In this document: positions 1 through 64,000 of the stretch, one piece after another
Numbering within the stretch: the stretch's first letter is position 1
How the letters are laid out: each line of letters begins with the position of its first letter
Translations under genes and position numbers: made by a program
Notes under the pieces: generated by a model
What the model was told of the DNA's origin: nothing
Database searches by the model: none
The model's input: only the letters and a program-made list of their open reading frames with translations
Assembly (NCBI GenBank): GCA_033852135.1
Contig: JAWSVB010000022.1
Coordinates: forward strand, 101,936-165,935
Length of the DNA: 64,000 bases
Direction of reading: 5' to 3'
DNA from: Gammaproteobacteria bacterium
GTDB lineage: Bacteria; Pseudomonadota; Gammaproteobacteria; QZLD01

Positions 1-2496
1 AAAATATTAGAGCCACAAAAAATTGGAGAGAATGGGTATTTTTTTATATTTAAAAGTGATGGGTATTTGTTGCTACACCCAGTGCTTGCAGGACAAAATG
101 GGAGTAAATTAATAAATCCTGTATCAGGTAACAGTATGTTAATTGATATGAAAAATGCAGCAATGTCTAATGAAAGACTATTGAAATATATATGGGATAG
201 GCCAGATGATAAGGGCAACTATCGTTATAAGAAAAAAGCTTTCCTAGCGTATTACCAGCCACTTGATTGGTATGTGGTGACCTCAGTTTACAATGATGAT
301 ATCGATTTATTAACATCAACTTTAGTTACAAGCGCTAAGGTAATTTTCTTTATTTCAATTTTAGTATCATTAATTCTTTCGCTACTTTTAATTAGAAGCA
401 TTACTAAACCCCTTAACGATTTAGTAGGAGCAATATCTGGTACTGACAATACAGGGGTTCCTACCGTTGAAATCCCAGAGGGAAACCTGGAAGAGATTAA
501 AGTTTTAAGTCGCACTATGAACTTAATGATATCAAGGATTAAAGAATATCAAATTAACTTTATAGATAGTGAATTAAAATTTAAGAGTTTGGTTGAATCT
601 GTAACAGATTTAATTTGGGAACTAGATAAAGATGGTAACTATGTATATATAAGCCCAAGAATTTATGATTTATTAGGCTATACACCTGAAGAAGTAATTG
701 GGAATAGCCCTATGATGTTTATGGATTCAGAAGAAACCCAAGCTATTTCTCCATTTTTAGAACAGATATTTGCAGATGGAAAAGGGTTTCAGAATTTAGA
801 AAGCAAATGTTTTCATAAGGATGGGACGCCGCGTACTATTGAAGTATCAGCTGCCCCATTTTTTAATGATAAAGGTGAATTACAGGGTTTAAGGGGGGTT
901 ACCCGCGATATAACAGAAAAAATAAAAGTTGCCAGAGAGCTACATGAAAGTGAGGAAAAGTTTAAGTTGCTTGCAGATCAAATGTTGCTCGGAATTCTAA
1001 TTGTTAAAGATGGGCTGTATAAATATTATAACGATGCGGTACTGGAGATATTTGGTACAACTAAACAACAAATGGACTCATTAGGCCCTTATGATCTTCA
1101 AACCTTAATTCACCCTGATGATAGGGCGTTTGTAATGGACCAGTTAAAGAAAAAGGAAAGAGGGCATAAAGACATAGTAATTAATTACGATTGGCGCCTT
1201 ATGTCTAGTAATGGCAAGACTAAATGGGTTGAGTCCTGGTCTAAAACTATAGATTTTGATGGAGAGACAGCTGATTTTGTACTTTTGTACGATATAACCG
1301 AGAGAAAAGACGCAGAGAATGAAGTTACACATTTAAGAAACTATCTCTCCAATGTGATTAACTCAATGCCATCGATATTAGTTGGAGTTGATGTTGAGGG
1401 TAAGATTACTCAGTGGAATAAAACAGCGGTAGACCGGACTAATTTGTGTGCTGAAAAAGTTATGGGTAAACATTTAAGCCAAGTATTGCCTAACTTAAAA
1501 CCAGTGTTTAAAAAGATAGAGCAGAGTATTAAAGCAAATAAATCAGTGCAGACAAAAATATCATATCAAACCAAAGAAAGTAACAGTGTGGTACAAGAGG
1601 TAACAGTATACCCGCTAGAAGCGGATGGAGTTGAAGGAGCCGTAATTCGTATTGACGATATTTCAGAAAAAGTACGTATGCAGGAGATGATGATACAAAG
1701 TGAAAAGATGCTCTCTATTGCCGGGCTTGCTGCAGGAATGGCTCATGAGATAAATAATCCTTTGGCAGGAATGATGCAAACTGCCAGTGTTATGTCTAAC
1801 CGCCTTATAAAAAAAGTAGATATGCCAGCAAATAATGATGCTGCAGAGCACGCAGGAACTACGGTTGATGCAATAAAGCAGTTTATGGATGAGCGTGATA
1901 TCCCTCGTATGATTAACGCAATAAACGAGTCGGGAAAAAGGGCTGCGATTATTGTTAATAATATGCTTAATTTTGCTCGCAAGGATGATGGTGGAGTAAT
2001 AGCTTCGCAAATAAATGAAATAATCCGTGTTTCGATTGAGCTGGCCGAAACAGATTACAACATGAAAAAACGTTATGATTTTAAGAAGGTATCTATAGAT
2101 ACTGAGTTCGGCCAAAATCTTCCTGATCTTTACTGTGACCAAGCTCAAATCCAGCAAGTGATTTTTAATCTTTTGCGTAATAGCGCTCAAGCAATGCAAG
2201 AAGCACAAATAGAATCACCACAAGTGCGCATTCGAACTAGCTTTAATAGTGACAACAACAAAGTGTTGATTGAACTATTTGATAATGGTCCAGGTATGGC
2301 AGAGGAGGTTCGTAAAAGAGTATTCGAACCTTTCTTTACCACTAAACCTACAGGTATCGGAACAGGGCTAGGTCTAAGCGTATCGTATTACATCATCGTC
2401 GAAGAGCATGGAGGGGAGATGTATTTAGACTCCGCACCAGGTGCTGGGACTAAATTCACAATAGCTTTACCGCTTGATAGAGGGGAAAGTTCATGA
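1..2496 (+). CDS. Sensor histidine kinase, 5'-truncated at window edge (Cache-like periplasmic end, TM, HAMP, 3x PAS, HisKA, HATPase)
   Basis: Frame 1 is open from nt 1 with no stop before the listed ORF at 67 ('KILEPQKIGENGYFFIFKSDGYLLLHP' is Cache-like), so the gene starts upstream of the window. TM segment 'VIFFISILVSLILSLLLI'; H-box 'SEKMLSIAGLAAGMAHEINNPLAGM'; G1/G2 ATPase motifs 'DNGPGM...GIGTGLGLS'. Confidence 0.85.
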   Translation, partial: KILEPQKIGENGYFFIFKSDGYLLLHPVLAGQNGSKLINPVSGNSMLIDMKNAAMSNERLLKYIWDRPDDKGNYRYKKKAFLAYYQPLDWYVVTSVYNDDIDLLTSTLVTSAKVIFFISILVSLILSLLLIRSITKPLNDLVGAISGTDNTGVPTVEIPEGNLEEIKVLSRTMNLMISRIKEYQINFIDSELKFKSLVESVTDLIWELDKDGNYVYISPRIYDLLGYTPEEVIGNSPMMFMDSEETQAISPFLEQIFADGKGFQNLESKCFHKDGTPRTIEVSAAPFFNDKGELQGLRGVTRDITEKIKVARELHESEEKFKLLADQMLLGILIVKDGLYKYYNDAVLEIFGTTKQQMDSLGPYDLQTLIHPDDRAFVMDQLKKKERGHKDIVINYDWRLMSSNGKTKWVESWSKTIDFDGETADFVLLYDITERKDAENEVTHLRNYLSNVINSMPSILVGVDVEGKITQWNKTAVDRTNLCAEKVMGKHLSQVLPNLKPVFKKIEQSIKANKSVQTKISYQTKESNSVVQEVTVYPLEADGVEGAVIRIDDISEKVRMQEMMIQSEKMLSIAGLAAGMAHEINNPLAGMMQTASVMSNRLIKKVDMPANNDAAEHAGTTVDAIKQFMDERDIPRMINAINESGKRAAIIVNNMLNFARKDDGGVIASQINEIIRVSIELAETDYNMKKRYDFKKVSIDTEFGQNLPDLYCDQAQIQQVIFNLLRNSAQAMQEAQIESPQVRIRTSFNSDNNKVLIELFDNGPGMAEEVRKRVFEPFFTTKPTGIGTGLGLSVSYYIIVEEHGGEMYLDSAPGAGTKFTIALPLDRGESS

Positions 2497-2511
2497 TGGG
2501 GCAGGCGCAGT

Positions 2512-2883
2512 ATGAATAATTCAATTTTAATTGTTGATGATGAACTTTTTATTCGGCAAAGTCTGAATGATTTTTTTAAAGATAGTCAATGGATTACATT
2601 CATAGCAAGCAGTGGAGAGGAAGCTTTAGAAATTCTTGAGCAGGAGAGCCCTTCTGCAGCAATTGTAGATATAAGAATGATGGGAATGAATGGTGATGAA
2701 TTTATTCGGCAAGCAAGAGATGTAAAACCGGAAATGTGTTTTGTGATATGTACAGGGTCACCTGAATATAAACCATCGTATGACCTTCTTCAGCTATCAC
2801 AAGTGTCAGAACAAATATATAGAAAACCGATTGATGATATGGAAAATCTGGAAAACCATATATCAAGTTTAATTAGTAATTAA
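2512..2883 (+). CDS. Single-domain response regulator (CheY-like receiver only)
   Basis: 'ILIVDDE' acidic pair, phospho-acceptor Asp in 'AIVDIRMMGMNG', 'CTGS' and 'YRKP' Lys. No output domain. Starts 16 nt after the HK1 stop. Confidence 0.85.
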   Translation: MNNSILIVDDELFIRQSLNDFFKDSQWITFIASSGEEALEILEQESPSAAIVDIRMMGMNGDEFIRQARDVKPEMCFVICTGSPEYKPSYDLLQLSQVSEQIYRKPIDDMENLENHISSLISN

Positions 2884-2910
2884 CATGAACAGTTATTAAG
2901 CCTTTTTATA

Positions 2911-2980
2911 GGTTAGATAGGTTAGATAGGTTAGATAGGTTGGATGGGTTAGATAGGTTGGATGGGTTAGATAGGTTAGA
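2911..2980. repeat. Tandem 9-bp repeat, about 7.8 copies (GGTTAGATA / GGTTGGATG variants)
   Basis: Direct reading gives GGTTAGATA x3, GGTTGGATG, GGTTAGATA, GGTTGGATG, GGTTAGATA, then a partial GGTTAGA. Lies between the receiver stop (2883) and the HK2 start (3003). Confidence 0.95.
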
Positions 2981-3002
2981 AGTTAAGTAGGTAAATTAAA
3001 AC

Positions 3003-5375
3003 ATGATTTTAAGGCGTAAAGTAAATATAAGGAACTCAGTAGCAACCAGGTTGTTAAAGGTTGTGTTCTGTTTTTATATTGCATTTGCTCTTTTAGTCAC
3101 TCTTTCCCACATGTTTATTGAATATAGCTATCAGAAAGGAGATGTAAATAAATCGTTAGTTGAATTCCAGCCAACTATCGAATCAACTCTTGCAATGAAT
3201 TTATGGCATATGGATGACCAATCACTTAAATCAACAATAGATAGCATCATTAAAATCCCTTTAATAGTTGGTATTAAGATAAAAGATGAATCAAAAAATA
3301 TAATTGCAGTTGATGGAGTAGTTTCTGAAGCTGATTTTTCTGGAAAGATTGAACAAGATATTGATTTTCTAGGGTTAAAGAGCAATATAAATGACTTACA
3401 AACTAATTCATATAATCTTGAAGTTTTCCAACATACATTTCCAATTTACTATAGATATAAAGGGCAACAAAGACTATTAGGTGAAGTAACACTCTTTTCT
3501 AACTCATCGGTTATTTTTGATAGAGTAAAAGTTCAGTTCTTACTTTTGGTAATAAATTCAGTACTTAAATCGTTAGCTCTGTGGGTGTTTTTCCTACTTA
3601 TATCAAACTATATATTGCGTCGCCCATTAGAATCAATTGCGGAGGCGGCTGAAAATATCAGTGTGGAAAACCTTAGTGATTTTAAAATTAAAATAAAGTC
3701 TGCAGGAAACGATGAATTAAGCGTTATAGAAAATTCATTTAATGAAATGATAAAAAAACTCTCAGATTCTATAAATAAACAGAAGGGGGCAGAACAAAAT
3801 TTAAGAGAAAATGAGATTAAATTTAGAACGCTTGTAGAGAATGTTCCCGGAGTAACTTATCGTTGTATTAATGATGAACCTTGGACAATGATATACCTAA
3901 GTGATGAGATAGAAAACTTATCAGGCTACCAACGTTCAGATTTTATAAATAATAATAAACGTACATTTGCATCAATAATTCATATTGAGGACACCACCTT
4001 CATTTCAAAAGCAGCAGAAAAAGCTATTAAGAATAGAACAACTTATTCATTTGAATATCGCATAGTTCGTGCAAATGGTGAAATTCGCTGGGTATATGAA
4101 AAGGGACAGCCAATATTTGATGAGAACGGTGAATTACAGTTTTTTGATGGTGTTATTATCGATATTACCGAAAGAAAACAAGCTGAAAGTGAGATAAGAA
4201 AACTACGAAAGTACCTTACAAACATTATTGACTCAATGCCTTCATCCTTAGTTGGTGTAGATGAAAGTCTAAAAATAACACAATGGAATAAAACCATTGA
4301 AGATACGACAGGGATTGCCGCAGTAGATGCATATGGAAAATCAATAGAAGATATTTTACCGCAAATGCAATCTGAGTTAGGGAAAATATCATGTAGCCTG
4401 CATACCCGAACAGTACAACGTAATCAGATAAAAAGAGGGGTAGATGAGACCGGCATATGTTATGAAGACGTCACCATTTATCCCTTAATTGCAAACGGGG
4501 TTAAGGGTGCAGTTATTCGCATAGATGACATTACCGAAAAAGTAAGGATGGAAGAGATACTGATTCAGAGTGAAAAAATGCTTTCAGTTGGAGGTTTAGC
4601 CGCAGGGATGGCTCATGAGATAAACAATCCATTAGCAGGCATGGTGCAAACAGTAAATGTGATGTCAAACAGGTTGATTGAAAAATCAGATATGCCAGCC
4701 AATATAGAAGCAGCTAAAGAAGCTGGAACAACCATAGAAGCAATCAATAAATTTATGCATATTCGTGATATTCCGCGGATGATTGCTACTATAAATGAAT
4801 CTGGCAAAAGAGCATCAGCCATAGTTAACAATATGCTCAGTTTTGCTCGCAAAGGGAGCAGTGAAAAAGCAACAGTGAACTACATAGAGTTAGTTGATAA
4901 TACGATTGATTTGGCAGTGACAGATTACAACCTTAAGAGTAACTATGACTTTAAACAAGTTGACGTTATTAGAGAATATAAAGATAAAACTGTATTTATT
5001 GAATGTGAACCATCACAGATTCAGCAAGTTATATTAAATCTAATTCGAAATGCTGCTCAAGCAATGCAGGATGCCAAAATACCATCTCCAAAATTGACCG
5101 TTCGTATCAGCCACGATAAAGACACAGCAATGGTTAAAACTGAGATAGAAGATAATGGACCAGGTATAGATAAAGAGACATTAAAACGGATCTTTGAACC
5201 TTTTTATACGACAAAACCAGTAGGTGTGGGAACAGGACTAGGGTTGAGCGTTTCATATTTCATCATAGCTGATAATCATAATGGAGAGATGCATGTTGAG
5301 TCTGTATCAGGCCAAGGTACGAGATTTACAATAAGTTTGCCTGTTAACAGCATAAAACAACAAATAGGTGTATAA
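3003..5375 (+). CDS. Sensor histidine kinase (2 TM periplasmic sensor, HAMP, PAS x2, HisKA, HATPase); paralog of HK1
   Basis: TM 'VVFCFYIAFALLVTLSHMFI' and 'LALWVFFLLISNYIL'. HAMP-like 'RRPLESIAEAAENIS'. H-box 'SEKMLSVGGLAAGMAHEINNPLAGMVQT'. 'DNGPGI...GVGTGLGLS'. Confidence 0.88.
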   Translation: MILRRKVNIRNSVATRLLKVVFCFYIAFALLVTLSHMFIEYSYQKGDVNKSLVEFQPTIESTLAMNLWHMDDQSLKSTIDSIIKIPLIVGIKIKDESKNIIAVDGVVSEADFSGKIEQDIDFLGLKSNINDLQTNSYNLEVFQHTFPIYYRYKGQQRLLGEVTLFSNSSVIFDRVKVQFLLLVINSVLKSLALWVFFLLISNYILRRPLESIAEAAENISVENLSDFKIKIKSAGNDELSVIENSFNEMIKKLSDSINKQKGAEQNLRENEIKFRTLVENVPGVTYRCINDEPWTMIYLSDEIENLSGYQRSDFINNNKRTFASIIHIEDTTFISKAAEKAIKNRTTYSFEYRIVRANGEIRWVYEKGQPIFDENGELQFFDGVIIDITERKQAESEIRKLRKYLTNIIDSMPSSLVGVDESLKITQWNKTIEDTTGIAAVDAYGKSIEDILPQMQSELGKISCSLHTRTVQRNQIKRGVDETGICYEDVTIYPLIANGVKGAVIRIDDITEKVRMEEILIQSEKMLSVGGLAAGMAHEINNPLAGMVQTVNVMSNRLIEKSDMPANIEAAKEAGTTIEAINKFMHIRDIPRMIATINESGKRASAIVNNMLSFARKGSSEKATVNYIELVDNTIDLAVTDYNLKSNYDFKQVDVIREYKDKTVFIECEPSQIQQVILNLIRNAAQAMQDAKIPSPKLTVRISHDKDTAMVKTEIEDNGPGIDKETLKRIFEPFYTTKPVGVGTGLGLSVSYFIIADNHNGEMHVESVSGQGTRFTISLPVNSIKQQIGV

Positions 5376-5408
5376 CATAAATAATGAGCATATATCTTTA
5401 AATATTCT

Positions 5409-5426
5409 ACAGTTATAACTGTAGGC
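5409..5426. promoter_or_regulatory. Perfect 18-bp palindrome CTACAGTTATAACTGTAG (candidate operator, or weak terminator without a T-run)
   Basis: Seen directly, 34 nt after the HK2 stop and about 135 nt upstream of the MEDS-like gene. Confidence 0.5.
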
Positions 5427-5563
5427 CTATTTGAGTTTTTAGTGTTGATGAATGGACAGGCACTAATGAAAGATTAACCGTTTAACTGTTGGTTAGTCGC
5501 TAGAGATACTGTGTATTTAATAGCAGCTGGTATGTGAACAGTTGCTATGTGGGAGGAGAGATT

Positions 5564-6184
5564 ATGAATGATAATCATCAAAAAATCTCACTGGGTTTTG
5601 TGAAAGAAAAAGTAGATGTAGGAACTCATCTATGTCTTGTATTTACCGATAAAAAGGAAAGAGTTGATTCTTTGTTAAAATTTATTTTAGCAGGGATGGC
5701 AGATAATGAGCGCACAGCATGTTTTTCTGAAGTTATAACTGAAGCAGAGATAACAGAGTTTTTTAAACTAAATAATATCTCCTACGATGAACGTAAATCC
5801 AAGCAAGCAATAACCTTTGGTCGTACTAGTGATGTCTATTTTCAAGACAATACTTTTGACCCAGAAAGAATGCTTGGAATCTTAGAACAATTCTATACAG
5901 ATGCGATAGAAATGGGGTTTAGCGCCTCAAGAGTAATTGGAGAGATGTCTCCGAAGATACAAGATGTCACTGGCGGTGAGAGATTGCTGGAATACGAATC
6001 AAGAGTTACTAAATTACTTGAAAAGAGCCCGATAACAGCTGTTTGCCAATATGATGCAAATCAATTTGATGGAGCGACGATTATGGATGTATTGAAAGTG
6101 CACCCAAAGATGATTGTTAATGGCGTAGTTGTTGAAAATCCATTTTTTATAAAACCCGATGAATTTCTTGAAAATATCAAGTAA
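5564..6184 (+). CDS. Small cytoplasmic sensory-domain protein, possibly MEDS family (DcmR-like)
   Basis: ATG at 5564 follows a strong RBS GGGAGGAGAG (the listed ORF starts at 5534 with no RBS). About 206 aa, no TM. The motifs 'HLCLVF' and 'AVCQYD' recall MEDS domains as I remember them. The protein sits directly upstream of the soluble kinase HK3. The family assignment is from memory and not verified. Confidence 0.4.
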   Translation: MNDNHQKISLGFVKEKVDVGTHLCLVFTDKKERVDSLLKFILAGMADNERTACFSEVITEAEITEFFKLNNISYDERKSKQAITFGRTSDVYFQDNTFDPERMLGILEQFYTDAIEMGFSASRVIGEMSPKIQDVTGGERLLEYESRVTKLLEKSPITAVCQYDANQFDGATIMDVLKVHPKMIVNGVVVENPFFIKPDEFLENIK

Positions 6185-6200
6185 AAGGCATAGTTAGCAT

Positions 6201-7898
6201 ATGAGCTTTGAGGATGGTCTTTCAGCTAAAGTAATTGGGCAGATTGCAATGATGCAAGGTGTTGTAGCACAGCTGCCAGATGAGGTTTCTGTACTTGGTT
6301 TTGTTGCTAAAGGGTTATCCGATATTCCAGGTGTGAAAAAGGTAGATTATGTCTTATTCAATGATGAAGAAACATCAGTATTAGAATATGAAACAGAAGA
6401 ACTAAGGCACATATTTCCAATTGAATATAAGCAATCAAAATACTCATCATTAATATTTCACCTATCTGATAGATCTAAATTTGACCTGTATGCCCCTTAT
6501 ATCGGTAATTTTACCAATGTACTAGCAGTACTGTTTGAGGAGAGGCGTCAGCGCAAATCTAATGAGGCATTGTTAGAAAATCTTGAAGAGTTGGTGGATG
6601 AAAGAACAAAAGAGTTAAAACAAGAGATTGCTGAACGTAAAAATGCAGAGGCTGAGTTAGAGAGAACAAAAGACTACATATCAAATGTAATCGACTCTAT
6701 GCCATCTGCTCTAATATCAGTAAATGAAAACCTTGAAGTAACGCAATGGAATTTAAAAGCGGAGGAGATTACAGGGGTGCCAGCCCCAGATGCTTTTGGG
6801 ATGAAGCTGGATGATGTTTTTCCGCGCATGGGAAAAGAGCTGGAATTAATATCAAACAGTATACAAAACAAAGAGATAAAATTTGAGCAGAAAACAGCAT
6901 ACGAAGCAGAATCAGGTGTAGGTTATGAAGATATAACAATTTACCCTTTAGTAGCGATTGGGATTCAAGGTGCTGTTTTACGTATAGATGATGTCACCAG
7001 TAAAGTGCGTATGGAAGAGATGCTGGTACAAAGTGAGAAGATGCTCTCAATCGGAGGGCTTGCCGCAGGAATGGCGCATGAAATTAACAATCCATTAGCT
7101 GGGATGATGCAAACAGCAAATGTAATGCAAAATCGTTTAGTCGATAATGTTGATATTCCAGCAAATAGAAGAGCGGCAGAGGAGATTGGTGTGGATCTTG
7201 AAGCGATTGTTGGCTTTATGTCGGCTAGAGGAATTCCGCGCATGATACACGCGATAAAAGAGTCTGGTGTAAGGGTAGCTTCAATAGTCAATAATATGCT
7301 GCATTTTGCACAACAATCAGATGATGAAATTAATACAAGTAAAATTGCAGATATAATCGAGAACACTATTGGTTTAGTTTCTACAGATTACAATCTAAAG
7401 AAACAGTACGATTTTAAAAAAATTAATATTATTCGGGAGTTTCAAGAAGATCTACCTGAAATTGAGTGCCACTCATCCAAAATTCAACAGGCCATGTTGA
7501 ATCTATTTAGCAATAGTGCACATGCACTGCAACAAGCTAAAATTGAAAATCCAAAAATAATAATAAGATTAGCGATAGATGAGAAGCAAGATGATAAAGA
7601 TGCAATGGTACGGGTTGAGATTGAAGATAATGGCCCAGGTATTTCCAGTAAGTTAATAGGTAGATTATTCGAACCATTTTATACAACAAAACCTACAGGT
7701 GAGGGAAAAGGGTTAGGTTTAAGTGTTGCATATTTCATAATTACTGAAACTCATAAAGGAAAGATGTGGGTAGAGTCTAATGAGGGGGTAGGCACTAAAT
7801 TCATAATATGTTTGCCAGTAAAGCAAAATGGTAGCGATATAAGTATCGATAGAAATGTAGATAAAAATTCTATAAATTCAATGGATAACAAAGGTTAA
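6201..7898 (+). CDS. Soluble (no TM) histidine kinase: N-terminal domain, coiled coil, PAS, HisKA, HATPase; paralog of HK1/2/4
   Basis: Coiled coil 'LEELVDERTKELKQEIAERKNAEAELERTKDY'. H-box 'SEKMLSIGGLAAGMAHEINNPLAGMMQT'. 'DNGPGIS...GEGKGLGLS'. Confidence 0.88.
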   Translation: MSFEDGLSAKVIGQIAMMQGVVAQLPDEVSVLGFVAKGLSDIPGVKKVDYVLFNDEETSVLEYETEELRHIFPIEYKQSKYSSLIFHLSDRSKFDLYAPYIGNFTNVLAVLFEERRQRKSNEALLENLEELVDERTKELKQEIAERKNAEAELERTKDYISNVIDSMPSALISVNENLEVTQWNLKAEEITGVPAPDAFGMKLDDVFPRMGKELELISNSIQNKEIKFEQKTAYEAESGVGYEDITIYPLVAIGIQGAVLRIDDVTSKVRMEEMLVQSEKMLSIGGLAAGMAHEINNPLAGMMQTANVMQNRLVDNVDIPANRRAAEEIGVDLEAIVGFMSARGIPRMIHAIKESGVRVASIVNNMLHFAQQSDDEINTSKIADIIENTIGLVSTDYNLKKQYDFKKINIIREFQEDLPEIECHSSKIQQAMLNLFSNSAHALQQAKIENPKIIIRLAIDEKQDDKDAMVRVEIEDNGPGISSKLIGRLFEPFYTTKPTGEGKGLGLSVAYFIITETHKGKMWVESNEGVGTKFIICLPVKQNGSDISIDRNVDKNSINSMDNKG

Positions 7899-7903
7899 GT
7901 TAT

Positions 7904-9058
7904 ATGATTAAACTATTTAAAATAATAGCTGTTTTATCATTGTTAGCATTAATCGTAATACTGAATATGCAATCTGCATCTACTGTAAAGATTGGATTAG
8001 TTGCAGATTTAAGTAGTAGAAAAGCCAACCTTGGTGATTCTGTAAGAAATGGGCTGATTCTCGCGATAAATGAGATAAATCAACAAGGCGGTATAAATGG
8101 TCACAAGGTTGAATTATTAGTTCGAGATGGTAAATCTAACGAAGCTATTACCCAGCAACAAGCAACTAATTTAGTTGATAACTGTGTAAATCTAATAGTT
8201 GGACCTGTGCACAGTGCAATGGCAAATTCAGTAATAGAAGCGACTAAAGAAGCAGGTATATTGGTTATAAGTCCAACAGTTTCAACTGATAACCTCTCCG
8301 AAATTGATGATAACTTTTTCCGCATAAATACCAAATCATCCATTCAAGGTAATGACCTTGCAAGAGCATCAAAACTTAGGGGCGATAAGAAAGTATTATT
8401 GGTAGTGGACCAAGATAATAGTGAGTATACCGGGTCAGTAGCTCATGGTTTTAGAGAGAGAGCAAAACTACTGGATTTAGAAGTCATCGGTGAAATAGCT
8501 TTTACTAAGGAGCACGATACTACTAAATTGGTAGATAAAATCATCCAATACAAGGCTGATGCATTAGTCTTTATAACTAATGGCAAAGATGCAGCAAAAA
8601 TTATCCAGCTATATAACAAAGTTAGCAAACTACCAAACTTATATGGTGATATGTGGGCGAAGTGGAGCAATGTTAAAGAGTTTGGAGGTAAAGCTGTAAA
8701 TGGGATGGTTTTAGTTGGCATTAATAAGAATAAACAGAGCCAAGATAAAGAGGTGCAATTTGCCTCATCCTATAAACAGCTTTTTGGTTCAGAGTATACG
8801 ATACCAGCGGTTTATGCGTATGAGGCTGTACAATTATATGCTTTAGGTGCACAAAATGCCTCTAGCTTGGATAGCGATAAAATTAAACAATATATTTTGA
8901 AAATAGAGCAAATAGATGGAGTGGTGGATAACTATAAACTTGATATGTATGGTGATGCAATTCGAGAGTTTTCATATTTCCAAATTAAAGATAATAGATA
9001 TGAAAAGATAAATTTACCCAAAGAGTTACCTATAAAAATAGATAGTGTTAAAGAGTAG
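7904..9058 (+). CDS. Periplasmic binding protein, LivK/Leu-Ile-Val-binding family (Peripla_BP_6-like), signal peptide
   Basis: Signal peptide 'MIKLFKIIAVLSLLALIVILN'. 'VKIGLVADLSSRK...GINGHKVELLVRDGKSN' is typical of type I PBPs. No ABC permease or ATPase genes nearby. Confidence 0.75.
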   Translation: MIKLFKIIAVLSLLALIVILNMQSASTVKIGLVADLSSRKANLGDSVRNGLILAINEINQQGGINGHKVELLVRDGKSNEAITQQQATNLVDNCVNLIVGPVHSAMANSVIEATKEAGILVISPTVSTDNLSEIDDNFFRINTKSSIQGNDLARASKLRGDKKVLLVVDQDNSEYTGSVAHGFRERAKLLDLEVIGEIAFTKEHDTTKLVDKIIQYKADALVFITNGKDAAKIIQLYNKVSKLPNLYGDMWAKWSNVKEFGGKAVNGMVLVGINKNKQSQDKEVQFASSYKQLFGSEYTIPAVYAYEAVQLYALGAQNASSLDSDKIKQYILKIEQIDGVVDNYKLDMYGDAIREFSYFQIKDNRYEKINLPKELPIKIDSVKE

Positions 9059-10222
9059 ATGGTTAAAAATATGAATAATTATAAAACAGGAACAAAAAGA
9101 TTAATCAGAGCTGGAGCAATAATTGTTTTGCTAGCATTGGTTACTTGGCTATTACTATCCCTACTAATTTTAAAAGAGCCGGTAAAAATAGGTTTTTTAG
9201 CAGATTTAAGTACCAGAAAATCGCAGCTAGGTGTTGTGGCAAGAAACGGTGTGATTATGGCCGTAGATGAATTAAATGACAGAGGTGGAATAAACGGTAG
9301 AAAAGTTGAGCTTATTATTAGAGATATAAAATCAAGTAAAGATGAGGCAAAGCTTCAAACGTTAAAATTAATTGAAGATGGGGTAGATGTGATAATCGGA
9401 GGGTTTGTTAGCTCAATGGCCGCTCCTGTTCTTGAAGCTACAAAGAATAGTAATATCTTGCTAATAAGTCCTACAGTTGCAGCTGATAGTTTGTCAGGAA
9501 TTGATGATAATTTTATTCGGATTACCCCACAAGCATCAAAACATGGTAGTTCGCTTGCTGAGGCAGCTGGGTATATGGGAATTAAAAAAGTTACTTTGAT
9601 TCGCGATATCAAAAATGAAGAGTACTCAGGGGCTGTAGTTGATGGGTTTAAGAAAAAATGTGAAGAACAATCTATTCAAGTTATTGGTGATCTAGAGTTT
9701 GAAACCAAGCAAGACTTCCCTCAACTTGTTGAGCAATTGTCTAAGCTGCAGTCAGATGCTTTGGTATTTATCACCAGTGGAATCGATGCCGGTGCGATTA
9801 TTCAGCAATATGCTAGAAATAATAATGTTCCACATCTATTTGGCAGCATGTGGACAAAAGTTACAAAAGTAAATGAGTATGGTGGAAAAGCAGTAAATGG
9901 AATGTTTCTGGTAGATGTTTTTGCGAATAAAAATCCAGAAGTTAAAGAAGTAGAGTTTAATAAATCTTTCAAAGAGCGTTTTGGAATGGGATCAAATATG
10001 CCATCAAGGTATACATATGAATCTGTAAAGCTATTTGCTCAAGCTGCTGAGAAAGCAAATAGTGTAAAAACTGAAAAAGTAAAAACTGAAATTATTAATA
10101 TGAACCCTGTTGAGGGGATAACAGATAACTATCAGATTGATAAATATGGTGATGTTATTCGTGAACTATCCCTTTATCAGATTAAAAATCACCAGTACGA
10201 GTTGACTAATAAAACGAACTAA
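9059..10222 (+). CDS. Second LivK-type periplasmic binding protein (tandem paralog), N-terminal membrane anchor or signal
   Basis: 'VKIGFLADLSTRKSQLGVVARNGVIMAVDELNDRGGINGRKVELIIRDIKSS' is parallel to the upstream PBP. Hydrophobic N-terminus 'AIIVLLALVTWLLLSLLIL'. Confidence 0.75.
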   Translation: MVKNMNNYKTGTKRLIRAGAIIVLLALVTWLLLSLLILKEPVKIGFLADLSTRKSQLGVVARNGVIMAVDELNDRGGINGRKVELIIRDIKSSKDEAKLQTLKLIEDGVDVIIGGFVSSMAAPVLEATKNSNILLISPTVAADSLSGIDDNFIRITPQASKHGSSLAEAAGYMGIKKVTLIRDIKNEEYSGAVVDGFKKKCEEQSIQVIGDLEFETKQDFPQLVEQLSKLQSDALVFITSGIDAGAIIQQYARNNNVPHLFGSMWTKVTKVNEYGGKAVNGMFLVDVFANKNPEVKEVEFNKSFKERFGMGSNMPSRYTYESVKLFAQAAEKANSVKTEKVKTEIINMNPVEGITDNYQIDKYGDVIRELSLYQIKNHQYELTNKTN

Positions 10223-10342
10223 TACAAATAGCTAATTAATAAAAAGTGCAATAAATAGGATATATGTAAATGCAGAAAAAAATCAGTAAAGAAATGAACC
10301 AACAATACAAAAAGGTTGCGTTTAAATAGCAGGTTTTATGTA

Positions 10343-12601
10343 ATGGTTAATTTCTTTCATAACATAAGCATTCAAAGGTTTTTCAAGATTTATCTCTTGA
10401 TTGCTGTGTTATTACCGTTATTGGTTCTTGGCTTGGTAGGATTGACAATATCATCAAGCTTATTAAGGCATGAGATATTAAACGCAGATCATAGGCAGGT
10501 ACACCTTGCTGAATATGCTATCGAGCAGCACCTCCAAAGACCACTTGAGGATCTTCAGGTTATATCAAGCCTAATTCATAATATTTCAAAATCACAGCCA
10601 TCAAGAATCCAGAGAATTATCGAAAAAACTCAAGATGCGCATAGATATTTTGCAGCTATTCAAGTTGTTGATATTGATGGTCGAGTAATTGCTATATCCC
10701 CATTAAATAAAGATTTGATGGGTATTGATGTATCAGGACACAGATACTTCAATAAAATTAAAAGTTTAAATACTCCGTATTGGGGGGCATCATTTATATC
10801 GGAGCAGTTAGAGTTACCACTCGCATCACTAAGTATAAAAACAGATTATGGCTTTATTATCACAGGTTTTCTCAGATTAGATGATATTAGTGAAATCGGT
10901 AAAGGTAGGAGACAAGAAGAAACTAGTAATAATGATATTGATTCACGATTGTTGTTTATCACAGACCAGAATGGGGTATTTATTGCACACCCAGACAAAC
11001 AAAAAGTTATGATTCGTGAATATGACCAACAATATGCAAAAAGTATTAAGCAGTGGAATAGTGATATTTTAGTTAGTGAGGCTGAATATAATGAGCGTGA
11101 ATTCTTAGTAAATACGGTTATTATGCCAGAGACAAAATGGAAAATATCACTATATACTCCACTTGAAAATATCACTTCTCCAATTATAAAAACGGCAGTT
11201 ATATTACTGCTTTTAACTCTAGCAGTTACCGTATTAGCAATTATTGGCGGAGCAAAACTCAGTAGTAAAATATCTGGCTCTTTCAGTGAGTTGCTTAAGT
11301 CAGTAGATGCTATCGGCAAAGGGAAGTATGAAGTACCAATATCTCAAAGTAATTATAGAGAGTTTAACCAGCTTGCTGATTCATTTGAACAGATGGCACA
11401 AGAGGTAAAAGCAAGGGAGAAAGACCTCAAGGAAGCAGAGAGCTATATCTCCAATATTATTAATTCCATGCCATCAATATTGGTAAGTGTGAACAGAGAT
11501 CTAATAATTACGCAGTGGAACATGACTGCAAAAGATAAAACAGGGGTTGAGGCAGAAGATGCAAAAGGGAAAAATCTAGTGGAGCTTTTGCCTAATTTGC
11601 AGTCAGAAATCAGTAAAATAGAGAGCAGCATAGAAAGTCGGCAAGTTAAATATAGCAGGAAAAAGCCACTTTATTCTGAGAGCAATGTAAGCTACGAGGA
11701 TATAACAATTTTTCCACTAATAGCTAACGGAGTACAAGGAGCTGTTATTCGTGTTGATGATGTTACGGATAAAGTTCGTCTTGAAGAGATGCTGGTACAA
11801 AATGAGAAAATGTTATCCATTGGTGGGTTGGCAGCTGGTATGGCGCATGAAATCAATAATCCGCTAGCAGGGATGATGCAAACAGCAGATGTTATTCAGA
11901 ATCGTTTAGTAAATAAAATTGATTTGCCAGCAAATAAAAAAGCAGCAGAAGAAGCAGGTATTACTATTGAAGGGGTTTCTAAATTTATACATGCCAGAGA
12001 TATTCCTCGTATGATTGAAACAATAAAAGAGTCTGGTAAACGTGCGGCTACTATCGTTAATAATATGCTCACATTTGCACGTAAGGCAGACCACAGTAAA
12101 TCAAAGGTAAATGTAGAGCGTTTATTAGAAGACACATTAGATCTAGCAATAACCGATTACAATTTAGAAAAAGAGCATGATTTTAAACAGATAAAAATCA
12201 TAAAAGAGTTTGAATCTAGCTTGCCATTATTGCTATGTGAAGAAACTAAAATTCAGCAGGTGATTTTAAATTTACTGCTCAACAGTGCCCAAGCAATATT
12301 TGGCAGCAGTATAAAAGCACCTGTAATTCATATCCGTACAAGTCTGTCTAAAGATAGCAAAATTATTAATATCGAGATTGAAGATAATGGCCCGGGGATG
12401 GATAACGAAACAAGTAAAAGAATATTTGAACCGTTTTTTACAACAAAAGATGTTGGTCAAGGGACAGGTTTAGGTTTAAGTGTTTCATATTTTATTGTTA
12501 CAGAGAATCATGGTGGTGAGATGAGTGTTACATCAAAGACAGGGGAAGGCACTAAGTTTTTAATATCCCTGCCAGTAGAAGGAAACAAAAATGAATACTA
12601 G
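10343..12601 (+). CDS. Sensor histidine kinase with ~250-aa Cache-like periplasmic domain, TM, HAMP, PAS, HisKA, HATPase (paralog HK4)
   Basis: ATG at 10343 (the listed ORF uses an in-frame TTG at 10316). TM1 'IYLLIAVLLPLLVLGLVGLTI', TM2 'AVILLLLTLAVTVLAIIGG'. H-box 'NEKMLSIGGLAAGMAHEINNPLAGMMQT'. 'DNGPGM...GQGTGLGLS'. Confidence 0.85.
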   Translation: MVNFFHNISIQRFFKIYLLIAVLLPLLVLGLVGLTISSSLLRHEILNADHRQVHLAEYAIEQHLQRPLEDLQVISSLIHNISKSQPSRIQRIIEKTQDAHRYFAAIQVVDIDGRVIAISPLNKDLMGIDVSGHRYFNKIKSLNTPYWGASFISEQLELPLASLSIKTDYGFIITGFLRLDDISEIGKGRRQEETSNNDIDSRLLFITDQNGVFIAHPDKQKVMIREYDQQYAKSIKQWNSDILVSEAEYNEREFLVNTVIMPETKWKISLYTPLENITSPIIKTAVILLLLTLAVTVLAIIGGAKLSSKISGSFSELLKSVDAIGKGKYEVPISQSNYREFNQLADSFEQMAQEVKAREKDLKEAESYISNIINSMPSILVSVNRDLIITQWNMTAKDKTGVEAEDAKGKNLVELLPNLQSEISKIESSIESRQVKYSRKKPLYSESNVSYEDITIFPLIANGVQGAVIRVDDVTDKVRLEEMLVQNEKMLSIGGLAAGMAHEINNPLAGMMQTADVIQNRLVNKIDLPANKKAAEEAGITIEGVSKFIHARDIPRMIETIKESGKRAATIVNNMLTFARKADHSKSKVNVERLLEDTLDLAITDYNLEKEHDFKQIKIIKEFESSLPLLLCEETKIQQVILNLLLNSAQAIFGSSIKAPVIHIRTSLSKDSKIINIEIEDNGPGMDNETSKRIFEPFFTTKDVGQGTGLGLSVSYFIVTENHGGEMSVTSKTGEGTKFLISLPVEGNKNEY

Positions 12602-12968
12602 TAATAAAAGCGTTTTGATTTTAGATGATGAACCGTTTGTAAGGGATAGTCTTGTAGATTATTTTGAAGATTGCCTTTGGACCGTATTTTGTTCTGGGCA
12701 GGAGGATGAGGCGCTAGATATTATAAAAAACTATAAAATAGATTGTGCCATAGTGGATATTCGAATGGCAGGTATTGGTGGGGACCAATTTATTCGTGAA
12801 GCGAATAAACTGCCCAATAAAATTGGATTTGTAGTTTGTACCGGTTCTCCTGAGTATGAAATTCCAGCTGATTTAGCCGCATTAGAAAATGTTTCAAATA
12901 CTATTTTTAGTAAACCTGTGACAGAGCTAAATAAATTAGAGCAAGAATTACTGAAGTTAGCAGGATAA
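12591..12968 (+). CDS. Single-domain response regulator (receiver only), translationally coupled to HK4
   Basis: ATG overlaps the HK4 stop (ATGAATACTAG). 'VLILDDEP', 'AIVDIRMAGIGG', 'CTGS', 'FSKP'. Paralog of the receiver at 2512. Confidence 0.85.
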   Translation: MNTSNKSVLILDDEPFVRDSLVDYFEDCLWTVFCSGQEDEALDIIKNYKIDCAIVDIRMAGIGGDQFIREANKLPNKIGFVVCTGSPEYEIPADLAALENVSNTIFSKPVTELNKLEQELLKLAG

Positions 12969-13044
12969 ATGTCAGTTTTTCTAATAAACTTAAATATATA
13001 TGATTATTACTATTCATAAAAAGTATATCGAGTAACGGTGGGTC

Positions 13045-14352
13045 ATGAGTGATACTCAAATTACAGTGCTAGCAATTGATGATGATGAATACATCAGGCA
13101 AAGTTATATCGATTGTTTGGAAGACTATGAATACAAAGTATTTATAGCTGAAAATGGCAGAGTTGGTTTAGAGCTTTTTGAACAGCACATTGATGAAATT
13201 GATATCGTAATTGTTGACCTAAGAATGCCAGAGGTTGATGGCTTTCAAGTAGTTGCACATGTGAAAAAAAGTAAGCCAGAGCTACCAATAATTGTAGTTT
13301 CCGGTAATGGAGTAATAAGTGATGCAGTTGAGGCTCTTCATCAAGGAGCGTGGGATTACTTGCTAAAACCGATAGAAGATTTTTCTGTATTGATTCACTC
13401 TGTAAATAGCTGCTTGGATAAGGCGCGTCTTATTAATGAGAATGCAGAGTATCAACTCCATCTGGAAAGTATGGTTGCAGATAGAACTAATGAATTATTT
13501 GAAGCAAATATTGAGCTGAAAAGGCATAAAAGTCACCTGCAAGAGCTGGTTGAAGAGAGAACATCAAAATTAAATGAATCATTAGAAAATCTAAATAATA
13601 CAAAAGATTATTTAATCCAATCTGAAAAAATGGCAGCCCTAGGTGGTTTGGTTGCTGGTGTTGCGCATGAGATTAATACTCCAGTTGGGATTGGTGTAAC
13701 GGCTGCCTCACACCTCGAAGGTGAGACCAGAAAGTTTACTAAAGCCTATGAAAACGGCGAACTAACCAGAAAGGCGTTAGATAGCTATGTGAAAATAGTA
13801 AATGAAAGTTGTGGAATGATTCTGTCCAATATGAATCGTGCTGCAGACTTAATCCATAGCTTCAAGCAAGTTGCAGTTGACCAATCTAGCCAAGAAAATC
13901 GTGAGTTTAATGTTAAAAAGTATTTGCATGAGATCTTTGCAAGCCTGAATCCAAAGTTTAAGAATACCAGTTTAACTATCAATGTAGAGTGCGCAGATGA
14001 CCTGACCATTAACTCCTACCCTGGGACTATGTCTCAGATTATCACCAACCTTGCCTTAAACTCCCTTATCCATGGCTTTGAAGATAAAGAAAATGGAACT
14101 ATAGATTTAAAAGTTGTGAAAGAAAATGGAAATATTAAGATAAATTATTCAGATACCGGCCACGGAATATCAGAAGAAAATTTAACTAAAATATTCGACC
14201 CATTTTTCACAACTAAGAGGGGTTATGGGGGGAGTGGACTTGGCTTACATATAGTTTTCAATTTGGTCACCCAAACCCTTGGTGGAAGTATTGAATGCAA
14301 TTCGAAAGAGGGTGAAGGGGCTGAGTTCATTATTGAATTTCCATACTCTTAG
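13045..14352 (+). CDS. Hybrid response regulator-histidine kinase (N-terminal receiver, coiled coil, HisKA of a different subfamily, HATPase)
   Basis: Receiver 'VLAIDDDEYIRQ...IVIVDLRMPEVDG...VVSGNG...LLKP'. H-box 'SEKMAALGGLVAGVAHEINTPVGIG'. 'DTGHGI...GGSGLGLHIV'. Confidence 0.85.
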   Translation: MSDTQITVLAIDDDEYIRQSYIDCLEDYEYKVFIAENGRVGLELFEQHIDEIDIVIVDLRMPEVDGFQVVAHVKKSKPELPIIVVSGNGVISDAVEALHQGAWDYLLKPIEDFSVLIHSVNSCLDKARLINENAEYQLHLESMVADRTNELFEANIELKRHKSHLQELVEERTSKLNESLENLNNTKDYLIQSEKMAALGGLVAGVAHEINTPVGIGVTAASHLEGETRKFTKAYENGELTRKALDSYVKIVNESCGMILSNMNRAADLIHSFKQVAVDQSSQENREFNVKKYLHEIFASLNPKFKNTSLTINVECADDLTINSYPGTMSQIITNLALNSLIHGFEDKENGTIDLKVVKENGNIKINYSDTGHGISEENLTKIFDPFFTTKRGYGGSGLGLHIVFNLVTQTLGGSIECNSKEGEGAEFIIEFPYS

Positions 14353-14442
14353 TACCCGCCAGAACATATAAAAAAATCAACCTTGTATTCTCGATTTAAA
14401 TAGCTAATTTTAAGGTTAAAACTACTAAGTAGAGTAAATATT

Positions 14443-15165
14443 GTGTGGAGTCAGACAAATTTAGGTAGATACATAATAGATCTTGAATCCGAAAAGATTA
14501 ATCAAATTATTAATCGAGTTCCTGGTGTTAACATACTACAGCTGGGTACATTAAGAGGGACAAAGTGGCTAAATCTAAATCGTAAATTTCAAAGCTATAT
14601 TCTAGATACCCCCGCTCGATGTGGCTCAGATTGTAATGTCTTTGGGGAGTTAGAATCATTACCTTTCTCTTCTGAAAGCATGGATGTGGTTATTCTCAGG
14701 CACACACTTGAAGCAACAACAAACCCGCAAACTGTTCTGCATGAGGCAGAACGAATACTATCTCCAGATGGTTATTTAGTTATTTTAGGTTTTAACCCTT
14801 ATAGTTTTTTTGGGGCGCTACGCTTTGCAGAAAAGTATACAGAAACCGGGGAGTGGGAAGGGGAATCACTCTCAATAGGACGGATTAAAGATTGGTTTGC
14901 AGTTCTAGGTTTGGATGTAACAGAAGAGGAAAAGGTAAAACTTAGCCATAGAGTGATAAAGGAAGAATATGGGAAAAAATTTGAATTTCTAGGAGAGCTG
15001 GCAGATTACAGCCTGCATATTCAATCAGGAGTTTATATCCTGATGGCAAGAAAGAGGATAATCCCCTTATCCCGTGTAAAAAATGGCTGGCGTGAAAAAG
15101 GTAATAGGGTAAGTTCACCAATTCAGGCAAGCCCAAAAGTAAACCGAAAACTATTTAAGGAATAA
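14443..15165 (+). CDS. Class I SAM-dependent methyltransferase (conserved neighbour of rnhA in many gammaproteobacteria)
   Basis: GTG start. 'DTPARCGSD...MDVVILRHTLEATTNPQTVLHEAERILSPDGYLVILGFNP' is a Methyltransf_11-like core. Position immediately upstream of rnhA. Confidence 0.65.
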   Translation: MWSQTNLGRYIIDLESEKINQIINRVPGVNILQLGTLRGTKWLNLNRKFQSYILDTPARCGSDCNVFGELESLPFSSESMDVVILRHTLEATTNPQTVLHEAERILSPDGYLVILGFNPYSFFGALRFAEKYTETGEWEGESLSIGRIKDWFAVLGLDVTEEEKVKLSHRVIKEEYGKKFEFLGELADYSLHIQSGVYILMARKRIIPLSRVKNGWREKGNRVSSPIQASPKVNRKLFKE

Positions 15166-15387
15166 TTTTTCTTAACCCTTAGCTCGCCAATAGAACTTAA
15201 AAATTTAAGCTTTTAAATAGGAGTTATCTTTCTGTATAAGGGTTGTATAGCGATGTTTTTAGGTGCTTTGCAATATTACCTATAGTCAGTATGGATCGTG
15301 TTTAATCACAGATAACATTGCTTGCATGATGGAATTCATTACAATGACTATGCTTGAAAATTTAGTTTTCTGTGGAATGGTAAATAA

Positions 15388-15831
15388 ATGACAAATACTG
15401 TAGAAATTTTCGCTGATGGTGCATGTAGAGGTAACCCAGGTCCTGGTGGCTGGGGTGCATTATTACGTTTTAATGATAATGAAAAAGAGCTCTATGGAGC
15501 AGAAGCAGATACAACCAATAACCGTATGGAATTAACTGCTGTAATCAAGTCGCTAGAGTCCTTAACGAGGCCTTGTGAGATAGTTGTTACCTTAGATTCA
15601 AAATATGTTCTGGATGGAATACAAAGCTGGATAGAGAACTGGAAGAAGCGTGGTTGGAAAACAGCGGCAAAGAAACCAGTAAAAAATGAAGATCTATGGA
15701 GGCAGCTTGATGCTCTAAAACAGGAGCATAAAATCACCTGGAACTGGGTAAAAGGTCATAGTGGACATGATGAAAATGAGAGGGCTGACCAACTAGCTAA
15801 TAAAGGGATAGACGAGATGCTAGGCTCGTAA
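15388..15831 (+). CDS. rnhA: Ribonuclease HI
   Basis: '[22 protein letters not shown]...[17 protein letters not shown]...[14 protein letters not shown]' are canonical RNase H motifs. Confidence 0.95.
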
Positions 15832-15915
15832 ATAGTATTGCATCCAAATTTCGACAAGTTAACAAGCAGCAGTTAGAATATTCGTAATAAATTAAAATAG
15901 GCAAACTCAGTAACC

Positions 15916-16629
15916 ATGAGACAAATCGTACTAGATACAGAAACTACCGGGCTTGAGCCATCTGAAGGGCATAGAATCATTGAGATTGGTTGTGTCGAAA
16001 TGTTGAGTCGCCGCGTTACTGGTAATAACTTTCACGTTTATATAAATCCACAGCGTGAAGTTGAGCAAGAGGCGATAGAGGTTCATGGAATAACAAATGA
16101 GTTTCTGAACGATAAGCCATTATTTGCCGATATTGCTGATGAGTTTATCGAGTTTATAGATGGTGCTCAGTTAATTATCCATAATGCACCATTTGATGTT
16201 GGTTTTATCAACCACGAGTTCAACCTATTAAATTCTGGTAAAGGTGTAGTTGAAGATTATTCAACCGTACTCGATACACTAGCAATGGCTAGAAAAAAAT
16301 TCCCAGGGCAAAAAAATAACCTAGACGCCCTATGTCGTCGCTACGAGATAGATAATTCAAGGCGGACACTTCATGGAGCGTTACTTGATTCGGAGATTCT
16401 AGCCGACGTATATTTGATAATGACTGGCGGCCAAGTGAGTTTGTCGCTAGCATCTGATGGCTCTGATGAGAACGAAGATGGTGAACATGTTGAAAATTAC
16501 ACCCCAATAAACCGCGAAGGGCGCAGTTTTGCAAAAGTTAGCGCAACAGCATCAGAGTTAGAACTGCATGAAACAAACTTAGATTTAATTGCTAAAAAAT
16601 GTAATGGAACGCCAGTCTGGAGAAGGTAG
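15916..16629 (+). CDS. dnaQ: DNA polymerase III epsilon subunit (3'-5' proofreading exonuclease)
   Basis: Exo I 'IVLDTETTGL', Exo II 'LIIHNAPFDVGFIN', Exo III 'HGALLDSEILADVYL'. Confidence 0.95.
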   Translation: MRQIVLDTETTGLEPSEGHRIIEIGCVEMLSRRVTGNNFHVYINPQREVEQEAIEVHGITNEFLNDKPLFADIADEFIEFIDGAQLIIHNAPFDVGFINHEFNLLNSGKGVVEDYSTVLDTLAMARKKFPGQKNNLDALCRRYEIDNSRRTLHGALLDSEILADVYLIMTGGQVSLSLASDGSDENEDGEHVENYTPINREGRSFAKVSATASELELHETNLDLIAKKCNGTPVWRR

Positions 16630-16799
16630 TTTATACCGCTGTTTTGCATAAAATTGCATGTTTTTCAGCTATATAACTTCAAAATATCTCTGCATAAAAC
16701 TACTATTAAAAAATTACAATACTCAAAAATTTAGTTTCGCATAATAAGTGCAATTTTCCTGGACTATACTTTTAATATAGTAATGGATGGAATGGTCTT

Positions 16800-17135
16800 A
16801 TGTGGCGGAAAATTAATCAAGTATATAAAAGGCTTAGTGAGCTTTTTGCTGAGCAAATGGATACATATTGGTCAAGTCTTTCGCTTGCAACAAATCTTCT
16901 TATCATATTGAATATAAGTTTATTTTTTGTAACAGAACTGGTGACAACGCAAGGCTATTATTATACTTTTTACTCATTATTTTGCTTGTTATTTGTTCAG
17001 CTTGGTTTGATACTTCCACTTGGAATGTTAAACCGGCTTTGGTATTACTCTATCTTTTGTTTTGCAGAACTTATTGCTATATATTTTTTAGTAAGCAGTG
17101 TATGGTTTTGGGTTGAAACCAATAAAGTTGTCTAA
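16800..17135 (+). CDS. Hypothetical small membrane protein (doubtful)
   Basis: ORF only. Hydrophobic stretches, AT-rich region, no recognisable motif. Confidence 0.2.
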   Translation: MWRKINQVYKRLSELFAEQMDTYWSSLSLATNLLIILNISLFFVTELVTTQGYYYTFYSLFCLLFVQLGLILPLGMLNRLWYYSIFCFAELIAIYFLVSSVWFWVETNKVV

Positions 17136-17296
17136 TTAAGTATTATTTACTATTTAAGTTTCGGTTAAGTATGGGTTTGGTTTGGCTTTAAAACGTGAAT
17201 AATATAATAAGCAAAAAATTTTAAAAGCGCGCACGGCAAGTTTATCCGAAATAGTTCAGTCGGATTGAGAAAGGCAATAAATATTCAGATGAAGTC

Positions 17297-17327
17297 AAAA
17301 GGGGAAACCATAACTGCTTTTCCCCTA
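17297..17327 (-). terminator. Rho-independent terminator of the csp gene
   Basis: The minus strand reads GGGGAAA-loop-TTTCCCC followed by TTTT, about 35 nt downstream of the csp stop. Confidence 0.8.
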
Positions 17328-17359
17328 AGTACTAGACTCGAATTATGGTGATGGTTCAG

Positions 17360-17584
17360 CTATGCCGGTGCAGGCGCTGATGCTGCTACATCTTCTGCTA
17401 ATAGACCTTTTGGGCCATTTGTTATGCAAAACTCAACAGGCTGTCCATCTTTTAAAGACTTATGACCTTCGCCTCTTATAGCTTTATAGTGCACAAAAAT
17501 ATCATCGTGCCCCTCTTTAACAATAAACCCATATCCCTTGGCGTTGTCGAACCATTTAACTGTTCCAAATACACGATCAGACAT
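17360..17584 (-). CDS. Cold-shock protein, CspA family
   Basis: '[15 protein letters not shown]...DIFVHYKAI' carries the RNP1/RNP2 motifs of the cold-shock domain. Confidence 0.93.
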
Positions 17585-18027
17585 AATAACTCCCTAGCTC
17601 TTAAACAATATAAAAACATAGTAAAATTTCTAGGTAGGAATTGATTAAGCAAACTGCCTAATGTAGACAATTTAAAAATAACAACAAAAAACATTCACAA
17701 AATGTGATGCTGTTTTTTCAGTTTGTTAACAAATCCCTTTTGCCCATTAATCCTTTACTATAAAAACTAGCATACATTGTTATGTCGCTAACAACAAATA
17801 TATATTAGTAAATAATATTTAATGAAAATATTATGTTTAAAGTAAAAAGTATCGTAACTGATTGATTTGTATTGCTCTAAGCTGTTTTATCTCTTTGTTA
17901 ATCTATTGAAGATTAAGTGTATTTTTGTGTTATATCTGAGTGCATAAAATGCAGCATATAACTACAAAAAGTGTTATACGCTGCTGATTTCTATAATGTT
18001 AATTTATTACAGTTTTATATGAATGCT

Positions 18028-19302
18028 TTAGTCACACTCAGCAATTGCTTGCTCTATATCTGCAATAATATCATCTATGTGTTCTATACCTACTGATATC
18101 CGAACTAGATCGTTACTAACTCCTGCTGATTTAAGCTCATCATCATTTAGTTGCCTGTGAGTTGTGGAGGCAGGGTGGCAAGCAAGTGATTTAGCATCAC
18201 CAATATTTACCAACCTTGTTATCAGTTTTAGAGCATCGATAAATTTAGCGCCGTTCTCAACTGCTCCTTTCAGACCAAAGCTTAAAATCCCGCTGGCTTT
18301 ACCATTTGTTATTTTCCCAACCAAACTGTTATCTGGGTGAGATTCTAACCCTGCATAGCTAACCCATGAAACTTTTGGATGATTTTTAAGGTATTCAGCT
18401 ACCTTTTGCGCATTATCACAATGCCTTTCCATCCTAAGTGGTAGAGTTTCAATCCCTTGCAATATAAGAAAAGCATTAAAAGGTGATAACGCTGCACCAG
18501 TATTTCTCAGTGGAACAGTTCTGCAACGTCCTATAAATGCAGCAGGGCCAAACTGTTTTGTGTAAACAACATCATGGTAGGAAGGGTCAGGGTTATTTAG
18601 TGTAGGAAAACGCTCTTTATGTTCTGCCCAAGGGAACTTACCAGAGTCGACAACAACTCCACCAATTGTCGTACCGTGTCCACCCATGTATTTAGTAAGT
18701 GAGTGGATGACGATATCTGCACCTAGTTCAATAGGTCTGCATAGGTATGGGCTGGCAACAGTGTTATCTACGATTACAGGTACACCTTTTGCACGTGCAG
18801 CTTTTGCTAACGCAGCGATATCAGTGATGTTTCCAGCAGGGTTTCCGATCGATTCACAGAAGATAGCTTTGGTTTTATCATCAATTTTACTTATCATCGC
18901 CTCAACATCATTATAAGGGGCGAATCTAACCTCAATACCCTGTTTAGGTAGTGTATGAGCGAATAAGTTATAAGTTCCACCATATAACTTACTTGAGCTG
19001 ATAATATTATCTCCAGCTTCAGCAATTGTTTCTATTGCATAAGTGATTGCAGCCATGCCTGATGCAACAGCTAAACCACCGATGCCACCTTCCATATCCG
19101 CAACCCTTTCTTCCAATACTGCATTGGTTGGATTCATAATCCTGGTATAGATATTCCCAGCTACATCTAAATTAAATAGATCTGCACCATGTTGAGTGTT
19201 ATCGAATGCATAGGATGCTGTTTGGTATATCGGTACAGCAACAGCTTTAGTTGTTTCTTCTACTGAATATCCCGAGTGGATAGATTTAGTTTCGATTTTC
19301 AT
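18028..19302 (-). CDS. metY: O-acetylhomoserine/O-acetylserine sulfhydrylase (PLP-dependent Cys/Met metabolism enzyme)
   Basis: 'TKSIHSGY...AVPIYQTASYAF...HSLTKYMGGHGT' (PLP-Lys region); 424 aa. Confidence 0.88.
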   Translation of the reverse strand: MKIETKSIHSGYSVEETTKAVAVPIYQTASYAFDNTQHGADLFNLDVAGNIYTRIMNPTNAVLEERVADMEGGIGGLAVASGMAAITYAIETIAEAGDNIISSSKLYGGTYNLFAHTLPKQGIEVRFAPYNDVEAMISKIDDKTKAIFCESIGNPAGNITDIAALAKAARAKGVPVIVDNTVASPYLCRPIELGADIVIHSLTKYMGGHGTTIGGVVVDSGKFPWAEHKERFPTLNNPDPSYHDVVYTKQFGPAAFIGRCRTVPLRNTGAALSPFNAFLILQGIETLPLRMERHCDNAQKVAEYLKNHPKVSWVSYAGLESHPDNSLVGKITNGKASGILSFGLKGAVENGAKFIDALKLITRLVNIGDAKSLACHPASTTHRQLNDDELKSAGVSNDLVRISVGIEHIDDIIADIEQAIAECD

Positions 19303-19557
19303 ATGGATTTATCCTAAGTTTTTCACCGAATTTTGAAACTGCGATGCAAGGCCGGTGTCAATCAAGTGGGTAGTTTGTTGTTGTAGTTGATGTTAACAGA
19401 TTTTTTTTGGGATTAAAGGTTTATAACTTTATATACAAATAGCCCAATCAAAAGTTATGATGTCAACGGATTATTGTCTAATATCGTTATATAGAATTAC
19501 CTAACTTAAGTTCTTCTCAGAGCATTGATATATCTTATATACAGGGCTACAAATACC

Positions 19558-20814
19558 ATGAAACCTGATTTGCAAAAGAAACTAATTCTTCCTCTAATTG
19601 TACTAGTAATAAGCTCAATTATTATTGTAATACTTGTAATACTGCGCCCAGATCCTCCGAAAAAACATAAAAAGACAACTGAATATGGTGTCTTAGTGAT
19701 TGATGCTGTAAAAGGCGATTTTCAGCCCTATATACCCCTTTATGGCTTTGTTGAATCGCCTATGAACGCGCAGATTACCGCAGCAATATCCTCCGATGTT
19801 GAAAAAGTGATTGTTAGTGAGGGTGATTTTGTTGAGAAGGGACAGTTATTAATTCAGTTAGACCAGATAGATTATCAACTAAATCTGCATGATCGTGAGG
19901 CAGATTTAACTGATATTATCGCGCAAATTAAGACCGAGCAGCTGCAGTATGAGAATAATAAAGAAGCGATATTACATGAAAAGAGTCTGCTAGAACTTGC
20001 TAAAGGGGAGCTTAAAAGAGCAACAAAATTATATAAAAAGAAGCTTGGTTCTGAAAGCTCACTTGAGCAGGCAAAAAGCTCTGTAGAAAAACAGGAGCTT
20101 TCTTACAATTCTCGCAAGCTAGCTTTGGATCTGTATGACCTTAGGTTACAGCAGTTGCAGGCTAAAAAAATTCGGGGAGAGGCAGCGGTAGAGAGGGCAA
20201 AGCGTGATCTTGCCAGGGCATCAATTTTAGCTCCATTCTCAGGTAGGGTTGCTTCAGTTTATGTGGCTAATGGTGACAGAGTAAGCCCTGGTGCAAAAAT
20301 TATCTCAGTATATTCATTAGAGCAACTTGAGGTAAGAGCAGATATAAACTCAGTTGATATAACAACTATTAGAACTGAGTTAGCTCAAGGTAACTTGTTA
20401 AGTGCTTCTGGAACTATTGAAGGGGAAAGCATCAAATTGCAACTTGACCGTCTTTCTGGAAAAACTGAAAAGGGAAGAACTGGCGTAGCTGGATTATTTA
20501 AGATTACTGATGGTGGTGACAGGTTAACACTGGGAAGATTTATTGAGTTTGGCTTAGAGCTTCCACAGGTATCAGATCTATTCTCAATACCTTTACAGGC
20601 AATTTATGGAAAACAGCGTATCTATATAGCTAAAGATGGAGTAATGCAGCTGATAAATATAGATAAAGTTGGCCAGCATAAGCTACCAAGCGGTGAGGTC
20701 AGAGCATTGGTTAAATCTGAGCAGCTAAGCCAAGGTGATAAGATAATTGTTACCCAAATTCCAAATGCGATCCAAGGATTGCGCATTAAGATTATTAGTT
20801 CTTCTGAGCAGTAA
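19558..20814 (+). CDS. RND efflux periplasmic adaptor (membrane fusion protein, HlyD family)
   Basis: ATG at 19558 (the listed ORF starts at an upstream TTG). N-terminal TM, long coiled-coil region, beta-barrel and lipoyl-like segments. Directly upstream of an RND permease. Confidence 0.8.
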   Translation: MKPDLQKKLILPLIVLVISSIIIVILVILRPDPPKKHKKTTEYGVLVIDAVKGDFQPYIPLYGFVESPMNAQITAAISSDVEKVIVSEGDFVEKGQLLIQLDQIDYQLNLHDREADLTDIIAQIKTEQLQYENNKEAILHEKSLLELAKGELKRATKLYKKKLGSESSLEQAKSSVEKQELSYNSRKLALDLYDLRLQQLQAKKIRGEAAVERAKRDLARASILAPFSGRVASVYVANGDRVSPGAKIISVYSLEQLEVRADINSVDITTIRTELAQGNLLSASGTIEGESIKLQLDRLSGKTEKGRTGVAGLFKITDGGDRLTLGRFIEFGLELPQVSDLFSIPLQAIYGKQRIYIAKDGVMQLINIDKVGQHKLPSGEVRALVKSEQLSQGDKIIVTQIPNAIQGLRIKIISSSEQ

Positions 20815-20832
20815 CGGATTAGGTGACACAAC

Positions 20833-23800
20833 ATGGAAACAAATAAAAACAATTTAATAACGATGTTCGTACAACATCGTGTTGCTCCAAATCTGTTGAT
20901 GATTATTTTGATTCTTGCTGGAGCATGGGGTTTAAATAAACTTCGTACCCAGTTTTTTCCATCTTTTGAGACTGGATATATTGTTGTTTCAGTAATTTGG
21001 ACTGGAGCAAGCTCCGAAGATATCGAAGAGGGTATTACAGTTCCGTTAGAGCAGGAGCTAAGAACAGTTGATGACCTATATGAGATAAAGTCATCTTCTT
21101 CTGATGGAGCTTCAGTTATATCGCTTCAGTTTGAAGAAGGGATAGATATGGCAATGGCGCTGGATAATGTGAAGGATGCCGTTGATACGGTTACAACTCT
21201 TCCAGAATCAGCTGAAACTCCCCGGGTAAAACGGGCTATCCATTATGATTTGATCTCTAAACTAATGATAACTGGCGATGTAGATATTGATGAGTTACGC
21301 CATTGGGCACGAGATATAGAAACTGATTTACTCTCGCGCGGAATAGCTAAGATAGAGATCTCAGGTATGCCGGAAGAGGAGATATCAATTGAGGTTCCCA
21401 ACTCAAAGTTAAAAGAGCTGAATATGACATTGGCTCAGGTATCGCAAAGAATTTCAGATCAAAGTAAAGACGTACCAGTTGGAAAAATTGGTGGTGACCA
21501 GGTTTCAAAGCAGATTCGTGGCCTTTCTCAAAAAAGGAAAGAGACTGAATTTGCGCAAATACCATTAGTTGCAAACCCATCGGGTGAATTTGTTTTACTA
21601 GGAGATGTTGCACAGGTAGAGCGGAAAAATAAGCGCAAAGAGATAACAACTTTTTATAAAGGTAATCCAGCAATATCGCTACGCCTTCTTAGATCGGATA
21701 AATCTGATTCCCTTGAAGGGGCAAGAATTCTTCAAGATTGGCTGCAAGAGTATCAAGTAAAACTACCAGATGGTGTTGAGCTGATTGTATATCAAAAGCA
21801 ATGGGAACTGATTGAAGATAGGATATCAATCTTATTAGAGAACGGTATTCAAGGGATTATCTTAATCATTATAGTGCTATTTCTATTCTTAAACGGAAGA
21901 GTAGCTTTCTGGGTGATGATGGGAGTTCCTGTATCGTTTTTAGCTGCACTAGCCATATTGTATTTTTTTGGCGGAACTATAAATATGCTCAGTTTGTTTG
22001 GGCTTATTATGTCGCTGGGGATCATAGTCGATGATGCAATTGTTGTGGGGGAGGATGCTCAAACTCACTATGACCGAGGTGAGAGCGGTTTAACTGCTGC
22101 TAATGGTGGCGCACTTAGGATGCTTGCGCCGGTTGTTGCATCATCAATGACCACAATGGCAGCCTTCTTTCCTTTAATGATGATTAGCGGAATTATGGGA
22201 AAAATCTTATTTGATATTCCTATGGTCGTTATCTGTGTGATATTGGCTTCTTTGGTTGAATGTTTCTTGGTTCTACCGGGTCATTTAAAGCACTCATTTG
22301 ATGGTTTGCATCATGCAAGGCAAAGTCGTATCAGAGATTATCTAGATAACAAATTTAATCACTTTAAAGATAATATTTTTAAACCATTAGTTACTAATGC
22401 AGTTGCTTATCGCTGGACAACAATATTTGCAGCTATAGCTTTGTTAGTAGTTGTAATGTCTTATTGGATATTAGGTTATATGTCGTTTTCTTTTTTCCCA
22501 TCACCAGAAGGAAAGAGGTTGTATGCAGACGTTTCTTTTGTTGCGGGTACTCCAAAAAACACCGTGATAAATTTTGCTAGCGATGTTGAAAAAGCATTGT
22601 ATAAAACAGATAAGGATCTTGGTGGTGGGTTAGTTACCACTGCAGTTTTATCTCTTGGAAGAACCTCATCATCTAATGATGGCAATTATTCTATAGGTGA
22701 TGAAAGCTTTTGGCTTGAGGTGGAGTTGCTTGAGTCAGATAAAAGAGAGGTCAATAATGCGCAGTTTTTACGTGAATGGCAGAGTAATGTTGTAAAAGTT
22801 TCTGGTATAGAAAAATTTGCATTGTATGCACCAAGAAGAGGTCCTCCGGGGAAAGATCTAGATGCAAAGATTACAGGGCAACCGCTTAATATATTAAAAG
22901 CAGCAGCTGAAGAGATAGCCGAAAACATGCAATCATACCCCGGTGTGAGTGGAGTTGCTGATAACCTCCCTTATGGAAATGAGCAGATAATCTTTCGTAT
23001 AAATGCCCAGGGGCAGGTCTTAGGACTTACTTCGCAAGAGATAGGAAGACAGCTTCGAGGTGCTTTTGATGGCTATCTAGTTCAAACATTCCAAGATGGT
23101 ATAGAAAAGGTTGAAGTGAGAGTAAGTCTTCCTGAAATTGAAAGAGATAGGCTGGCTACTTTATCTGAGTTTGCCATTGTGCTGCCTGATGGTAATACCG
23201 CATCATTAGCAACTGTGGTTGATCTAGATAATGATAGAGGTTATGAAAAAATCCAGCATAGTGCTGGTGAGAGAGCAGTGCATGTGACTGCTGATGTAGA
23301 TTCTGCACTTAATAATAGTAATAAGTTAATCGATGCTATGAAATTGGACGTTGTTCCAGCAATTGCAGAAAAGTATGGAGTAACTATCGCTTTTGAGGGC
23401 AAAGCTCGTGAACAGAATGAAGCTTTGGCTGATATGCAAATTGCATTGGTTTTATCACTGATTGTGATTTATATCATTCTAGCCTGGGTATTTGGCTCGT
23501 ATGGATGGCCGCTTGTTGTTATGTGCGCAATCCCATTTGGTCTTATTGGAGCTGTTTCTGGGCATATCTTTATGGGAATTGATATGACTATCCTTTCCTT
23601 GTTTGGCATGTTTGGCCTTACAGGTATTGTGGTTAATGACTCTATTATCCTCGTAGTCTTTTATAAAGAGCTGCGGCAGAAAGGAGTGCCCATTGATAGA
23701 GCTATAGTTGAAGCTGCTTGTCAGCGTCTAAGAGCAGTTATATTGACATCATTAACCACTATTGGTGGCTTGATATTCTTGGTGTTTGAAACATCTCTAC

Positions 23801-24000
23801 AAGCTCAGTTTTTGATTCCAATGGCTGTATCAATGGCATTTGGGTTAGCTTCAGCAACATTCTTGGTTCTTTTGGTTATCCCAGCGATGTTATCAGTGCA
23901 AGAATCAGCCAATATTCTAAGTAGAAAGATCATAGGGGCAGGTGTTGATGGAATAAAAACTGGGGTTAAGGCTTGGTTGCCAAAACCTGATGACAAATAA
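20833..24000 (+). CDS. RND family efflux permease (AcrB/HAE1-like, 12 TM)
   Basis: 1055 aa, two large periplasmic loops, 'GLIMSLGIIVDDAIVVGE' is the conserved TM4 motif. No outer-membrane factor gene adjacent. Confidence 0.88.
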   Translation: METNKNNLITMFVQHRVAPNLLMIILILAGAWGLNKLRTQFFPSFETGYIVVSVIWTGASSEDIEEGITVPLEQELRTVDDLYEIKSSSSDGASVISLQFEEGIDMAMALDNVKDAVDTVTTLPESAETPRVKRAIHYDLISKLMITGDVDIDELRHWARDIETDLLSRGIAKIEISGMPEEEISIEVPNSKLKELNMTLAQVSQRISDQSKDVPVGKIGGDQVSKQIRGLSQKRKETEFAQIPLVANPSGEFVLLGDVAQVERKNKRKEITTFYKGNPAISLRLLRSDKSDSLEGARILQDWLQEYQVKLPDGVELIVYQKQWELIEDRISILLENGIQGIILIIIVLFLFLNGRVAFWVMMGVPVSFLAALAILYFFGGTINMLSLFGLIMSLGIIVDDAIVVGEDAQTHYDRGESGLTAANGGALRMLAPVVASSMTTMAAFFPLMMISGIMGKILFDIPMVVICVILASLVECFLVLPGHLKHSFDGLHHARQSRIRDYLDNKFNHFKDNIFKPLVTNAVAYRWTTIFAAIALLVVVMSYWILGYMSFSFFPSPEGKRLYADVSFVAGTPKNTVINFASDVEKALYKTDKDLGGGLVTTAVLSLGRTSSSNDGNYSIGDESFWLEVELLESDKREVNNAQFLREWQSNVVKVSGIEKFALYAPRRGPPGKDLDAKITGQPLNILKAAAEEIAENMQSYPGVSGVADNLPYGNEQIIFRINAQGQVLGLTSQEIGRQLRGAFDGYLVQTFQDGIEKVEVRVSLPEIERDRLATLSEFAIVLPDGNTASLATVVDLDNDRGYEKIQHSAGERAVHVTADVDSALNNSNKLIDAMKLDVVPAIAEKYGVTIAFEGKAREQNEALADMQIALVLSLIVIYIILAWVFGSYGWPLVVMCAIPFGLIGAVSGHIFMGIDMTILSLFGMFGLTGIVVNDSIILVVFYKELRQKGVPIDRAIVEAACQRLRAVILTSLTTIGGLIFLVFETSLQAQFLIPMAVSMAFGLASATFLVLLVIPAMLSVQESANILSRKIIGAGVDGIKTGVKAWLPKPDDK

Positions 24001-24047
24001 AAGAAGTAATATTTAGTTGTATTTATTAATTTTGGTTTTATTAAATA

Positions 24048-24082
24048 TTAAGGGCGCAATATGTAATATGTTGCGCCCTTAA
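24048..24082. terminator. Bidirectional intrinsic terminator between converging RND and HD-GYP genes
   Basis: AGGGCGCAA-loop-TTGCGCCCT hairpin flanked by A/T runs. Confidence 0.75.
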
Positions 24083-24111
24083 TTATCAGAATGGATTTTA
24101 CCTATTACAAA

Positions 24112-25278
24112 CTAAGCTTTTGCAACCTGTTCACGCTTATTTTTGTTCAGCATGACGGCATTAAAATGCTCTACCCATTTATCAGAAAACTGAGTGCCTG
24201 AACATGCATTTATCTCAGATATACCTCTGATATATGTACGCTTGTGATCTCGGTCAGATCTATTATTTGTCATGGAGTAAAAAGCATCAACAATAGCCAT
24301 TATCTTGGCTCCATCAGAGATGCTAGCGCTTTTTAGTCCCTCTGGATAACCTTTCCCATCTGGTCTTTCATGGTGTTGTTGCACTATGGTGCCAGTATCA
24401 TTCCAATTTATTAACCTTTTAGTGATAGATGCACCCTGCGATGTATGGCGGTTGATTAGATTAACTTCATCTTTGCTTAGTTTGCCCTTTTTAAACATTA
24501 CATGGTTGGGTATAAATGCCATGCCGATATCATGCAAGCAAACAGCAGCTGTTAGTTTACTTGGGTCTAGTGGATTTCCGGCAGATTCATTTATGCTAAG
24601 TGCAAGCTCGATTAACTGCTGCGTTCTACCTTCCCAAGCGGGATTCTTTTTATCAATTTTGGCTGCAAGCATCCGGAAAAATTTTAAATCATCCCGCATC
24701 CCTTGGGTTAACGAAACATCATTTGCTTCAATAGATTCTTGGTTTTTATTCCTCTTAGGTTTGATATCTTTTTCAGGTTCTGGTGCAGTAGTTGTTTCAG
24801 CTGGTACAGGGTTAAATCTACCAGTGATAAGGGTGATAAGTTTTTCAGCTTCATCAGTATATTCAGCATCTTTTGCTTTTGAAATCTTAGTTAATAGAGT
24901 TTGAATCTCTTCACGTTGAAATTCAGCAATAGACTTGTGATTAATTACTGCATAGATAACCTCTTTTAAACGATCAAGAGAGATTAGTACTACATCGCAT
25001 AAAGTATCATTGAATTGGATTTTTTTGGTTTTGATCGAGTAAATTACATCTTCAATTGCTTGGCTTAAAGATACAATTGGGTCAAGTTCACATACAGTAG
25101 CATTGGATTTGACTGAATGAATAGCTCGGAAACAGTCATCAATAAGAAACTGGTCATCAGGTTGACTAATTAGAGTTGATAAGTTTGTTTCGATAGTTGC
25201 ATAACTTTCAGAAAAGTTATCAAGCAGGTCCTGAATTAATTCTTCTTCAACATTGTGGATATAGATTTCTTCAGACAT
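24112..25278 (-). CDS. HPt-like domain fused to HD-GYP c-di-GMP phosphodiesterase
   Basis: C-terminus: 'HDIGMAFIP...HHERPDGKGYPEGL' (HD and GYP motifs). N-terminus: 'CFRAIHSVKSNATVCELDPIVSLSQAIEDV' resembles the CheA-P1/HPt consensus 'FRAAHSIKGGAGTFG'. Pro/Thr/Glu-rich linker between them. Confidence 0.7.
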   Translation of the reverse strand: MSEEIYIHNVEEELIQDLLDNFSESYATIETNLSTLISQPDDQFLIDDCFRAIHSVKSNATVCELDPIVSLSQAIEDVIYSIKTKKIQFNDTLCDVVLISLDRLKEVIYAVINHKSIAEFQREEIQTLLTKISKAKDAEYTDEAEKLITLITGRFNPVPAETTTAPEPEKDIKPKRNKNQESIEANDVSLTQGMRDDLKFFRMLAAKIDKKNPAWEGRTQQLIELALSINESAGNPLDPSKLTAAVCLHDIGMAFIPNHVMFKKGKLSKDEVNLINRHTSQGASITKRLINWNDTGTIVQQHHERPDGKGYPEGLKSASISDGAKIMAIVDAFYSMTNNRSDRDHKRTYIRGISEINACSGTQFSDKWVEHFNAVMLNKNKREQVAKA

Positions 25279-25427
25279 TTTAATTCACACTAAATTAACA
25301 ACACACATTAATGAATATAGCTAATTTTTGAAGTAAATCTGTATAGAGGTTCAAAAATGGATAGGATAATAGTTCGAATGTTTCACAATAATAACAAAAG
25401 ATGAAAAATTACCCCTAGAGGTAGGAA

Positions 25428-26294
25428 CTATGGAGATATCTTCTCTTTAGATATTATCCCTTCAAGCCACTGTATTGCTTCATTAACAGTTTGAACCCTG
25501 GTACGAGGGTCAGGTCTGAGCATTTGGGCAATTAGTTGTGATAGTTGAGACCCTACAAGCGGGGATATGAACTGGTCCGGGAGAGAGCAAACATTTTTTG
25601 CATTGAGGATTTGTTCAGCAGTTGAAGAGCCGGTATTCCACTTTTTTCCTGTAACAAGCTCATAAAAAATAACTCCAACTTGAAATATATCGCTTTGTTC
25701 CAGCCATTGTTCTCCTTGGGCTTGCTCAGGACTCAGATACTCAGTAGAACATTGGGCTGTAGTATGCATTACTTTATGTTTTTTAAAGAAAGCAGAAGCA
25801 AAATCCACAAGGTAAACATGTCCTTTTTTACCGAGAATAATATTTTCTGGAGTGATATTGCCATGAATTACAGGCTCTTTGCATAGGTGGAGGTATTTGA
25901 GTGCTCCGAGTATTTGCGATACAACGCCAACTGCAAAGCGAGGGTTCTTATAAATCTGTGCTGGCTTTTCAGCGCACAGCGCTTTTAGCGACATACCTTT
26001 AACGTAATTATATGCAATATAATGGATGTCATTGACTTTGCCGTGCTCAGTATATTTAGGAAACTGTTTGCCTTTGAGAAGGTTTAAGATTTTTCCTTCA
26101 AGTTGGAATTGCTTAATTGCTTTTTCATTTGTAGAAAGTTTTGAATCTAAAAATTTAATATAAAGTGGTGCCTTATCCTTTTTTTCAGCCACGCCAATAG
26201 CGGCTCTATAAAAAGAATCTTTTTTAAGTGGTCTGAGAAAATAGTTTCCTGTACGAAAAGGAAACGGAGTTGCACTACCTTGTTGTGTGTTCAT
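25428..26294 (-). CDS. Protein-kinase-like protein (Ser/Thr kinase fold) with substituted catalytic loop; probable pseudokinase
   Basis: Kinase landmarks are present: 'YIKFLD' (VAIK Lys), 'EGKIL' (alpha-C Glu), 'YLSPE' (APE). The HRD catalytic loop reads 'HGNITPEN' (no Asp) and DFG reads 'DFA'. Confidence 0.6.
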   Translation of the reverse strand: MNTQQGSATPFPFRTGNYFLRPLKKDSFYRAAIGVAEKKDKAPLYIKFLDSKLSTNEKAIKQFQLEGKILNLLKGKQFPKYTEHGKVNDIHYIAYNYVKGMSLKALCAEKPAQIYKNPRFAVGVVSQILGALKYLHLCKEPVIHGNITPENIILGKKGHVYLVDFASAFFKKHKVMHTTAQCSTEYLSPEQAQGEQWLEQSDIFQVGVIFYELVTGKKWNTGSSTAEQILNAKNVCSLPDQFISPLVGSQLSQLIAQMLRPDPRTRVQTVNEAIQWLEGIISKEKISP

Positions 26295-26681
26295 AACTGC
26301 TACCGCTCATCTATTCCTTGTTATAGTTATTTAGATGTCTGCCATCATTTTTTTATAATTAATCTGGCAACTTGGGTAATCTTTTTTGATTTACCTATGC
26401 AGCCAATAATGTATATAACATCATATTTTTACTGACTCGGCAAGATAATTGTTTCTACTCTACTATTTTGATTTGTAAGAATATTATTCTATATAACTAA
26501 TTGAATATTGATTTCAAAAAAACTGTTATCTGCGTCACAAAAATTGATTTTATAGTGTGGGTGGTTTCAAGAGTAATAATGACCTGAAAAAGAACGGTAA
26601 CAGAGCTTATATAGAGTGTACGCCACCTGGAATATTCCCTATAATGCACAAATTGAAATGTAAACAGATGAGCTGAGAATT

Positions 26682-27527
26682 ATGAACAAGATGAAAAACG
26701 TCCTTCCTAATGATATTAAACAGATTGTAGATGTAGCTTTAAAAGAGGATGTTGGCGCTGGAGATTTAACTGCTAGCCTAGTGCCACAAACATCAGCAAA
26801 AGCTGCTGTTATTTGTCGTGAATCAGCTGTTATTTCTGGTCAGGAATGGTTTGATGAGGTTTTTCGCCAGCTAAGTTCAGATATTGATATCAATTGGCAT
26901 GTGGCTGATGGAGATGCTGTTAAGCCGGGAACTCTATTATGTGAATTATCAGGGGACGCTCAAGTTCTTCTGACAGGTGAAAGAACAGCTCTCAATTTTC
27001 TGCAATCTCTTTCTGGTGTGGCTACAATTACAGCTCATTATGTTTCACTATTAAAAGGTACTAAAACCAATATCTTAGATACAAGAAAAACAATCCCAGG
27101 TTTGAGAACAGCTCAGAAATATGCAGTTAAATGCGGTGGTGGTATGAACCACCGTATGGGATTATTTGATGCTATTTTAATCAAAGAGAATCACATCATG
27201 GCTGCAGGTACAATTGAAAATGCTGTTGCCAATGCACGCAAATTATATCCAGAGACCCCAATAGAGGTTGAAGTTGAGAGCCTTGATGAGCTAAAACAGG
27301 TTTTAAATACTGAAGCTAATTCAGTTTTATTGGATAATTTTTCCAGAGGAGATCTACGTACAGCGGTATCTTGGTGTGAGGGAAAGCTTAAAACAGAAGC
27401 ATCTGGTGGAATTGAAGAGGACACTATTCGGGAAATAGCTGAATGTGGAGTAGATTTTATTTCGGTAGGGGCTTTGACAAAGAATGTACGGGCGTTAGAC
27501 CTATCGATGCGCTTTGAAATTAGTTAA
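26682..27527 (+). CDS. nadC: Nicotinate-nucleotide pyrophosphorylase (quinolinate phosphoribosyltransferase)
   Basis: 'LKEDVGAGDLTA', 'LTGERTALNFLQ', 'ILDTRKTIPGLR', 'MLDNF', 'EASGGI' are canonical NadC motifs. Confidence 0.92.
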   Translation: MNKMKNVLPNDIKQIVDVALKEDVGAGDLTASLVPQTSAKAAVICRESAVISGQEWFDEVFRQLSSDIDINWHVADGDAVKPGTLLCELSGDAQVLLTGERTALNFLQSLSGVATITAHYVSLLKGTKTNILDTRKTIPGLRTAQKYAVKCGGGMNHRMGLFDAILIKENHIMAAGTIENAVANARKLYPETPIEVEVESLDELKQVLNTEANSVLLDNFSRGDLRTAVSWCEGKLKTEASGGIEEDTIREIAECGVDFISVGALTKNVRALDLSMRFEIS

Positions 27528-27707
27528 ATCAACAGGCCTAAATGCCTAATTGTCATGTTATTAGGATTTTTTAAGAGAATAAACATGGGGCACCCATTTA
27601 AAATGCATAATAACTGAACTAGTATTAGTTTATATAAATAGATTTTGTATATCCTGTATATACAGCAAATTTTTTAATTATTAGTTTAATTCGGTGTTAA
27701 TTAGGTA

Positions 27708-28703
27708 ATGGTTGTAAGATCAAGGCGTAGGAAGCAAAAGAAAGATGTAGAGCAGGGAAGTAATCCACTTCAGGAACTTATCGATCTTAAAGATGAGTAC
27801 TCATCGATAAAGGATGATTTTCTTGAGGAGGAGAGTGGCTCATATTCTGAAAAAATTCTTGATATATCTAAACGTTTGCAGCAGATGTGCGATGCGGATA
27901 CCGATTTGCTTTTGGCCTATTTTCAGTTAAACCGTGAAGATGACTATGATGTGATTCAACCTTTATATTCTGGTGTCATTTGTGAAGTTATTAGCGCCAA
28001 AAAAGTTAAAGATCCAGATGAAAGGTTAATGATTATAGCTGCTGCATTAACTCATGATATTGGAATGCACACCCTAAAAGATATAATTCAAAATCGAGCA
28101 GTACCACTCACTCCAGATCAGCTGGCCGACCTTAAGCTACATCCAATTAGATCTATAAAATATCTACGCAAGTCAGGTGTTAAAAGTGATATATGGATAA
28201 AGTCTGTACAGCAACATCACGAAAGGCTAGATGGTTCAGGTTATCCACATGGCATAAGCAATGACGATATATCGCTTGGAGCTAAAATCATCGCAATATC
28301 AGATGTCTTTATAGCAATGACTAAACCTCATGCTAATAGAGAAGGGGCGATTGCAAAACATGCTCTTACCGAGTTATTTACCAGTCGTGGGGATAAAGTT
28401 GATAATGAATTAACTCAGCTGTTTATTCGTGAGATGGGGTTTTTTCCACCAGGATCGATAGTAAAACTGATTAATGGTGATATTGCTCTGGTAACCCATA
28501 GAGGGCAAACAGCAACTCAACCAATTGTTCAAAGTATCATTGGACCTCGTGGGGCTCCATTTGAAAAGCCAATTCCGCGTAAAACATCGCATGAGGCTTT
28601 TGCTATAAAAGATCTGGAAGCTGGTGATGAATATCGCAAAATGGCCTTTAAATTGGCTGTTCAGCTTTGGAAGAGTGACAAGATTCATTTTTTAAGTAGT
28701 TAG
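27708..28703 (+). CDS. HD-GYP domain c-di-GMP phosphodiesterase with unassigned ~100-aa N-terminal domain
   Basis: 'HDIGMHTL...HHERLDGSGYPHG...ISDVFIAMT'. Confidence 0.82.
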   Translation: MVVRSRRRKQKKDVEQGSNPLQELIDLKDEYSSIKDDFLEEESGSYSEKILDISKRLQQMCDADTDLLLAYFQLNREDDYDVIQPLYSGVICEVISAKKVKDPDERLMIIAAALTHDIGMHTLKDIIQNRAVPLTPDQLADLKLHPIRSIKYLRKSGVKSDIWIKSVQQHHERLDGSGYPHGISNDDISLGAKIIAISDVFIAMTKPHANREGAIAKHALTELFTSRGDKVDNELTQLFIREMGFFPPGSIVKLINGDIALVTHRGQTATQPIVQSIIGPRGAPFEKPIPRKTSHEAFAIKDLEAGDEYRKMAFKLAVQLWKSDKIHFLSS

Positions 28704-28902
28704 TTCTAAAATTATTATTTGATGTAATTCCCCTCTATCTTATTGTGACTATTATCGTTACTATGGCTAACTATGAAAACATACTGTTTTCTTGGAAGAT
28801 TTTGCATATGTAAGTGCATTTTTTATGGGTAAAAATTGTAATTTTTAGATCGTTTTTATATAAAAACAGCGTAATTTATTGAAGTATAAGGGGTATATTA
28901 TT

Positions 28903-29475
28903 ATGAAAAGACTTATTGTTTTGATGTTTTCTGTGGTTTTGTCCCAGTCAGTTTTGGCTGATGAGGTATCTGATGCTATTTCAGCGGCTTTAGATAGTTA
29001 TAAAGCAGGGGATACTTCGGCAGCTATAACAAGCCTTGATTTTGCAAGTTTAAAATTACGTAATTTAAAAAGTGAATCAATTGCAAAGCTAATGCCTGAA
29101 GCTTTAGAAGGTTGGACTGTAATTGAAACAAATAAAGAATCTCATGCTGCTTCAGCTTATGGTGGAATGGTGCTTGCTGGTAAGAGTTATGAGAAGACAG
29201 GAAGTGATTTAAGTATTGTTGTAATGACTGATAGCCCTTTAGTGCAATCTACCGCAATGATGTTTGCTAATCCAATGATGGTCAAGCTTAGTGGAGATAA
29301 AATACTTGATATTAATGGCCAGAAAGCAATTCTTCACTTAATTGATGGAGTTGGGAGCATTCATATTTTGCTTGATAGTAGAATACTTGTCACAGTTGAT
29401 GGGAACAATGTTAAGCAAGAAGAGCTAGAAAAGTATGCTTCAGGTATAAATTTTGAAGAGTTGATTAAGTTGTAA
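28903..29475 (+). CDS. Secreted/periplasmic hypothetical protein
   Basis: ATG at 28903 after RBS AAGGGG. Signal peptide 'MKRLIVLMFSVVLSQSVLA'. No motif recognised. Confidence 0.5.
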   Translation: MKRLIVLMFSVVLSQSVLADEVSDAISAALDSYKAGDTSAAITSLDFASLKLRNLKSESIAKLMPEALEGWTVIETNKESHAASAYGGMVLAGKSYEKTGSDLSIVVMTDSPLVQSTAMMFANPMMVKLSGDKILDINGQKAILHLIDGVGSIHILLDSRILVTVDGNNVKQEELEKYASGINFEELIKL

Positions 29476-29502
29476 TAATAGAATGTTTTAAGCTTGAATA
29501 TT

Positions 29503-29537
29503 AAAAAGCCTACCTAATAAAATTAGGTAGGCTTTTT
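29503..29537. terminator. Bidirectional intrinsic terminator
   Basis: AAAAAGCCTACCTAAT-loop-ATTAGGTAGGCTTTTT, between converging genes. Confidence 0.85.
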
Positions 29538-29564
29538 GCTTTTTAGGCAAGTCCTAAGTAAAAA

Positions 29565-29927
29565 TTAAAACTGGTCAGTACTCAAAAGAACTAAAGTGCA
29601 TGCCTCTTCATATGCAATACCGTTGTCTTTTAAAGCTACTTCGAGTTTTTGATTTTCTGTCCCTGGATTAAAAATTACTCTGCCAGGATTTAGGGCAATA
29701 ATCTCTTCGATCATCGCGGAAGATATATTCGCATTTACATACATGGTGAGTGTATCGACAGATTCTTTAACGGAGCTAAGATCGGGCTTGACAGGCGTAC
29801 CGTTGATCTCTTTTAACTTAGGGCTTATCAAAACCACTTCGTGCCCATGTTCTTGCAGCATTAGCTGCGCACGGTGTGCATACCTATCAGGTTTATCGCT
29901 TGCTCCAAGAATCGCTACTGTTTCCAT
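29565..29927 (-). CDS. CoA-binding domain protein (YccU-like)
   Basis: 'VAILGASDKPDRYAHRA...GHEVVLISPK' is the Rossmann-like CoA_binding_2 signature; 120 aa. Confidence 0.7.
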   Translation of the reverse strand: METVAILGASDKPDRYAHRAQLMLQEHGHEVVLISPKLKEINGTPVKPDLSSVKESVDTLTMYVNANISSAMIEEIIALNPGRVIFNPGTENQKLEVALKDNGIAYEEACTLVLLSTDQF

Positions 29928-29938
29928 AATTTATTACT

Positions 29939-30208
29939 CTACTTTTTCTTTCTAAGAGGGTGGGTGGCGACAAAATGTTTTAATATTTTGCGTAGTTTAT
30001 CTGCATGTTCTGTATCACCTGATTCTTCAGCATCTTTAATATCATCCAAAATGATCTTTTTTATTTTAGGTATACCATTGTCGCAGTTGACTAGGTATTC
30101 ACCCATCTCCATCGCTGCTATTTCAGGAATGTGTTCATGTTCTGCGATTGCCCTAATTTCATCTTCAGTTAGGTCACAAATGCCTAAACAATCTTCATAA
30201 GTTAACAT
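29939..30208 (-). CDS. Hypothetical small acidic protein
   Basis: ORF only, 89 aa. Tightly spaced (11 nt) with the CoA-binding gene on the same strand. Confidence 0.35.
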   Translation of the reverse strand: MLTYEDCLGICDLTEDEIRAIAEHEHIPEIAAMEMGEYLVNCDNGIPKIKKIILDDIKDAEESGDTEHADKLRKILKHFVATHPLRKKK

Positions 30209-30316
30209 ATGGGGATCCCCTTTTAATGATGATACTACTATTATAAAAAATAGGTCATAAGAGCTTGGTAAGCAATGTTTAGAAGAAGATTTTTATAAAG
30301 AATTTGCCTATAAAGG

Positions 30317-31240
30317 TTATTTTATTTTACGGTATTTTGAGTTTAAATACTCTAAAGAGCGACTAGCCATATCATCGCCGCCATCTATCCAGTGAATTTC
30401 ATTGCCATGTTTTTCTAAACGGCGAAAAAAAGTTTCTTGTTTTTTAGCAAATCTTTTTATTGCTGAGTTAAGTTTTTGAAACATATCATTTCGCGTTATT
30501 TGTTTTTGTAGGTATTGTGCTACAAATCTATATTCCAGTCCGTAGAAATCGAGAGTTTCATAACTTACCCCAGTGTCTATTAATCCTTTAACCTCATCAA
30601 TCATACCCATAGCAATTCGAGCTTTTAAACGCTCAGTTATTCTTGCATGCAGTTGATGGCGTTCCCACTTAATCCCTAATATTATTGGGCGTAATTCAGG
30701 AAAATCTGGTTCTTCTGGAGAATTTTTTTCTGCTAAAGCTATCTCAATTGCTCTAATTGTTCTGTTTCTATCGGTAAGATCGGTTGTGTTATGGGTATTG
30801 GGTATCAATTCTAGAAGGTATTTTTGTAATTTGGCTTCATCGTACTCAGCTAACTTATCTCGTAGCTGTTTGTTTTCTGAAGCATAAGCAAAATGATATT
30901 TTTCAATAACTGCTTGTATATATAACCCAGTACCGCCTGCTAAGATGGGAGTTTTATTGCGCGAAGAGATGTCGCTAAAACAGTCAAAAAATCTTTTTTG
31001 ATATTCGTATACATTAAATTCGTATCCTGGGTCTAAAATATCGATTAAGTGATAATTTATATCACCATACTCATCAAGATCTTTTCCGGTTCCAATATCC
31101 ATCCCTCTATAGACCTGCCTGGAGTCGGCAGAAATAATTTCCCCATCTAAATTATTTGCAATATCAACTGCTAATTTAGTTTTTCCGGTAGCTGTAGCTC
31201 CGAGGATAACTATTAAATTGGGATTGTTGCTTTGTTGCAT
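30317..31240 (-). CDS. miaA: tRNA dimethylallyltransferase
   Basis: P-loop 'GATATGKTKLAVDIA' and 'ISADSRQVYRGMDIGTGK', matching E. coli MiaA 'GPTASGKT...ISVDSALIYKGMDIGTAK'. Confidence 0.9.
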   Translation of the reverse strand: MQQSNNPNLIVILGATATGKTKLAVDIANNLDGEIISADSRQVYRGMDIGTGKDLDEYGDINYHLIDILDPGYEFNVYEYQKRFFDCFSDISSRNKTPILAGGTGLYIQAVIEKYHFAYASENKQLRDKLAEYDEAKLQKYLLELIPNTHNTTDLTDRNRTIRAIEIALAEKNSPEEPDFPELRPIILGIKWERHQLHARITERLKARIAMGMIDEVKGLIDTGVSYETLDFYGLEYRFVAQYLQKQITRNDMFQKLNSAIKRFAKKQETFFRRLEKHGNEIHWIDGGDDMASRSLEYLNSKYRKIK

Positions 31241-31459
31241 ATCGGTCCAGGTTGAAGGCAGTAATAGGCGCCAATCATCTCATTTTTAGGAATTAAATCC
31301 AATTAAGCCCTATAAATAGTTCTTAATAACTAAAAAAACAGGACTCAGGTAACATTACAGCAAAAGATTTACAGTAATTAATGGTAACTAAACTATTATT
31401 TTAGTAATTAGTATAAATGTAATTTATCTATTGATGGTTGGTAGTTGTCGGAATGTTTA

Positions 31460-33292
31460 ATGAAAGTAGATAGAGAGTTATTAAAACTTAATATTCTCAT
31501 AATAGATGATCAGCAAATAAATCATGATTGTATCAATGAAATATTGATTGCTTCAGGGTTTGAGCAGATTATCAATGTAACAGATTCCAGAAAGGCGATA
31601 GGGGTCTATCGCACCTTATCACCTGATTTAATCATTATTGATTTGAAAATGCCATTTCAAGATGGAACCTCTCTTTATCAAGATATGATTGATGTATCTG
31701 GTGGACATAAGCCAAATGTATTGGCTCTTGCACATAGAGATGATAGTGACTTAGTAAAAGAGGCTCTTGAAGCTGGTATATCCGATATTATTTACAAACC
31801 TCTAGTTGAAATAGAAATTATTCCTAGAGTAATAAATCAATTAAAAATTTGTAGCTTATATAAAGAAGTAATAGATTTTAAAAAAATTAAACATCAATAT
31901 GGCAATAAAAACATAGATAATCTTCAGCTTGAAACAGAGAAACGCCAGGCTGTTGAAGATAAGCTATTGCATATGGCTATGCATGATCCACGTACCAATT
32001 TTCCCAATAGAATGATGCTTCAACATAGGGTTGGAGAGCTGGTAGAGTTGGAAAAAATAAAACAATTTTATGTAATAGTGGTTTATCTAAAGCATTATGA
32101 TGATATAAACCATGCTCTTGGTTACCATAATGGCGATAAAATCCTTATGCAGGTTGCAGTAAGATTAGGCGATTTAGCTAAGCTCGTTGATGGTGCTATC
32201 CAAATTGACTCACATGGTGGGAGTGAAGATTACCTTTCAGTTCTTGAAGGTGTAAATTTTGCTTTTTTAGTTGATGCTTCAAAAATCAGCGTTGATATTA
32301 ATGATATAGCTTTGTCAGTCTTATCTGATATGCAAAGGCCATTCGATTTTCATGGCATGTCTTTGGATATTGGAGCATATATTGGGATTTCTTCTTACCC
32401 TGAACACGGGAAAAACTCCAATATCCTGATGCAACATGCGCATATAGCTATGGAGATGGCACATAATAATGTTGAGCACTATGCCATTTATTCACCTGGT
32501 GAAGATCCATACAGTGCAAGGCGTTTGATGTTAATGGTTGAGTTACGTGCAGCCATTGAAAATAATAATCTAAAACTTTTTTATCAACCACAAATGTCAC
32601 TTCTAAATGAAGAAGTTGTAGGTGTGGAAGCCTTAATTCGCTGGATTCATCCTAAACTGGGGTTCATACCGCCTGATGAGTTTATCCCAATTGCGGAGCA
32701 AACAGGGATCATAAAGCAATTAACTCGCTGGGTTATAAGGGAAGCAATTAAAAAATGCTATTACTTTTTTGCAAAGGATGAGCCTTTGCGAATGAGTATT
32801 AATATCTCACCTAAAAATATTCAAGAGCCAGATTTAGCAGATTTTATAATTGAGTCACTAGCAGATTATAGTTTGCCTAATGATCTACTAATGCTCGAAT
32901 TAACCGAGAATATTAATTTTGCTAGTAATGGGATTGCTAAAAATAATTTAGATTCGCTGCACTCTAAAAATATTAAATTTTCAGTAGATGATTTTGGTAC
33001 GGGGTATTCTTCACTTTCATACCTAAAGCAACTTCCATTGGCTGAGCTGAAAATTGATAGATCTTTTGTTATGGAGTTAATGGATAATCCTGATGACATT
33101 ATGATTGTACATACAACTATTGAGATGGGGCATAACCTGGGGCTAGAGATTGTAGCAGAGGGTGTGGAAGATGAGCGCTCATGGAATATGCTGCGTGATT
33201 TGGGATGCGATGTAGTGCAAGGGTACTATCTAGGTAGACCAATGCCAGAGGATGATCTGGATAAGTGGTTGGCTAATGGTGGAGTCTTGTAG
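31460..33292 (+). CDS. Response regulator receiver, degenerate GGDEF, and EAL c-di-GMP phosphodiesterase
   Basis: ATG at 31460 (the listed ORF starts at a TTG at 31445). Receiver 'ILIIDDQQ...IIIDLKMPFQDG'. GGDEF-like region 'HDPRTNFPNRMML...' with the signature replaced by 'HGGSEDY'. EAL motifs are intact: 'EALIRW', 'DDFGTGYSSLSYL', 'KIDRSFV'. Confidence 0.82.
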   Translation: MKVDRELLKLNILIIDDQQINHDCINEILIASGFEQIINVTDSRKAIGVYRTLSPDLIIIDLKMPFQDGTSLYQDMIDVSGGHKPNVLALAHRDDSDLVKEALEAGISDIIYKPLVEIEIIPRVINQLKICSLYKEVIDFKKIKHQYGNKNIDNLQLETEKRQAVEDKLLHMAMHDPRTNFPNRMMLQHRVGELVELEKIKQFYVIVVYLKHYDDINHALGYHNGDKILMQVAVRLGDLAKLVDGAIQIDSHGGSEDYLSVLEGVNFAFLVDASKISVDINDIALSVLSDMQRPFDFHGMSLDIGAYIGISSYPEHGKNSNILMQHAHIAMEMAHNNVEHYAIYSPGEDPYSARRLMLMVELRAAIENNNLKLFYQPQMSLLNEEVVGVEALIRWIHPKLGFIPPDEFIPIAEQTGIIKQLTRWVIREAIKKCYYFFAKDEPLRMSINISPKNIQEPDLADFIIESLADYSLPNDLLMLELTENINFASNGIAKNNLDSLHSKNIKFSVDDFGTGYSSLSYLKQLPLAELKIDRSFVMELMDNPDDIMIVHTTIEMGHNLGLEIVAEGVEDERSWNMLRDLGCDVVQGYYLGRPMPEDDLDKWLANGGVL

Positions 33293-33325
33293 GTATTTAT
33301 TTATTGTAGAATAAATATTTAAATT

Positions 33326-33352
33326 AAAAAAAGCCCCAAAAAGGGGCTTTTT
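33326..33352. terminator. Bidirectional intrinsic terminator
   Basis: AAAAAAAGCCCC-AAAAA-GGGGCTTTTT. Confidence 0.85.
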
Positions 33353-33372
33353 AGCATCAATCACAATTGTAA

Positions 33373-34947
33373 TTATTCAGTTGCTTCTTTAACCATCTCT
33401 TCGGTTTCAGCAGCTACTTCTTTAACCGCTTCAACAGTATCTTCAGCAGCTTCTTGCACTTGCTCAGATATTTCTGCTTCTGCAGTTTCAATTTTCTCTG
33501 CCGTAGTTTCAGCTGTAGGTTGATCTGTTTCTACAGCCTTAACAGGGGCTGTTTCTTTTGCTTCAGTAGCCATTGTGGTTTGGGCTTGCTCAACAGGAGC
33601 GTGAATCGCAGTTGCCTCTTCAGCGTGCGCTTCACCCATAGGGATGCTAGGAATAACTTGGAAGCAGATCATCGCAACAATCGTTGGAAGGGCTGCACCA
33701 GCAAGAATTCCAAGAGGGCTGATGCCATCTTCGCCGAATGACTTTTTCAAAATACCAAAACCAGCAGGGTTTGGAGCGTTCGCAATAACTGTTAAACCGC
33801 CACCAGCAACAGCACCAGCAACCAAGCCATATTTTTGACCATCAGTAAGATCAACTAGTGAACCTAAGTAGGTTAAGGCTGCATTGTCAGTGATAGCTGT
33901 TAGACCCGTAGCACCTAAGAATAGAGTGAAATCCCCAAGCTTTGTCAGTACTTCTTGTAGCCACCATTGTTGCATTGTGCCTAAAGTAACCAGACCAGCA
34001 AGGAAGAAACCAACAAGTAGTGATTCTTTTAACTTTAGTTCGTCTTGATACTCTTTGGTAACAGCAACAAAACCAAGGAAAAACATGAATAGACCCATGA
34101 AGAACACCATGTGATGTGCAGTGTATACAACAAGAGCAAGGAATATAAGATGGATCATAGTTATCCACCAAGTTGGAGTCATTGTGTTTTCATGACCCTG
34201 CTTATCTTCTAGTTTGCCAATAAGTTCATTTTTAAAGGCAAATGCTACAGCGAATGTACAAATAACAACAGAGACAGCAGCTTTAAAACCAAAGTTGGTT
34301 ATCATGTGCATGATGCCCCAATGCCATTTACCCGCAACCATTAATACTGGTGGTGCCGCAAAGTGGGTCAGGGTTCCGCCAATCGAAATATTTACAAACA
34401 ATAGACCAATTGTTGCGTACATGAATTTTTTCGACATCTTATTGCTGTAGAAGTATTCAAGCAAAATAAGAGCAGTAACAGTCATAGCCGCAGGCTCAGT
34501 AATAAAAGAACCAAGTAGAGGACCAAGGATAAGAGCTGAGATATAAAATGCCATTCTACCCGGGAATGGTAAAACCTTAGCAGCAGTTTTAATCATCTTT
34601 TCAGCAAGCAGAATGACAGGCCTAGTACCAGCCATACACATAATTACAAATACAAACATAGGTTCGGTGTAATTTTGACTATTAAGATAGTGGATCGCTC
34701 CACCAACTACATTATGTGCATCATCATAAACAACGAAGCCGTTGGTAAATGAATAAAAGATAAGGAATACAGCGGCCCACATTCCAAATACAGCTTCAAC
34801 TTCACCTAAGAAGTGAAATAGATTTTCACCAATAGATCCGTGAGGGTATTTGTGGGATATCTCTTCAAATTTTTTCACCATAAAGGTGTGTATAACAGCA
34901 CAGGCAAAAAGGACTGTACCAATTATTTGAATGGTTGTTGGATTCAT
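33373..34947 (-). CDS. Polytopic inner-membrane transporter-like protein with acidic low-complexity C-terminal tail
   Basis: At least 10 hydrophobic helices. The C-terminal ~90 aa is Ala/Glu/Thr/Val-rich ('TAETTAEKIETAEAEISEQVQEAAEDTVEAVKEVAAETEEMVKEATE'). Family not recognised (a Na+/H+ antiporter-like fold is only a guess). Confidence 0.55.
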   Translation of the reverse strand: MNPTTIQIIGTVLFACAVIHTFMVKKFEEISHKYPHGSIGENLFHFLGEVEAVFGMWAAVFLIFYSFTNGFVVYDDAHNVVGGAIHYLNSQNYTEPMFVFVIMCMAGTRPVILLAEKMIKTAAKVLPFPGRMAFYISALILGPLLGSFITEPAAMTVTALILLEYFYSNKMSKKFMYATIGLLFVNISIGGTLTHFAAPPVLMVAGKWHWGIMHMITNFGFKAAVSVVICTFAVAFAFKNELIGKLEDKQGHENTMTPTWWITMIHLIFLALVVYTAHHMVFFMGLFMFFLGFVAVTKEYQDELKLKESLLVGFFLAGLVTLGTMQQWWLQEVLTKLGDFTLFLGATGLTAITDNAALTYLGSLVDLTDGQKYGLVAGAVAGGGLTVIANAPNPAGFGILKKSFGEDGISPLGILAGAALPTIVAMICFQVIPSIPMGEAHAEEATAIHAPVEQAQTTMATEAKETAPVKAVETDQPTAETTAEKIETAEAEISEQVQEAAEDTVEAVKEVAAETEEMVKEATE

Positions 34948-35298
34948 ATTTTCCTACCTAACTTAAATTTAAAAAAAGCATGCGTACTAGGCCGTGTGTA
35001 TCTTAGCAATACTAGTTCAATTTTTATATCAGTTATATGCAAAAGAGAAAAAAACAGCTAAGAAACTGTAATTTTATTACGGTAAGTAAAAATCTATAAC
35101 AAAAAAAATAGCCAGCGATGGGGATCACTGGCTAAAGCTACGTATATCAGGAGGAAATACTTAATGTTTATAATAACTGTCTAGTACATAATTGCTGTGA
35201 GCAAAGTGACAGGTCATATGTGAATTTGTCCACAGTAGCATGGTAAAGTTCAAATTTATTTAAAAATACTGAAGTAATGAAACAATTAATAACTGTAC

Positions 35299-35844
35299 TT
35301 ATAGTTCTAGAGACATCATTAAGTCATCCTCTTTCGAACCATCAAGATTAAGGATTCTATTTTTTAGTTGCCCCTCGATTTGGAATCCAAGCTTTTGGTA
35401 GAGTTTTGTTGCTTTTGAATTGCTAGCGCGCACCATAAGTTCTATACGAGTTACTTTTGGTTTTTCTGCTTTTATTTGTTTAATGAACTGTTTAAAGATT
35501 TTATAGCCAAGGCCCTGAGCTTGGTAATCTGGGGATACAACAACTGTTAAGCCAGCTATAACATGTGAAAAACAATATATGTTGGCTGTGTAGCCGTGTA
35601 TCTCAGCGATTACTTCATTTGAAGATGTATCTCGGGCAATTAGGCAAACCCCATGGTTTATAGCTGAGTTGATGTTGTCGCGAATATAATCAAGGTCTAT
35701 CTCACTATCAAGGCGTGCAAGCGAACCTGGTTGTGCAGCTACTTTCTTATATAGAGTGAAAATATCATTTATATCTTCTATTTTGCCTGGGTAAATCATT
35801 AGGTAGTCAACTGTTGTTAGTGTTTTATTGAGTGGGGCAATCAA
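35299..35844 (-). CDS. GNAT family N-acetyltransferase
   Basis: 'QGLGYKIFKQF...' and 'ATKLYQKLGF' are acetyl-CoA binding motifs A and B. Confidence 0.75.
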   Translation of the reverse strand: MIAPLNKTLTTVDYLMIYPGKIEDINDIFTLYKKVAAQPGSLARLDSEIDLDYIRDNINSAINHGVCLIARDTSSNEVIAEIHGYTANIYCFSHVIAGLTVVVSPDYQAQGLGYKIFKQFIKQIKAEKPKVTRIELMVRASNSKATKLYQKLGFQIEGQLKNRILNLDGSKEDDLMMSLEL

Positions 35845-35959
35845 TCATATGGTGTATAATAATTCTACTTTATCATGGAATATATGATGGCCCATATCAT
35901 AATCAAGCGGGTTAACAGATAAATATTAGATGAAAAAATATTAGATGGAACTTAACTAG

Positions 35960-38900
35960 ATGCCACTCAAACTATATCAAAGCGATAAGTTAGAAATTTT
36001 GTTAGAACATCTTGCAGATTCTATGCAATCTGATCGCTGTGGTGATCCATTAGCTCCTGAAACAGTTATAGTTCAAAATAATGGCATGGCGCAATGGGTT
36101 GCACAAAACTTAGCTGAAAAAATTGGCATTGTAGCAAACGTTAATTTCATTCTTCCAACAGGTTTTACTTGGGATTTAATTCGTAAGTTTATTGATGCTC
36201 CGCAAAGGGCTGATTTAGAAAAAGATGAATTGGTATGGAGGATATTTGCAGCACTTTATGGGCATGAGGTAGTAGCTCCAGAGATTGAAAATTATATTGC
36301 AGAGCCAAATGGTGAGATAAAGTGTTTTCAATTAGCTAATCAGTTAGCTGATATCTATGACCAATACCAAATGTTTCGCCAGGATTGGATTTTAGATTGG
36401 GATGATACTGGATGTACTGATGAACATTGGCAAGTTAAACTTTGGCAGCACCTTTCTGACTTTGGTTTAAAGCAGCATCGATCGAAGTTATTAAAGCAGT
36501 TTTTTGATCTATCTAGCACTAATTACCTCGATATAGAAAAGCTCCCTAAAAAAATAGCTATATTTGGTATAGATACGATGCCACCAGCTTATCTGTCGAT
36601 ATTCTCACTATTATCTGCTTACATAGATATCTCTATATATACATTTAATCCATGTGCTGAATATTGGGGGGATATCGCTTCTGAAAAGTATCAAGCAAAT
36701 TTGCGTTTAACAAATAAAGACCCTCAAACTACAGAATATATGGATTCAGGTAACTTGCTGCTGTCTTCAATGGGAAAGGTGGGAAGAGACTATCATGAGA
36801 TTATTCTAGAGTTAGATTCACATATTCAAGACTATGAAGAGTTCCAATGCTTTAGCTCGATTAACACCCCCACAAATTTATTAGGATCTGTGCAACAGGA
36901 TATATTACTCCTGCGTAATGGTAACAGTAATTCTGCGGTAGAAAATGACAATACGATTCAGCTCCATAATTGCCATACGCGATTGCGTGAAGTTGAAGTA
37001 TTGTATGACCAGCTTCTAGATGTTTTTAATCAGGAGTCGACTATAGAGCCGCAAGAAATTGTGGTGATGGCTCCAGATATCAATAAATATGCACCATTTA
37101 TTGAAGCAGTTTTTGGTCGGAACGGGTTAAAAAAGCAAGAATCATTCGATGAGCAATATTCAAAATACATACCTTGGTCAATTGCGGATAGAACCTCAGT
37201 AAGTGAAACACCTGTATTGCAGGCATTTATGCAGATTATTGGCTTGTATAGTAGCAGGGTAACAGCAGCTGATATTATCCGACTTATAAAAGTGGAAGCT
37301 ATAGCCAATAAGTTTGATCTCAGTGAATTGGATATCCAAAATATCCAGCAGTGGATTGAAGAAAGTGGAATACGCTGGGGATTAGATGCGCACTTTCGTA
37401 AAAGATTTGATTTGCCAGAGGTGGAGATCAATAGCTGGAAATTTGGTCTTGAACGGATGTTATTGGGGTATTCAGTAGCATCTGAAGAGGTTTTATTTGA
37501 TGATAAGTTACCGTATTTAGAGATAGAGGGGAGCAATGCAGAATCGGCAGGTAAGTTAACCCACTTTATCTATAAAATATCTGATTTAATTGAGGTGTTT
37601 TCTCAAAAACATAGCGCAATAGAGTGGCAAGATATAATTAATAGTTTGCTGGAAACTTTTTTTACCCCTGAAGATGATGATGAATCAATCTTGCAAAACA
37701 TACGTAACTGTATCGGTGATTTCGTTGATATAGCTGAAGAGCAGGAGTTTTATCAGGGCAGGGTATTAAGCGTAGCCATTATTAATGAGTACCTTACCAA
37801 TGCATTGATGAACCAGATGGATAGTGGACGCTTTTTAGCTGGCAAAGTTACATTTTGTACATTACAGCCAATGCGTGCGATACCTTTTAAAGTGGTTTGT
37901 TTGCTTGGTATGAATGATGATGAGTTTCCGCGCCAGCAGAAAAAATCCTCGCTAGATTTAATTACCCAAAATGCAGCAAAATTAGGCGATAGAAATAGGC
38001 GTGATGATGACAGGTACCTGTTTTTGCAGGCCATACTATCTGCACGCCAATATCTATACATCAGTTACATTGGCCGCAGTGTGATTGATAACTCTAAAAC
38101 TTTACCATCTGCACTTGTGAGCGAACTATATGATTATCTAGAGCGATTTTATGCAATCATGCCGCAGCAGATAACAACACAGCATCCATTGCAGCCATTT
38201 GATAAGAAATATTTCTCAGATAACGGGGAGCTATTTAGTTATGCAGAGGAATGGCTTCCTGCTTCTAGCGCTATCAAAAGCTTAACTGCTGAAAATCCTT
38301 TTTTTACTTCAATGCTGGAGGAACCAGATAGCACATTAAAGGTTCTCACCATAAGTGATTTAGTAAGCTTTTTTGCGAAACCAGCCCGCTATTTACTGCG
38401 CCAAAGAATGGGGGTTAACTTTGATCTTCAAATAGATGAAGTTGAAGAGGATGAACCGTTTTATCTGACCAGTCTTGATGATTATAAGATTAAAGAAAAA
38501 TTACTTGATTGCTGCCTTTTTGAGCATGATGAAACAAATTTTTATAAGAAGTTGTGTTTGTCAGGAACCATCCCTCATGGACACATAGGTGAGAAATCCT
38601 ACAACAATATTGCTGCAGAGGTTGATACATTGGCGGCAAAGGTTAAGCCCTACCTTGAGGGTGATATAGAAAACTATAGTGGAACCATCAATATAAGCGA
38701 TTTTGAGGTTTCTGCTTCTATAACCAATATAACTGCTGATGGAATGCTTTTATATCGGGTAGGTAAATTAAGACCAATAGACAGAGTAGAGCTAAGAGTT
38801 AAGCATCTTTTTTTACAGGTAGCCTTTGGTTTTAGTCTGCCAGCTATTTTTATTGCTCAAGACCAGACTTTAATAATTCAACCAGTAGATGATCCAGGTG

Positions 38901-39193
38901 CAGAGTTATCTGCAATATTTAAACAATATTGGCAGGGGTTGTATTCACCACTGCACTTTTTCCCTTATACATCATTTGAATTCGCCTCTACTTTGTATAA
39001 ATCGGAAGATCAAGATTACGCACTTACCAAGGCTGAGGCTAAATGGTATGGCGGATTTAATAGCCAATTTGCAGATGCAAGTGACCAATACAATTCAGTT
39101 CTCTACCGCGGTGTATTGCCACTTGATCAAGAGTTTGCTGAAGTTGCACAGGTGATGTTCACCCCTGAATTATTTGGATATGTTGATGAATAA
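35960..39193 (+). CDS. recC: Exodeoxyribonuclease V gamma subunit
   Basis: 1077 aa. The N-terminus 'LKLYQSDKLEILLEHL' is parallel to E. coli RecC 'LRVYHSNRLDVL'. Overlaps recB by ~14 nt. Confidence 0.9.
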   Translation: MPLKLYQSDKLEILLEHLADSMQSDRCGDPLAPETVIVQNNGMAQWVAQNLAEKIGIVANVNFILPTGFTWDLIRKFIDAPQRADLEKDELVWRIFAALYGHEVVAPEIENYIAEPNGEIKCFQLANQLADIYDQYQMFRQDWILDWDDTGCTDEHWQVKLWQHLSDFGLKQHRSKLLKQFFDLSSTNYLDIEKLPKKIAIFGIDTMPPAYLSIFSLLSAYIDISIYTFNPCAEYWGDIASEKYQANLRLTNKDPQTTEYMDSGNLLLSSMGKVGRDYHEIILELDSHIQDYEEFQCFSSINTPTNLLGSVQQDILLLRNGNSNSAVENDNTIQLHNCHTRLREVEVLYDQLLDVFNQESTIEPQEIVVMAPDINKYAPFIEAVFGRNGLKKQESFDEQYSKYIPWSIADRTSVSETPVLQAFMQIIGLYSSRVTAADIIRLIKVEAIANKFDLSELDIQNIQQWIEESGIRWGLDAHFRKRFDLPEVEINSWKFGLERMLLGYSVASEEVLFDDKLPYLEIEGSNAESAGKLTHFIYKISDLIEVFSQKHSAIEWQDIINSLLETFFTPEDDDESILQNIRNCIGDFVDIAEEQEFYQGRVLSVAIINEYLTNALMNQMDSGRFLAGKVTFCTLQPMRAIPFKVVCLLGMNDDEFPRQQKKSSLDLITQNAAKLGDRNRRDDDRYLFLQAILSARQYLYISYIGRSVIDNSKTLPSALVSELYDYLERFYAIMPQQITTQHPLQPFDKKYFSDNGELFSYAEEWLPASSAIKSLTAENPFFTSMLEEPDSTLKVLTISDLVSFFAKPARYLLRQRMGVNFDLQIDEVEEDEPFYLTSLDDYKIKEKLLDCCLFEHDETNFYKKLCLSGTIPHGHIGEKSYNNIAAEVDTLAAKVKPYLEGDIENYSGTINISDFEVSASITNITADGMLLYRVGKLRPIDRVELRVKHLFLQVAFGFSLPAIFIAQDQTLIIQPVDDPGAELSAIFKQYWQGLYSPLHFFPYTSFEFASTLYKSEDQDYALTKAEAKWYGGFNSQFADASDQYNSVLYRGVLPLDQEFAEVAQVMFTPELFGYVDE

Positions 39194-42100
39194 GCTTGAT
39201 CTACTCACATTTCCTCTAGAGGGGCGTAACCTTATCGAGGCTAGTGCTGGTACTGGTAAAACATACACTATCGCAGCTCTTTATTTGCGTGTTTTGATTG
39301 AGCAACGTTGTCATCCGCAGCAGATATTGGTTGTTACTTTTACTAAGGCCGCAACCCATGAACTACGTGAGAGAATTCGTGAGCTAATAAAGCAGGCGCT
39401 TAAATATTTGCAACAGTTAGAATTAAAAGAACTAAAAGCAAATGAGCAAGAAACAGAAGATATTGTAAAGCAGATATTGGCAAAATACCCTCAAGATACT
39501 TTAATCGAGATAAGGCAGCATCTGCAGGATAGTATTATTGCAATGGATGAATCTGCGATATTCACTATTCATGGTTTTGTGCAGCGGATGTTAGCAGAAA
39601 ACGCTTTTGAGAGTGGAAACCTGTTTGATATGCAGTTGATTGAGGATGATAGTAAGTTTCTTCAAGGAGCATGTAATGATTATTGGCGTAAGCTACAAAC
39701 ATCGCTTGATAATGCTGATCTTGATCTTTTAACTCAAAATTGGGGTACACCAGAGCAGCTTAAGTACGAGGTTGCATCTATATTACGACGTAGTGACCTT
39801 GCCATTATCCCTGAGAGAGTTACATATGCAGCGGTTAAGCGGGAATTTAAAGAGTTATATATTCATGGCCAAAGGCTGTGGAATGATGCTGCAGAAGCTA
39901 TTTCAGGAAAAATAGCCGAATCATTAAATAGCGGACATTGTAAAAAGAACTATAAACCTGAACTATTTCAGCTTGCAACTGAAGAGTTAGACATCTTTTT
40001 TAATTCAAAAGAGTGTAGTTTGGATATTCCAAACAATATTAACTATTACTCTCAATCCCATATAGCCAAAAATATTCTAAAAAAATATGTAGATCAAACT
40101 CCAGAGCATCCATTTTATTCAATCTGTGAACAGCTGTTGGAGCAGTCTTGTTTGCTGAAGAGTAATTTCAAGATCAAAATGCTATTAGATGCCGTGGATT
40201 GTTGTCGCACCATATTTTCACAATTAAAACAGGATAATAAAGTTATATCTTACGATGATATTTTGCATGACATGCAGGATATGCTGCAAGGAAAGTCTGG
40301 AGTTCAAATTGCAACAGCTATACGTGATAAATATCCTATTGCAATGATCGATGAATTTCAGGATACAGACCCTGTGCAGTACCAAGTATTCAGCAAGATC
40401 TACCCTGAAAATTCAAATATGCTAATGATTGGTGATCCGAAGCAAGCTATCTATAGTTTTAGAGGGGCTGATATTTTCACCTATCTTGAAGCGAAACAAA
40501 GCACTGTATCTACAAATCAGTATACGCTTGATACCAATTGGCGTTCAGCTTCACTGCTGGTTAATGCAGTAAACACATTGTTTGAAAATACTGCAGATCC
40601 ATTTATCTTTTCTGGTATAGATTTTAATCCGGTTAAGGCATCTAAAAATGCTGATAAGACACCATTAAAATTTAGTGGCAAGAAGAAACCACCTCTGACT
40701 ATTTGGCACATAAATATTACAGAGGAAAATTTGGGTAAATCCCCTAAAGGATTTATCAAAAAAGAGTTAGCAAAATTAGATGTAGCGCATAGCACAGCAA
40801 ACGAGATAGCTAATTTATTGCAGCCGCATAATAAGGTGAAAATTGGTGATGAGGCTATTCAGCCAGCTGATATCACGGTATTAATTCGTGATAGGTTTCA
40901 AGCAGAGCTTATCATTAATGCGCTAGCCAAAAATGGCTTATCTTGCGCCTATCAAGGACGAGACAGCGTTTTTGCTACAGAGCAGGCTTATGAGATGAAT
41001 ATAATCCTGCATGCTCTTGCAAATCCAAATGATGATTCTCTCTTGGTTGCAGCACTCACCACTAACATTATTGGTAAAACATCAGATCAGATAGTTAAAC
41101 TGCAGAATGATTCAAATAGTTGGGAGAATCTATCTAAGCAGGTTATTGAGTTCAACCACATGTGGCAGTCTGGTCATTTTATCCAAATGATTTATCAGTT
41201 CATGCACACCATGCAAATTCCTGCTGGGTGTTTACAAAAAAGTGATGGGGAAAGGTTATTGACCAACCTTTTGCATTTGATAGAGCTTTTACAGCATGCA
41301 ACTAAAACTACCCATGGAGTTAATGGCCTTATTAACTGGTATCAGGAGCAGCTACTAGATACATCCTCATCTGAGGAACAGCTTTTACGACTAGAAAGTG
41401 ATAGCAACCTGATAAATATTACTACTATTCATCGTAGTAAAGGTTTGCAATACCCAATTGTTTTTGCCCCTTTCCTTTGGGAAACGCGTAGCCAAGCAAA
41501 TTGTGATATTGTTTTCCATAAGGATAATAAGATCATTCGTGATATCGGATCAAATGACTTAGAAAATAATAAAACTATAGCAAGACGGGAAGAGCTAGCA
41601 GAGAATATCCGCTTGCTATACGTTGCACTAACAAGAGCCGTGCATAAGTGCTACATAAGTTGGGGGAAAATAGCTGGTGCTGATAACTCAGCTATTGGAT
41701 ATCTTTTAAAAAGTGGTATTGAACTAAAAGAGCAGCAAGATATTGATATTAAGGAAAACTTAATAAATCTGTCTTTAAAGGGTGATAAGTCAATTGAGGT
41801 TGCTCAACTTCCAATAGAATCAATTTTCGCACAACAAAATATTGAGTTAGAACCAAATCTTATTTGCAGAAAGATGGTGCGCTCTATAGATACGACTTAT
41901 TCAGTTTCGAGTTTTACATCATTAGCTGCCACAGTACTGCACTTGCACGATAATCATATCAAGGTTCCAGTGGATGAAAATAAAAGTTTGGAGTCAGTAT
42001 TTGGATTCCCCAAAGGGGCAAAAGCTGGATTGTTCTTTCACTACCTATTTGAAAATATAGATTTTAAGCAGCCAGATTCTGAAACAACTGATTTATTGAT

Positions 42101-42686
42101 TAAAAAAGCGTTACGCAAATATGGATTTGATCAAAAATGGCTCCAAGTAGTTAAAGAAAGCCTGTTGAATGTAATTGTGTGTGACCTTGATGGTAATGGA
42201 TTAAGCCTAGCTGCAATCGATGATCAAGATAGAGTTAATGAGATGGAGTTTCTTTTAAAGCACGACAGAGTATCCTCCATCAATCTAAACACATTACTAA
42301 ATAAGTTTGAAAAATATAATCGCCGTGAACGTCCACTATCGTTTACTAAAATAAATGGACTTATTAAAGGTTTCGTTGATTTAACGTTTAGGCATAATAA
42401 TAAGTACTATATTGTAGATTATAAGACTAACCACTTAGGAAGTGACCTCTCTGCATATAACAATGATGAGCTGCAGCAAGAGATAAGAAAGCATGACTAT
42501 GATCTGCAATACTTAATTTACACGGCTGCTTTGCATAGGTATCTACAAACTATTGATCCAGATTACTCATACGAAAATAATTTTGGCGGGGTTTACTATT
42601 TATTCATTCGCGGCATTAGTATCGCTAAGAGTGGAGGGGTGTATTTTGATAAACCTCCGCAAGATCTAATCGATGAATTATTCTAA
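39180..42686 (+). CDS. recB: Exodeoxyribonuclease V beta subunit (helicase-nuclease)
   Basis: 'LIEASAGTGKTYTIAALYLRVL' (helicase motif I, same as E. coli 'LIEASAGTGKT'). C-terminal PD-(D/E)xK nuclease 'GFVDLTFRHNNKYYIVDYKTN'. First ATG at 39180 (the listed ORF starts at a TTG at 39174). Confidence 0.92.
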   Translation: MLMNKLDLLTFPLEGRNLIEASAGTGKTYTIAALYLRVLIEQRCHPQQILVVTFTKAATHELRERIRELIKQALKYLQQLELKELKANEQETEDIVKQILAKYPQDTLIEIRQHLQDSIIAMDESAIFTIHGFVQRMLAENAFESGNLFDMQLIEDDSKFLQGACNDYWRKLQTSLDNADLDLLTQNWGTPEQLKYEVASILRRSDLAIIPERVTYAAVKREFKELYIHGQRLWNDAAEAISGKIAESLNSGHCKKNYKPELFQLATEELDIFFNSKECSLDIPNNINYYSQSHIAKNILKKYVDQTPEHPFYSICEQLLEQSCLLKSNFKIKMLLDAVDCCRTIFSQLKQDNKVISYDDILHDMQDMLQGKSGVQIATAIRDKYPIAMIDEFQDTDPVQYQVFSKIYPENSNMLMIGDPKQAIYSFRGADIFTYLEAKQSTVSTNQYTLDTNWRSASLLVNAVNTLFENTADPFIFSGIDFNPVKASKNADKTPLKFSGKKKPPLTIWHINITEENLGKSPKGFIKKELAKLDVAHSTANEIANLLQPHNKVKIGDEAIQPADITVLIRDRFQAELIINALAKNGLSCAYQGRDSVFATEQAYEMNIILHALANPNDDSLLVAALTTNIIGKTSDQIVKLQNDSNSWENLSKQVIEFNHMWQSGHFIQMIYQFMHTMQIPAGCLQKSDGERLLTNLLHLIELLQHATKTTHGVNGLINWYQEQLLDTSSSEEQLLRLESDSNLINITTIHRSKGLQYPIVFAPFLWETRSQANCDIVFHKDNKIIRDIGSNDLENNKTIARREELAENIRLLYVALTRAVHKCYISWGKIAGADNSAIGYLLKSGIELKEQQDIDIKENLINLSLKGDKSIEVAQLPIESIFAQQNIELEPNLICRKMVRSIDTTYSVSSFTSLAATVLHLHDNHIKVPVDENKSLESVFGFPKGAKAGLFFHYLFENIDFKQPDSETTDLLIKKALRKYGFDQKWLQVVKESLLNVIVCDLDGNGLSLAAIDDQDRVNEMEFLLKHDRVSSINLNTLLNKFEKYNRRERPLSFTKINGLIKGFVDLTFRHNNKYYIVDYKTNHLGSDLSAYNNDELQQEIRKHDYDLQYLIYTAALHRYLQTIDPDYSYENNFGGVYYLFIRGISIAKSGGVYFDKPPQDLIDELF

Positions 42687-42974
42687 TATTAGGCAGTTAA
42701 AGTAATAATTTTAGAAGTAAGTCTTGGTTCGCAAAATAATTGAGTACCTCTTAGCTATTTTGTCAAAAAAAATTCTAAGTGGGAAAAAATAAACTATAAT
42801 TTAAATTACATACTAAGCCGATTGTAGTCAAATGCGGTGATTACTGGCTCTAGTATTAATCATGCGGTAGTTATGCGCCATTAAATAGGTCTGTTTGTGT
42901 AAAGACAAGGTTTTGCTGTGTAAAAAATAATTACACAGCATGTATTCTAGTTTTTATGGTTGGGGTAAGGCTAG

Positions 42975-45900
42975 GTGGATAGAAAAGCAAATACTATTAA
43001 GGGTGATATATCCAGATTATTTCTGTTTATATCTGCAGTAATATCGGTCTCCATCATCTCTATTACTTATTACAGCATAAGTATGTCTGTTGAAGAGCAT
43101 GTTATCAATGACTTGCAAACCATGTCTAAAGCCAAGGCAGATTTAATTGAGTCTGAATTAAAGCACGGGGTTGATATAGCAGCTCACATTACATCAGGTA
43201 TCCAGTTACGTAAGCATATGCTGGATCTGCAAAAAAATTGGGAAGACCAAGAGCATATAAAATCAGTTGCAAAAGAGTTGGAAAAAGAGATTCATGCGAG
43301 TACACAACCATCTGTAGATATAGCATGGATCGATATTTATGATACCAACTCAATGCTTATTTCAGAGATAAGCCGTCAAGAAAAAGAAAGGGAAGGGCAT
43401 ACATACACTCCAAAAGATTTTTTTGGAATAAAAGAGCCAAAGGTTGGAATGTATTATTTAAGTGATGGGGAGGTGTTTCATAATATATTCGTACCAATTT
43501 TTCATCCTAAAAGAGATTTTCAGATAGTTGGGTATGCTGTATTTGCAATGTATTGCTCTTGTTTGTCCAGTGGGTTTGATAGTTTTTTGAATATTGGTTT
43601 ATCTGGTGAATTTATTGTTGCAAAAAAAGATGGCTTAAGTGCAACTATTTTATCAACTTTAAAAGGTAAGGATACCGAACCTCTTAGCTTGAAAATTCCT
43701 TTAGACTCACCTGAAGCAAATCTTTTACGCCCTGCATTTTTGGGTAATGCTGGTGATTTGATTGATATAGATTATAGGGGTAAAAAAGTCATTGCCGCCT
43801 ATAGATATATTTCTGCATACGATATAGGTGTAGTCGCTAAGATAGATAGTGATGAGGTGTTAAGCCCATTAAATCAGTTGTTTGTAAAAATAACTGTAAT
43901 TGTCCTAATAGCTATTTTTATAGCTTATTACTTTATAGCCAGGAAGTTAGATAAATCATTATTATCAGTTCATGAGCTAGAACATGGGGCTAGAAGATTT
44001 GCCAATGGTGATTTGAATTATCGAATACCAATACTAGGAAATACAGAACTGAGCAGACTAACTCGTGTTTTTAATAATATGGCAGAAAAGCTTGCTCAAG
44101 TAACATCCTCTAGAGAAGAGTTAAATGAGCAAGTCAATAAGCAGCTAAAAATAGAACAACAGCTAAATGCAGAAAGAGCAAAGCTTGAGGCGATATTTGA
44201 ATCCACAGATGATTGTATTATGGTTTGGGATAAAGATTATGTTCATATTTATGTAAATCAAGCAGCATCTGAAGTTATTGGTTTAACTAAAAGAAATATT
44301 CTTGGCAAAACAATTGCTGAAGTGTATAGCTCACGTCCAGAGTTTGCTAAACACTGGGTAGACAGAATAGATAAAGTATTTACTGATGGTGAAATACTAA
44401 AAGTAAATGATAAGTTTGAAGTTAAAGGGGAGATGATTTTTAGTGAATCAGTAATATCCCCTATTGTTAATGATAAAGATGAAATTTTTGCTGTAGGGGT
44501 TGTTTATAGAGATGTAACAAATAGAAAGTACGCCGAAGACTCTGCATATTCATCATGGCAAATGCTGCAACAGATTCTTAATAGTGTACCAGTGCGTGTT
44601 TTTTGGAAAGATACTAAAGGTGTTTTTTTAGGTTCAAATATGAACTTTGCTAAAGATGCAGGCCTTGATAGCCCAGAAGATATTATGGGCAAAACTGATA
44701 AAGATATGGTTTGGTCCGATTTTGCAGATTCATACCGTGCTGATGATCAATCTATAATTGAAACAGGAAAAAGCTTATTAGATTTTGAAGAAAAATTTGT
44801 TGGTACCGGCGGTAAACCGCAGGTTGTAAAAACTAGTAAGGTGCCGTTATTAAGAAGCGATGGATCAATCTATGGGATTTTAGGGTGCTATGAAGATGTT
44901 ACAGAAAGACATGAATTTGTAGAAAAACTTAAAAATGCCCAGCGTGAGGCAGAGATAGCCAATAAGGCAAAAAGTGACTTTTTAGCGTCAATGAGCCATG
45001 AGGTAAGGACCCCTATCAACGCTATAATCGGAATGGCAGATGTTCTGCTTAGTAGTAAGATAACTTCAGAGCACAAAGAGTATGTAAGGATTTTAAAGGC
45101 TGCAGGTGAAAACCTATCTCACCTGGTAGGTAATATTTTAGATTTTACTAAGCTAGAAGCCGGTAAGTTAGAACAGAATAACTGTGAATTCTCACTTGGT
45201 GATGTATTAAGTGATACTGTGAATTTAGTTATTCTCAAAACGCATGAAAAGAATTTATATTTAAACCTGCATGTTGATGATGAAGTTCAGCTTCAGCTAT
45301 ATGGAGATTCGGGAAAATTAAGACAAATTTTACTCAACCTATTAAATAATGCGGCTAAGTTTACTTATGGCGGTGGAATCGATCTAAGGGTTTCTGAGTG
45401 GCGCGATGCCACTCCTGGTAAATATACTCTACTGTTTGAGGTTAAGGATACAGGCAGGGGTATACCAAAGGATAGACTAGAAAGTATTTTTGACAGGTTT
45501 GTACAGGTTAAAGAGTTTGAAGGGCAGGTTGGAACAGGTCTTGGGCTCTCTATATGTAAAGAGCTAACGCAGATGCTTGATGGTGATATTTGGGTAGAAA
45601 GTGATGTAGATGAAGGGAGTAAATTTAGTTTCACAGCAACCTTTAAGCCTTTAGATGCTATGAAAAATGGAAAATACCATTCATCCAGTAAGCTTTCACT
45701 TAGAGGGACTAAAGCTCAGGTTGTATGTGATAACAAAGGGCTGACTGAGCAGATGCAACATACTCTTAAAGAGTGGAAGATAAGCAGTAATGGCTTTACA
45801 GAGTTTAGTGAAACTGTATTTGCAGAGGAAAGTGATTTTATTATTCTCATGCCGGGTGAAGCTATGGCTGCAGCGATAGTTGATAAATATAAGAAAATAG

Positions 45901-46508
45901 CAAAAAAGAAAGATAATCTAATTGATAAAATTATTGGAAAAACGATTTTGATTCATCAAAATCTAAACGACGATATTATGGGGAAATTAGCAGGTTTTGG
46001 CGTTAACTATAAGTTGACACAACCAGTAGTTAGAAAAGAGCTCTATGGTTGTTTAAACACCATTTATAACTTAAATGGGAATGCAAAGGCAGTTGTGAAA
46101 AAAGAGGCAAAATTTTCTTGGTATGATCCAGCTAAGATAAATATATTAATAGCTGAAGATGACCCAATAACCAAAAAGGTGATGCGTCTAGCATTTCAAA
46201 ACTTAGGGTATCGTTTAGATATAGCAAATAACGGTGTAGAAGTATTAGAGCAATTAAAAAAAGATACATACGATATTATATTTATGGATACTAATATGCC
46301 TGATCTAGATGGAAATGAAACTACGAAAAAAATACGGGAACTAGAAAAAAGTAGTGATACCAGAATCCCAATTGTGGCAGTTACTGCTCGTGTATTTGAT
46401 GATGACCGTAAAGAGGCATTCGACTCCGGAATAGATTGGTTCTTACCCAAGCCAGTGATTGTAGAGCAGATGGTCGAGGCAATTAATAAGCTAGTTAAGC
46501 TTGGCTGA
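42975..46508 (+). CDS. Hybrid sensor histidine kinase (TM, Cache-like periplasmic domain, TM, HAMP, 2x PAS, HisKA, HATPase, pseudo-receiver, C-terminal receiver)
   Basis: GTG start. H-box 'SMSHEVRTPINAIIGMADVL'. 'NNAAKF...DTGRGI...GTGLGLSI'. C-terminal receiver 'ILIAEDDPITKKV...IIFMDTNMPDLDG...AVTA...LPKP'. Confidence 0.85.
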   Translation: MDRKANTIKGDISRLFLFISAVISVSIISITYYSISMSVEEHVINDLQTMSKAKADLIESELKHGVDIAAHITSGIQLRKHMLDLQKNWEDQEHIKSVAKELEKEIHASTQPSVDIAWIDIYDTNSMLISEISRQEKEREGHTYTPKDFFGIKEPKVGMYYLSDGEVFHNIFVPIFHPKRDFQIVGYAVFAMYCSCLSSGFDSFLNIGLSGEFIVAKKDGLSATILSTLKGKDTEPLSLKIPLDSPEANLLRPAFLGNAGDLIDIDYRGKKVIAAYRYISAYDIGVVAKIDSDEVLSPLNQLFVKITVIVLIAIFIAYYFIARKLDKSLLSVHELEHGARRFANGDLNYRIPILGNTELSRLTRVFNNMAEKLAQVTSSREELNEQVNKQLKIEQQLNAERAKLEAIFESTDDCIMVWDKDYVHIYVNQAASEVIGLTKRNILGKTIAEVYSSRPEFAKHWVDRIDKVFTDGEILKVNDKFEVKGEMIFSESVISPIVNDKDEIFAVGVVYRDVTNRKYAEDSAYSSWQMLQQILNSVPVRVFWKDTKGVFLGSNMNFAKDAGLDSPEDIMGKTDKDMVWSDFADSYRADDQSIIETGKSLLDFEEKFVGTGGKPQVVKTSKVPLLRSDGSIYGILGCYEDVTERHEFVEKLKNAQREAEIANKAKSDFLASMSHEVRTPINAIIGMADVLLSSKITSEHKEYVRILKAAGENLSHLVGNILDFTKLEAGKLEQNNCEFSLGDVLSDTVNLVILKTHEKNLYLNLHVDDEVQLQLYGDSGKLRQILLNLLNNAAKFTYGGGIDLRVSEWRDATPGKYTLLFEVKDTGRGIPKDRLESIFDRFVQVKEFEGQVGTGLGLSICKELTQMLDGDIWVESDVDEGSKFSFTATFKPLDAMKNGKYHSSSKLSLRGTKAQVVCDNKGLTEQMQHTLKEWKISSNGFTEFSETVFAEESDFIILMPGEAMAAAIVDKYKKIAKKKDNLIDKIIGKTILIHQNLNDDIMGKLAGFGVNYKLTQPVVRKELYGCLNTIYNLNGNAKAVVKKEAKFSWYDPAKINILIAEDDPITKKVMRLAFQNLGYRLDIANNGVEVLEQLKKDTYDIIFMDTNMPDLDGNETTKKIRELEKSSDTRIPIVAVTARVFDDDRKEAFDSGIDWFLPKPVIVEQMVEAINKLVKLG

Positions 46509-46585
46509 TATTAGCTAAGTCTAGGTGCTTGGTAATTAGGTGCTAGTTATTGGGTGCGAATGTAAACAGCTGAACATTAAATAGA

Positions 46586-48253
46586 TTAAAACTCGGTCCT
46601 GTTTCTTCCATTTTCTTTAGCGTCATATAACTTAGCATCAGCCTTTGAAATACAGGCTCGAGAGTTACAAGTAGAGTCGCAGAGAGAGCACCCTAGGCTT
46701 ATAGTTATATTCACCTCTTTCTCAAAAATAATAACTGGAGTACTTTCAATTTTAGCTCTGACTCTTTCTGCAAATTGGACTGCACCATCAATTTCGCAGT
46801 CAGGTAATATAATAATGAATTCTTCACCACCATATCTGCATACAACATCAGCACCTCTAGCTAAATCGCTTATGATATTAGCAACTTGCTTTAGAGCGAT
46901 GTTTCCAGCTTCATGACCATATGAATCGTTAAAACTCTTAAAGTGATCTATATCTGCCATAACCAAGCAGATAGATTCAAACTGTCGATTTCTGCGATTA
47001 TTTTTTTGGAGCATATTTCCAAGAACAGATTGGAAGTGTCCAAAATTATATAATCCAGTTAAGTAATCATGTGTTGCAATTTGTTGCAGCTTGACCACCT
47101 TCTTGCTTAATTTGCTATTAAGGTCTTCAATCTGTTCTTTTTGAGATTCAATCTCTTCGTACATTCTGGTGTTTTCAAGAGCTATCCCAAGGTAAGAAGC
47201 CACTGCTTCAAGCATCTCTTTATCGCTATAATTGAGGTGTGCTGATTTTTTTATCGAACCAAGCCAAACCACACCAATAGCTTGCTCTTTCTGTCTGAGG
47301 GGGATGAATATAGTACTTTTTATCCCTTTGATTTGATTTAAAGCATTTTTATCATGCTCAGCCATTGGTAAAGACTTAACTTTTGAAATATCAGGGATAT
47401 AAATAAGAGAGTCATTTTCAAAGCAGGATGACATTGCACCATTATTTGATGAAAGGCTACAAAGATTATTTTCAGCCCATATCTTTAGTTGTGCTATTTG
47501 ATGTTCATAGTCAGGAGTGATAGTGCTCCAATGAGTAGGAATTAAGAACCCTTTTTCATTGGTGAAAATACCTCCAAAATGAAAACCATAATGGGAGATA
47601 AGTTCTGATAAAACAGTATCGAATAGCTCTTGGCAGCAATTAATTCCACCAAGTCGATTAATAAGGGTAATTACTTGTTGGTGCTTTTCACCAGATTCAT
47701 CTAAGGCATCTTTTAGTCGAATAAAAGATTCATATTTATAGCATGAGTATAAATATGGAGTGATCGTTGTGATGCTTTCTTTGATCTTGTTTATTTCAGC
47801 GGAGGTAAAGTTACTTTCATGAGATATTGCCTGGAATGTGCCGACAACCTCATTGTTGAAGATAATTGGTATTGCAACCATTTGTTTTATAGACCAAGCA
47901 TCAAATATTGTTTTTACATGCGGATCATATTTTCCGATATCTTCTTTGTTTAATTTGATTGAAGATCTTTTATGGATGGCATCAATGTCAGGTGTATTTC
48001 TGTTTATATCAATATGGTAGCCCATTATTGATCTTTCTAATGCTGATAGATCGCCTTTAAGGCTTAAAGACTCAACATTAAGATATTCTTTCTCATAATT
48101 AAGGAAATAAAAAACGCAACTCTCGCATGCAGTCTGCTCGATTATAATTCTTTTTGCTAATTCAAGAGATCGTTCAAGGTTTACTTCTCCCGCAAAGGTT
48201 TCATATAGATATTTCTTTGTAACTTTTATTGTCAAAATATCACCTAGAATCAT
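46586..48253 (-). CDS. GAF-domain diguanylate cyclase (tandem GAF + GGDEF with intact GGEEF site)
   Basis: 'ATHDYLTGLYNFGHFQ...MADIDHFKSFNDSYGHEAGNIAL...RYGGEEFIIILPD'. Confidence 0.85.
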   Translation of the reverse strand: MILGDILTIKVTKKYLYETFAGEVNLERSLELAKRIIIEQTACESCVFYFLNYEKEYLNVESLSLKGDLSALERSIMGYHIDINRNTPDIDAIHKRSSIKLNKEDIGKYDPHVKTIFDAWSIKQMVAIPIIFNNEVVGTFQAISHESNFTSAEINKIKESITTITPYLYSCYKYESFIRLKDALDESGEKHQQVITLINRLGGINCCQELFDTVLSELISHYGFHFGGIFTNEKGFLIPTHWSTITPDYEHQIAQLKIWAENNLCSLSSNNGAMSSCFENDSLIYIPDISKVKSLPMAEHDKNALNQIKGIKSTIFIPLRQKEQAIGVVWLGSIKKSAHLNYSDKEMLEAVASYLGIALENTRMYEEIESQKEQIEDLNSKLSKKVVKLQQIATHDYLTGLYNFGHFQSVLGNMLQKNNRRNRQFESICLVMADIDHFKSFNDSYGHEAGNIALKQVANIISDLARGADVVCRYGGEEFIIILPDCEIDGAVQFAERVRAKIESTPVIIFEKEVNITISLGCSLCDSTCNSRACISKADAKLYDAKENGRNRTEF

Positions 48254-48467
48254 AATAATTATTAACTAATATAATGCCATTTTTAATCTAATAATCAAAT
48301 AATAAGATCACAAAACTCTATGAAATTATCTAACTATCATTTGCCTAACGATAATGAACTAGTTTCATTAATTATTTGTACCCATAAGTAGAGATTGGTA
48401 GTACAGTTGTTTTTTTATATTAACTATGAAATATTCACTCAGAATATATTGTCTTTAAGGAGTTAAA

Positions 48468-49868
48468 ATGGCCCACCTGGAAATATCAAAAATTTGGCAA
48501 GGGGAAATCAAATTAGGTGATAAAATCTCAATTAAAGGTTGGGTTAGGACTAGGCGTGATTCAAAGGCTGGTTTGTCATTTTTAGCTATCCACGATGGCT
48601 CCTGTTTTGACACAGTTCAAGTTGTTGCCTTAAATACTTTATCCAACTATGAAAACGATATAAAACGCTTAACTGCTGGGTGCTCAGTTGCAATAGATGG
48701 TGTTATCAAAGAGTCAGAGGGAAGTGGGCAGCAATACGAGATTGAGGCAGAAAAAATTGAGGTTATTGGTTGGGTGGAAAACCCAGATACATACCCTGTT
48801 TCTGCAAAACGTCATACACTTGAATACCTCAGGGAATATGCGCACCTAAGACCACGAACTAACATAATCGGTGCAGTTACAAGAGTTAGACATTGCCTAT
48901 CACAGGCGATACATAGCTTTTTCCATGAGAATGGGTTCTATTGGGTGCATACGCCTATAGTTACAGCAAGTGACTGTGAAGGTGCTGGGGAGATGTTTCA
49001 GGTCAGTACTTTAGATATAAATAATCCAGCAAGAACTGATTCCGGAGAAATTGACTATAGCAAAGATTTTTTTGGTAAAGAGGCATATCTAACAGTATCA
49101 GGTCAGTTAAACGTTGAGACGTATTGTTGTGCAATGTCAAAGGTGTATACATTTGGCCCAACATTTAGAGCTGAAAACTCAAATACAAGCAGGCATCTAT
49201 CTGAGTTTTGGATGATAGAACCAGAAGTTGCCTTTGCAGATCTTGATGATGTCGCTAAATTAGCTGAGCAAATGCTTAAGTATATTGCAGAAAGAGTATT
49301 AAAAGAGCGCAGAGATGATATGGAGTTTTTTGCGCAAAGGGTTGATAAAGAAGCTATTTCAAGGCTTGAAAAGTTGCTTAATTCTGACTTTGTTGAAATT
49401 GACTACAGCGAAGCAATAGATATTTTAGAAAAGTCAGAACAAGATTTTGAGTACGAGGTAAAGTGGGGAATTGATCTTCAGTCAGAGCATGAAAGGTATC
49501 TATGTGAGCAACACTTTGATGCTCCAGTGATAGTGAAAAACTATCCAAGGGATATAAAAGCATTTTACATGCGCCAAAATGATGATGGTAAAACCGTAGC
49601 AGCAATGGATGTCATAGCTCCTGGAATAGGCGAAATAATAGGTGGAAGCCAGCGAGAAGAGCGTTTAGATAAATTCGATGCCAGGCTTGATGAGATGGGG
49701 CTGAGTAAAGATGATTATTGGTGGTACCGAGATCTTAGGCGTTATGGAACTGTTCCGCATGCTGGGTTTGGGTTAGGGTTTGAGCGTTTGATCTCTTATG
49801 TTACTGGGGTGAAGAATGTGCGTGATGTTATTCCGTTTCCTAGAACTCCAGGCCACGCCAACTTCTAA
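48468..49868 (+). CDS. asnS: Asparagine--tRNA ligase
   Basis: N-terminal OB fold; class II motifs '[19 protein letters not shown]' and '[15 protein letters not shown]'; 466 aa. Confidence 0.93.
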
Positions 49869-50039
49869 ATTCTTGTTTATTTTCCCAATATCTGTGTTGC
49901 AACTCTGCCTTAGGTTGGTCATTTACTAGAAGTAAACTCCCACCCTAAGTGCTCGTTGCGCCTTGATCTTGAAAAAATATCCTGCGAATTAAAGTTCTTT
50001 ATTATTGTTTTTTACTTCACCATTTAATGGTGTTTCCTA

Positions 50040-50420
50040 ATCCACGATTCCGGTTGGTTTACACAGCCATTATCCTTCCTACGTAGAATAACGTCATATA
50101 TGGACTTGATCCGGGATCCAGCAAACGAACGTTTGCCGCGCAAAGCGCGAATCGCACATGAATTTCAAAAAACTAATTTCCCCCGGACAGCAGTGAGTTA
50201 AAGCAGGGACATGGATAACGCATGTGCCAAAGATACTAAAGAAAAGTATCTCGCCTATTGGTGCGAGAACCAAGTAAACAAAAAAATGTTTCTCGTTCCC
50301 ACGGTCTCCGTGGGAATGCATATTTCGTCTAGTGATAACCATGGTGGCAAGCCTATCTGTTTTCCCGATCTAATAACTAAAACATTTTCCACACGTGTGG
50401 AAAATTCATTCCTGATCGTA
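50040..50420. other. GC-rich, hairpin-dense non-coding island of unknown nature (possible structured ncRNA or degraded foreign element)
   Basis: No convincing ORF. At least five perfect or near-perfect stem-loops: CGCGCAAAGCGCG, GATACT-aaagaaa-AGTATC, CTCGC-ctattggtg-GCGAG, TTCCCACGG-tct-CCGTGGGAA, TTTTCCACACGTGTGGAAAA. Local GC is visibly higher than the flanks. Confidence 0.4.
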
Positions 50421-50643
50421 CCTGTGTAGTCTTAAAACAAACCAAACGGCATTTTAAAATGTGACAATATACCCATATTTGTCATGCGCTGTTTGGTAAA
50501 AGTGACAAAAAAAGTAACTCATTGTGATAACTGGTAATTGTTGACAGACAAAAGGGGGTAAAAGTCGTAAATTGGTTGGCACATATATTGATGACATATT
50601 TATTTATATAGTAAAAATCTCCGGAATAAAATTGGGGGCAGTT

Positions 50644-51099
50644 ATGAGTATGGATATGCAATACAGTACAAGTGTTAACTGTAAGAAAGAGAAAAAACTT
50701 GAAGCTGATTTTCAGCTTGCTTGCTGCTATCAATATGGGATAGACGGTGATGTATCCTTAAGTAAAGCCTTCTCACGTTATATGAAATGTGCCATGAGTG
50801 GTTACGCTCCAGCACAGAATGCCCTTGGTTTTTTATACCTTTCTGGAGAAGGGGTTGTAAAGGATGAGAAGCTTGCATTTAAATGGTTTCGATCAGCTGC
50901 AGATCAGAACTATCCTGCTGCGCTATTGAATATCAGTTATATGTATATCGATGGGGTTGGAACTGATATAGATATTCAGAAAGGACTAAACTGCATTTAT
51001 GCTGCAGCAAAAGGCGGGTGTGATGATGCCCGTATGACGCTTGAAAATAAAATTGCAGAGTGCATGAATATCGATATTGAAGCTATTTTTCATGGTTGA
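50644..51099 (+). CDS. Sel1-like repeat (TPR-family) protein
   Basis: ATG at 50644 after GGGGGCAGTT. Repeats 'AQNALGFLYLSGEGVVKDEKLAFKWFRSAADQNYPAALLNISYMY' are the Sel1 consensus. Confidence 0.7.
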   Translation: MSMDMQYSTSVNCKKEKKLEADFQLACCYQYGIDGDVSLSKAFSRYMKCAMSGYAPAQNALGFLYLSGEGVVKDEKLAFKWFRSAADQNYPAALLNISYMYIDGVGTDIDIQKGLNCIYAAAKGGCDDARMTLENKIAECMNIDIEAIFHG

Positions 51100-51117
51100 A
51101 ATATTGTGCGGTAAGTT

Positions 51118-51717
51118 TTAGCTTTCAGCGCTTGTGCCAAAGCAAATGGTCTCGTATCTCTCAACGTAAATATTATCTGACCAATAATTATGTGGCAGAC
51201 CTGCTTTCAACAATAGGTTTTGTAGGAACTCCTCTTTTTCTGGCAGTGACTCCCAGACAGATGGTAGAAATGTCCCACGCTTGAATCCTTCAGAAAGAAT
51301 TAGTCCATCAACTCCTGGCCTTATTTGTTCCAATAAATTTGCTCTATCTTTAAATATTATTGGCTCTGGTGGAGTAAGAATCGATATATCTATTTCAAGT
51401 TGGTTTAGCTCTTCTGCCTTTAGTTGTGGGAACCGTGGGTCGTTAAAAGCTGATGAGTAGGCGTTTTCTGCGATATCTATTACAAGTGGATGGTGGGCAA
51501 TAAGGGAACCGATACACCCTCTTAGTTGCTTATTTTTATGTAGAGTTACAAAAGTTGCTAATTGTTCTGTTAGTTTATCGTTATAACTATCTAAATTAAC
51601 CTGAAATGGTTTTCCAAGTTCTAACCCATTTTCTATAGATTGTTTTGCAAGATTAAGTAGCCTGCTTTTTTCATCATCAGTGTAATTATTCAAAGGTATA
51701 TGCTCCATATCCAACAA
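51118..51717 (-). CDS. AMMECR1 domain protein (AmmeMemoRadiSam system protein A)
   Basis: 'LRGCIGSL' is the hallmark AMMECR1 motif; 199 aa. Overlaps the upstream MEMO1-like gene by ~30 nt. Confidence 0.85.
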   Translation of the reverse strand: MLDMEHIPLNNYTDDEKSRLLNLAKQSIENGLELGKPFQVNLDSYNDKLTEQLATFVTLHKNKQLRGCIGSLIAHHPLVIDIAENAYSSAFNDPRFPQLKAEELNQLEIDISILTPPEPIIFKDRANLLEQIRPGVDGLILSEGFKRGTFLPSVWESLPEKEEFLQNLLLKAGLPHNYWSDNIYVERYETICFGTSAES

Positions 51718-52474
51718 CGCTATCTTTAGTTCCTGATGTATCGCCCGAGTTGTTTATTTGAATTTTTTTTGCAGTCCAATTTCGCTGCCTTGCTACTTCT
51801 AATAACACATTTATTGCATGGCATCCGCAGGCTTCTTTTCCGGCTATAGCTGATTTGTTTAAAGATAATATTTTTTCACTGGTGCAATTGTCTATTTCAA
51901 CTGCTTCATCATAACTGTGAAAATGGCTTAGATCAGAACTTACGATTGTTATCGTATTTTTATCATCAATTATTCTGGATAGTGCGTTTGCAGCACTAAC
52001 ATAGTCGGTATCACTTATTAGGATAGGAATTATTGAGAACTCTTTATTGGTGATACTTTGTAAAAATGGCAATTGGGTTTCTAGGCTATGTTCGTGTAGA
52101 TGAGCTGCATCATTAAAGTTGAAATCTGGTATGGAGCATAATTGATTTATTGTTTGCTTATCTAATGGGATATTTCCTAGGGGGGTATTAAAAAAATCTG
52201 CATGACTTAATGCCATACCGTTAAATCCAACCCTGTGCGTTGGGCCGAGTAATAAAACTCTAGAAAATGGAATGTCATTAAGTATTGAGTATACAGAGGC
52301 TGCAACTTCCCCTGAATAAATGTAGCCAGCGTGTGGTGCGATGATGGCTTTAGGGTGGGGTGGATTAGTATCTTTGTTGGTTCTTTGTAGTAGCTTTTTA
52401 ATGAGTAACTCAAGTTCTAATTTTGAGCTTGGATAAAAGCTACCAGATACTGCAGGAACTCTAATTATTGGCAT
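51686..52474 (-). CDS. MEMO1 family protein (AmmeMemoRadiSam system protein B)
   Basis: 'IIAPHAGYIYSGEVAASVYS' and 'LLLGPTH' are MEMO1/extradiol-dioxygenase-class-III-like motifs; 262 aa. Confidence 0.82.
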   Translation of the reverse strand: MPIIRVPAVSGSFYPSSKLELELLIKKLLQRTNKDTNPPHPKAIIAPHAGYIYSGEVAASVYSILNDIPFSRVLLLGPTHRVGFNGMALSHADFFNTPLGNIPLDKQTINQLCSIPDFNFNDAAHLHEHSLETQLPFLQSITNKEFSIIPILISDTDYVSAANALSRIIDDKNTITIVSSDLSHFHSYDEAVEIDNCTSEKILSLNKSAIAGKEACGCHAINVLLEVARQRNWTAKKIQINNSGDTSGTKDSVVGYGAYTFE

Positions 52475-52637
52475 AATATATATGTCCTAGCTGAATTTTT
52501 CGTATTTAAGAAGTATAGTTTTATTATTGAGGTATTCAAATAATGCCCTCAGTATGGACAACTGGTGAGATAAAAAATAAATTCGCACTATTCTTATATG
52601 AATGGATTCATAGTTTTATGTGTCAGGAGGATTGTTT

Positions 52638-53693
52638 GTGCAGACTAAATATTGGCATAAAAGGGATGATGGTAAAGTTTGTTGTGATCTTTGTCCGCGA
52701 TATTGTGTATTAAAAACTGGTCAACGTGGGTTTTGCTTTATACGGGAGAATATAAACTCGGAAATGGTTTTAACCTCTTATGGTAAATCAACAGGGTTCT
52801 GTATCGATCCAGTAGAGAAAAAACCACTGAATCATTTTTTCCCAGGAACTCCAGTTTTATCCTTTGGGACAGCCGGTTGTAATTTGGGTTGTAAGTTTTG
52901 TCAAAATTGGGATATCAGTAAATCGCATGAAGAATTGATTCTTTCAGCTAAAGCATCTCCTGAGGAGATTGCTCACGTTGCAAAAGGGTATAAGTGTAAG
53001 AGTGTAGCTTTTACTTATAATGATCCGGTGATATTTCATGAGTATGCTGTAGATACTGCAATAGCTTGTAGGGAGAATGGAGTAAAGGCAATAGCCGTTA
53101 CCGCAGGGTATATTAACCCTGAACCACGTAAAGATTTTTTTGCTGCTATGGATGCTGCAAATATCGATCTTAAGGGGTTTACAGATGAATTTTATAAAAA
53201 CTATACAAACGCTCACTTAGCAAATGTGCTCGATACTTTGCAATATGTAAAACATGAAACCAATACTTGGTTAGAAATTACTAACTTATTGATACCCGAT
53301 GCCAATGATTCTTCAGCTGAAATAGAGCAAATGACAAAATGGATATATGAAAATTTGGGGGGGGATGTGCCGCTTCATTTTTCTGCATTTCACCCTGCAT
53401 TTCAAATGATGGACGGCCAGCGTACTCCACCATCCACCTTGTTTAAAGCAAGGGATATTGCGTTAAAGAATGGGATTAAATATGTATATACAGGCAATAT
53501 AGCTGATACAGCTAGTACCAGTACATATTGTGATAATTGTGGCGAGTTGTTAATAGAAAGAGAGTCTTATGAGATAAGTAAATGGTCTATGATGTCTGGG
53601 GCAAGATGTTCAAAATGTAATAATGAAATTCCAGGGTATTTTGAAGATAGACCAGGAAAGTGGGGGAATAAAAGCGCGCCGATTAAGTTTTGA
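52638..53693 (+). CDS. AmmeMemoRadiSam system radical SAM enzyme (PFL-activase-like)
   Basis: GTG at 52638 sits 7 nt after a perfect AGGAGG (the listed ORF starts at an upstream GTG at 52620). CxxxCxxC 'CNLGCKFC'. N-terminal Cys cluster 'CCDLCPRYC' and C-terminal 'CDNCG...CSKC'. Confidence 0.85.
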   Translation: MQTKYWHKRDDGKVCCDLCPRYCVLKTGQRGFCFIRENINSEMVLTSYGKSTGFCIDPVEKKPLNHFFPGTPVLSFGTAGCNLGCKFCQNWDISKSHEELILSAKASPEEIAHVAKGYKCKSVAFTYNDPVIFHEYAVDTAIACRENGVKAIAVTAGYINPEPRKDFFAAMDAANIDLKGFTDEFYKNYTNAHLANVLDTLQYVKHETNTWLEITNLLIPDANDSSAEIEQMTKWIYENLGGDVPLHFSAFHPAFQMMDGQRTPPSTLFKARDIALKNGIKYVYTGNIADTASTSTYCDNCGELLIERESYEISKWSMMSGARCSKCNNEIPGYFEDRPGKWGNKSAPIKF

Positions 53694-53794
53694 ATTTCAA
53701 GGTGATAAATATTGATTAATATTTAAGCCGTTAGCACTGAAAATTATTTAAACTAATAATTATCGGAGTGTGAACGGCTTAAATGATATTTCGC

Positions 53795-54013
53795 TTAAAC
53801 TGACTCTACAGATTCAACTTCAGGTACCATCTCTTTTACAACTCTTTCAACACCGTTTTTAAGTGTTACGTTAGCCATAGGGCAGCATGAACAAGCGCCT
53901 TGAAGTCTAACTTTTACAATATTGCCATCAATTTCAACCAGCTCAACATCACCGCCGTCTGCTTGTAGGCTTGGTCTAATTTTCTCTAAAGCTTCTTCAA
54001 CTCTTTCTTTCAT
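53795..54013 (-). CDS. NifU C-terminal-domain (Nfu-type) Fe-S cluster carrier protein
   Basis: 72 aa; 'ADGGDVELVEIDGNIVKVRLQGACSCCPMA' carries the Nfu CxxC motif. Confidence 0.8.
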   Translation of the reverse strand: MKERVEEALEKIRPSLQADGGDVELVEIDGNIVKVRLQGACSCCPMANVTLKNGVERVVKEMVPEVESVESV

Positions 54014-54150
54014 CGATAATTACCTAATAGTTGACTAATATAGTGAGGATTATATTTTAAAAAATCATAAAATGCTATTTATTGCTTAAAAATGCAATAT
54101 TCTCTATTCTTCAAAGCCACTAAATATTCAAAGCATATTAAGAGGTATCT

Positions 54151-55332
54151 ATGGTTACTATCGGCACACCACTTTCAAAGACAGCTACTAAAGTAATGAT
54201 GCTTGGTTCGGGAGAGCTAGGTAAAGAGGTAGTCATTGAGCTACAGCGTTTAGGTGTTGAGGTGATTGCAGTCGATAGATATGAAAATGCACCAGCTATG
54301 CAGGTTGCTCATAAATCATATGTGGTCTCTATGCTTGATGGTGGGGCAATACGCGAGATTATTGAGAAAGAGCAGCCAGCTTTTATTGTCCCAGAGATTG
54401 AGGCAATAGCGACTGATACCCTGGTAGAGCTTGAAAACGAGGGATTTAATGTTATTCCAACTGCGCGAGCAGCACAGCTTACAATGAATCGTGAGGGGAT
54501 TAGGAGGTTAGCTGCAGAAGAACTTGGTTTAACCACGTCCCCATATAAATTTGCTGTAAGTAAAGAAGAGTATGTAAACGCTGTAGATGAAGTTGGAATA
54601 CCTTGTGTGGTAAAACCAATAATGAGTTCCTCGGGTAAAGGGCAGTCGGTTATTAAAACAGCTGCTGATATTGATAAATCGTGGGAATATGCTCAAGAGG
54701 GGGGGAGAGCAGGAAAAGGGAAGGTTATCGTTGAAGGGTTTGTTGACTTTGACTATGAGATTACCTTATTAACAGTAAGACATGCTTCCGGTATCTCATT
54801 TTGCGATCCTATTGGGCATGTGCAGGAATCCGGGGATTATCAACAATCATGGCAGCCTCAGCCTATGAGTGATAAAGCTTTAACTGCAGCAAAAGATATG
54901 GCTGCTAAAGTAACTGATAGTTTAGGTGGAAGAGGAATATTTGGAGTTGAGTTTTTTGTTAAAGATGACGATGTGTTTTTTAGTGAGATATCTCCTCGTC
55001 CACATGACACAGGTATGGTTACTCTAATCTCGCAAAACTTATCTGAATTTGCATTACATGCTAGAGCAATACTGGGACTACCTATTCCTACAATAAAAGT
55101 GCACTCTCCATCCGCATCAAGTGTGATACTGGTTGAAGGTAATAGTACCAGCCCTGAATTTTCTAATTTGCAAGAAGCTATTTCTGAACCAGATACAGAT
55201 TTTAGACTGTTTGGTAAGCCAGAAATCCCAGGAAAGAGACGGATGGGAGTGGTGTTAGCAAGTGATAGCAGTATTGCAAAAGCACTAGAAAAAGCTAAAC
55301 GAGGTTCATCTAAAGTGGTTGTTAAACTGTAA
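54151..55332 (+). CDS. purT: Formate-dependent phosphoribosylglycinamide formyltransferase (GAR transformylase 2)
   Basis: ATP-grasp with the PurT N-terminus '[32 protein letters not shown]'; 393 aa. Confidence 0.9.
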
Positions 55333-55549
55333 TCAAGGTTTTACTATTTTCTTATCTCTAGATAAATTGGTGTATTGAGGGTATTCTTCTGATACGGTGA
55401 TTTATGTGGTTTATATTAGCACTATCTGTTATTGTGTTTTGCAACTTCATCAATGGTCGATGATATCTGTCTTTATTCATGATTTCTGAGTAAATCCTGC
55501 TATTCTTTAGATAGATTTATGGGTAATTAAATTGTGGTAATATTTTTTT

Positions 55550-56191
55550 ATGATTAAAGTTCTATTGGTAGATGATCATCAGCTGGTCAGATCAGGGATT
55601 AATAGAATTCTTCAAGATGCTGAAGGTATTAGCGTAATTGGAGAAGCTAGTAGTGGCGAAGAAGCAATTACTATTACCAGGGAGATTGGCCCTGATGTAG
55701 TGTTGATGGATGTTAGTATGCCAGGTATAGGTGGTATTGAAGCAACCAGAAAATTACTACGAGTTAATGAGAAAATAAAAATTATTGCATTGACCGTTTA
55801 TGCAGGTGAACCATACCCAACTAGTCTTTTAGAAGCAGGAGCATCAGGTTACTTGACCAAAGGGTGTGACGTTTCTGAAATTGTTAATGCAATTAATACC
55901 GTGATGCGTGGAGAGCGCTACCTTGGTAAAGATGTTGCGCAGCAAATGGCTCTTTCCGCACTTCCTGGTGGTAAAAAGAATCCTTTTGATAAGCTGTCTC
56001 AGCGTGAAGTACAAGTTATGCTGATGATAACTCAAGGAAAGAAGCTGCAGGATATCTCTGATAAGCTGTGCTTAAGTCCAAAAACAGTTAGCACCTATCG
56101 TTACAGGATTTATGAAAAGCTTGATGTAGATAATGATGTTGAGCTTACCCATTTGGCTATTCGTCATGGAATGGTCGATAACATTCAGTAA
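55550..56191 (+). CDS. uvrY: GacA/UvrY-type response regulator (receiver + LuxR HTH)
   Basis: 'IKVLLVDDHQLVRSG...VVLMDVSMPG'. C-terminal HTH 'LSQREVQVMLMITQGKKLQDISDKLCLSPKTVSTYRYRIYEKL'. Position immediately upstream of uvrC. Confidence 0.9.
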   Translation: MIKVLLVDDHQLVRSGINRILQDAEGISVIGEASSGEEAITITREIGPDVVLMDVSMPGIGGIEATRKLLRVNEKIKIIALTVYAGEPYPTSLLEAGASGYLTKGCDVSEIVNAINTVMRGERYLGKDVAQQMALSALPGGKKNPFDKLSQREVQVMLMITQGKKLQDISDKLCLSPKTVSTYRYRIYEKLDVDNDVELTHLAIRHGMVDNIQ

Positions 56192-56450
56192 CCAGCCATT
56201 TTTTCTATCCCAATAATGTTTTCTATGGCTTGCCTCTTTGGTGGTTAGGCAGTGTTTTGCCTATAGTATTGGTATCTTAATGCTTCTTTGTTTAGGTTGT
56301 GCGTTAGAAATTAATGCTTTATTAGCCTGCAAAAATTTTTAATCTATTTGAAAAGAATAATGGCTGTTCCTAAAAATTTGGAATGCAGCGTTTTGTCCGC
56401 TATTTTTTCGGAGTATAGTATTAAAATTATTGAAATAAGGTAGTAGATAA

Positions 56451-58262
56451 TTGTTCGATTCTAAAGAGTTTCTTAATCGCGTAACCGAGCTTCCTGGCGT
56501 ATACCGTATGCTTGATGCAAAAGGTAAGGTTATCTATGTAGGTAAGGCAAAAAACCTTAAGAAACGTCTTTCAAGCTATTTTTCTAATGCAAATATCCCG
56601 ATAAAAACTAGATCTCTGGTAGCTAATCTTGCCGATATTAAAGTTATTACAACTAATACCGAGAATGAAGCTTTAATTCTTGAGAACAGACTCATTAAAG
56701 AGCTTAGGCCGCGTTATAATATCTTGCTTCGAGATGACAAAAGTTATCCTTATATCCATTTAACTGCACATGAATTTCCACGTTTAGTTTATCACCGGGG
56801 TGGTAAAAAAGGCGGGGGGCAATTCTTTGGTCCTTTTTCTAGTCCAAAGGCAGTTTCAGAAACATTGAGACATCTGCAAAGGATTTTTAAAAACAGGCAG
56901 TGTTCAGACTCATATTTTGCTAACCGTTCCCGCCCATGTTTACAGTTTCAAATTAATCGCTGCAGCGCTCCTTGCGTTGGAAATATCGATAAAGAGAAGT
57001 ATCAAGTAAATATTGATAATGCAGTTTTATTTCTACAGGGAAAGAATAATGAGTTAATTGATAAGCTGGTTGTTGAGATGGAGCAGGCTTCAAAAAACCT
57101 AGATTTCGAGGCTGCAGCTCATGCTAGAGATACAATATCCTTGCTGCGCCACGTTTTAGAAAAACAGGTTGTTGAGGGGGAGAAAGGTGATTTAGATGTT
57201 ATTGCTCTTGAGCGTACTCCAGAGCTGTCTGTAGTTGAGGTGTTTTTTATCAGAGCTGGTCAAAATCAAGGTAATAGATCATTTACCCCAAAGGTACCAC
57301 CAGAAACTGATGATGCAGAGTTGATGGCATCATTTATTTCGCAGTTTTATCTAGAAAAAGATGTTCCTGCTGAGATTGTTGTCTCCCATATACCAGAAGA
57401 CAAAGGATTGCTTGAGTCTGTTCTTTCAGAAACGCGAGGGAAAGATGTTTCAATTGTTACTAATGTGAGGGGGCAGAGAAGGGAGTGGTTGGATTTCACT
57501 GTTAAGAATGCAAGAAATGCCTTAGATAGCCATATAAATAGTAAAGCAAATATGGAAGCAAGGTACCAGTCACTGGTTGAAGAGCTTGGGTTAGATAGAT
57601 CCCCTAGCAGGATAGAGTGTTTTGATATAAGTCATTCACTGGGAGAAGATACTGTAGCGTCTTGTGTTGTTTTTGATTCAAGTGGCCCTTTGAATAGTGC
57701 TTATCGAAAATTTAATATCGAGGGTATAACTGCTGGTGATGATTACGCTGCGATGGAGCAGGCTATACGTAGAAGATATTCAAGAGTAGTAAAAGAGAAT
57801 GGAGTGTTACCTGATATTTTACTTATTGATGGTGGAAAAGGGCAGTTAGGTAGGGCTATTGAGGTTATTGATGAACTGAATATTAAAGATGTTCTAATTG
57901 TTGGAATAGCGAAAGGCGAGGGGCGTAGGCCAGGATTGGAGAAAATTATTATTCCCAGTAAAAACAGAGAATTTATGCTACCATCCTCTACGCTGGCTTT
58001 ACATTTATTGCAGCATGTTAGGGATGAGGCGCATAGATTTGCACTAGCAGGTCATAGAAATCGAATCGGTAAGAAGAAGTCTCGCTCAGTTCTAGAGGAT
58101 ATTCCTGGCTTAGGCCCTAAAAGGCGCCAAATGTTGTTAAAACAGTTTGGTGGAATACAAGGGCTTTCTAAGGCTGGAGTGGCAGATATTCAAAAAATTA
58201 AAGGTGTTAGTAAGGCGATGGCTCAGGAAATATATGTAATGTTTCATAGTGAGGTTAAGTGA
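56451..58262 (+). CDS. uvrC: Excinuclease ABC subunit C
   Basis: GIY-YIG 'PGVYRMLDAKGKVIYVGKAKNLKKRLSSYF' (near-identical to E. coli). C-terminal HhH. TTG start at 56451. Confidence 0.93.
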   Translation: MFDSKEFLNRVTELPGVYRMLDAKGKVIYVGKAKNLKKRLSSYFSNANIPIKTRSLVANLADIKVITTNTENEALILENRLIKELRPRYNILLRDDKSYPYIHLTAHEFPRLVYHRGGKKGGGQFFGPFSSPKAVSETLRHLQRIFKNRQCSDSYFANRSRPCLQFQINRCSAPCVGNIDKEKYQVNIDNAVLFLQGKNNELIDKLVVEMEQASKNLDFEAAAHARDTISLLRHVLEKQVVEGEKGDLDVIALERTPELSVVEVFFIRAGQNQGNRSFTPKVPPETDDAELMASFISQFYLEKDVPAEIVVSHIPEDKGLLESVLSETRGKDVSIVTNVRGQRREWLDFTVKNARNALDSHINSKANMEARYQSLVEELGLDRSPSRIECFDISHSLGEDTVASCVVFDSSGPLNSAYRKFNIEGITAGDDYAAMEQAIRRRYSRVVKENGVLPDILLIDGGKGQLGRAIEVIDELNIKDVLIVGIAKGEGRRPGLEKIIIPSKNREFMLPSSTLALHLLQHVRDEAHRFALAGHRNRIGKKKSRSVLEDIPGLGPKRRQMLLKQFGGIQGLSKAGVADIQKIKGVSKAMAQEIYVMFHSEVK

Positions 58263-58861
58263 TGCAGTGGAATATACCAAATACACTGACAGTTATTAGG
58301 ATAGTATTAATACCGTTTCTGATGGTGAGTTTTTTTGCTCTTCCACATCCCTGGTCTAATTGGGTCAGCTTTGGGATTTTTTGGTTTGCTTCGGTTACGG
58401 ATTGGTTTGATGGGTATTTAGCGCGTAAATTGAATCAGACATCTCCATTTGGAGCATTTCTTGATCCAGTTGCTGATAAGTTAATGGTTGCTGTAGCATT
58501 GATCTGTGTAGTGATTCAGTCACCTAGTGTATATTTTGCTATTCCAGCAGCGATTATTATCGGTAGAGAGATCACCATATCAGCTTTAAGAGAGTGGATG
58601 GCTGGTTTGGGAATGAGCAATAAGGTTGCAGTTTCTATCCTGGGTAAAATTAAAACCTCTGTGCAGATGCTTTCAATAATGTTTCTTCTTTTTAACTACC
58701 AGCTATTTTCTCTTACTCAGGAACAGGTCTATATAGTAGGTACTGTACTATTATATATCGCAGCAGTGTTAACTATTGTATCAATGCTCTCATATTTGAG
58801 AGCAGCTTTTGCAATCGATTTTACAAAAACTGAAACTGATGGCGATATATCAGGTAAATGA
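58262..58861 (+). CDS. pgsA: CDP-diacylglycerol--glycerol-3-phosphate 3-phosphatidyltransferase
   Basis: 'MQWNIPNTLTVIRIVLIPF' is parallel to E. coli 'MQFNIPTLLTLFRVILIPF'. CDP-alcohol motif 'DWFDGYLAR...GAFLDPVADK'. ATG overlaps the uvrC stop. Confidence 0.92.
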   Translation: MQWNIPNTLTVIRIVLIPFLMVSFFALPHPWSNWVSFGIFWFASVTDWFDGYLARKLNQTSPFGAFLDPVADKLMVAVALICVVIQSPSVYFAIPAAIIIGREITISALREWMAGLGMSNKVAVSILGKIKTSVQMLSIMFLLFNYQLFSLTQEQVYIVGTVLLYIAAVLTIVSMLSYLRAAFAIDFTKTETDGDISGK

Positions 58862-58996
58862 AAGATTCTGAGTAAACAAACAGTTGTAAAACTTTTGTAA
58901 CAATAGGGTTGCTTCAAAGGAAAAAATTATAAAATAATGGTGTTGAAAAGCTTGACACAAAGGCGATTCTGACTAAAATACACCACATGAATTGAC

Positions 58997-59072
<76 letters not shown>

Positions 59073-59153
59073 ATATTCAAAGGCCCTGGTAAATCCAGGG
59101 TTTTTTAGTATAGAAGTTTATTTAAGGTTTATACTGAAACTGCACCAACTCAA

Positions 59154-59227
59154 GGCTAGGTAGCAAAGTGGTTATGCAGCGGCCTGCAAAGCCGTAGACG
59201 CCGGTTCGATTCCGGCTCTAGCCTCCA
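59154..59227 (+). tRNA. tRNA-Cys (anticodon GCA)
   Basis: GGCTAGGTAGCAAAGTGG...CCTGCAAAG...GGTTCGATTCCGGCTCTAGCCTCCA. Confidence 0.9.
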
Positions 59228-59232
59228 AATTC

Positions 59233-59320
59233 GGGGATGTGGTGGAATTGGTAGACACGAGAGACTTAAAATCTCTTGGCTATTGCGGCCGTGCCGGTTC
59301 GATTCCGGCCATCCCCACCA
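59233..59320 (+). tRNA. tRNA-Leu (anticodon TAA), class II with long variable arm
   Basis: GGGGATGTGGTGGAATTGGTAGACAC...CTTAAAAT...GGTTCGATTCCGGCCATCCCCACCA. Confidence 0.9.
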
Positions 59321-59348
59321 TTAGTAAAGCTTTTCTCTACAGAGAAAA

Positions 59349-59388
59349 GACATAAAAAAACCAGCTGATTTGCTGGTTTTTTTATGTC
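59349..59388. terminator. Strong bidirectional intrinsic terminator (17-bp perfect inverted repeat)
   Basis: GACATAAAAAAACCAGC-tgattt-GCTGGTTTTTTTATGTC, between the tRNA operon end and the converging ligase gene. Confidence 0.9.
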
Positions 59389-59473
59389 TGAATTTTATGG
59401 GTAAGCTGCGTGAGTTTTCCAGTCTCGTGGGTTTTCCATAGATGGTTGTTAGAGAAAAAAGGTACTTACCGAT

Positions 59474-61033
59474 TTAAGATTTTTTATGCTCTTTTATTAC
59501 CGCATTGCGGTCTAGTTTATTTGCACCTGTCTTGGGAATCTCTTCTACAAAGAAAATATCTCGAGGTAGTTTGAATTTAGCTAGATGCTTAGAGCAGAAT
59601 TGTAGTAATTCATCTTTATTGGTGTTGGAGCCTTTCTTTATTACGACATTGGCGATAGGTACTTGTCCCCATTTAGTATCATCTATACCGATGCAAACGG
59701 CCTCATCAACCTCTTTATGTTTTAAAAGGGCATCTTCAATCTCTTCTGGTGAGATATTTTCTCCACCACTGATAAACATGTTATCTGAGCGACCGATTAT
59801 TGAAACAAAGCCATCATCTGAAGCTATTGCTAAATCACCAGAAATAATCCACCCATCCTTTGTAGTGATGGTTGAAGTTCTCTCGTCATCATTTAGGTAG
59901 CCATCAAAATTATGTAAGCTACGCAGGTATAGAATTCCAGCTTTTCCAGGCGGTACTTCTTCGCCAGTTTCAGACATGATTTTATAATCACAGTGAAACA
60001 TTGGCAGGCCGATAGTATCTGATTTATCCTTTACAAGGTCCATGCGATCTTCAGCTGGGATAAATATGAAATTTGATGGTCCAGCTTCAGTGAGGCCATA
60101 AGATTGGGCTGTTTGAATACCCTTATCCCAAAATGGCTGCATAATTTCAGGTTGGCATTTTGATCCACCGGTAAATACAATATCAACTGATTCAAATGAG
60201 CATGAATCGAAATCTGGATGATTGCTCAACATAAGAGCCATTGGTGTTGCAAGGGGAAGAATTTTTACCTTCTCTTGGTTAATTAGTTCGATAACCTCTT
60301 TGGGGTCAAAGCTTCTAATTAAAATTGCATAACCACCAAAGTGAATATGAGGGACAAAGATGTTCCAGCCACCAATATGAAAGAATGGAAGTGTAATAAT
60401 TTCAGATGTTGAACAAATTCTGCTTGATGAACTTGCAGCAAGTTCAACAGAGTTCCATATCACTTGCTGGTGAGAAACTTTGCATATTTTAGGGGTAGAG
60501 GTTGTGCCGCCAGTGTGAATAAGTAAAAAGGTATCACTTATTTTTAATGGGGTGTTGGCTTCATTGTCTGAATGTATTAAAACCTTGGTATAGAATTCAT
60601 TGGTGCTGTCATCAGTCAGTTTTATTACTGTAGTAACTGATTTAGGAATGTTTAAGGAGTTAAAAAGATCTTGGAAAAAGTCTTCAAAGAATATAGCTTT
60701 AGGCTGTATTCTATCAATCAGATCATTAATTTCGGTTGCTGCTAAGCGGTAGCTAATTGGTGATAAAACTGCGCCAGTTTTACCAGCAGCAAAGAAAAGA
60801 TCTACAATTTCAATACGATTTCGTGAAATAACACAAACTTTATCCCCTTTATTTATATTGTTTTCAAGGAGAAAGTTGCTTGTCTTATTTGCTCTTGAGT
60901 TTAGCTCTTTAAAAGTGAATTTTTGATTGCAGCCTTTATCAAAGATACCAATAGTATCTGGTGAAATAGAGGCTCTTTTACCTATCCAGTTGCCGACCCA
61001 TTGCATTTCCATCTGCTCAGAACTGCAGAACAT
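59474..61033 (-). CDS. AMP-dependent synthetase/ligase (acyl-CoA synthetase-like adenylate-forming enzyme)
   Basis: AMP-binding motif 'LIHTGGTTSTPK', 'YGLTEAGP', 'GDLAIASDDGFVSIIGRSDNMFISGGENI'; 519 aa. Alternative in-frame starts lie 21-27 nt downstream. Confidence 0.8.
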   Translation of the reverse strand: MFCSSEQMEMQWVGNWIGKRASISPDTIGIFDKGCNQKFTFKELNSRANKTSNFLLENNINKGDKVCVISRNRIEIVDLFFAAGKTGAVLSPISYRLAATEINDLIDRIQPKAIFFEDFFQDLFNSLNIPKSVTTVIKLTDDSTNEFYTKVLIHSDNEANTPLKISDTFLLIHTGGTTSTPKICKVSHQQVIWNSVELAASSSSRICSTSEIITLPFFHIGGWNIFVPHIHFGGYAILIRSFDPKEVIELINQEKVKILPLATPMALMLSNHPDFDSCSFESVDIVFTGGSKCQPEIMQPFWDKGIQTAQSYGLTEAGPSNFIFIPAEDRMDLVKDKSDTIGLPMFHCDYKIMSETGEEVPPGKAGILYLRSLHNFDGYLNDDERTSTITTKDGWIISGDLAIASDDGFVSIIGRSDNMFISGGENISPEEIEDALLKHKEVDEAVCIGIDDTKWGQVPIANVVIKKGSNTNKDELLQFCSKHLAKFKLPRDIFFVEEIPKTGANKLDRNAVIKEHKKS

Positions 61034-61220
61034 ATTAAATATTTCCCGTAAACCATTCCTAGCTTAAGGTTATTGCATAAAATGCCTATAAGCAAGGCTA
61101 TGGGCTTATAAATTTGCTGAAATTTACTAATCACCATTTAGCATGAAAAATATAGCTGGATTATTGAGGGTATTGGCTAAATAGCTTTGGATTAGAACTA
61201 AGGATATTTGTTACTTAATT

Positions 61221-61250
61221 AAAAAACCCCCTCCTTAATAAGGAGGGGGT
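61221..61250 (-). terminator. Minus-strand intrinsic terminator in the leader of the ligase gene (attenuator, or 3' end of an sRNA)
   Basis: The minus strand reads CCCCCTCCTTATTAAGGAGGGGG followed by TTTTTT. A second GC hairpin (GGCGACG...CGTCGCC, 61259-61287) lies immediately upstream on the same strand. Confidence 0.6.
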
Positions 61251-61711
61251 AAAGTAAGGGGCGACGTAGCTAGGATTGTCGTCGCCACTTGGAGGAGCTG
61301 GTAAATTCATTATTGCAGTTACGCCAAATGCTGCAAAGCAACATACTAGTCGCATCAACCTTCTCAGTCAAGTTGTTTTTGGGTATGAAAATTTATTAAA
61401 TCGTAAGAGTCGCTAAGCGGTTGTGACTATACGCTATAAATTATGAGTAAAAGGGTAAAGCCCATAAGTATAGGTCGTTCATTAAATTGTCCATAGGCAC
61501 ATTATACATTTAAAATTAGTTTGATCAAAATATTAATAGAAATTAATAGTGTAGGTGCAGGTTGAGATACAGCTTAGTAGGACGGAATAAATTAGCTATG
61601 AATTATTAGCCGGAGTATAAAATCGAATTAATTACGATTGAAATATCTGCATAAAGATATATGATCACAATTAGTGTTAGTTTACCCACCTTTTTATACC
61701 TGTCGGGAGAT

Positions 61712-62044
61712 ATGATGAAGTTTATTTTTCTGGTTATTGCTTCAATAGTTTTAATTGTGCTTGGGATGAGTTTTTACATGCTTAATAATGAAGCTGTTAA
61801 TGTTGATTTATATTTTTGGAAACCAGAGGAGCCCACACAGTTGGCGTTAGTTATGTTAATAACACTTGCTGTTGGTGTCTTAATTGGTTTTTTTGCTTCA
61901 TTGAGTATGGTCTTTACAAATAAGAGCGAAATTAGAAGATTGAAAAAAATTCAAAAATCTAATGAAGAAGAACTAACTAATTTAAGAAATATGCCATTAA
62001 AAGATAGTGGTATTAGTTCAGATGTAATAGAAGCGGGCAGCTGA
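61712..62044 (+). CDS. lapA: Lipopolysaccharide assembly protein A (YciS/DUF1049)
   Basis: Two TM helices 'FIFLVIASIVLIVLGMSFYML' and 'LALVMLITLAVGVLIGFFA'. Directly precedes lapB and pyrF as in E. coli. The listed ORF is extended upstream to 61661. Confidence 0.8.
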   Translation: MMKFIFLVIASIVLIVLGMSFYMLNNEAVNVDLYFWKPEEPTQLALVMLITLAVGVLIGFFASLSMVFTNKSEIRRLKKIQKSNEEELTNLRNMPLKDSGISSDVIEAGS

Positions 62045-62055
62045 GTGAATATCTA

Positions 62056-63210
62056 ATGGGGATTGCCGAATTAATACTAGCTCCACTATTGCCGCTTGCG
62101 GCATTAACTGGCTGGTATTGCGCATCGAAATTTTATAAAAATAAAGGAAAAAGTGGCGGTGTCGGTAAATCTGCAAATAATTATTTTCGTGGTTTAAATT
62201 ATTTATTACAGGATCAGCCTGATAAGGCAATTGAAGTACTGGTTAAGCTGGTTGAGGTTGATAGCGATACTGTTGAAACACATTTAGCGTTGGGGAGTTT
62301 GTTTCGTCAGAGGGGGGAGGTTGATAGAGCTATTCGAATCCATCAAAATATTATTGCTCGCCCAACTCTATCTAAAGAGCAGAATTCAAATGCAGTTTTT
62401 GAGCTGGCAACTGATTTCTTAAGGGCTGGTTTTTTTGATAGAGCGGAGCAACTGTACTTGCAGTTGGTTGGGGATAAATCTTTCAATAAGCAAGCGCTTA
62501 ATCAACTTATATATATTTATCAGCAAGGTAAAGAGTGGGAAAAAGCTGTAGATTATAGTATTAAGCTCTTAAAATCTGGTGAGCAAAATATAGCTTTAAA
62601 TCTATCTAATTATTTATGCGAGCAAGCAGATGAGTTTGAGAAAAATGGTGAGTTACGTTTGGCTCGCAGTGCATTGCTAAAATCACTTGAATATGATTCA
62701 AAGTCGATTCGAGCTGAAGTGAGATTGGCCTCTATTGCATTTGGATTAGGAAAAGTTAAAGAGGGTATTAAAAGATTAGATGTTGCACTTACTAAGGACC
62801 GGGAATTTATCCCTCTTTATATTCAAGTAATCGAAAAATTTAGTTTTAGTCAGATTTCTAATGAAATAGCGCAAGGATTTGTGGATAGGTGTCTTGATAT
62901 AGATCCAACTAATTCATCTGCTGCAATTAAAAAAGCTAATTTATTGGCTTTATCAGGGTGTTACGTTGAAGCAAAAGACTTTTTGACAGATTTTGTTGAA
63001 CAGGCCCCGTCCATTAGCGTAATACTTGAGTTGCTAAGATGTGATGATTCTAATGGGGCAGAAGTGGATATTGTGTCTCTTCTTGATAGAAGTGTTTCTA
63101 GTGAGAGCAGTTTTTCTTGTGTTAAGTGTGGTTACCAAACTTCTCATATAGAGTGGAAATGTCCAAGTTGTCAAAATTGGAGTTGTATTAAACCGAGCAA
63201 TAATATTTAA
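62056..63210 (+). CDS. lapB: Lipopolysaccharide assembly protein B (YciM; TPR repeats + C-terminal rubredoxin-like zinc site)
   Basis: 'VETHLALGSLFRQRGEVDRAIRIHQNI' is near-identical to E. coli 'VEAHLTLGNLFRSRGEVDRAIRIHQTL'. C-terminus 'CVKCGYQ...WKCPSCQNW'. Confidence 0.92.
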   Translation: MGIAELILAPLLPLAALTGWYCASKFYKNKGKSGGVGKSANNYFRGLNYLLQDQPDKAIEVLVKLVEVDSDTVETHLALGSLFRQRGEVDRAIRIHQNIIARPTLSKEQNSNAVFELATDFLRAGFFDRAEQLYLQLVGDKSFNKQALNQLIYIYQQGKEWEKAVDYSIKLLKSGEQNIALNLSNYLCEQADEFEKNGELRLARSALLKSLEYDSKSIRAEVRLASIAFGLGKVKEGIKRLDVALTKDREFIPLYIQVIEKFSFSQISNEIAQGFVDRCLDIDPTNSSAAIKKANLLALSGCYVEAKDFLTDFVEQAPSISVILELLRCDDSNGAEVDIVSLLDRSVSSESSFSCVKCGYQTSHIEWKCPSCQNWSCIKPSNNI

Positions 63211-63252
63211 TTCCGCTCTGGTAGATATTGAGTTTAATGAAGAGAGATAAGT

Positions 63253-63960
63253 ATGAGTACAGATATTGAAAAATGTGTAATTGTTGCCTTGGATTACCCA
63301 AATCCATCTTTAGCTCTTGAGTTTGTTGAAAGGCTATCTCCTTCATTGTGTCGCCTTAAAATTGGTAAAGAGTTATTTACATTGGCTGGCCCTCAGTTTG
63401 TCCGTCAAATAGTAGATAAAGGTTTTGATGTTTTTTTAGATCTAAAATTTCACGATATACCGAATACTGTTGCTGCTGCATGTAAGGCAGCAGCAGATTT
63501 AGGTGTATGGATGATGAATGTTCATGCTAGTGGTGGATCTAAGATGATGGATGCTGCGCGTCTGGCTATTAACAGCTCTGGTACAGATACAAAGTTAATT
63601 GCAGTTACTGTTCTTACAAGCATGGGAGATGAGGATCTTCTTGGGATAGGGGTGACTGATGGAGCTCAAACTCAAGTTTTAAGGCTGGCTCAGCTATCTT
63701 CAGATTCAGGAATGGATGGCGTAGTGTGTTCAGCTCAGGAAGCTACCATCATAAAAGAAAGCGTTGGCTCTAGCTTTCTAACCGTTACACCAGGGATTCG
63801 TTTGGCCGGTGGAGATGCAGGAGACCAAAAAAGAATTATGACTCCAGTTGCTGCTATACAAAATGGTGCTGATTATCTGGTTATTGGTAGATCAATAACC
63901 AAGTCTGAAGACCCAAATGAAACTCTTAGAAACATAATTGGTGAAATTGATTCTATCTAG
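63253..63960 (+). CDS. pyrF: Orotidine 5'-phosphate decarboxylase
   Basis: 'IVALDYP', 'LKIGKELF', '[13 protein letters not shown]', and 'VIGRSIT' is the C-terminal phosphate-binding loop. Confidence 0.92.
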
Positions 63961-64000
63961 ATAACTTTGTAATTAAGTATCTTTAATTAAGTAAATCTAT

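Follow-up and report, generated by a model that had tools for sequence, protein, structure and literature searches.

Tandem Peripla_BP_6 binding proteins as probable co-sensors of an adjacent dCache_1 histidine kinase

Gene organization of the locus

Two tandem genes encoding the binding proteins PBP1 and PBP2 lie on the forward strand within a cluster of kinase and response regulator genes (Table 1), in a window of 64 kb that comprises the whole stretch of DNA analysed here. The start codon of PBP2 immediately follows the stop codon of PBP1, and the pair is wedged between the kinase genes HK3 and HK4, as the first-pass annotation had described. The PAS-HisKA-HATPase cores of the four kinases HK1 to HK4 are 51-58% identical to one another, and their phospho-acceptor helices are nearly the same. 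The cluster ends with the gene of a receiver-HisKA-HATPase hybrid protein, beyond which the yafS-rnhA-dnaQ genes start. At the loci of relatives, a gene encoding a REC-DUF3369-HD-GYP protein is found upstream in the orthologous clusters.

Table 1. Positions of the signalling cluster features, numbered from the start of the window
Feature	Position (nt)	Strand	Description
HK1	ends 2496, cut by window start	+	Cache plus PAS
RR1	2512-2883	+	
HK2	3003-5375	+	periplasmic loop of ~140 residues
MEDS protein	5534-6184	+	
HK3	6201-7898	+	soluble, no membrane segment
PBP1	7904-9058	+	384 aa; Peripla_BP_6 (type I) binding protein, Pfam PF13458
PBP2	9059-10222	+	387 aa; Peripla_BP_6 (type I) binding protein, paralog of PBP1
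PBP2-HK4 spacer	10223-10342	+	AT-rich
HK4	10343-12601 (likelier start)	+	probable dCache_1 (sub-threshold), HAMP, PAS, HisKA, HATPase (Pfam domains)
RR2	12591-12968	+	receiver-only response regulator, Pfam Response_reg
Receiver-HisKA-HATPase hybrid protein	13045-14352	+	domains by Pfam; synteny in L001, L002, L170

PBP2 and HK4 do not overlap and are separated by about 120 nt, with no terminator-like site predicted in the spacer. Scans for promoters and terminators gave no useful signal, as sites resembling promoters were rarer than in shuffled sequence. A natural read-through fusion of the two proteins was rejected, as the genes share a common frame but the spacer contains four stop codons. 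The HK4 open reading frame opens at TTG 10316; however, the alternative ATG 10343 is the likelier start, because it is preceded by AGG and yields an N-terminus that agrees with the ortholog in L001.

Counting from this ATG, hydropathy analysis placed two membrane segments of HK4 at residues 16-34 and 285-303, which enclose a periplasmic loop of 250 residues (about residues 35-284, nt 10445-11194), in line with the size of ~250 aa annotated before. The loop scores 41.9 bits against dCache_1 (PF02743), under the gathering score of 45, and PF02743 is recorded for P0128, a protein identical to HK4. The partner proteins at related loci possess dCache_1 domains of 54-77 bits, which match the HK4 loop by phmmer. 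By homology, the loop is probably a dCache_1 domain, and it represents a candidate dock for a binding protein. No LuxQ-periplasm match was found in HK4 by Pfam. At the presumed position of the canonical dCache_1 motif R-x-W-Y, HK4 and its close orthologs have H-x-Y-F. Downstream, RR2 begins within the last 11 nt of HK4, and an RR2 gene also follows the HK4 ortholog at four related loci (L001, L002, L012 and L170), RR2 being the probable phospho-acceptor of HK4.

The window was described at first reading as devoid of ABC permease and ATPase genes, which was confirmed by motif, phmmer and Pfam scans. No ABC signature motif of the LSGGQ type occurs in any frame of the 64-kb window, and only two Walker A matches were detected, one within a MiaA-type IPP transferase, the other in an unrelated ORF. 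When 34 putative Liv-type permeases and ATPases from transporter-type loci were used as phmmer queries, none matched a window ORF of at least 60 aa at E<=0.01. Among the remaining large ORFs between 18028 and 52474, Pfam revealed no ABC transporter gene, with the ORFs past 52474 covered by the motif scan and phmmer.

Fold, N-termini and ligand pockets of PBP1 and PBP2

Both tandem proteins are assigned to Peripla_BP_6 with scores far above the gathering score of 31.7 (PBP1 163.7 bits, E 1e-47; PBP2 173.4 bits, E 1e-50), and they share 47% identity across 343 residues. The type I core motifs quoted in the first-pass annotation are present in both, reading VKIGLVADLSSRK...GINGHKVEL in PBP1 and VKIGFLADLSTRK...GINGRKVEL in PBP2. 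Against Peripla_BP_4, PBP1 gives a weak match of 28.4 bits, below the threshold of 35.1, and PBP2 gives none. The AlphaFold2 model of PBP2, with a mean pLDDT of 95.7, adopts a two-lobed alpha/beta type I fold that superposes with solved family members. Structural comparison using Foldseek revealed TM-scores of 0.80-0.89 and an rmsd of 2.3-2.6 Å to 4n0q, 3td9 and 3ip5, the first two of which are Leu-bound binding proteins. Of the solved structures, 4gnr is closest to PBP1 in sequence (E 1.8e-24), and an ortholog of PBP1 occupies the equivalent position in L001.

Hydropathy analysis revealed a single N-terminal hydrophobic segment in each protein, spanning residues 2-20 of PBP1 and residues 20-38 of PBP2. 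The export signal previously assigned to both holds to this extent; however, the N-terminus of PBP2 has neither a Cys nor a small-residue cleavage site ahead of the first strand. In PBP1, the stretch NMQSAS/TVKIG is a possible signal-peptidase site. The PBP2 model has a confident N-terminal helix (residues 9-35), and the first strand begins ~6 residues later. Because this helix lies close to the first strand and lacks a Cys or a small-residue cleavage site, it probably anchors PBP2 to the membrane without being cleaved. The N-terminus is hydrophobic in 117 of 120 PBP homologs, about half of which carry a lipobox Cys. The remaining homologs, including PBP1 and PBP2, have no Cys, and in the inspected examples the first strand follows within a few residues of the hydrophobic segment.

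PBP1 and PBP2 fall far short of the curated cut-offs for both the LivJ/LivK equivalog (NCBIfam NF011933; 78.6 and 80.7 bits, cut-off 477) and the urea-binding protein UrtA (TIGR03407 and TIGR03669; 37.6-65.6 bits, cut-offs about 493), and both assignments were rejected. The pocket residues were read from an alignment to the LivJ sequence of 1z15, in which Ser79, Thr102, Tyr202 and Glu226 are presumably the contacts for the alpha-amino and alpha-carboxylate groups. The equivalents of Ser79 and Tyr150 are retained in the PBPs. The Thr102 position is occupied by Ser (Ser127) in PBP1 and by Ala in PBP2, the Tyr202 position by Asn or Ser, and the Glu226 position by Met in both proteins. With scores below the LivJ/LivK and UrtA cut-offs and two LivJ contacts replaced, the ligand class is thus not fixed by family, and the amino acid, amide or urea-like compound proposed earlier could not be established. 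The label “LivK-type” applies at the superfamily level of Peripla_BP_6, but not at the level of LivJ/LivK itself, given the 79-81 bits and the replaced Tyr202 and Glu226.

Within the PBP clade, conservation is at least 80% at the positions of LivJ Ser79, Tyr150 and Ala100 (the last occupied by Thr), and 27 of 30 members carry Ser or Thr at the Thr102 position. Residues specific to the clade include R62, D149/D150, N186, Q249 and W265 in the numbering of PBP2. The other pocket positions differ among subclades and between PBP1 and PBP2. Such a conserved core combined with variable positions is the pattern that would be expected of working pockets with different specificities.

Conservation of the PBP-dCache gene pairing

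Species-representative genomes and metagenomes supplied the close relatives of the PBPs (phmmer, E<1e-28), considered at loci with downstream DNA, and the genome scan was seeded with an alignment of 12 closer sequences. At 57 of the 62 non-redundant close-relative loci, the next gene on the same strand encodes a dCache signalling protein with two or three membrane segments (54 by automatic tally, plus L021, L092 and L093 added on inspection). By contrast, a dCache partner comes next at 2 of 73 loci of weaker PBP relatives, many of which instead neighbour genes with the hallmarks of Liv-type permeases and ATPases, the products of the following genes having 6-9 membrane segments and/or ABC ATPase motifs. 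In the relatives, mostly -4 to +9 nt separate the PBP gene from its partner, a spacing that would allow translational coupling. The pair is present in Gammaproteobacteria, Spirochaetaceae (including Spirochaeta isovalerica), Desulfovibrio and other Deltaproteobacteria, Rhodocyclaceae, Clostridium, Desulfosporosinus, Campylobacterales and Fibrobacterales, and tandem PBP paralogs are found both here and in spirochaetes.

Further analysis of the partners placed dCache_1 at the N-terminus of nine of the ten proteins checked (Pfam, E<=0.001), and the tenth, from L030, is matched by dCache queries in phmmer. Their output domains comprise HisKA-HATPase, hybrid kinases with REC or Hpt, GGDEF-EAL and GGDEF-HD-GYP. 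Over 55 pairs, the PBP distances correlate with those of the N-terminal 310 residues of the partner, which cover the dCache region, with an r of 0.93, compared to 0.59 for the partner C-terminus; co-divergence of adjacent genes can be explained by shared descent alone.

A reciprocal look-up from HK4 orthologs found PBPs upstream in two of three cases. The gammaproteobacterial HK4 ortholog of L170 (51% identity) has no adjoining PBP gene, and the PBP clade members of L003 and L090 have no adjoining sensor; therefore, the pairing of PBP and sensor is not obligatory. With the dCache alignment as seed, a metagenome scan found no relatives. The PBP-dCache pairing recurs in many bacterial lineages and has apparently been the subject of no experimental study so far.

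A co-sensor model and its alternatives

We propose, with a probability of roughly 70%, that PBP1 and PBP2 are membrane-tethered periplasmic co-sensors of HK4 rather than feeders of a transporter. A sensory role with HK4 in place of uptake, already put forward in the first-pass annotation, is supported by the gene order across distant lineages, the tight junctions in relatives and the co-divergence of PBP and dCache with swapped outputs. The genes of binding proteins that stimulate sensor kinases are typically adjacent to signalling genes (PMC8050422, a review). The present genes likewise adjoin a sensor gene and not a transporter gene, an adjacency that is conserved across taxa. Both proteins would be held at the inner membrane via their N-terminal hydrophobic segments and would feed no transporter. 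Once loaded with a small molecule, a PBP would dock on the dCache_1 domain of HK4 and shift its kinase/phosphatase balance. HK4 would then pass the signal by phosphotransfer to the receiver-only RR2, with a REC-DUF3369-HD-GYP regulator that degrades c-di-GMP as the probable onward target, by analogy with the orthologous clusters. As PBP1 and PBP2 differ at pocket positions, they would probably lend one kinase two ligand specificities.

A Liv-type permease or ATPase adjoins none of the 62 clade loci, with the possible exception of L031, which sits at the edge of the clade, whereas transporter-type genes do adjoin many of the more distant relatives. This makes it unlikely that the PBPs are orphan substrate-binding proteins of a distant Liv-type ABC importer, with the HK4 neighbourhood either incidental or reflecting a dual role in transport and signalling. 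Such dual-role proteins are known, as ChvE, CBP, BctC and GltB are co-sensors that also serve transporters (PMC8050422). In addition, the PBPs share their Pfam family with LivJ/LivK, Leu-bound transport proteins are the best structural fit to the PBP2 model, and the absence of transporter genes covers 64 kb of genome. However, that stretch does lack ABC genes, the scores are far under the cut-off of the LivJ/LivK model, and a transport binding protein of a proteobacterium would not normally be tethered by an uncleaved anchor such as the putative one here.

We regard as quite improbable that the PBPs are ligand-independent accessory subunits, which would sit constitutively on HK4 and tune or stabilise it while the dCache domain binds the chemical signal. 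LuxP offers a precedent, being bound to LuxQ both with and without ligand, and the HK4 ortholog of L170 exists without an adjoining PBP gene; yet the pattern of conservation and variation in the pockets fits working pockets, and the canonical dCache_1 motif appears to be replaced in HK4 and its close orthologs. The membrane-distal module of a dCache_1 domain is usually itself the site of direct ligand binding (PMC8050422), which favours the accessory role. It is hardly credible that the PBPs serve another receptor, such as HK2 or a distant chemoreceptor, and share an operon with HK4 by coincidence: HK2 does have a periplasmic domain and four kinases lie in a single cluster, but a dCache_1 protein directly follows the PBP even in unrelated genomes without HK1, HK2 and HK3, and pairing with HK2 was rejected on this synteny.

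Beyond the co-sensor role of PBP1 and PBP2, we tentatively suggest that a tethered Peripla_BP_6 protein and dCache_1 might together form a portable periplasmic sensor, attached to varied outputs (kinase, hybrid kinase, GGDEF-EAL and HD-GYP) and often ending in c-di-GMP turnover. The dCache domain might then be a docking platform without direct ligand binding, and tandem paralogs might let one transducer read two chemicals. The PBP-HK4 locus bears on the role of dCache domains that bind no ligand themselves, and the link to a REC-DUF3369 c-di-GMP enzyme suggests that the module may steer surface attachment versus motility. The PBP clade is sharply bounded, and in it sequence similarity alone predicts a sensor rather than a transporter partner, which could correct many annotations as “ABC transporter substrate-binding protein”. 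Spirochaeta isovalerica, a named carrier species, represents a tractable test system.

Binding-protein-dependent receptors are believed to be common, but only a few have been investigated. The large Peripla_BP_6 family does not occur among the sensor-kinase examples of a 2021 review (PMC8050422). The closest studied precedent is BasB/BasT of Halobacterium salinarum, a binding-protein-dependent chemoreceptor for branched-chain and sulfur amino acids, which is the sole Peripla_BP_6 signalling entry in the table of that review (PMC8050422). Its Peripla_BP_6 gene lies just 5' of the gene for a membrane receptor whose extracellular domain is dCache-like, the association is with signalling rather than transporter genes, and mutants in either gene have similar phenotypes (PMC8050422). 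The locus described here resembles it in having a Peripla_BP_6 gene upstream of a dCache-type receptor gene. BasB/BasT differs in that it is archaeal, has one binding protein and employs a methyl-accepting chemotaxis transducer instead of a histidine kinase or c-di-GMP enzyme.

TorT/TorS, XylFII/LytS and HptA/HptS follow the same principle, in which the sensor domain of the kinase receives the ligand from a dedicated periplasmic or extracellular binding protein whose gene accompanies that of the kinase (PMC8050422). They differ in that their binding proteins belong to other families (Peripla_BP_1, Peripla_BP_4, SBP_bac_11) and that none has tandem paralogous binding proteins like PBP1 and PBP2. 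In addition, the TorS and LytS sensors are four-helix bundles, unlike the dCache_1 domain of HK4. Escherichia coli LivJ/LivK, which bind branched-chain amino acids with high affinity, share with the PBPs the Pfam family and fold, the Ser79 and Tyr150 equivalents and, in PBP1, a hydroxyl at the Thr102 position. However, the identity is about 18% in the structural alignment, livHMGF genes are not beside the PBPs in the 64-kb window, and the PBP N-terminus is tether-like.

Compared to LuxP/LuxQ, the autoinducer-2 sensor of Vibrio, the locus shares a type I PBP gene adjoining a kinase gene, a periplasmic domain of double-Cache type (probable in HK4) and no apparent involvement of a transporter; in LuxP/LuxQ, the binding protein controls kinase activity. 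LuxP is a Peripla_BP_4 protein, LuxQ has a LuxQ-periplasm sensor domain, and LuxQ is a hybrid kinase feeding LuxU. Membership in the LuxP/LuxQ family proper was rejected, as Peripla_BP_4 is sub-threshold in PBP1 and missing from PBP2, and HK4 has no LuxQ-periplasm domain. At one related locus (L004), the Peripla_BP_6 and dCache_1 pair adjoins a pair of the same build that consists of a Peripla_BP_4 protein and a LuxQ-periplasm kinase.

Organization of the binding-protein and kinase cluster

The left 14 kb of the window, which has a G+C content of ~36% overall, is a single co-directional signalling cluster on the plus strand, followed by housekeeping genes (Table). It encodes four kinases (HK1~HK4), two receiver-only regulators (RR1 and RR2, sharing 45% identity) and two tandem binding proteins, PBP1 and PBP2, directly upstream of the dCache_1-type kinase HK4. 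The PAS-HisKA-HATPase cores of all four kinases are 51~58% identical, with a near-identical helix bearing the phospho-accepting histidine; the kinases look like paralogs that have differing input modules and would feed common regulators. As a whole, the cluster looks like a kinase network with many inputs and one output, the make-up of which differs among related genomes, with zero, one or two PBPs and with the MEDS/HK3 genes present or absent. The MEDS-domain protein and HK3 (5534-7898) look like a second split sensor-plus-kinase pair, which is kept in the homologous locus L001 and missing from L002, L012 and L170.

Table. Coordinates of the features in the window and in homologous loci
Feature	Location	Coordinates	Strand	Description
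HK1	window	truncated by window start, ends 2496	+	Cache tail, PAS domains, kinase core; frame open to base 1
RR1	window	2512-2883	+	receiver domain only
HK2	window	3003-5375	+	two membrane segments, HAMP, PAS, kinase core
MEDS-domain protein	window	5534-6184	+	stand-alone; Pfam E 7e-38
HK3	window	6201-7898	+	no membrane segment; one PAS as sole recognisable sensor domain
PBP1	window	7904-9058	+	Peripla_BP_6
PBP2	window	9059-10222	+	Peripla_BP_6
HK4	window	ORF opens 10316, probable start ATG 10343, end 12601	+	dCache_1-type kinase
RR2	window	12591-12968	+	receiver domain only
Receiver-kinase hybrid	window	13045-14352	+	last signalling gene of cluster
yafS, rnhA, dnaQ	window	after 14352		housekeeping genes
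Hpt/HD-GYP protein	window	24112-25278	-	388 aa; N-terminal Hpt, HD-GYP (HD_5)
Ser/Thr protein kinase	window	25428-26294	-	288 aa
HD-GYP protein	window	27708-28703		
Signalling protein	window	31445-33292		REC-GGDEF-EAL
Hybrid kinase	window	42975-46508		1177 aa; HAMP-PAS-PAS-HisKA-HATPase-REC
Signalling protein	window	46586-48253		GAF-GGDEF
REC-DUF3369-GGDEF-EAL	L161	3766-5994		
REC-DUF3369-GGDEF-EAL	L122	3734-6001		
REC-DUF3369-GGDEF-EAL	L127	3609-5828		
Second sensor system	L004	3157-6560		Peripla_BP_4, LuxQ-periplasm histidine kinase, REC-HisKA_2 protein, in this order
Gap from HK2 to HK4 ortholog	L170	5893-6001		107 nt
Orphan PBP	L003	10001-11113		
Orphan PBP	L090	6001-7059		

PBP1 and PBP2 are 47% identical and both score far over the Pfam Peripla_BP_6 threshold. 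By sequence, the solved structures closest to them belong to branched-chain amino acid binding proteins, 4gnr among them (E-values 1e-24 to 1e-18), and the AlphaFold2 model of PBP2 (mean pLDDT 95.7) matches 4n0q, 3td9 and 4q6b, all Leu-bound binding proteins, at TM-scores of 0.74~0.89. The sequence motifs quoted in the first-pass annotation are present in both proteins, and its observation of a binding-protein pair beside HK4 stands after checks of Pfam hits, identity, motifs and topology. Its label “LivK-type” holds at the superfamily level but not in the narrow sense of LivJ/LivK, for which the NCBIfam scores are 79~81 bits against a cut-off of 477. A urea-binding protein identity was also rejected (38~66 bits versus an NCBIfam cut-off of about 493).

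In HK4, two membrane segments (residues 16-34 and 285-303) frame a 250-residue loop, in agreement with the periplasmic domain of ~250 residues described previously. This loop matches dCache_1 with 41.9 bits, slightly below the gathering score of 45; a database protein identical to HK4 carries PF02743 on record, and the dCache_1 domains of sensors from related loci score over the threshold. The window holds no ABC transporter, as had been noted: both the ABC signature and the ABC-type Walker A are missing in all frames, and comparison of 34 putative Liv-type permeases/ATPases from transporter-type loci against the window ORFs found no resemblance. Among the remaining large ORFs between 18028 and 52474, Pfam scanning identified genes for signalling, efflux, recombination and housekeeping, but none for an ABC transporter.

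Gene pairing of binding proteins with dCache sensors

Relatives of the PBPs were drawn from three sources: a protein database with genomic context, a set of genomes with one per species, and metagenome contigs. The loci were annotated using the window's own domains as queries, and the tally was restricted to non-redundant loci with downstream DNA. In 57 of 62 loci of close relatives (phmmer E<1e-28), the PBP gene is immediately followed on its strand by one for a signalling protein with 2~3 membrane segments (54 by automatic tally, plus L021, L092 and L093 added after inspection of ORF-calling artefacts), and the N-terminal loop of these partners matches the loop of HK4 or of another partner. 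By contrast, such pairing occurs in only 2 of 73 loci of weaker relatives, many of which show the classical Liv-type transporter pattern, with downstream genes for proteins that have 6~9 membrane segments, ABC ATPase motifs or both, and some of which show neither. The two groups are sharply split in neighbour type. In a neighbour-joining tree that took in few transporter-type PBPs, the sensor-linked PBPs form one group separate from them. The junctions between PBP and sensor genes mostly range from -4 to +9 nt. According to record titles, the pair is found in Gammaproteobacteria, Rhodocyclaceae and other Betaproteobacteria, Campylobacterales, Fibrobacterales, Spirochaetaceae including Spirochaeta isovalerica, Desulfovibrio and other Deltaproteobacteria, Clostridium and Desulfosporosinus.

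In the reverse look-up from HK4 orthologs, the kinase gene of S. isovalerica and that of a second spirochaete were each found immediately downstream of a tandem pair of PBP genes. In L170 (GCA_033852075.1), which has the same overall cluster and an HK4 ortholog with dCache_1 (51% identity), no PBP gene was found at this position; the explanation would be loss or relocation of the PBP, or direct sensing by the kinase. Conversely, the clade PBPs of L003 and L090 lack both a sensor and a Liv-type transporter as neighbours. Frequent and tight as it is, the partnership is therefore not obligatory. These two orphans are 40~43% identical to PBP2, and downstream of the L003 orphan lies an HSP70-family gene in the opposite orientation. 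L006, L013, L089, L169 and L171, which come from spirochaetes or related metagenome contigs, likewise have tandem PBP genes upstream of a dCache kinase. L006 and L013 were included in the neighbour-joining tree, where the second copies are placed away from PBP1 of the window, suggesting more than one duplication event.

Pfam scanning of ten partners identified dCache_1 at the N-terminus of nine; the tenth (L030) has no dCache_1 at E<=0.001, but is matched by dCache queries in phmmer. At the output end, they are simple histidine kinases, REC- or Hpt-bearing hybrid kinases, GGDEF-EAL proteins or, in one case, GGDEF-HD-GYP. In a set of 55 non-redundant pairs, the distances among PBPs follow those of the dCache region of the partner (its first 310 residues) with r=0.93, compared with 0.59 for the partner C-terminus. 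While the outputs were swapped, the PBP and the dCache domain have travelled as a unit. As shared descent contributes to the correlation, this co-divergence is supportive of contact rather than proof of it.

Proposed membrane tethering and ligand pocket

PBP1 and PBP2 each have one N-terminal hydrophobic segment, and the N-terminus is hydrophobic in 117 of 120 homologs. About half possess a lipobox-like Cys, which is missing in the remainder, including the PBPs of the window and their gammaproteobacterial relatives. In the Cys-less examples inspected, the first strand begins no more than a few residues after the hydrophobic stretch (e.g. LLILKEPVKIG in PBP2), and the PBP2 model has a confident helix at residues 9-35 and the first strand at residue 42. 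We infer from sequences and model that the family is held at the membrane by a short leash, which would suit a protein that works with a membrane sensor; alternatively, PBP1 may be cleaved after NMQSAS.

For the pocket, the PBPs were aligned to a LivJ sequence verified as identical to 1z15, using residues that we take, from the LivJ and LivK structures, to be the ligand contacts. The equivalents of LivJ Ser79 and Tyr150 are retained, whereas Ala100 is replaced by Thr, Thr102 by Ser in PBP1 and Ala in PBP2, Tyr202 by Asn or Ser, and Glu226 by Met in both. PBP1 and PBP2 differ at 7 of the 12 pocket-equivalent positions examined, which also vary among subclades, and they probably read different molecules. 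The near-invariant clade-specific residues are R62, P138, T139, D149, D150, N186, Q249 and W265 (PBP2 numbering). A carboxylate-bearing small molecule is a plausible ligand.

Related systems and putative c-di-GMP output

The comparative evidence supports the earlier proposal that the PBPs are sensory partners of HK4 rather than components of nutrient uptake. We put at about 0.7 the probability that ligand-loaded, membrane-tethered PBPs dock on the dCache domain of HK4. The principle of binding-protein-dependent sensors is already established. In a 2021 review cataloguing receptors stimulated by binding proteins, the sole Peripla_BP_6 example is BasB/BasT of Halobacterium, where the binding-protein gene immediately precedes that of a chemoreceptor bearing a dCache-like domain; LuxP/LuxQ, TorT/TorS, XylFII/LytS, HptA/HptS, ChvE/VirA and others are sensor kinases with other binding-protein families (PMC8050422). 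Our full-text search of a literature collection with few subscription-journal papers found none describing a Peripla_BP_6 protein that partners with a histidine kinase or with an enzyme of c-di-GMP turnover. This family combination, its breadth, the swappable outputs and the tandem paralogs are apparently undescribed. In L004 (Spirochaetaceae), the PBP_6/dCache_1 pair is directly preceded by a pair made up of Peripla_BP_4 and a LuxQ-periplasm kinase, which puts two putative binding-protein-dependent sensors side by side, one design realized in two protein families.

The RR2 and HK4 genes overlap by 11 nt at the HK4 stop codon, and RR2 is kept after HK4 orthologs. The first gene of the gammaproteobacterial clusters L001, L002 and L170 encodes a REC-DUF3369-HD-GYP regulator, an architecture reported under the name RpfY, a family of regulators with c-di-GMP phosphodiesterase function (bioRxiv 10.1101/2021.11.05.467447). 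A REC-DUF3369-GGDEF-EAL gene lies just upstream of the PBP in three related metagenome loci, L122, L127 and L161, in parallel to those cluster-heading regulators; the PBPs of these loci are about 25~31% identical to PBP2. Given these neighbours, and the GGDEF-EAL or HD-GYP domains borne by some partners themselves, c-di-GMP turnover is likely the downstream currency by analogy; the corresponding upstream gene here falls outside the window. Elsewhere, the window encodes an uncommon Hpt/HD-GYP fusion, adjoined by a Ser/Thr protein kinase and with a further HD-GYP protein nearby, and is unusually rich in c-di-GMP and two-component genes.

Follow-up and report, generated by a model that had tools for sequence, protein, structure and literature searches.

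A family of HD-GYP proteins with a predicted CheA-P1-type phosphotransfer domain in place of a receiver

Of the classes of c-di-GMP phosphodiesterase, HD-GYP enzymes are the less well understood, and where phosphorylation is known to control them it acts through receiver domains. The commonest HD-GYP architecture is that of the RpfG family, in which a receiver, phosphorylated on Asp and well understood as a switch, precedes the HD-GYP output domain. The protein considered here appears to share this layout of a phosphorylation-accepting input N-terminal to an HD-GYP output, but its input is a helical bundle with a predicted phospho-His.

The closest described relatives of that bundle come from chemotaxis. 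In CheA, the phospho-site of the P1 domain is a network of His, Lys and Glu residues (H48, K51 and E70 in E. coli, acting with H67), and P1 binds both the kinase domain and CheY weakly and transiently. P1 can also stand apart from a kinase domain: R. sphaeroides CheA3 consists of P1 and P5 only, and its P1 is phosphorylated in trans by CheA4. The present protein is similar in that its P1-type domain is separate from any kinase domain and would need phosphorylation in trans, and the CheA3 structure 3kyi is one of its structural matches. It differs in carrying an HD-GYP domain and in lacking a P5 or CheW-like domain and che neighbours, where CheA3 has P5 and a che operon. A connection between c-di-GMP degradation and the chemotaxis kinase is also known from P. 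aeruginosa Pch (DipA), which occurs in complex with CheA and depends on the CheA P1 histidine (PMC3861689). Pch, however, is a multidomain EAL-type protein associated non-covalently, possibly through an adaptor, whereas the present protein has its P1-type domain linked covalently to HD-GYP in one chain. We found no paper that uses the term "HPt-HD-GYP" and no published description of such a family; the words HPt, CheA and phosphotransfer are absent from the text of the Galperin and Chou HD-GYP survey.

The gene, its product and its family

The gene lies in a window of 64,000 nucleotides, the whole stretch of DNA that was analysed (Table 1). A first-pass annotation had placed its open reading frame exactly; it runs on the minus strand. 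The gene has 36.9% GC and the whole window 36.6%; the genome is AT-rich and gammaproteobacterium-like, and its relatives are MAGs of unclassified Gammaproteobacteria. An identical protein (100%, P0001) is present in public assemblies.

Table 1. Coordinates of the gene, its coding segments and adjacent features, in window positions
Feature	Position	Strand	Basis
Complete HPt-linker-HD-GYP gene	24112..25278	minus	ORF list and translation; ATG start; 388 aa plus stop
CheA-P1-type histidine phosphotransfer domain, aa 12-152 (predicted)	24823..25245	minus	AF2 secondary structure; profile against PDB; Foldseek
H54 codon; predicted phospho-acceptor, equivalent to E. coli CheA H48	25117..25119	minus	HMM alignments to CheA P1
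Codon of K57 (aligns to E. coli CheA K51)	25108-25110	minus	HMM alignments to CheA P1
Codon of E76 (aligns to E. coli CheA E70)	25051-25053	minus	HMM alignments to CheA P1
Linker, Pro/Thr/Glu/Lys-rich, disordered, ~25 residues (aa 155-179)	24742..24816	minus	pLDDT <50 in full-length AF2 model
HD-GYP domain, aa ~181-377	24148..24738	minus	Pfam HD_5; PDB sequence matches; Foldseek
Codon of R218, Arg in place of first metal-binding His (PmGH H189)	24625..24627	minus	Alignment with 62 other HD-GYPs
H249-D250-I-G-M253: HD kept, Lys of HDxGK (PmGH K225) replaced by Met	24520..24534	minus	Alignment
H302-H303-E-R-P-D-G-K-G-Y311-P312 = HHExxDGxGYP, intact	24343..24375	minus	Family alignment
GC-rich 13-bp hairpin separating the gene from a convergent gene of AcrB type that ends at 24000	24047..24083	.	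RNA folding energy of -19.4 kcal/mol; z of -6.1 relative to shuffles
Upstream same-strand neighbour, Pkinase fold, degenerate catalytic loop (HGN for HRD)	25428..26294	minus	Pfam Pkinase, 95.7 bits

The product of 388 residues reads as an N-terminal Hpt, a disordered linker and a C-terminal HD-GYP domain. In a Pfam scan, Hpt (PF01627) matched at 34.9 bits, above its gathering cut-off of 24.6 (E 1.9e-8), over aa 13-105 and positions 1-82 of the 84 in the profile, followed by HD_5 (89.5 bits, aa 204-347) and HD (44.5 bits). Response_reg had no match in the protein up to E 10, and the N-terminal fold is all-helical; HATPase_c, H-kinase_dim and CheW likewise gave no Pfam match. The NCBIfam CheA models cover aa 14-146 only, scoring 15-39 bits where the cut-offs are 793-950, and since P3, P4 and P5 are missing the protein is not a CheA. 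Pfam and AF2 together thus bear out the fusion of an Hpt domain through a linker to HD-GYP, with no receiver, that had been proposed from the sequence, and the strings quoted at the time are both present, aa 50-65 being FRAIHSVKSNATVCEL and aa 302-315 HHERPDGKGYPEGL. The linker, rightly described as rich in Pro, Thr and Glu (NPVPAETTTAPEPEKDIKPKRNKNQ, aa 156-180), is the sole low-confidence stretch of the AF2 model (pLDDT <50 at 155-179), and it differs in length and sequence from one family member to another. The full-length model has a pTM of 0.82 with the larger domain making up only 54% of the chain, which suggests that the two domains may be held in a fixed arrangement.

The architecture had been called uncommon. 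Though rare beside REC-HD-GYP, it defines a family, found mostly in environmental proteobacteria, that numbers at least 139 clusters at 50% identity. A second profile search of a word-indexed protein database added almost no further members, but its scores separated the family (316 bits or more) from HD-GYP-only proteins (195 bits or less). When genome contigs were searched by profile with the family alignment, two of 80 loci (L001 and L002) belonged to the family and the rest were generic HD-GYP patterns; the genome of the window was not among the loci. Cultured carriers include Ectopseudomonas toyotomiensis, in which the phospho-site His is kept, and Chitinibacter fontanus, in which it is lost; in variant members (P0125) two tandem Hpt domains precede HD-GYP. 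V. cholerae VC2340, an inactive HD-GYP protein whose N-terminus has no domain assignment, was considered as a possible member.

The P1-type domain and its phospho-site

The N-terminal domain is, by sequence and by model, a five-helix Hpt of the CheA-P1 type. It had been taken for an Hpt of about 110 residues; it is an Hpt, but one that spans about 140, with predicted helices at aa 12-38, 43-62, 66-83, 91-112 and 122-152 (the last made up of 122-134 and 137-152). Neither a missing Hpt HMM hit nor a model other than a helical bundle, both named in the annotation as refuting it, was obtained. H54 sits in the middle of helix B (43-62) within a four-helix core, to which a fifth helix is added. CheA P1 domains are defined by five helices (PMC3180615), and this fifth helix is predicted with high confidence. 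When aa 1-149 were modelled with AF2 (pLDDT 94), the result fitted the P1 domain of Salmonella CheA (1i5n) with a TM score of 0.88 and an rmsd of 1.8 Å, much better than chance would give. By Foldseek, CheA P1 domains match at TM 0.8-0.9 (1i5n 0.88, 3kyi 0.81), whereas Ypd1-type and hybrid-kinase HPts have E values above 0.1. A profile built from 28 N-terminal domains and run against PDB sequences gave the same picture. Its only strong matches among natural solved proteins were CheA P1 domains, at E 1e-14 to 1e-23 (T. maritima CheA P1, 2ld6: E 4.5e-23, profile positions 13-145); the remaining strong matches were designed proteins such as BRIC1/2, and the top non-CheA Hpt came at E 0.03.

The details of the phospho-site are also those of CheA. 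As in the CheA P1 structures (1i5n; T. maritima 2ld6/1tqg), the His lies mid-helix B in an FRxxHxxK motif, with a helix-C Glu at His+22, and the His/Lys/Glu network is kept as H54, K57 and E76, the last being the Glu that in CheA pairs with His. Two positions depart from CheA in the clade of the query, where the Gly at His+4 is Ser and H67 is Gln (Q73); the majority of the family has Gly and His. A label of generic phosphorelay Hpt was considered and rejected, CheA P1 being the best match by both sequence and structure and the His/Glu helix-C signature being specific to CheA. Unlike CheA, the protein has no P2-P5 after P1, and so cannot autophosphorylate on H54, the predicted phospho-acceptor; HD-GYP is fused there instead.

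We tentatively read the protein as a receiver-less c-di-GMP phosphodiesterase, or a c-di-GMP-binding effector, coupled to phosphotransfer, and give this slightly less than an even chance. The product would be a soluble two-domain signalling protein with P1 as input and HD-GYP as output. Acting in trans, P1 would exchange phosphoryl groups either with a kinase core of the CheA type or with a hybrid kinase's receiver, and its phosphorylation or partner-bound state would alter its packing on the HD-GYP domain and so change HD-GYP activity or location. The coupling within the molecule, like the phosphorylation of H54 and the choice of phosphodonor, is put forward as an inference.

The distribution of H54 over the family bears directly on this proposal. 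The histidine is present in 108 of the 139 representatives, and these have R51 in 89%, K57 in 93% and E76 in 94% of cases; where it is absent (31/139, about 22%), the three companions fall to 10-52%. Such co-conservation shows the phospho-site residues behaving as one functional unit. Another possibility, raised for a receiver in the first-pass annotation, is that the P1-like domain serves mainly to dock a partner independently of phosphorylation, be it the kinase domain of CheA, a receiver like CheY or some other protein. It would thereby place or scaffold an HD-GYP of constitutive activity, in a chemosensory array or at the flagellated pole for instance. Those 31 representatives keep the helical domain after losing H54 together with R51, K57 and E76, and in Pseudomonadales a His-less ortholog and a His-bearing member share the same aspS-adjacent locus. 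One member is divergent from a fliL-flhA flagellar operon, and R. sphaeroides CheA3 P1 contacts CheY6 directly (PDB 3kyi). Docking alone would not need a phospho-site, however, and the full phospho-site signature is under strong selection in 78% of the family, the query included. The contacts of P1 in CheA, weak and transient as they are, also speak against a docking role, and we regard it as unlikely.

[quoted passage not shown]

The C-terminal domain matches the HD-GYP proteins PA4781 (4r8z) and PmGH (4mcw) by sequence, and by Foldseek it is closest to 9rbz (TM 0.83), with 4r8z at TM 0.74. It had been called intact, which is right for the HHExxDGxGYP motif; the HD dyad and this motif are invariant in 51 members, and among the 139 representatives D307 is conserved in at least 87% and the others in at least 96%. 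Two other active-site positions are changed. Seven metal ligands are shared by HD-GYP proteins, in PmGH H189, H221, D222, H250, H276, H277 and D305 (PMC4159591). Six of them are kept here as H249, D250, H278, H302, H303 and D331, and the seventh is R218, with no His anywhere in aa 205-248. Arg occupies this position in 44 of 44 family members, against His in 59 of 62 other HD-GYPs, and in 130 of the 139 representatives. At the position of PmGH K225 the family has Met (44/44; 126 of 139 representatives), where the other HD-GYPs have Lys (58/62). In PmGH both H189A and K225A abolish activity (PMC4159591), so catalysis by a domain with R218 and M253 is not assured.

A precedent of sorts is found in the HD-GYP domain of X. 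campestris RpfG, which also lacks the H189 ligand. RpfG is expected to keep the Lys of HDxGK, following the general HD-GYP pattern; in the query an Arg is paired with Met at K225, invariant throughout the aligned family. The residue in RpfG is Phe, the E185 carboxylate is missing, and the site is predicted to be binuclear (PMC4159591).

Most positions that contact c-di-GMP appear to be retained along with the GYP loop. K263-K264-G265 aligns with the contact motif K-P-G, with Lys for Pro, and R340-S-D-R343 fits the second motif, RxxK/R, as RxxR when aligned with PA4781; aligned with PmGH, the match is R340...K346, across an insertion of 3 residues. The domain may still hydrolyse c-di-GMP. A degenerate receptor label was rejected on the ground that the HD and HHE motifs are conserved at close to 100%, unlike those of known receptor-type HD-GYPs.

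Could the signal run the other way? The HD-GYP domain might be a non-catalytic or slow sensor of c-di-GMP (or of metal or redox state) and P1 the transmitter, with the ligand exposing or hiding H54 and thereby gating a branch of a phosphorelay. The replacement of both residues whose Ala mutants are inactive in PmGH fits this arrangement, as does X. campestris RpfG, which is reported to have little phosphodiesterase activity and to act through protein contacts. The closest structure, 9rbz, is that of the c-di-GMP-bound receptor-type HD-GYP of DvhD, and the same Arg/Met-type signature (W..RT, HDxxM/L) is joined to phosphorelay domains in the uncharacterised hybrid kinases P0126-P0130. In these (HD-GYP twice, cNMP-binding, sometimes PAS, HisKA, HATPase, REC, Hpt) the domain stands in tandem at the N-terminus, the usual position of a sensor; unlike the query, they have a duplicated N-terminal HD-GYP, a complete kinase and a C-terminal Hpt. 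Known receptor-type HD-GYPs (DvhD, HnoD, ECA3548) have nonetheless lost HD and HHE, which here are conserved in nearly every member: DvhD reads SQ in place of HD and M-N in place of the two HHE histidines, with only the Glu kept, and the query keeps them all. The roughly 22% of members that lack the entire phospho-site strictly keep the HD-GYP site, which would be pointless if HD-GYP merely controlled H54 and which argues that HD-GYP is the output. Conservation of H249, D250, H278, H302, E304, G310, Y311 and P312 is 98% or more with or without H54, and mean conservation of HD-GYP columns is equal in the two groups (0.54 and 0.56). We consider the reversed direction quite improbable. The same comparison bears on the proposed coupling, and on the direct phosphorelay control of hydrolysis that the annotation had put forward: in a search for a site that senses phospho-His, no HD-GYP column co-varied with the presence of H54 (largest difference 0.26), and all strong co-variation with H54 falls inside P1.

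It is also conceivable that the phospho-His of P1, or a bound phospho-receiver, is hydrolysed by the remodelled metal centre of the same protein, draining a chemotaxis or phosphorelay pathway. Such a sink would resemble the CheA3 phosphatase of R. sphaeroides in function. HD domains are general metal-dependent phosphohydrolases, the family-wide change of His to Arg and Lys to Met hits the catalytic centre, and the AF2 model suggests that the two domains pack together. Conservation of the GYP loop and contact positions (K263/G265, Y311, R340/R343) points instead to a cyclic dinucleotide ligand, His-less members retain the HD-GYP site, and no precedent is known; we consider this highly improbable.

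Genomic neighbourhood and the phosphodonor

No che or two-component partner is conserved beside the gene in 10 genomic contexts. The same-strand neighbour, separated by 149 bp, has a Pkinase fold and carries VIHGNITPEN / DFA; it adjoins the gene in close relatives only, with the same substitutions in GCA_033852075.1. On the other side, the hairpin is a probable bidirectional terminator, which a simple terminator scan did not call because it has no clean T-run. A promoter scan found 9 candidates, against 10.2 expected from shuffles.

The first-pass annotation had suggested that the phosphate perhaps comes from nearby hybrid kinases. The domain would then be the missing Hpt of a multistep phosphorelay, fed by the receiver of a hybrid kinase such as the one at 42975-46508. 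This kinase terminates in its receiver and lacks an Hpt, and a scan of 49 window ORFs turned up no other Hpt. Elsewhere in the family, P0052 lies downstream of a kinase-receiver protein of 1004 aa, at a distance of 230 bp, and the P1-like Caulobacter protein HmrX has been proposed to act with the hybrid kinase HmrA (PMC11481889). The kinase, however, is the only hybrid kinase in the window and lies 18 kb from the gene, with unrelated genes (recC, a UvrD-type helicase) between; P0052 has Glu in place of the phospho-acceptor His, and kinase adjacency occurs in one of the 10 contexts. The His/Glu helix-C signature, moreover, is that of CheA and unlike that of hybrid-kinase Hpts. Supply from a nearby hybrid kinase is therefore not supported, and the missing-Hpt role itself appears doubtful.

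Since P1 is of the CheA type, hybrid kinases are no likelier to be the phosphodonor than a kinase core of that type. In its strictest form, the CheA kinase core would phosphorylate P1 directly, and c-di-GMP turnover by the Arg-site HD-GYP would be a receiver-independent output of the chemoreceptor array. We hold this specific version to be improbable. Several observations count against the broader reading of a phosphotransfer-coupled phosphodiesterase or effector: no HD-GYP column follows H54, 22% of members are His-less, R218 and M253 replace residues needed for activity in PmGH, and the gene has no conserved che or two-component neighbour.

The replacement of a receiver by a CheA-type Hpt would mean either a new His-Asp wiring to c-di-GMP, possibly from the chemotaxis kinase, or that an enzyme can have an Hpt-like bundle as its regulatory or docking module. 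We know of no Hpt domain that controls a fused enzyme via its own phospho-His, and if the CheA-driven reading is true this would be the first case in which a phospho-Hpt, and not a phospho-Asp receiver, does so. The family-wide Arg/Met change in the metal site is in addition a natural experiment on which HD-GYP ligands are needed for catalysis, a point on which the RpfG data conflict. Since cultured carriers exist, the family is accessible to experiment.

The fused protein and its N-terminal domain

The gene under study (see table) is a single ORF that opens with ATG and fills its interval on the minus strand, as judged from the ORF list and its translation, encoding 388 aa. Both strings quoted in the first-pass annotation, FRAIHSVKSNATVCEL and HHERPDGKGYPEGL, were located in the protein, at aa 50-65 and 302-315 respectively, and the proposed fusion of an Hpt to an HD-GYP domain is borne out by Pfam, with Hpt (PF01627) at 34.9 bits, above its gathering cut-off of 24.6 as that annotation's suggested HMM check asked, HD_5 at 89.5 bits and HD at 44.5 bits. 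A sequence search of solved structures returned the HD-GYP enzymes PA4781 and PmGH together with CheA P1 domains. The full-length AlphaFold model (pTM 0.82, pLDDT 87.6) has low confidence only in a Pro/Thr/Glu/Lys-rich linker at aa 155-179. The GC content of the gene (36.9%) matches that of the window (36.6%), and a strong hairpin separates it from a convergent AcrB-type gene. Taken together, these results show that the Hpt-linker-HD-GYP fusion is real, far beyond chance.

The N-terminal domain is of the CheA-P1 type, P1 being the Hpt domain of the chemotaxis kinase CheA. A profile built from 28 family N-termini and searched against solved proteins matched T. maritima CheA P1 with an E-value of 4.5e-23 over all five helices, as well as the E. 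coli and Salmonella P1 domains and that of R. sphaeroides CheA3 (3kyi; E 3e-14). The other check suggested earlier, a structural model, gave the same picture: aa 1-149, modelled separately with a pLDDT of 94, superpose on Salmonella P1 with a TM-score of 0.88 and an rmsd of 1.8 A. In the profile alignments H54, the predicted phospho-acceptor, corresponds to E. coli CheA H48, K57 to K51, E76 to E70 and Q73 to H67; among the matches listed, His predominates at position 73 and Gly at position 58, both as in CheA.

A generic phosphorelay Hpt was ruled out, the top non-CheA Hpt reaching an E-value of only 0.03 with the profile, and Ypd1-type, fungal and hybrid-kinase HPts staying above 0.1 in the structure search with the aa 1-149 model. 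Nor is the protein a CheA, because Pfam and NCBIfam scans found no kinase, dimerisation or CheW-like domain in it, and the NCBIfam CheA models match the N-terminal region alone, far under their cut-offs.

A remodelled HD-GYP domain

The C-terminal sequence identifies the domain as an HD-GYP, though not a fully canonical one. Residues H249-D250, H278, H302-H303-E304, D307, G308 and G310-Y311-P312 are identical in all of 51 relatives, both near and far, and D331 is kept in 50 of them. The first-pass annotation called the domain intact, a description that fails at the metal site. When 44 members of the family were aligned to 62 other HD-GYPs, the position of the first metal-binding His (R218 here) proved to be Arg in all 44 versus His in 59 of the 62, and the HDxGK Lys position (M253) Met in 44/44 versus Lys in 58/62; this protein has no His within aa 205-248. 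The two positions correspond to H189 and K225 of PmGH; H189 is a metal ligand there, at the 'H' site, and Ala in place of either residue abolishes activity (PMC4159591).

At the position of E185, an optional third-metal carboxylate, the protein has Ala and most family members Tyr or Phe, which puts the family among the HD-GYPs predicted to be binuclear. Second-shell R192 and D308 are also replaced, as Q221 and Y334, within the clade of this protein. The substrate-contact motifs are mostly retained, with K263-K264-G265 for KPG, Y311, and an RxxK counterpart at R340-x-x-R343 or R340...K346, where the alignment is ambiguous. X. campestris RpfG, whose activity is disputed, has likewise lost the H189 position, with Phe there in contrast to Arg in the P1-fused family. 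The second HD-GYP of the window reads HDIGM and has Tyr at the expected first metal His (YSGVI), which indicates that a His-less, Met-type metal site is not exclusive to that family.

Extent of the family and genomic setting

When 1.84 billion cluster representatives were searched exhaustively with HMMER, 150 matches were listed, every one with E <=5e-92, and 139 of them are proteins of 290-460 aa aligned end to end. In a calibration run no family member scored below 316 bits and no HD-GYP-only protein above 195; the family at 50% identity is therefore larger than 150. Named sources are Gammaproteobacteria and Pseudomonadales MAGs, Thiohalobacteraceae, Ectopseudomonas toyotomiensis and Chitinibacter fontanus, and automatic annotations vary from 'HD domain-containing protein' and 'HPt domain-containing protein' to even 'CheA'. 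The term 'HPt-HD-GYP' was not found in the papers searched, and the main text of a dedicated survey of HD-GYP architectures mentions neither HPt, CheA nor phosphotransfer; the family is sizeable, and no published description was found in the literature searched.

One variant (P0125) has two tandem Hpt domains ahead of the HD-GYP. The same search returned giant proteins built of a repeated P1/Hpt-like unit, P0123 (4858 aa, 35 matched stretches), P0263 (1950 aa, 15) and P0151 (1533 aa, 9). It also returned hybrid kinases of 1200-2000 aa (P0126-P0130) in which two tandem Arg/Met-type HD-GYPs and a cNMP-binding domain precede HisKA-HATPase-REC(-Hpt), placing HD-GYP in the sensor position; we know of no description of this architecture.

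Features of the window
Feature	Position	Strand	Remarks
Dense sensor island	67-14352	+	Cache-PAS kinase, single receiver, HAMP-PAS kinase, MEDS-domain protein, PAS kinase, two Peripla_BP_6 periplasmic binding proteins, dCache kinase, single receiver, REC-HATPase protein
Hairpin	24047-24083		
P1-HD-GYP gene	24112-25278	-	
Pkinase-fold gene	25428-26294	-	Directly upstream of the P1-HD-GYP gene
Second HD-GYP	27708-28703	+	331 aa; 2.4 kb from the P1-HD-GYP gene; neighbour conserved in relatives
REC-GGDEF-EAL	31445-33292	+	
Hybrid kinase	42975-46508		Only one in the window without its own Hpt
GAF-GGDEF	46586-48253	-	
REC-GerE response regulator and uvrC	55550-58262	+	uvrC immediately after the regulator

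Genes for c-di-GMP turnover abound in the window, with four of them (two HD-GYPs, REC-GGDEF-EAL and GAF-GGDEF) within 25 kb. The REC-GerE regulator and uvrC are arranged as is typical for gacA/uvrY-uvrC in Gammaproteobacteria.

The P1-HD-GYP gene looks monocistronic. The product of the Pkinase-fold gene is probably a pseudokinase because its catalytic loop is degenerate (VIHGNITPEN versus HRDLKPEN, with HGN for HRD), and DFG has become DFA. A 74%-identical relative has a matching upstream neighbour (locus L082, 4965-5894) with HGN and NFA. Other family members adjoin unrelated genes: a divergent flagellar fliL-flhA operon, aspS-ruvCAB, lysS, htpG, pst/ppk/phoU, thiamine genes, a transglycosylase with an ECF sigma factor and, in one case only, a hybrid kinase, where Glu replaces the His.

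The phospho-site, its partners and the output

H54 is present in 108 of the 139 representatives among the matches listed. R51, K57 and E76 are 89-94% conserved in these 108, falling to 10%, 35% and 52% in the 31 without H54, a pattern that marks the phospho-site as a functional unit under selection in most members, this protein included. Docking by P1 independent of phosphorylation is a rival reading. In the same 139 representatives H249, H302, R218 and M253 are 89-100% conserved with and without H54 alike, and mean HD-GYP column conservation is equal (0.54 versus 0.56). Since metal-site conservation is not split by H54, HD-GYP function outlasts loss of the phospho-site and the HD-GYP is probably the output, not a mere sensor for P1 as in the rival, reversed arrangement with P1 as transmitter.

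Strong co-variation with H54 is confined to P1, around the phospho-site (F50, R51, K57 and positions 58, 73, 76 and 83), and the column scan of those representatives found no HD-GYP column co-varying strongly with it. This argues for a phospho-site facing partners outside the protein and against one that docks in a dedicated phospho-His pocket of the HD-GYP. A phosphate sink is a further rival.

The protein is best described, as a prediction, as a phosphotransfer-coupled c-di-GMP phosphodiesterase, or else an effector that binds c-di-GMP, in either case without a receiver domain. P1 would exchange phosphoryl groups with a partner in trans, and its state may then affect HD-GYP output through intramolecular packing, which the pTM of the two-domain chain suggests. 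The first-pass annotation stands as an observation, its interpretation in part. Of the 'nearby hybrid kinases' it offered as donors, the Hpt-less one lies 18 kb away, and adjacency to a kinase occurred in one of 10 genomic contexts. Because the His/Glu signature is CheA-specific, we slightly favour a CheA-type kinase core as donor; the 64-kb window itself yielded no che genes. R. sphaeroides CheA3/CheA4 offer a precedent for a P1 domain phosphorylated in trans, and the Pch-CheA link of P. aeruginosa is a functional parallel. By analogy with the P1-like HmrX of Caulobacter, for which that route was proposed, a hybrid-kinase receiver would be nearly as likely a donor.

The combination of these two known domains is new, and the family adds its own remodelling of the HD-GYP metal site. 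Two Pseudomonadales genomes (L085 and L092) have a member at the same site, divergent from aspS-ruvCAB-tolQR; P0039 keeps the phospho-acceptor His, whereas P0033 has Arg there, making them a natural pair for probing the role of the His.

Follow-up and report, generated by a model that had tools for sequence, protein, structure and literature searches.

Kinase folds are classed as pseudokinases by sequence when at least one of three residues is missing, namely the β3 Lys, the Asp of HRD or the Asp of DFG (PMC13519141). Eukaryotic examples are HER3/ErbB3, JAK2 JH2 and STRADα, each of which regulates a partner enzyme allosterically, with nucleotide as a conformational ligand (PMC13519141). Weak residual activity has been reported for the HRN-type HER3 and JAK2 JH2 (PMC13519141, citing Shi et al. 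2010). Bacterial pseudokinases are recognised, yet have hardly been studied by experiment, and a 2025 review describes seven families of them: ActPs1-3, GLW, CP1, DYD and DLHK (PMC12599244). The ActPs2 proteins are actinobacterial and combine a β3 Lys-to-Arg change, an HRD Asp-to-Asn change and a DFG deletion with insertions of 32 and about 250 aa and a C-terminal transmembrane segment, and the CP1 proteins are cytosolic, partly proteobacterial, and have a kinase domain that is always fused to a COG3899 ATPase domain (PMC12599244). Here we describe a predicted bacterial Hanks-type pseudokinase that is new and very rare; the kind itself is already known. Its gene lies in a 64-kb stretch of DNA, the whole of which we call the window, with the following surroundings:

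18028-19302, minus strand: Cys/Met PLP enzyme
19525-24000, plus strand: RND membrane-fusion protein and pump
24112-25278, minus strand: HPt-HD-GYP gene, 3' of the kinase-like gene (Pfam Hpt 1.9e-8, HD_5 2.8e-25)
25279-25427, minus strand: spacer of 149 nt, with conserved blocks in the approximately 80 nt proximal to the HPt-HD-GYP start (25284-25357)
25428-26294, minus strand: kinase-like gene, 288 aa, ATG start; stand-alone Hanks-type kinase fold, predicted pseudokinase
26682-27527, plus strand: nadC
27708-28703, plus strand: second HD-GYP gene
between the second HD-GYP gene and the REC-GGDEF-EAL gene: hypothetical protein, CoA-binding protein and miaA
31445-33292, plus strand: REC-GGDEF-EAL gene

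A preliminary description of this DNA had placed an open reading frame with a kinase fold at 25428-26294, and our analysis finds it at exactly this position, on the minus strand, with 288 aa and an ATG start. The encoded protein matches the Pfam Pkinase profile (PF00069) with an E-value of 4e-27 and 95.7 bits (cut-off 31.7), covering profile positions 19-253 of 263. Among solved structures, the top HMMER match of the sequence is StkP (E 2.9e-20), with PknB (E 1.8e-15) and Stk1 (approximately 2e-15) as further matches. An AF2 model built on a 42-sequence alignment reached a pLDDT of 91.4 and a pTM of 0.90, and a Foldseek search with this model retrieved PknB, PknA, Stk1 and CaMKII at TM scores of 0.7-0.86, PknB being the best match (E 9e-18, TM 0.77-0.86). 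The protein consists of the kinase domain alone, with no transmembrane segment, PASTA or sensor domains, or insertions, and is predicted by the model to be a complete, soluble, single-domain Hanks-type kinase fold. A search for a second kinase-domain open reading frame across the 64-kb window found none.

The catalytic motifs were assigned from the HMMER alignment to StkP, the PknB row in our clade alignment serving as a visual guide only, and the nucleotide coordinates of all motifs were checked by translation:

26205-26231, minus strand: β1-β2 loop PLKKDSFYR at the position of the Gly-rich loop, with 0 glycines; varies within the clade
26151-26165, minus strand: β3 strand LYIKF with the ATP-anchoring Lys47 retained, aligned to VAVK of StkP; clade-invariant
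26094-26108, minus strand: αC segment FQLEG with Glu66 retained (alignments; helix 57-72 of the AF2 model)
25842-25865, minus strand: catalytic loop HGNITPEN, aligned to HRDLKPQN of StkP, with Asn146 in place of the catalytic Asp and the metal-binding Asn151 kept
25797-25805, minus strand: DFA in place of DFG, with Asp164 kept and the Gly lost (StkP and clade alignments)
25725-25733, minus strand: SPE (APE motif), retained (alignments and translation)

In the alignment to StkP, PLYIKFL lies opposite EVAVKVL, which identifies Lys47 as the β3 Lys, and FQLEG lies opposite FQREA, which identifies Glu66. The segment PVIHGNITPENIIL is opposite GIVHRDLKPQNILL of StkP, placing Asn146 at the position of the catalytic Asp and Asn151 at that of the loop Asn. 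Further downstream VDFASA faces TDFGIA, and YLSPEQA is the same in both proteins. The topology of the AF2 model is canonical, with β3 at residues 44-49, αC at 57-72, the HGN loop between a helix at 118-137 and a strand at 152-154, and DFA following a strand at 160-162. As the StkP alignment and the model topology show, the HGN and DFA assignments do not stem from misalignment. The changes from HRD to HGN and from DFG to DFA given in the preliminary description are therefore upheld, the HRD region not having been misassigned, and the Lys, αC Glu and SPE landmarks that it listed are present as Lys47, Glu66 and SPE. It did not mention the degenerate Gly-rich loop or the loss of the DFG Asp in orthologues. 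Lys47 and Glu66 are invariant in the clade of the window protein, whereas the GxGxxG pattern is absent (PLKKDSFYR) and the catalytic Asp is replaced by Asn146. At the DFG position the window protein keeps Asp164 and has lost the Gly, and in five of seven orthologue clusters the Asp is lost as well. The Lys-to-Thr difference between HRDLK and HGNIT is not regarded as degradation, since an intact sister family has Ser at this position (HGDISSEN). With the HRD Asp lost throughout the clade under purifying selection, the protein falls within the sequence definition of a pseudokinase.

The PknB/StkP kinases and the window protein thus have in common the bilobal fold, the order of subdomains, the β3 Lys, the αC Glu, the catalytic-loop Asn, the YLSPEQA P+1/APE segment, the Asp of subdomain IX and the Arg of subdomain XI, but the window protein has no loop glycines, carries HGN rather than HRD and DFA rather than DFG, and lacks transmembrane and PASTA or sensor parts. 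HER3/ErbB3 and JAK2 JH2 likewise have Asn for the catalytic Asp, and these proteins and STRADα keep the fold. However, the homology to them is at the superfamily level only, the bacterial protein consists of one domain that stands alone, and its orthologues additionally lose the DFG Asp. The described bacterial pseudokinases resemble it in combining a Hanks fold with conserved degradation of catalytic motifs (PMC12599244). Judged by their published descriptions, none of the seven families fits the pattern of a stand-alone 288-aa protein with the Lys, the Glu, HGN and DFA. ActPs2 shares the Asp-to-Asn change alone, whereas the window protein keeps the Lys, has no insertions or transmembrane segment and belongs to gammaproteobacterial MAGs; unlike CP1, it is a 288-aa kinase domain only, without COG3899. 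GLW proteins replace HRD by GLW and lose the Lys, DLHK proteins keep the HRD Asp, and DYD, ActPs1 and ActPs3 show other motif patterns (PMC12599244).

Orthologues of the protein form only seven clusters (P0001-P0007, 69-99% identity) among 5.8 billion clustered proteins, all of them on contigs of MAGs from uncultured Gammaproteobacteria. When 1.84 billion representatives were searched exhaustively with an HMM, the one close outgroup gained was P0169; P0327 came from a further search that used P0169 as its seed. Scanning of JGI metagenome contigs for clade members gave none, the matches having 24% identity only. The family is thus small and very rare. Its catalytically intact sister family (P0008, P0174, P0177, P0192 and P0199; loci L011-L018) comprises small kinases from Gammaproteobacteria that also stand alone. 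They have 28-34% identity to the window protein and share with it a single domain of 280-350 aa, a catalytic loop of the non-RD type (HG-), Tyr as gatekeeper and the signature KPSYLSPEQA...W..RSD.YQ.G..FYE. The sister family differs in keeping the loop GG, HGD or HSD, and DFG, and its genes adjoin FHA, TadE/G-like or MORN-repeat genes, never HPt-HD-GYP. A uniform FHA partnership of the sister family was considered and rejected, as the FHA neighbour is confined to one subgroup and the others have TadE/G-like or MORN neighbours. The wider family of stand-alone kinases of 280-350 aa (more than 15 sequences, from Moraxellaceae/Pseudomonadales MAGs) also has GG, HGD or HSD, and DFG.

Within the window clade HGN occurs in 16 of 16 sequences. 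The DFG position reads DFA in 11 of the 16 (the P0001 cluster, the window copy and P0002) and NFE, NFS or NFA in five; the orthologues with the latter motifs are referred to below as NFx. The position of the Gly-rich loop has no glycine, or a single one in a few orthologues (PLKKG..), and varies between KKDSFY, KKGDVH, KKNNNQ and KKSCYH, compared with EGGIC or GGM in the sister family. Glu150 of the catalytic loop is Ala in the NFx subclade, and the loop holds no conserved compensating acidic residue. Two intermediates were found: P0169 has a loop without glycine, HGD and DFG, and P0327 has a partial loop (GKNG), HGN and DFG. Invariant throughout are the β3 Lys, the αC Glu, the loop Asn, the APE segment, the Asp of subdomain IX and the Arg of subdomain XI. 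In a neighbour-joining tree, P0169 and P0327 together are sister to the window clade, in which the DFA pair stands apart from the five NFx clusters; bootstraps of about 50 for evidently solid clades look like a rooting artefact, and only pairs with 100% were relied on. From the motif states of each group and the tree topology, the losses were stepwise, beginning with the phosphate-anchoring loop, followed by D/N toggling at the catalytic position, and then by loss of the DFG Gly and finally of the DFG Asp. As P0169 has HGD and P0327 has HGN, replacement of D by N is not by itself coupled to the new context in the window clade.

The kinase-like gene is under strong purifying selection, comparable to that on nadC and on both HD-GYP genes. 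Synonymous sites were saturated, which mostly precluded dN/dS, and we therefore give pN and pS: between clade members pN was 0.09-0.19 and pS 0.72-0.85, and the sole computable pair had a dN/dS of 0.09. At the same loci, pN was 0.11-0.15 for nadC, 0.10-0.19 for HPt-HD-GYP and 0.08-0.16 for the second HD-GYP gene. Invariant residues are spread along the full length of the protein, and the reading frame is intact in every genome. Such strong selection argues for a functional pseudokinase rather than a decaying gene. The NFx orthologues, in which both active-site aspartates are lost, show the same degree of conservation as the window protein, and we infer from this, as a strong conclusion from the sequences, that the function common to the clade cannot rest on Mg-ATP phosphotransfer.

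The gene downstream of the kinase-like gene encodes an HPt domain followed by an HD-GYP domain, with the following parts:

about residues 12-152, minus strand: CheA-P1-like HPt domain, with His54 at 25117-25119
residues 156-187, minus strand: disordered linker
24529-24534, minus strand: HD motif
24343-24375, minus strand: HHERPDGKGYP motif

In this protein, the phospho-accepting His54 and Lys57 (FRAIHSVK) are conserved, and the HD and HHExxDGxGYP motifs are invariant. Its AF2 model (pLDDT 83, pTM 0.79) has a helical HPt bundle, the disordered linker and an HD-GYP domain. Foldseek matched the N-terminal half to CheA P1 domains (1i5n) at TM scores of 0.8-0.9 and an rmsd of 1.9 Å, and the C-terminal half to the HD-GYP structures 9rbz, 4r8z and 4mcw (DvhD, PA4781 and PmGH). 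Judged by its motifs and predicted fold, this candidate partner is catalytically intact. The protein carries a phospho-accepting His but no kinase domain itself. It resembles the RpfG-type REC-HD-GYP proteins in placing an HD-GYP phosphodiesterase under a phosphorelay module (10.1101/2021.11.05.467447), but here HD-GYP is fused to a CheA-P1-like HPt rather than to REC, and the neighbouring gene encodes a kinase-fold protein rather than a histidine kinase. The HPt-HD-GYP architecture is absent from an HD-GYP census preprint, in which 'HPt' occurs 0 times (10.1101/2021.11.05.467447).

The preliminary description reported the HPt-HD-GYP gene as co-oriented at a distance of 150 nt, and we found it on the same strand behind a gap of 149 nt. 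It further suggested an operon that links the kinase fold to c-di-GMP turnover, which our results support in part. In its favour, the two genes share a strand with a short gap and no terminator between them, and they are neighbours across the clade. Adjacency was scored at the window, L037 (an independent assembly of the same sequence as the window), L032, L001/L010, L002-L004 and L009, and HPt-HD-GYP adjoins the kinase-like gene at every clade locus with a visible downstream side. It persists where the far-side neighbour differs, for example at L001, which is without the RND module. On the other hand, the lineage is narrow, the outgroups are not adjacent, and the spacer holds a promoter-like block. 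Beyond the closely syntenic relatives of the window clade the adjacency is not conserved. P0169 is a positional orthologue near nadC, but P0169/P0062 are not adjacent to HPt-HD-GYP: the 145 nt 3' of the P0169 gene, up to the contig end, contain nothing recognisable as the start of an HPt gene, and the HPt-HD-GYP homologue of the same assembly occupies a different contig, where it lies behind a divergent GAF gene. P0327 is flanked by an HU gene and a porin-like gene, and the HPt-HD-GYP homologue from the same sample is at another locus. More distant HPt-HD-GYP loci were without a kinase neighbour in five of the five examined; homologues at 52, 41 and 32% identity are among those lacking one. 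Since synteny of the clade is also conserved on the nadC side, the adjacency may simply be inherited. The proposed link to HPt-HD-GYP goes back to one evolutionary juxtaposition in an otherwise syntenic lineage.

The approximately 80 nt of the spacer nearest the HPt-HD-GYP start are conserved well above chance. Here an alignment of five orthologues has 32 invariant columns, compared with 5.8±2.5 in 300 shuffles, and its longest invariant run is 7, compared with a shuffle maximum of 3. The conserved blocks, all on the minus strand, are:

25351-25357: invariant TTTTTGA
25336-25341: invariant CAGATT
25314-25321: GCTATATT, containing the -10-like TATATT at 25314-25319
25301-25306: invariant GTGTGT

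The -10-like CTATATT is found 33-35 nt before the ATG of HPt-HD-GYP in all five orthologues. Scans of the coding strand of the spacer gave no terminator-like hairpin and no full match to the sigma70 consensus, and RNA structure was not significant (fold z-score -0.6). A promoter-like block at a fixed distance suggests that HPt-HD-GYP has its own transcription start, and the block looks like a dedicated, probably regulated promoter of this gene. The same data would also fit a conserved element in the 5'-UTR of a bicistronic mRNA, and co-transcription of the two genes is possible.

What the kinase-like protein does was described beforehand as the work of a pseudokinase or an atypical kinase, a view well supported and indeed strengthened by HGN in 16 of 16 sequences, the missing loop glycines, the degraded DFG and the purifying selection. 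We consider it probable, though by no means assured, that it is a non-catalytic bacterial pseudokinase whose action depends on binding, be it as a scaffold or as an allosteric regulator. The fold would have lost its phosphotransfer chemistry and have been retained for a non-catalytic role, exerted through binding of a partner, for which the downstream CheA-P1-like HPt-HD-GYP phosphodiesterase would be the leading candidate. Retention of the Lys47-Glu66 pair and Asn151, together with conserved residues lining the pocket, suggests that nucleotide may still be bound there as a conformational ligand, similar to STRADα or HER3.

The strongest competitor is a genuine kinase, of low or atypical activity, whose weak phosphorylation would be the selected function; we regard this as unlikely, but as a case that merits a hearing. 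The window protein retains Lys47, Glu66, Asn151 and Asp164, and it belongs to a non-RD family (HGD), for which activation-loop phosphorylation is therefore not needed. In P0327, HGN occurs together with an unchanged DFG and a loop that keeps part of its glycines, and the HRN pseudokinases HER3 and JAK2 JH2 are said to keep weak activity (PMC13519141). However, the phosphate-anchoring loop has no glycines and varies within the clade, the catalytic loop offers no conserved acid in compensation, Glu150 being Ala in the NFx subclade, and five of the seven orthologue clusters, equally conserved, are also without the Mg-binding Asp of DFG. The weak-activity explanation concerns the DFA subclade.

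It is considerably less probable that the fold has been repurposed for another chemistry, such as AMPylation (SelO-like), glutamylation (SidJ-like) or, more extremely, phosphorylation of His54 in the HPt domain. Bacterial kinase folds with degraded motifs can gain new activities, as SelO and SidJ have done, but these two keep a metal-binding Asp that the NFx orthologues have lost (PMC12599244). The neighbour does offer a phospho-accepting His in a CheA-P1-like domain and has no kinase domain of its own, yet no family-specific new catalytic motif is visible, and by its match scores the protein belongs with ordinary PknB-like STK domains rather than with SelO or SidJ. P1 domains, moreover, are ordinarily substrates of the CheA P4 domains that phosphorylate them.

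That the gene encodes a PD-T4-6-type kinase, acting on its own in defence against phages, is very improbable, and we rejected this reading as generic kinase similarity. The PADLOC PD-T4-6 models match with E-values down to 6e-36 (122 bits) and the NCBIfam MADS6 kinase at 1e-30, but the generic PknB_PASTA_kin model scores alike (125 bits, cut-off 450), so the defence scores say no more than that a kinase domain is shared. The protein lacks the catalytic Asp, none of the neighbours has a PADLOC match, and the surroundings are a stable housekeeping neighbourhood (nadC, miaA, Cys/Met enzyme), common to genomes with saturated dS, rather than a variable defence island. A decaying relic without function, which the progressive loss of catalytic motifs might bring to mind, is effectively refuted by the intact reading frame in every genome, the invariant residues along the full length, the confidently predicted fold and a pN of 0.09-0.19 at saturated synonymous sites, on a par with nadC.

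A functional partnership with the HPt-HD-GYP phosphodiesterase, which would connect the pseudokinase with the turnover of c-di-GMP, is a plausible but tentative proposal that we consider rather less likely than its absence. Less likely again is the more specific proposal that the pseudokinase is a dedicated partner of the HPt-HD-GYP protein, recruited beside its gene after the loss of catalysis as a gate on the phosphorylation state of that protein or on its activity as a phosphodiesterase. In the literature searched we found no report of a Hanks-fold protein or pseudokinase coupled to HD-GYP. If true, a dedicated partnership would join signalling by eukaryotic-like kinase folds directly to His phosphorelay and to the turnover of c-di-GMP, for which we likewise found no description in the literature searched.

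All members of this extremely rare family come from MAGs of uncultured Gammaproteobacteria, which sets a practical limit to work on them. If the link to HPt-HD-GYP is real, it would add a new input into c-di-GMP signalling and would also draw attention to the P1-HPt-HD-GYP architecture. The main value of the clade is its stepwise record of catalytic loss. The lineage documents a path of degradation from intact kinases, through loss of the loop glycines and flipping between D and N, to HGN with DFA and then to HGN with NFx, all stages of which are under purifying selection. It thus offers a natural series for resurrection and back-mutation work on the change from kinase to pseudokinase.

Three c-di-GMP turnover genes lie inside 9 kb (window 24112-33292) around the gene for the predicted pseudokinase, a stand-alone Hanks-type kinase-fold protein with HGN and DFA motifs, and all three are retained at orthologous loci. 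The features of this region, and a tRNA cluster elsewhere in the window, are as follows.

24112-25278, minus strand: HPt-HD-GYP, the first c-di-GMP turnover gene
25284-25357, minus strand: non-coding stretch ahead of the HPt-HD-GYP start, with four conserved blocks (TTTTTGA, CAGATT, GCTATATT, GTGTGT)
27708-28703: second HD-GYP gene, the N-terminal ~90 aa of its product without a Pfam match
28879-29475, plus strand: ORF of 198 aa without a Pfam match; its N-terminus is hydrophobic and resembles a signal peptide
31445-33292: REC-GGDEF-EAL, the third c-di-GMP turnover gene
58997-59320, plus strand: tRNA cluster Gly(GCC), Cys(GCA), Leu(TAA)

The position of the 198-aa ORF is also kept at orthologous loci (a 191-aa gene at L001, a locus with a pseudokinase orthologue). 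An RND efflux module (membrane-fusion protein and pump; 19525-24000, plus strand) is located between HPt-HD-GYP and a Cys/Met PLP-enzyme gene, in the same place in the window and at the orthologous loci L002 and L009. L001 is without this module, and there the PLP-enzyme gene directly follows HPt-HD-GYP. The presence or absence of the module is an indel adjoining the conserved pseudokinase/HPt-HD-GYP gene pair. The catalytically intact sister kinases occur in two distinct conserved gene contexts: divergent from a gene for an FHA-domain protein of 577-580 aa (L005, L012), or between genes for a TadE/G-like Flp-pilus protein (upstream at L013 and L015-L018) and a MORN-repeat protein (downstream at L013, L016 and L018).

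The pseudokinase orthologues at L001, L002 and L009 are annotated as 309 aa long, with an N-terminal extension of 21 residues (5932-6000 at L002 and at L009). In the equivalent upstream sequence of the window (26295-26365, minus strand) and of L032, a further locus of the pseudokinase clade, the DNA is conserved, but stop codons break the reading frame. The extension is thus either specific to a lineage or the product of a wrongly called start in the orthologues.

The four blocks preceding HPt-HD-GYP are invariant across five orthologues, although synonymous divergence is saturated. The -10-like element among them carries a conserved C at position -13 but lacks a sigma70-like -35, and the sequence may therefore represent a promoter that depends on a stress sigma factor or on an activator. 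GC skew is positive in nearly all 2-kb bins of the window (1-64000; G+C ~36%) and cumulative skew climbs monotonically, so that the plus strand is probably leading throughout, which would place the pseudokinase and HPt-HD-GYP genes on the lagging strand.

The HPt-HD-GYP protein combines a CheA-P1-like HPt domain (Foldseek against 1i5n: TM 0.89, rmsd 1.9 Å) with an intact HD-GYP domain. Its predicted model reached a pTM of 0.79 in spite of a 30-residue disordered linker, a hint of packing between the HPt bundle and the HD-GYP domain. This fusion architecture was found in at least 45 clusters in gamma- and betaproteobacteria, for example in Ectopseudomonas and Chitinibacter; despite this spread, HPt is absent from the text of the HD-GYP census preprint (10.1101/2021.11.05.467447). 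The REC domain of REC-GGDEF-EAL could be a phospho-acceptor for the HPt domain.

Follow-up and report, generated by a model that had tools for sequence, protein, structure and literature searches.

Between asnS and a Sel1-repeat gene in an uncultured AT-rich gammaproteobacterial lineage lies a segment that a preliminary description (49990–50430) had called GC-rich, hairpin-dense and non-coding, and the question it raises is whether it represents a structured non-coding RNA, a retron or defence-island relic without its protein gene, or a MITE-like insertion. The segment was analysed within a 64-kb window, by which we mean the whole stretch of DNA under study (64,000 nucleotides). The two flanking genes were as previously stated, the neighbourhood comprises GGDEF, asnS, Sel1, AMMECR1, Memo and radical SAM genes (Pfam), and the asnS–Sel1 spacer measures 775 bp with a GC content of 38.6%. 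The locus is laid out as follows:

48468–49868, + strand, asnS, the gene 5' of the spacer
49869–49991, + strand, a ~120-nt imperfect-palindromic repeat unit (ERIC/MITE-like) that starts directly after the asnS stop codon
49992–50431, no strand, the island, non-coding, carried only by the window, L082 and the partial contig L081
50432–50643, + strand, the conserved upstream (promoter/operator) block of Sel1, outside the island
50644–51099, + strand, the Sel1-repeat gene, 3' of the spacer

The ~120-nt unit has a central hairpin (49909–49949, folding z = −3.85), and an nhmmer profile found one to three tandem copies of this type at the same position in L083, L084, L086 and L089, with a further copy in a different spacer (L089/L090 3931–4053). 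The Sel1 upstream block, which contains repeated AAWGTGACAA motifs, aligns in L082, L083, L084, L110, L089b, L091 and L111.

A comparison with related genomes for presence or absence had been proposed in the preliminary description. Relatives were gathered by protein search and exact-protein look-ups, and their asnS–Sel1 spacers were compared by pairwise BLAST and multiple alignment; an AsnS scan of a genome collection gave, among the matches listed, only distant taxa at ≤73% identity. The island was present in L082 (AsnS 98%), at 97.5% identity, and in L081, whose AsnS is identical, and was absent from L083 (AsnS 96%), L084 and L110 (93%), and L111–113 and L091/92 (both 84%), the spacer of L091/92 being 286 bp. 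All of the relatives that lack it retain asnS, Sel1 and the Sel1 upstream block. Where the window has 49992–50431, L083 has 46 unrelated bp, and in L084 and L110 ~46–70 unrelated bp replace roughly 49965/49990–50377; the size of the island is ~390–440 bp. By these alignments the segment is an insertion/deletion polymorphism among close relatives. Since relatives keep Sel1 and its conserved upstream block without the segment, it is not needed as a Sel1 leader, which deals with the long 5' UTR that had been named as an alternative.

Other lineages also vary at this point. The sequence 3' of the ~120-nt unit differs in every lineage, and L089 carries three REPs (repetitive extragenic palindromes) and three inserted genes there (a beta-lactamase-fold/Big_7 protein, P-II and Amt), which marks the asnS–Sel1 junction as a hypervariable spot. 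Between the window and L082, positions 50131–50446 are 100% identical and all 12 differences fall within 49968–50130. Such identity could mean constraint on the right-hand part. We did not take the 316-nt identical run as evidence of constraint, since differences between the two are unevenly spread and further runs of 200–300 nt are likewise without any.

The hairpins and motifs of the island, two of which are designated REP-A and REP-B, are these:

50018–50032, no strand, perfect palindrome CACCATT-T-AATGGTG
50092–50120, + strand, REP-A, with CGTC at 50092–50095, left arm ATATATGGA, loop CTTGA, right arm TCCGGGAT and tail CCA
50121–50155, + strand, GC-rich hairpin pair, GCAAACG-AA-CGTTTGC and CGCGC-AAA-GCGCG, then AATCGC
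50176–50195, + strand, motif ATTTCCCCCGGACAGCAGTG, common to the island and L089
50209–50268, no strand, three perfect stem-loops, ACATG..CATGT, AGATACT..AGTATCT and TCTCGC..GCGAGA (z = −3.0)
50292–50323, + strand, REP-B, CTCG-TTCCCACGG-TCT-CCGTGGGAA-TGCATAT
50384–50405, no strand, perfect 22-bp palindrome of two inverted TTTTCCACA half-sites

All five stem-loops named in the preliminary description were present: CGCGC-AAA-GCGCG (50137–50149), AGATACT/AGTATCT (50231–50251), TCTCGC/GCGAGA (50249–50268), TTCCCACGG/CCGTGGGAA (50296–50316) and the palindrome, which had been given as 20 bp and is perfect over 22 bp (ATTTTCCACAC|GTGTGGAAAAT, 50384–50405). Beyond these lie CACCATT-T-AATGGTG (50018–50032), GATCC-G-GGATC (50108–50118), GCAAACG-AA-CGTTTGC (50121–50136) and ACATG..CATGT (50209–50225). 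Hairpin density was compared over 441-nt windows, with 49990–50430 as the segment. Perfect stems of at least 5 bp numbered 13 in the segment against a background of 4.7 ± 2.4 (top 0.9%), stems of at least 7 bp numbered 5 against 0.54 ± 0.82, which is the maximum of the 64-kb window, and stems with at least three G/C pairs numbered 7 against 0.79 ± 1.0, a value equalled only by the tRNA cluster at ~58950–59320. Hairpin density was thus well above background, as had been claimed. Folding energy is less striking, with z values against dinucleotide shuffles of −2.6 (+ strand) and −2.35 (− strand), and, against other windows at equal GC, an average value on the + strand and one in the lowest 2.4% on the − strand. 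Palindromes with 0–2-nt loops were also frequent (5 in the island vs 1.6 ± 1.2 background) and several island palindromes are perfect on both strands. To our knowledge a loop of 0–2 nt is unusable for an RNA hairpin, and these palindromes therefore point to the DNA level.

The description of the segment as GC-richer likewise held: its GC content of 41.3% exceeds the mean of the 64-kb window, 36.6%, and places it in the top 7% of windows, and the 775-bp spacer is the GC-richest among 22 spacers >120 bp, the tRNA-gene spacer excepted. Set against coding DNA, the GC excess of the segment is modest. GATC is ~4-fold enriched in the segment.

Searches for a gene or a known RNA agreed with the earlier impression of a region without an ORF of recognisable product. 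The longest ORF has 82 aa, Pfam gave no credible match for three spacer ORFs, a joined query of six-frame segments of at least 25 aa returned nothing at E ≤ 10 against 5.8 billion proteins, and tblastx against the loci of relatives matched the orthologous spacer alone. A coding or hidden-gene reading was rejected, with neither ORF, Pfam nor six-frame support. Nor did the segment match tmRNA, RNase P, 6S or SRP RNA, which the preliminary description had also failed to recognise: the best Rfam 15 matches in the region, with riboswitches and introns among the families covered, reached E = 1.4–9.5 and 14–22 bits vs thresholds of 39–90, the whole window at gathering thresholds gave three tRNAs and nothing else, and ARAGORN found no tRNA or tmRNA in the segment. 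No second copy of the island was found in the window by self-BLAST or in the relatives (~177 kb of clade DNA). Blastn with the whole island gave no hit against phage and a sole hit against plasmids, the REP in Salinivibrio, whilst the sub-segments 50120–50215, 50200–50292 and 50325–50435 gave only chance-level plasmid or phage matches. Searching the literature by island sequence strings retrieved primers or nothing.

Homology was found for two of the hairpins. REP-B is an extragenic palindrome of ~32 nt whose stem is perfect over 9 bp, or 11 bp if a G·U pair is counted, and closes a 3-nt loop, it folds strongly on either strand (z = −5.4 on +, −4.8 on −), and it was flagged as terminator-like on the + strand, where the 11-bp stem is followed by a weak U-tract. 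RAYT-associated (GTAG-type) REPs and REPINs are known from several studies (Nunvar 2010, PMC2817692; Bertels & Rainey 2011, PMC3116915; Di Nocera 2013, PMC3733652). In the viral contigs L093–L100 the similarity to REP-B extends past the pattern used for searching, reaching 37 nt at 94.6%, and multi-copy sites in Salinivibrio and Thiodictyon replicons match it as well (up to 13 places in one replicon). In Salinivibrio kushneri NZ_CP114587.1 hairpins of this type stand, inverted relative to each other, on the two sides of a 176-aa gene, which scores 92 bits (cut-off 80) with the NCBIfam model NF047646 for REP-associated tyrosine transposase (RAYT). Inverted flanking of a RAYT thus holds for the REP-B family in that other genus. 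Of the stem cells in 18 family members 98.9% are paired, and compensatory changes occur at 4 pairs, with the inner stem pairs biased because the members were chosen with a hairpin-requiring pattern.

The tag of its relatives is GTAG (L093, L100) or GTAT (Salinivibrio, L089), and GTAG/GTAT is the RAYT cleavage motif (PMC3733652). On the − strand REP-B reads ATAT-GC-ATTCCCACGG, with ATAT in place of GTAG or a close variant, and given this tag we treat the window copy as a degenerate relic and not as a competent family member. The window holds one copy and the same locus in L089 three variants, the REP shared by the island and the L089 spacer being 87.5% identical over 32 nt; the remainder of ~177 kb of clade DNA (the window and the loci of relatives) yielded no other copy, and tblastn with RAYT detected neither a RAYT nor a remnant in the spacer, the window or any of the relatives' loci. 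REP-B resembles RAYT-associated REPs and REPINs in its size, its extragenic position downstream of a gene, its near identity to the RAYT-flanking Salinivibrio hairpins and, at the level of the family, a stem kept by compensatory changes. It differs in the ATAT tag, in being a singleton without another copy in 64 kb, where REPINs are doublets, and in the lack of a RAYT in the available DNA of this lineage. Taken together, 50292–50323 reads as a worn copy of a RAYT-associated REP family.

REP-A is of another kind. CGTC-tagged REPs, which include Neisseria dRS3 and Rickettsia RPE-4/6 (Di Nocera et al. 2013, PMC3733652), have a CGTC (or TGTC/CCTC) tag, an 8–9-bp stem beginning with A-T pairs, a 4–5-nt loop and a CCA tail (PMC3733652). 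The window copy has the tag, loop and tail and lacks the 8–9-bp stem, whilst in L082 the unit is intact and shows all of these published features, CGTC-ATCCCGGA-CTTGA-TCCGGGAT-CCA, with an 8-bp stem (ATCCCGGA/TCCGGGAT) that starts with AT. In the window the left arm ATATATGGA is mutated relative to TCCGGGAT, so the stem is broken and the hairpin lost (folding z −4.5 for the L082 form vs −1.2 for the window form). Counterparts of the L082 form lie between genes on sphingomonad and Rhizobium replicons (~97–100% identity over 24–30 nt), at 4–20 places per record; multi-copy units of Novosphingobium and Sphingobium have exactly its stem-loop, and one Novosphingobium copy agrees with it at 100% over 24 nt. 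The available DNA of the clade (the 64-kb window and ~110 kb from relatives) yielded no further copy. A tblastn search of plasmids with RAYT, aimed at linking the CGTC REP to a transposase, found no sphingomonad RAYT. This agrees with published accounts, in which CGTC REPs have no transposase of their own. Judged by its parts and relatives, 50092–50120 is a decayed CGTC-tagged REP, set apart from the described families by its lost hairpin and by its host, an AT-rich gammaproteobacterium, most of those families being alphaproteobacterial.

The rest of the island is less readily assigned. Positions 50121–50155 may, tentatively, be a second, degenerate CGTC-type unit, as they are colinear with the metagenome contig L109 (7790–7900, − strand), where the order is REP, CAAACG..CGTTTG, then TGTC-ATTGCGAGCGC-AA-GCGCGGCAAT-CTC; the 20-mer match to L109, the sole contig in the metagenome scan, is possibly due to chance because the REP it contains is abundant. 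The region of ATTTCCCCCGGACAGCAGTG is 81% identical over 31 nt to L089 ~7942–7972, within a REP-bearing spacer. No relatives were found of the palindrome at 50018–50032, and the stem-loops of 50209–50268 gave only chance-level matches in plasmids and viral contigs. In the viral-contig scan neither the GCAAACG..CGTTTGC/GCGC hairpins nor TTYCCCCGGACAGYAGTG gave a hit (0 each), AGATACT..AGTATCTCGC gave 5 hits with dissimilar flanks, which we take as chance for that reason, and the 22-bp palindrome gave 2 hits consisting essentially of the palindrome alone (19–26 nt). This palindrome recurs with one mismatch in L084 and L110 and is absent from L083, and it lies outside the part that L084 lacks; both TTTTCCACA half-sites fit the relaxed DnaA-box pattern TTWTNCACA, and it is also predicted to form a weak bidirectional terminator-like hairpin. 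For 49992–50090, 50219–50287 and 50324–50431 no relative was found anywhere searched. In all, ~30–35% of the island can be assigned to REPs, the weak assignment of 50121–50155 included.

The island is probably a mosaic of REP-type palindromes in decay, peculiar to this lineage and placed at a hypervariable spot 3' of asnS. It would be non-coding filler DNA immediately 3' of the ~120-nt palindromic repeat unit, and at least two of its palindromes are REP copies, one of a kind thought to be mobilised by RAYTs and the other CGTC-tagged. Both copies look immobile and decaying, judging from the destroyed left arm of REP-A in the window and from a REP-B tag that is ATAT and not GTAG/GTAT. The segment might have arrived by REP transposition via single-stranded DNA, by import with foreign DNA or as the leftover of a larger insertion. 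Any transcript reading through from asnS would include the hairpins of the island, which follows that gene on the same strand, and these hairpins, REP-B especially, could terminate or stabilise asnS 3' ends, as REPs do elsewhere, or could shield the Sel1 promoter from such read-through; the island need not have a function of its own. Points against the mosaic explanation are the limited REP share, the lack of further copies or of a RAYT, the identity of the right-hand part and the mixed, irregular units.

Amongst known arrangements, BIMEs of E. coli and NIMEs of Neisseria are intergenic mosaics of REP-type palindromes. The island resembles them as a compact, strain-variable intergenic cluster of palindromes with REPs, situated downstream of a gene and with a possible role in termination or mRNA stabilisation. 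Its two or three REPs, however, come from different families and lie ~170 bp apart, most of its hairpins cannot be assigned to any repeat family and, in contrast to BIMEs, its units are irregularly spaced, with unrelated hairpins between them and no alternating orientation. We would therefore class it as an analogue and not as a member. With MITEs and ERIC-like elements it shares small size, non-coding character, strain variability and richness in inverted repeats, and the adjacent unit at 49869–49991 behaves as an ERIC/MITE-type repeat. Of the three candidates offered earlier the MITE-like insertion is the closest, in that an indel polymorphism with mobile REP palindromes is borne out; a strict MITE it is not, there being no inverted repeat at the island ends, no target-site duplication at the L083/L084 junctions and no second copy in the DNA searched.

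The segment might alternatively be what remains of a foreign islet between asnS and Sel1 that has since lost its genes and of which only flank or promoter DNA with REPs is left, a history that is possible though on balance doubtful. L089 has REP variants and three extra genes at the same position, the island shares with its spacer the REP (87.5%, 32 nt) and the 31-nt motif (81%), aryl-polyene-type genes have been gained or lost next to Sel1 in relatives, and the GC content of the island, ~41–44%, resembles that of coding or foreign DNA more than that of the spacers around it; yet neither tblastx nor protein searches recovered a remnant of any gene, those of L089 included, and the shared pieces are short and differ in order between two spacers whose remainder is unalignable. 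This account is a historical one and overlaps with the mosaic explanation. A structured RNA, the first of the earlier candidates, could take the form of a ~230-nt + strand sRNA running from a promoter-like site (50060–50089) to REP-B (50294–50318), which would have been co-opted as its terminator, or of a − strand transcript. Promoter-like and terminator-like sites do follow one another in the correct order on the + strand, hairpin density equals that of the tRNA cluster, both folding z values (−2.6 and −2.35) are low and 50131–50446 is identical in the two carrier strains. We nevertheless regard an sRNA as unlikely. Rfam matches at E ≤ 10 were noise only, with no tRNA or tmRNA match; the + strand fold energy is average when compared with genomic DNA of equal GC; loops of only 0–2 nt in several palindromes, each perfect on either strand, are a DNA-level feature; promoter-like sites are not enriched (5 vs 2.9 ± 1.7 expected) and the first base of the predicted −35 hexamer is changed from T to C in L082. 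One hairpin is moreover decayed in the window, and close relatives do without the whole segment.

A related and distinctly improbable reading is that ~50131–50431, for which relatives are not known and which the two carrier strains share unchanged, is a functional unit, either a new sRNA with a REP terminator or a cis-acting single-stranded DNA site for a Y1/HUH enzyme; if true, such a landing pad or processing site could explain why lineage-specific cargo occurs at this exact junction beside a palindromic repeat. The 22-bp palindrome, or the segment as a whole, could also be a protein-binding site, as head-to-head DnaA boxes or a dimeric operator serving Sel1 control or the titration of a regulator. 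Its perfection, the fit of both halves to TTWTNCACA, its retention in L084 and L110 without the rest of the island, its place ~30 bp upstream of the Sel1 block and the ~4-fold enrichment of GATC would all suit this. Set against them, the window shows no enrichment of DnaA-box-like motifs (13 vs 9.6 expected), L083 and more distant relatives lack the palindrome although they have the same Sel1 block, one half-site is mutated in L084, and a binding site would account for 22 bp and not for 440, which makes it very unlikely as an explanation of the island. That the segment is a retron or defence-island relic now without its protein gene is hardly credible, the resemblance being a general one of hairpin-rich non-coding DNA at a variable locus. 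A retron is a non-coding RNA adjacent to a reverse-transcriptase gene; neither the syntenic neighbourhood nor the spacer ORFs hold a reverse transcriptase or defence-type gene, the six frames contain no protein remnant, Rfam gave no retron-type (msr/msd-like) RNA, and two of the hairpins are explained as REPs.

RAYT-associated and CGTC-tagged REP families thus both reach into an uncultured, AT-rich gammaproteobacterial lineage, with the same REP sequences common to distant genera and virus-labelled contigs. The island opens up no long-standing question, and offers a caution that a hairpin-dense, GC-enriched spacer can mimic an RNA gene and yet consist of strain-specific, decaying selfish palindromes. 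The asnS–Sel1 junction, as a hot spot for repeats and gene cassettes, would be useful for strain typing and helps to explain why assemblies break there: the short-read contigs L081, L085, L086, L087, L088, L090 and L114 stop 30–273 bp from the asnS stop codon, inside or just beyond the ~120-nt repeat units.

The hairpin-dense non-coding island (49992–50431) in the 775-bp spacer between asnS and the Sel1-repeat gene is best read as a REP-bearing intergenic mosaic (REP, repetitive extragenic palindrome), an instance of an already known kind, and is laid out with its neighbours as follows.

ending at 49868, + strand: asnS
49869–49991: imperfect-palindromic repeat unit of ~120 nt (ATTCT…GAATTA), directly after the asnS stop codon and just before the island
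50092–50120: REP-A, in the relative L082 CGTC-ATCCCGGA-CTTGA-TCCGGGAT-CCA
50292–50323: REP-B, CTCG-TTCCCACGG-TCT-CCGTGGGAA-TGCATAT
50432–50643: Sel1 upstream block, conserved in all compared relatives, down to 84% AsnS identity
50644–51099: Sel1-repeat protein gene, 151 aa (Pfam Sel1, E = 7e-19)

The preliminary description of a hairpin-dense non-coding island was confirmed, all its listed stem-loops being present and several more besides. Measured against 441-nt windows across the 64-kb window, the island contained 13 perfect stems of at least 5 bp (background 4.7 ± 2.4), five of at least 7 bp (0.54 ± 0.82; the highest value in the window) and seven with at least three G/C pairs (0.79 ± 1.0; equalled only by the tRNA cluster near 59 kb), a density for which chance does not account. 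Folding of the whole segment compared with shuffles gave only a moderate gain (z = −2.6 on the + strand, −2.35 on the − strand), and against equal-GC genomic windows the fold energy was average on the + strand and in the lowest 2.4% on the − strand. The island was described as GC-richer; its 41.3% versus 36.6% for the window is unremarkable beside coding DNA, but the whole spacer is the GC-richest in the window except for the tRNA-bearing one. The window also holds long perfect hairpins at 59348–59389, 29503–29537 and 61226–61250 (stems of 18, 16 and 12 bp), probably terminators or more repeat elements, and two more big ORF-poor spacers, 16630–18027 (1.4 kb) and 61034–62055 (1.0 kb), with a GC content of 31–33%.

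A known RNA, gene or gene remnant was ruled out by Rfam, ARAGORN and six-frame protein searches. Rfam returned only noise for the island at E ≤ 10, in line with the earlier statement that no tmRNA, RNase P, 6S or SRP RNA is recognisable, and nothing but three tRNAs for the whole window; ARAGORN found neither tRNA nor tmRNA in the spacer. The longest spacer ORF is 82 aa, no credible Pfam match was present among the tested spacer ORFs, and all six-frame segments, joined as one query, retrieved nothing homologous at E ≤ 10 from 5.8 billion proteins. No second island copy was found within the 64-kb window, and the whole island matched nothing in plasmid and phage collections except for one short hairpin match.

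The source is an uncultured AT-rich gammaproteobacterium, and a scan of the genome collection with AsnS gave a best identity of 73% among the matches listed. Relatives were then picked by AsnS protein search as a graded series of 98% to 84% identity and their contigs compared; GGDEF–asnS–Sel1 synteny was kept in all fetched relatives.

Island position in relatives' contigs carrying the asnS locus
L082 (AsnS 98%): island present; whole spacer 97.8% identical, island 97.5%
L083 (96%): absent; 49992–50431 replaced by 46 unrelated bp
L084, L110 (93%): absent; ~46–70 unrelated bp replace roughly 49965/49990–50377, with the 22-bp palindrome kept (one mismatch)
L089 (85%): REP cluster and three extra genes
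L111–113 (84%): absent; different filler of ~150 bp
L091, L092 (84%): absent; spacer of 286 bp with a clean terminator

Judged from these contigs, the island is an indel at a hypervariable asnS–Sel1 junction, and sequence between lineages diverges directly after the ~120-nt unit. The window and L082 show 12 differences in this area, every one of them within 49968–50130, and are identical over 50131–50446; the identical stretch cannot be read as selection, since divergence between the two is patchy elsewhere as well, with 0–19 differences in each 100 bp. Towards its 3' end (49300–49800), asnS differs from L082 by 8–19% per 100 bp versus about 0–5% in flanking DNA, which points to a recombination mosaic inside this housekeeping gene.

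Members of the CGTC-tagged REP superfamily have the tag, a stem beginning with AT, a loop and a CCA tail (PMC3733652), and REP-A of L082 has each of these (8-bp AT-starting stem, 5-nt loop). Over 24–30 nt it matches, at about 97–100%, intergenic sites that occur in multiple copies in Sphingobium, Novosphingobium, Sphingomonas, Rhizobium and others. The window copy has ATATATGGA in place of the left arm, and the local fold weakens from z = −4.5 in L082 to −1.2 in the window, so the hairpin is not under constraint in this lineage. REP-B, with an 11-bp stem and a weak U-tract, recurs unannotated in multiple copies in Salinivibrio (13 places on one 562-kb replicon) and Thiodictyon replicons. In Salinivibrio kushneri a gene for a 176-aa 'transposase' lies between such hairpins, which are inverted relative to each other; its product reaches 92 bits against NCBIfam NF047646 (REP-associated tyrosine transposase, RAYT; cut-off 80), and the layout is the canonical one for a REP–RAYT pair. 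Among 18 members of the family, 98.9% of stem cells are paired, with compensatory changes in four pairs and shuffle and slid controls nowhere near, the inner pairs being biased by the hairpin-requiring pattern used to choose members; the tagged end reads ATAT in the window versus GTAG or GTAT in the family. A pattern scan of viral contigs gave eight loci whose similarity to REP-B reaches past the pattern itself (as much as 37 nt at 94.6%), and in several cases the contig has more than one copy. The 64-kb window and about 110 kb of relatives' DNA showed neither further copies of REP-A or REP-B, apart from the variants at this locus in L089, nor a RAYT. One viral contig, L093 (IMG/VR 3300003177_000099), carries next to REP-B-type hairpins a tandemly duplicated immunity-type module (311–494, 1261–1446) with two copies each of C4 antisense RNA, isrK and c4-a1b1.

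Elsewhere in the island, the two hairpins that follow REP-A (50121–50155) are colinear, possibly by chance, with part of an unrelated metagenome contig that contains a REP, and a 31-nt motif (about 50166–50195) is common to the window and L089. Searches with 49992–50090, 50219–50287 and 50324–50431 gave no relatives beyond chance level. The perfect palindrome of 22 bp is built from two inverted TTTTCCACA half-sites matching a relaxed DnaA-box pattern, motifs of this kind showing no enrichment in the window (13 versus 9.6 expected); it could equally be a weak bidirectional terminator or an operator, and the rival reading of a protein-binding site could concern this palindrome alone.

Taken together, the findings are best explained if the island is filler DNA specific to its lineage. 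Most of it would be DNA-level palindromes, among them copies of two REP superfamilies that are in decay, and it would sit at a junction where repeats and cassettes build up. In five of the palindromes the loop measures 0–2 nt, to our knowledge too short for RNA hairpins, which argues for a DNA-level origin or maintenance. The earlier interpretation is supported in part: of its three suggested origins a MITE-like insertion comes nearest. A retron or defence relic found no support, and a structured ncRNA in the form of a novel sRNA is unsupported and improbable. Two near-identical copies of the island are known. That the island is a flank left behind by a gene cassette since lost would be compatible with the filler reading, and L089 lends this some support. 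There, three REP variants (7713–7845) at the same locus precede three additional genes (8153–12724) that lie between asnS and Sel1, encoding an 865-aa beta-lactamase-fold/Big_7 protein, P-II and an ammonium transporter. The REP-bearing filler is analogous to the BIMEs of E. coli and the NIMEs of Neisseria, but is a strict member of neither.

REPs generally can act in termination or 3' stabilisation of transcripts (PMC3733652). As the island lies after asnS in the same orientation, its REP-B hairpin would probably, as an incidental effect, terminate asnS transcripts or stabilise their 3' ends and insulate Sel1. The Sel1 upstream block, with two AAWGTGACAA motifs (50457–50467, 50498–50508) and a TGACAA-N11-TTGTCA dyad (about 50462–50485), is probably an operator/promoter for some regulator. 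It is kept in relatives without the island, which is thus dispensable for Sel1 expression and no conserved leader; this bears on the earlier alternative of a mere Sel1 5' UTR.

The ~120-nt unit looks like an ERIC/MITE-type family, occurring in relatives as one to three tandem copies after asnS (for example L084 7402–7646, L089 7399–7679) and once in another L089 spacer (3931–4053); several short-read contigs break at it. Beyond Sel1 the locus shows a second presence/absence polymorphism. The window has the AMMECR1/Memo/radical-SAM trio already described (51100–53700), also found in L091, and several relatives have instead, directly after Sel1, an aryl-polyene-type cluster (L082 6508–11076, L083 6852–11774, L084 8659–13401, L111 5659–7398) with genes for Ketoacyl-synt_2, an acyltransferase, a pair of ACPs, an AMP-binding/ApeI-like protein and a glycosyltransferase.
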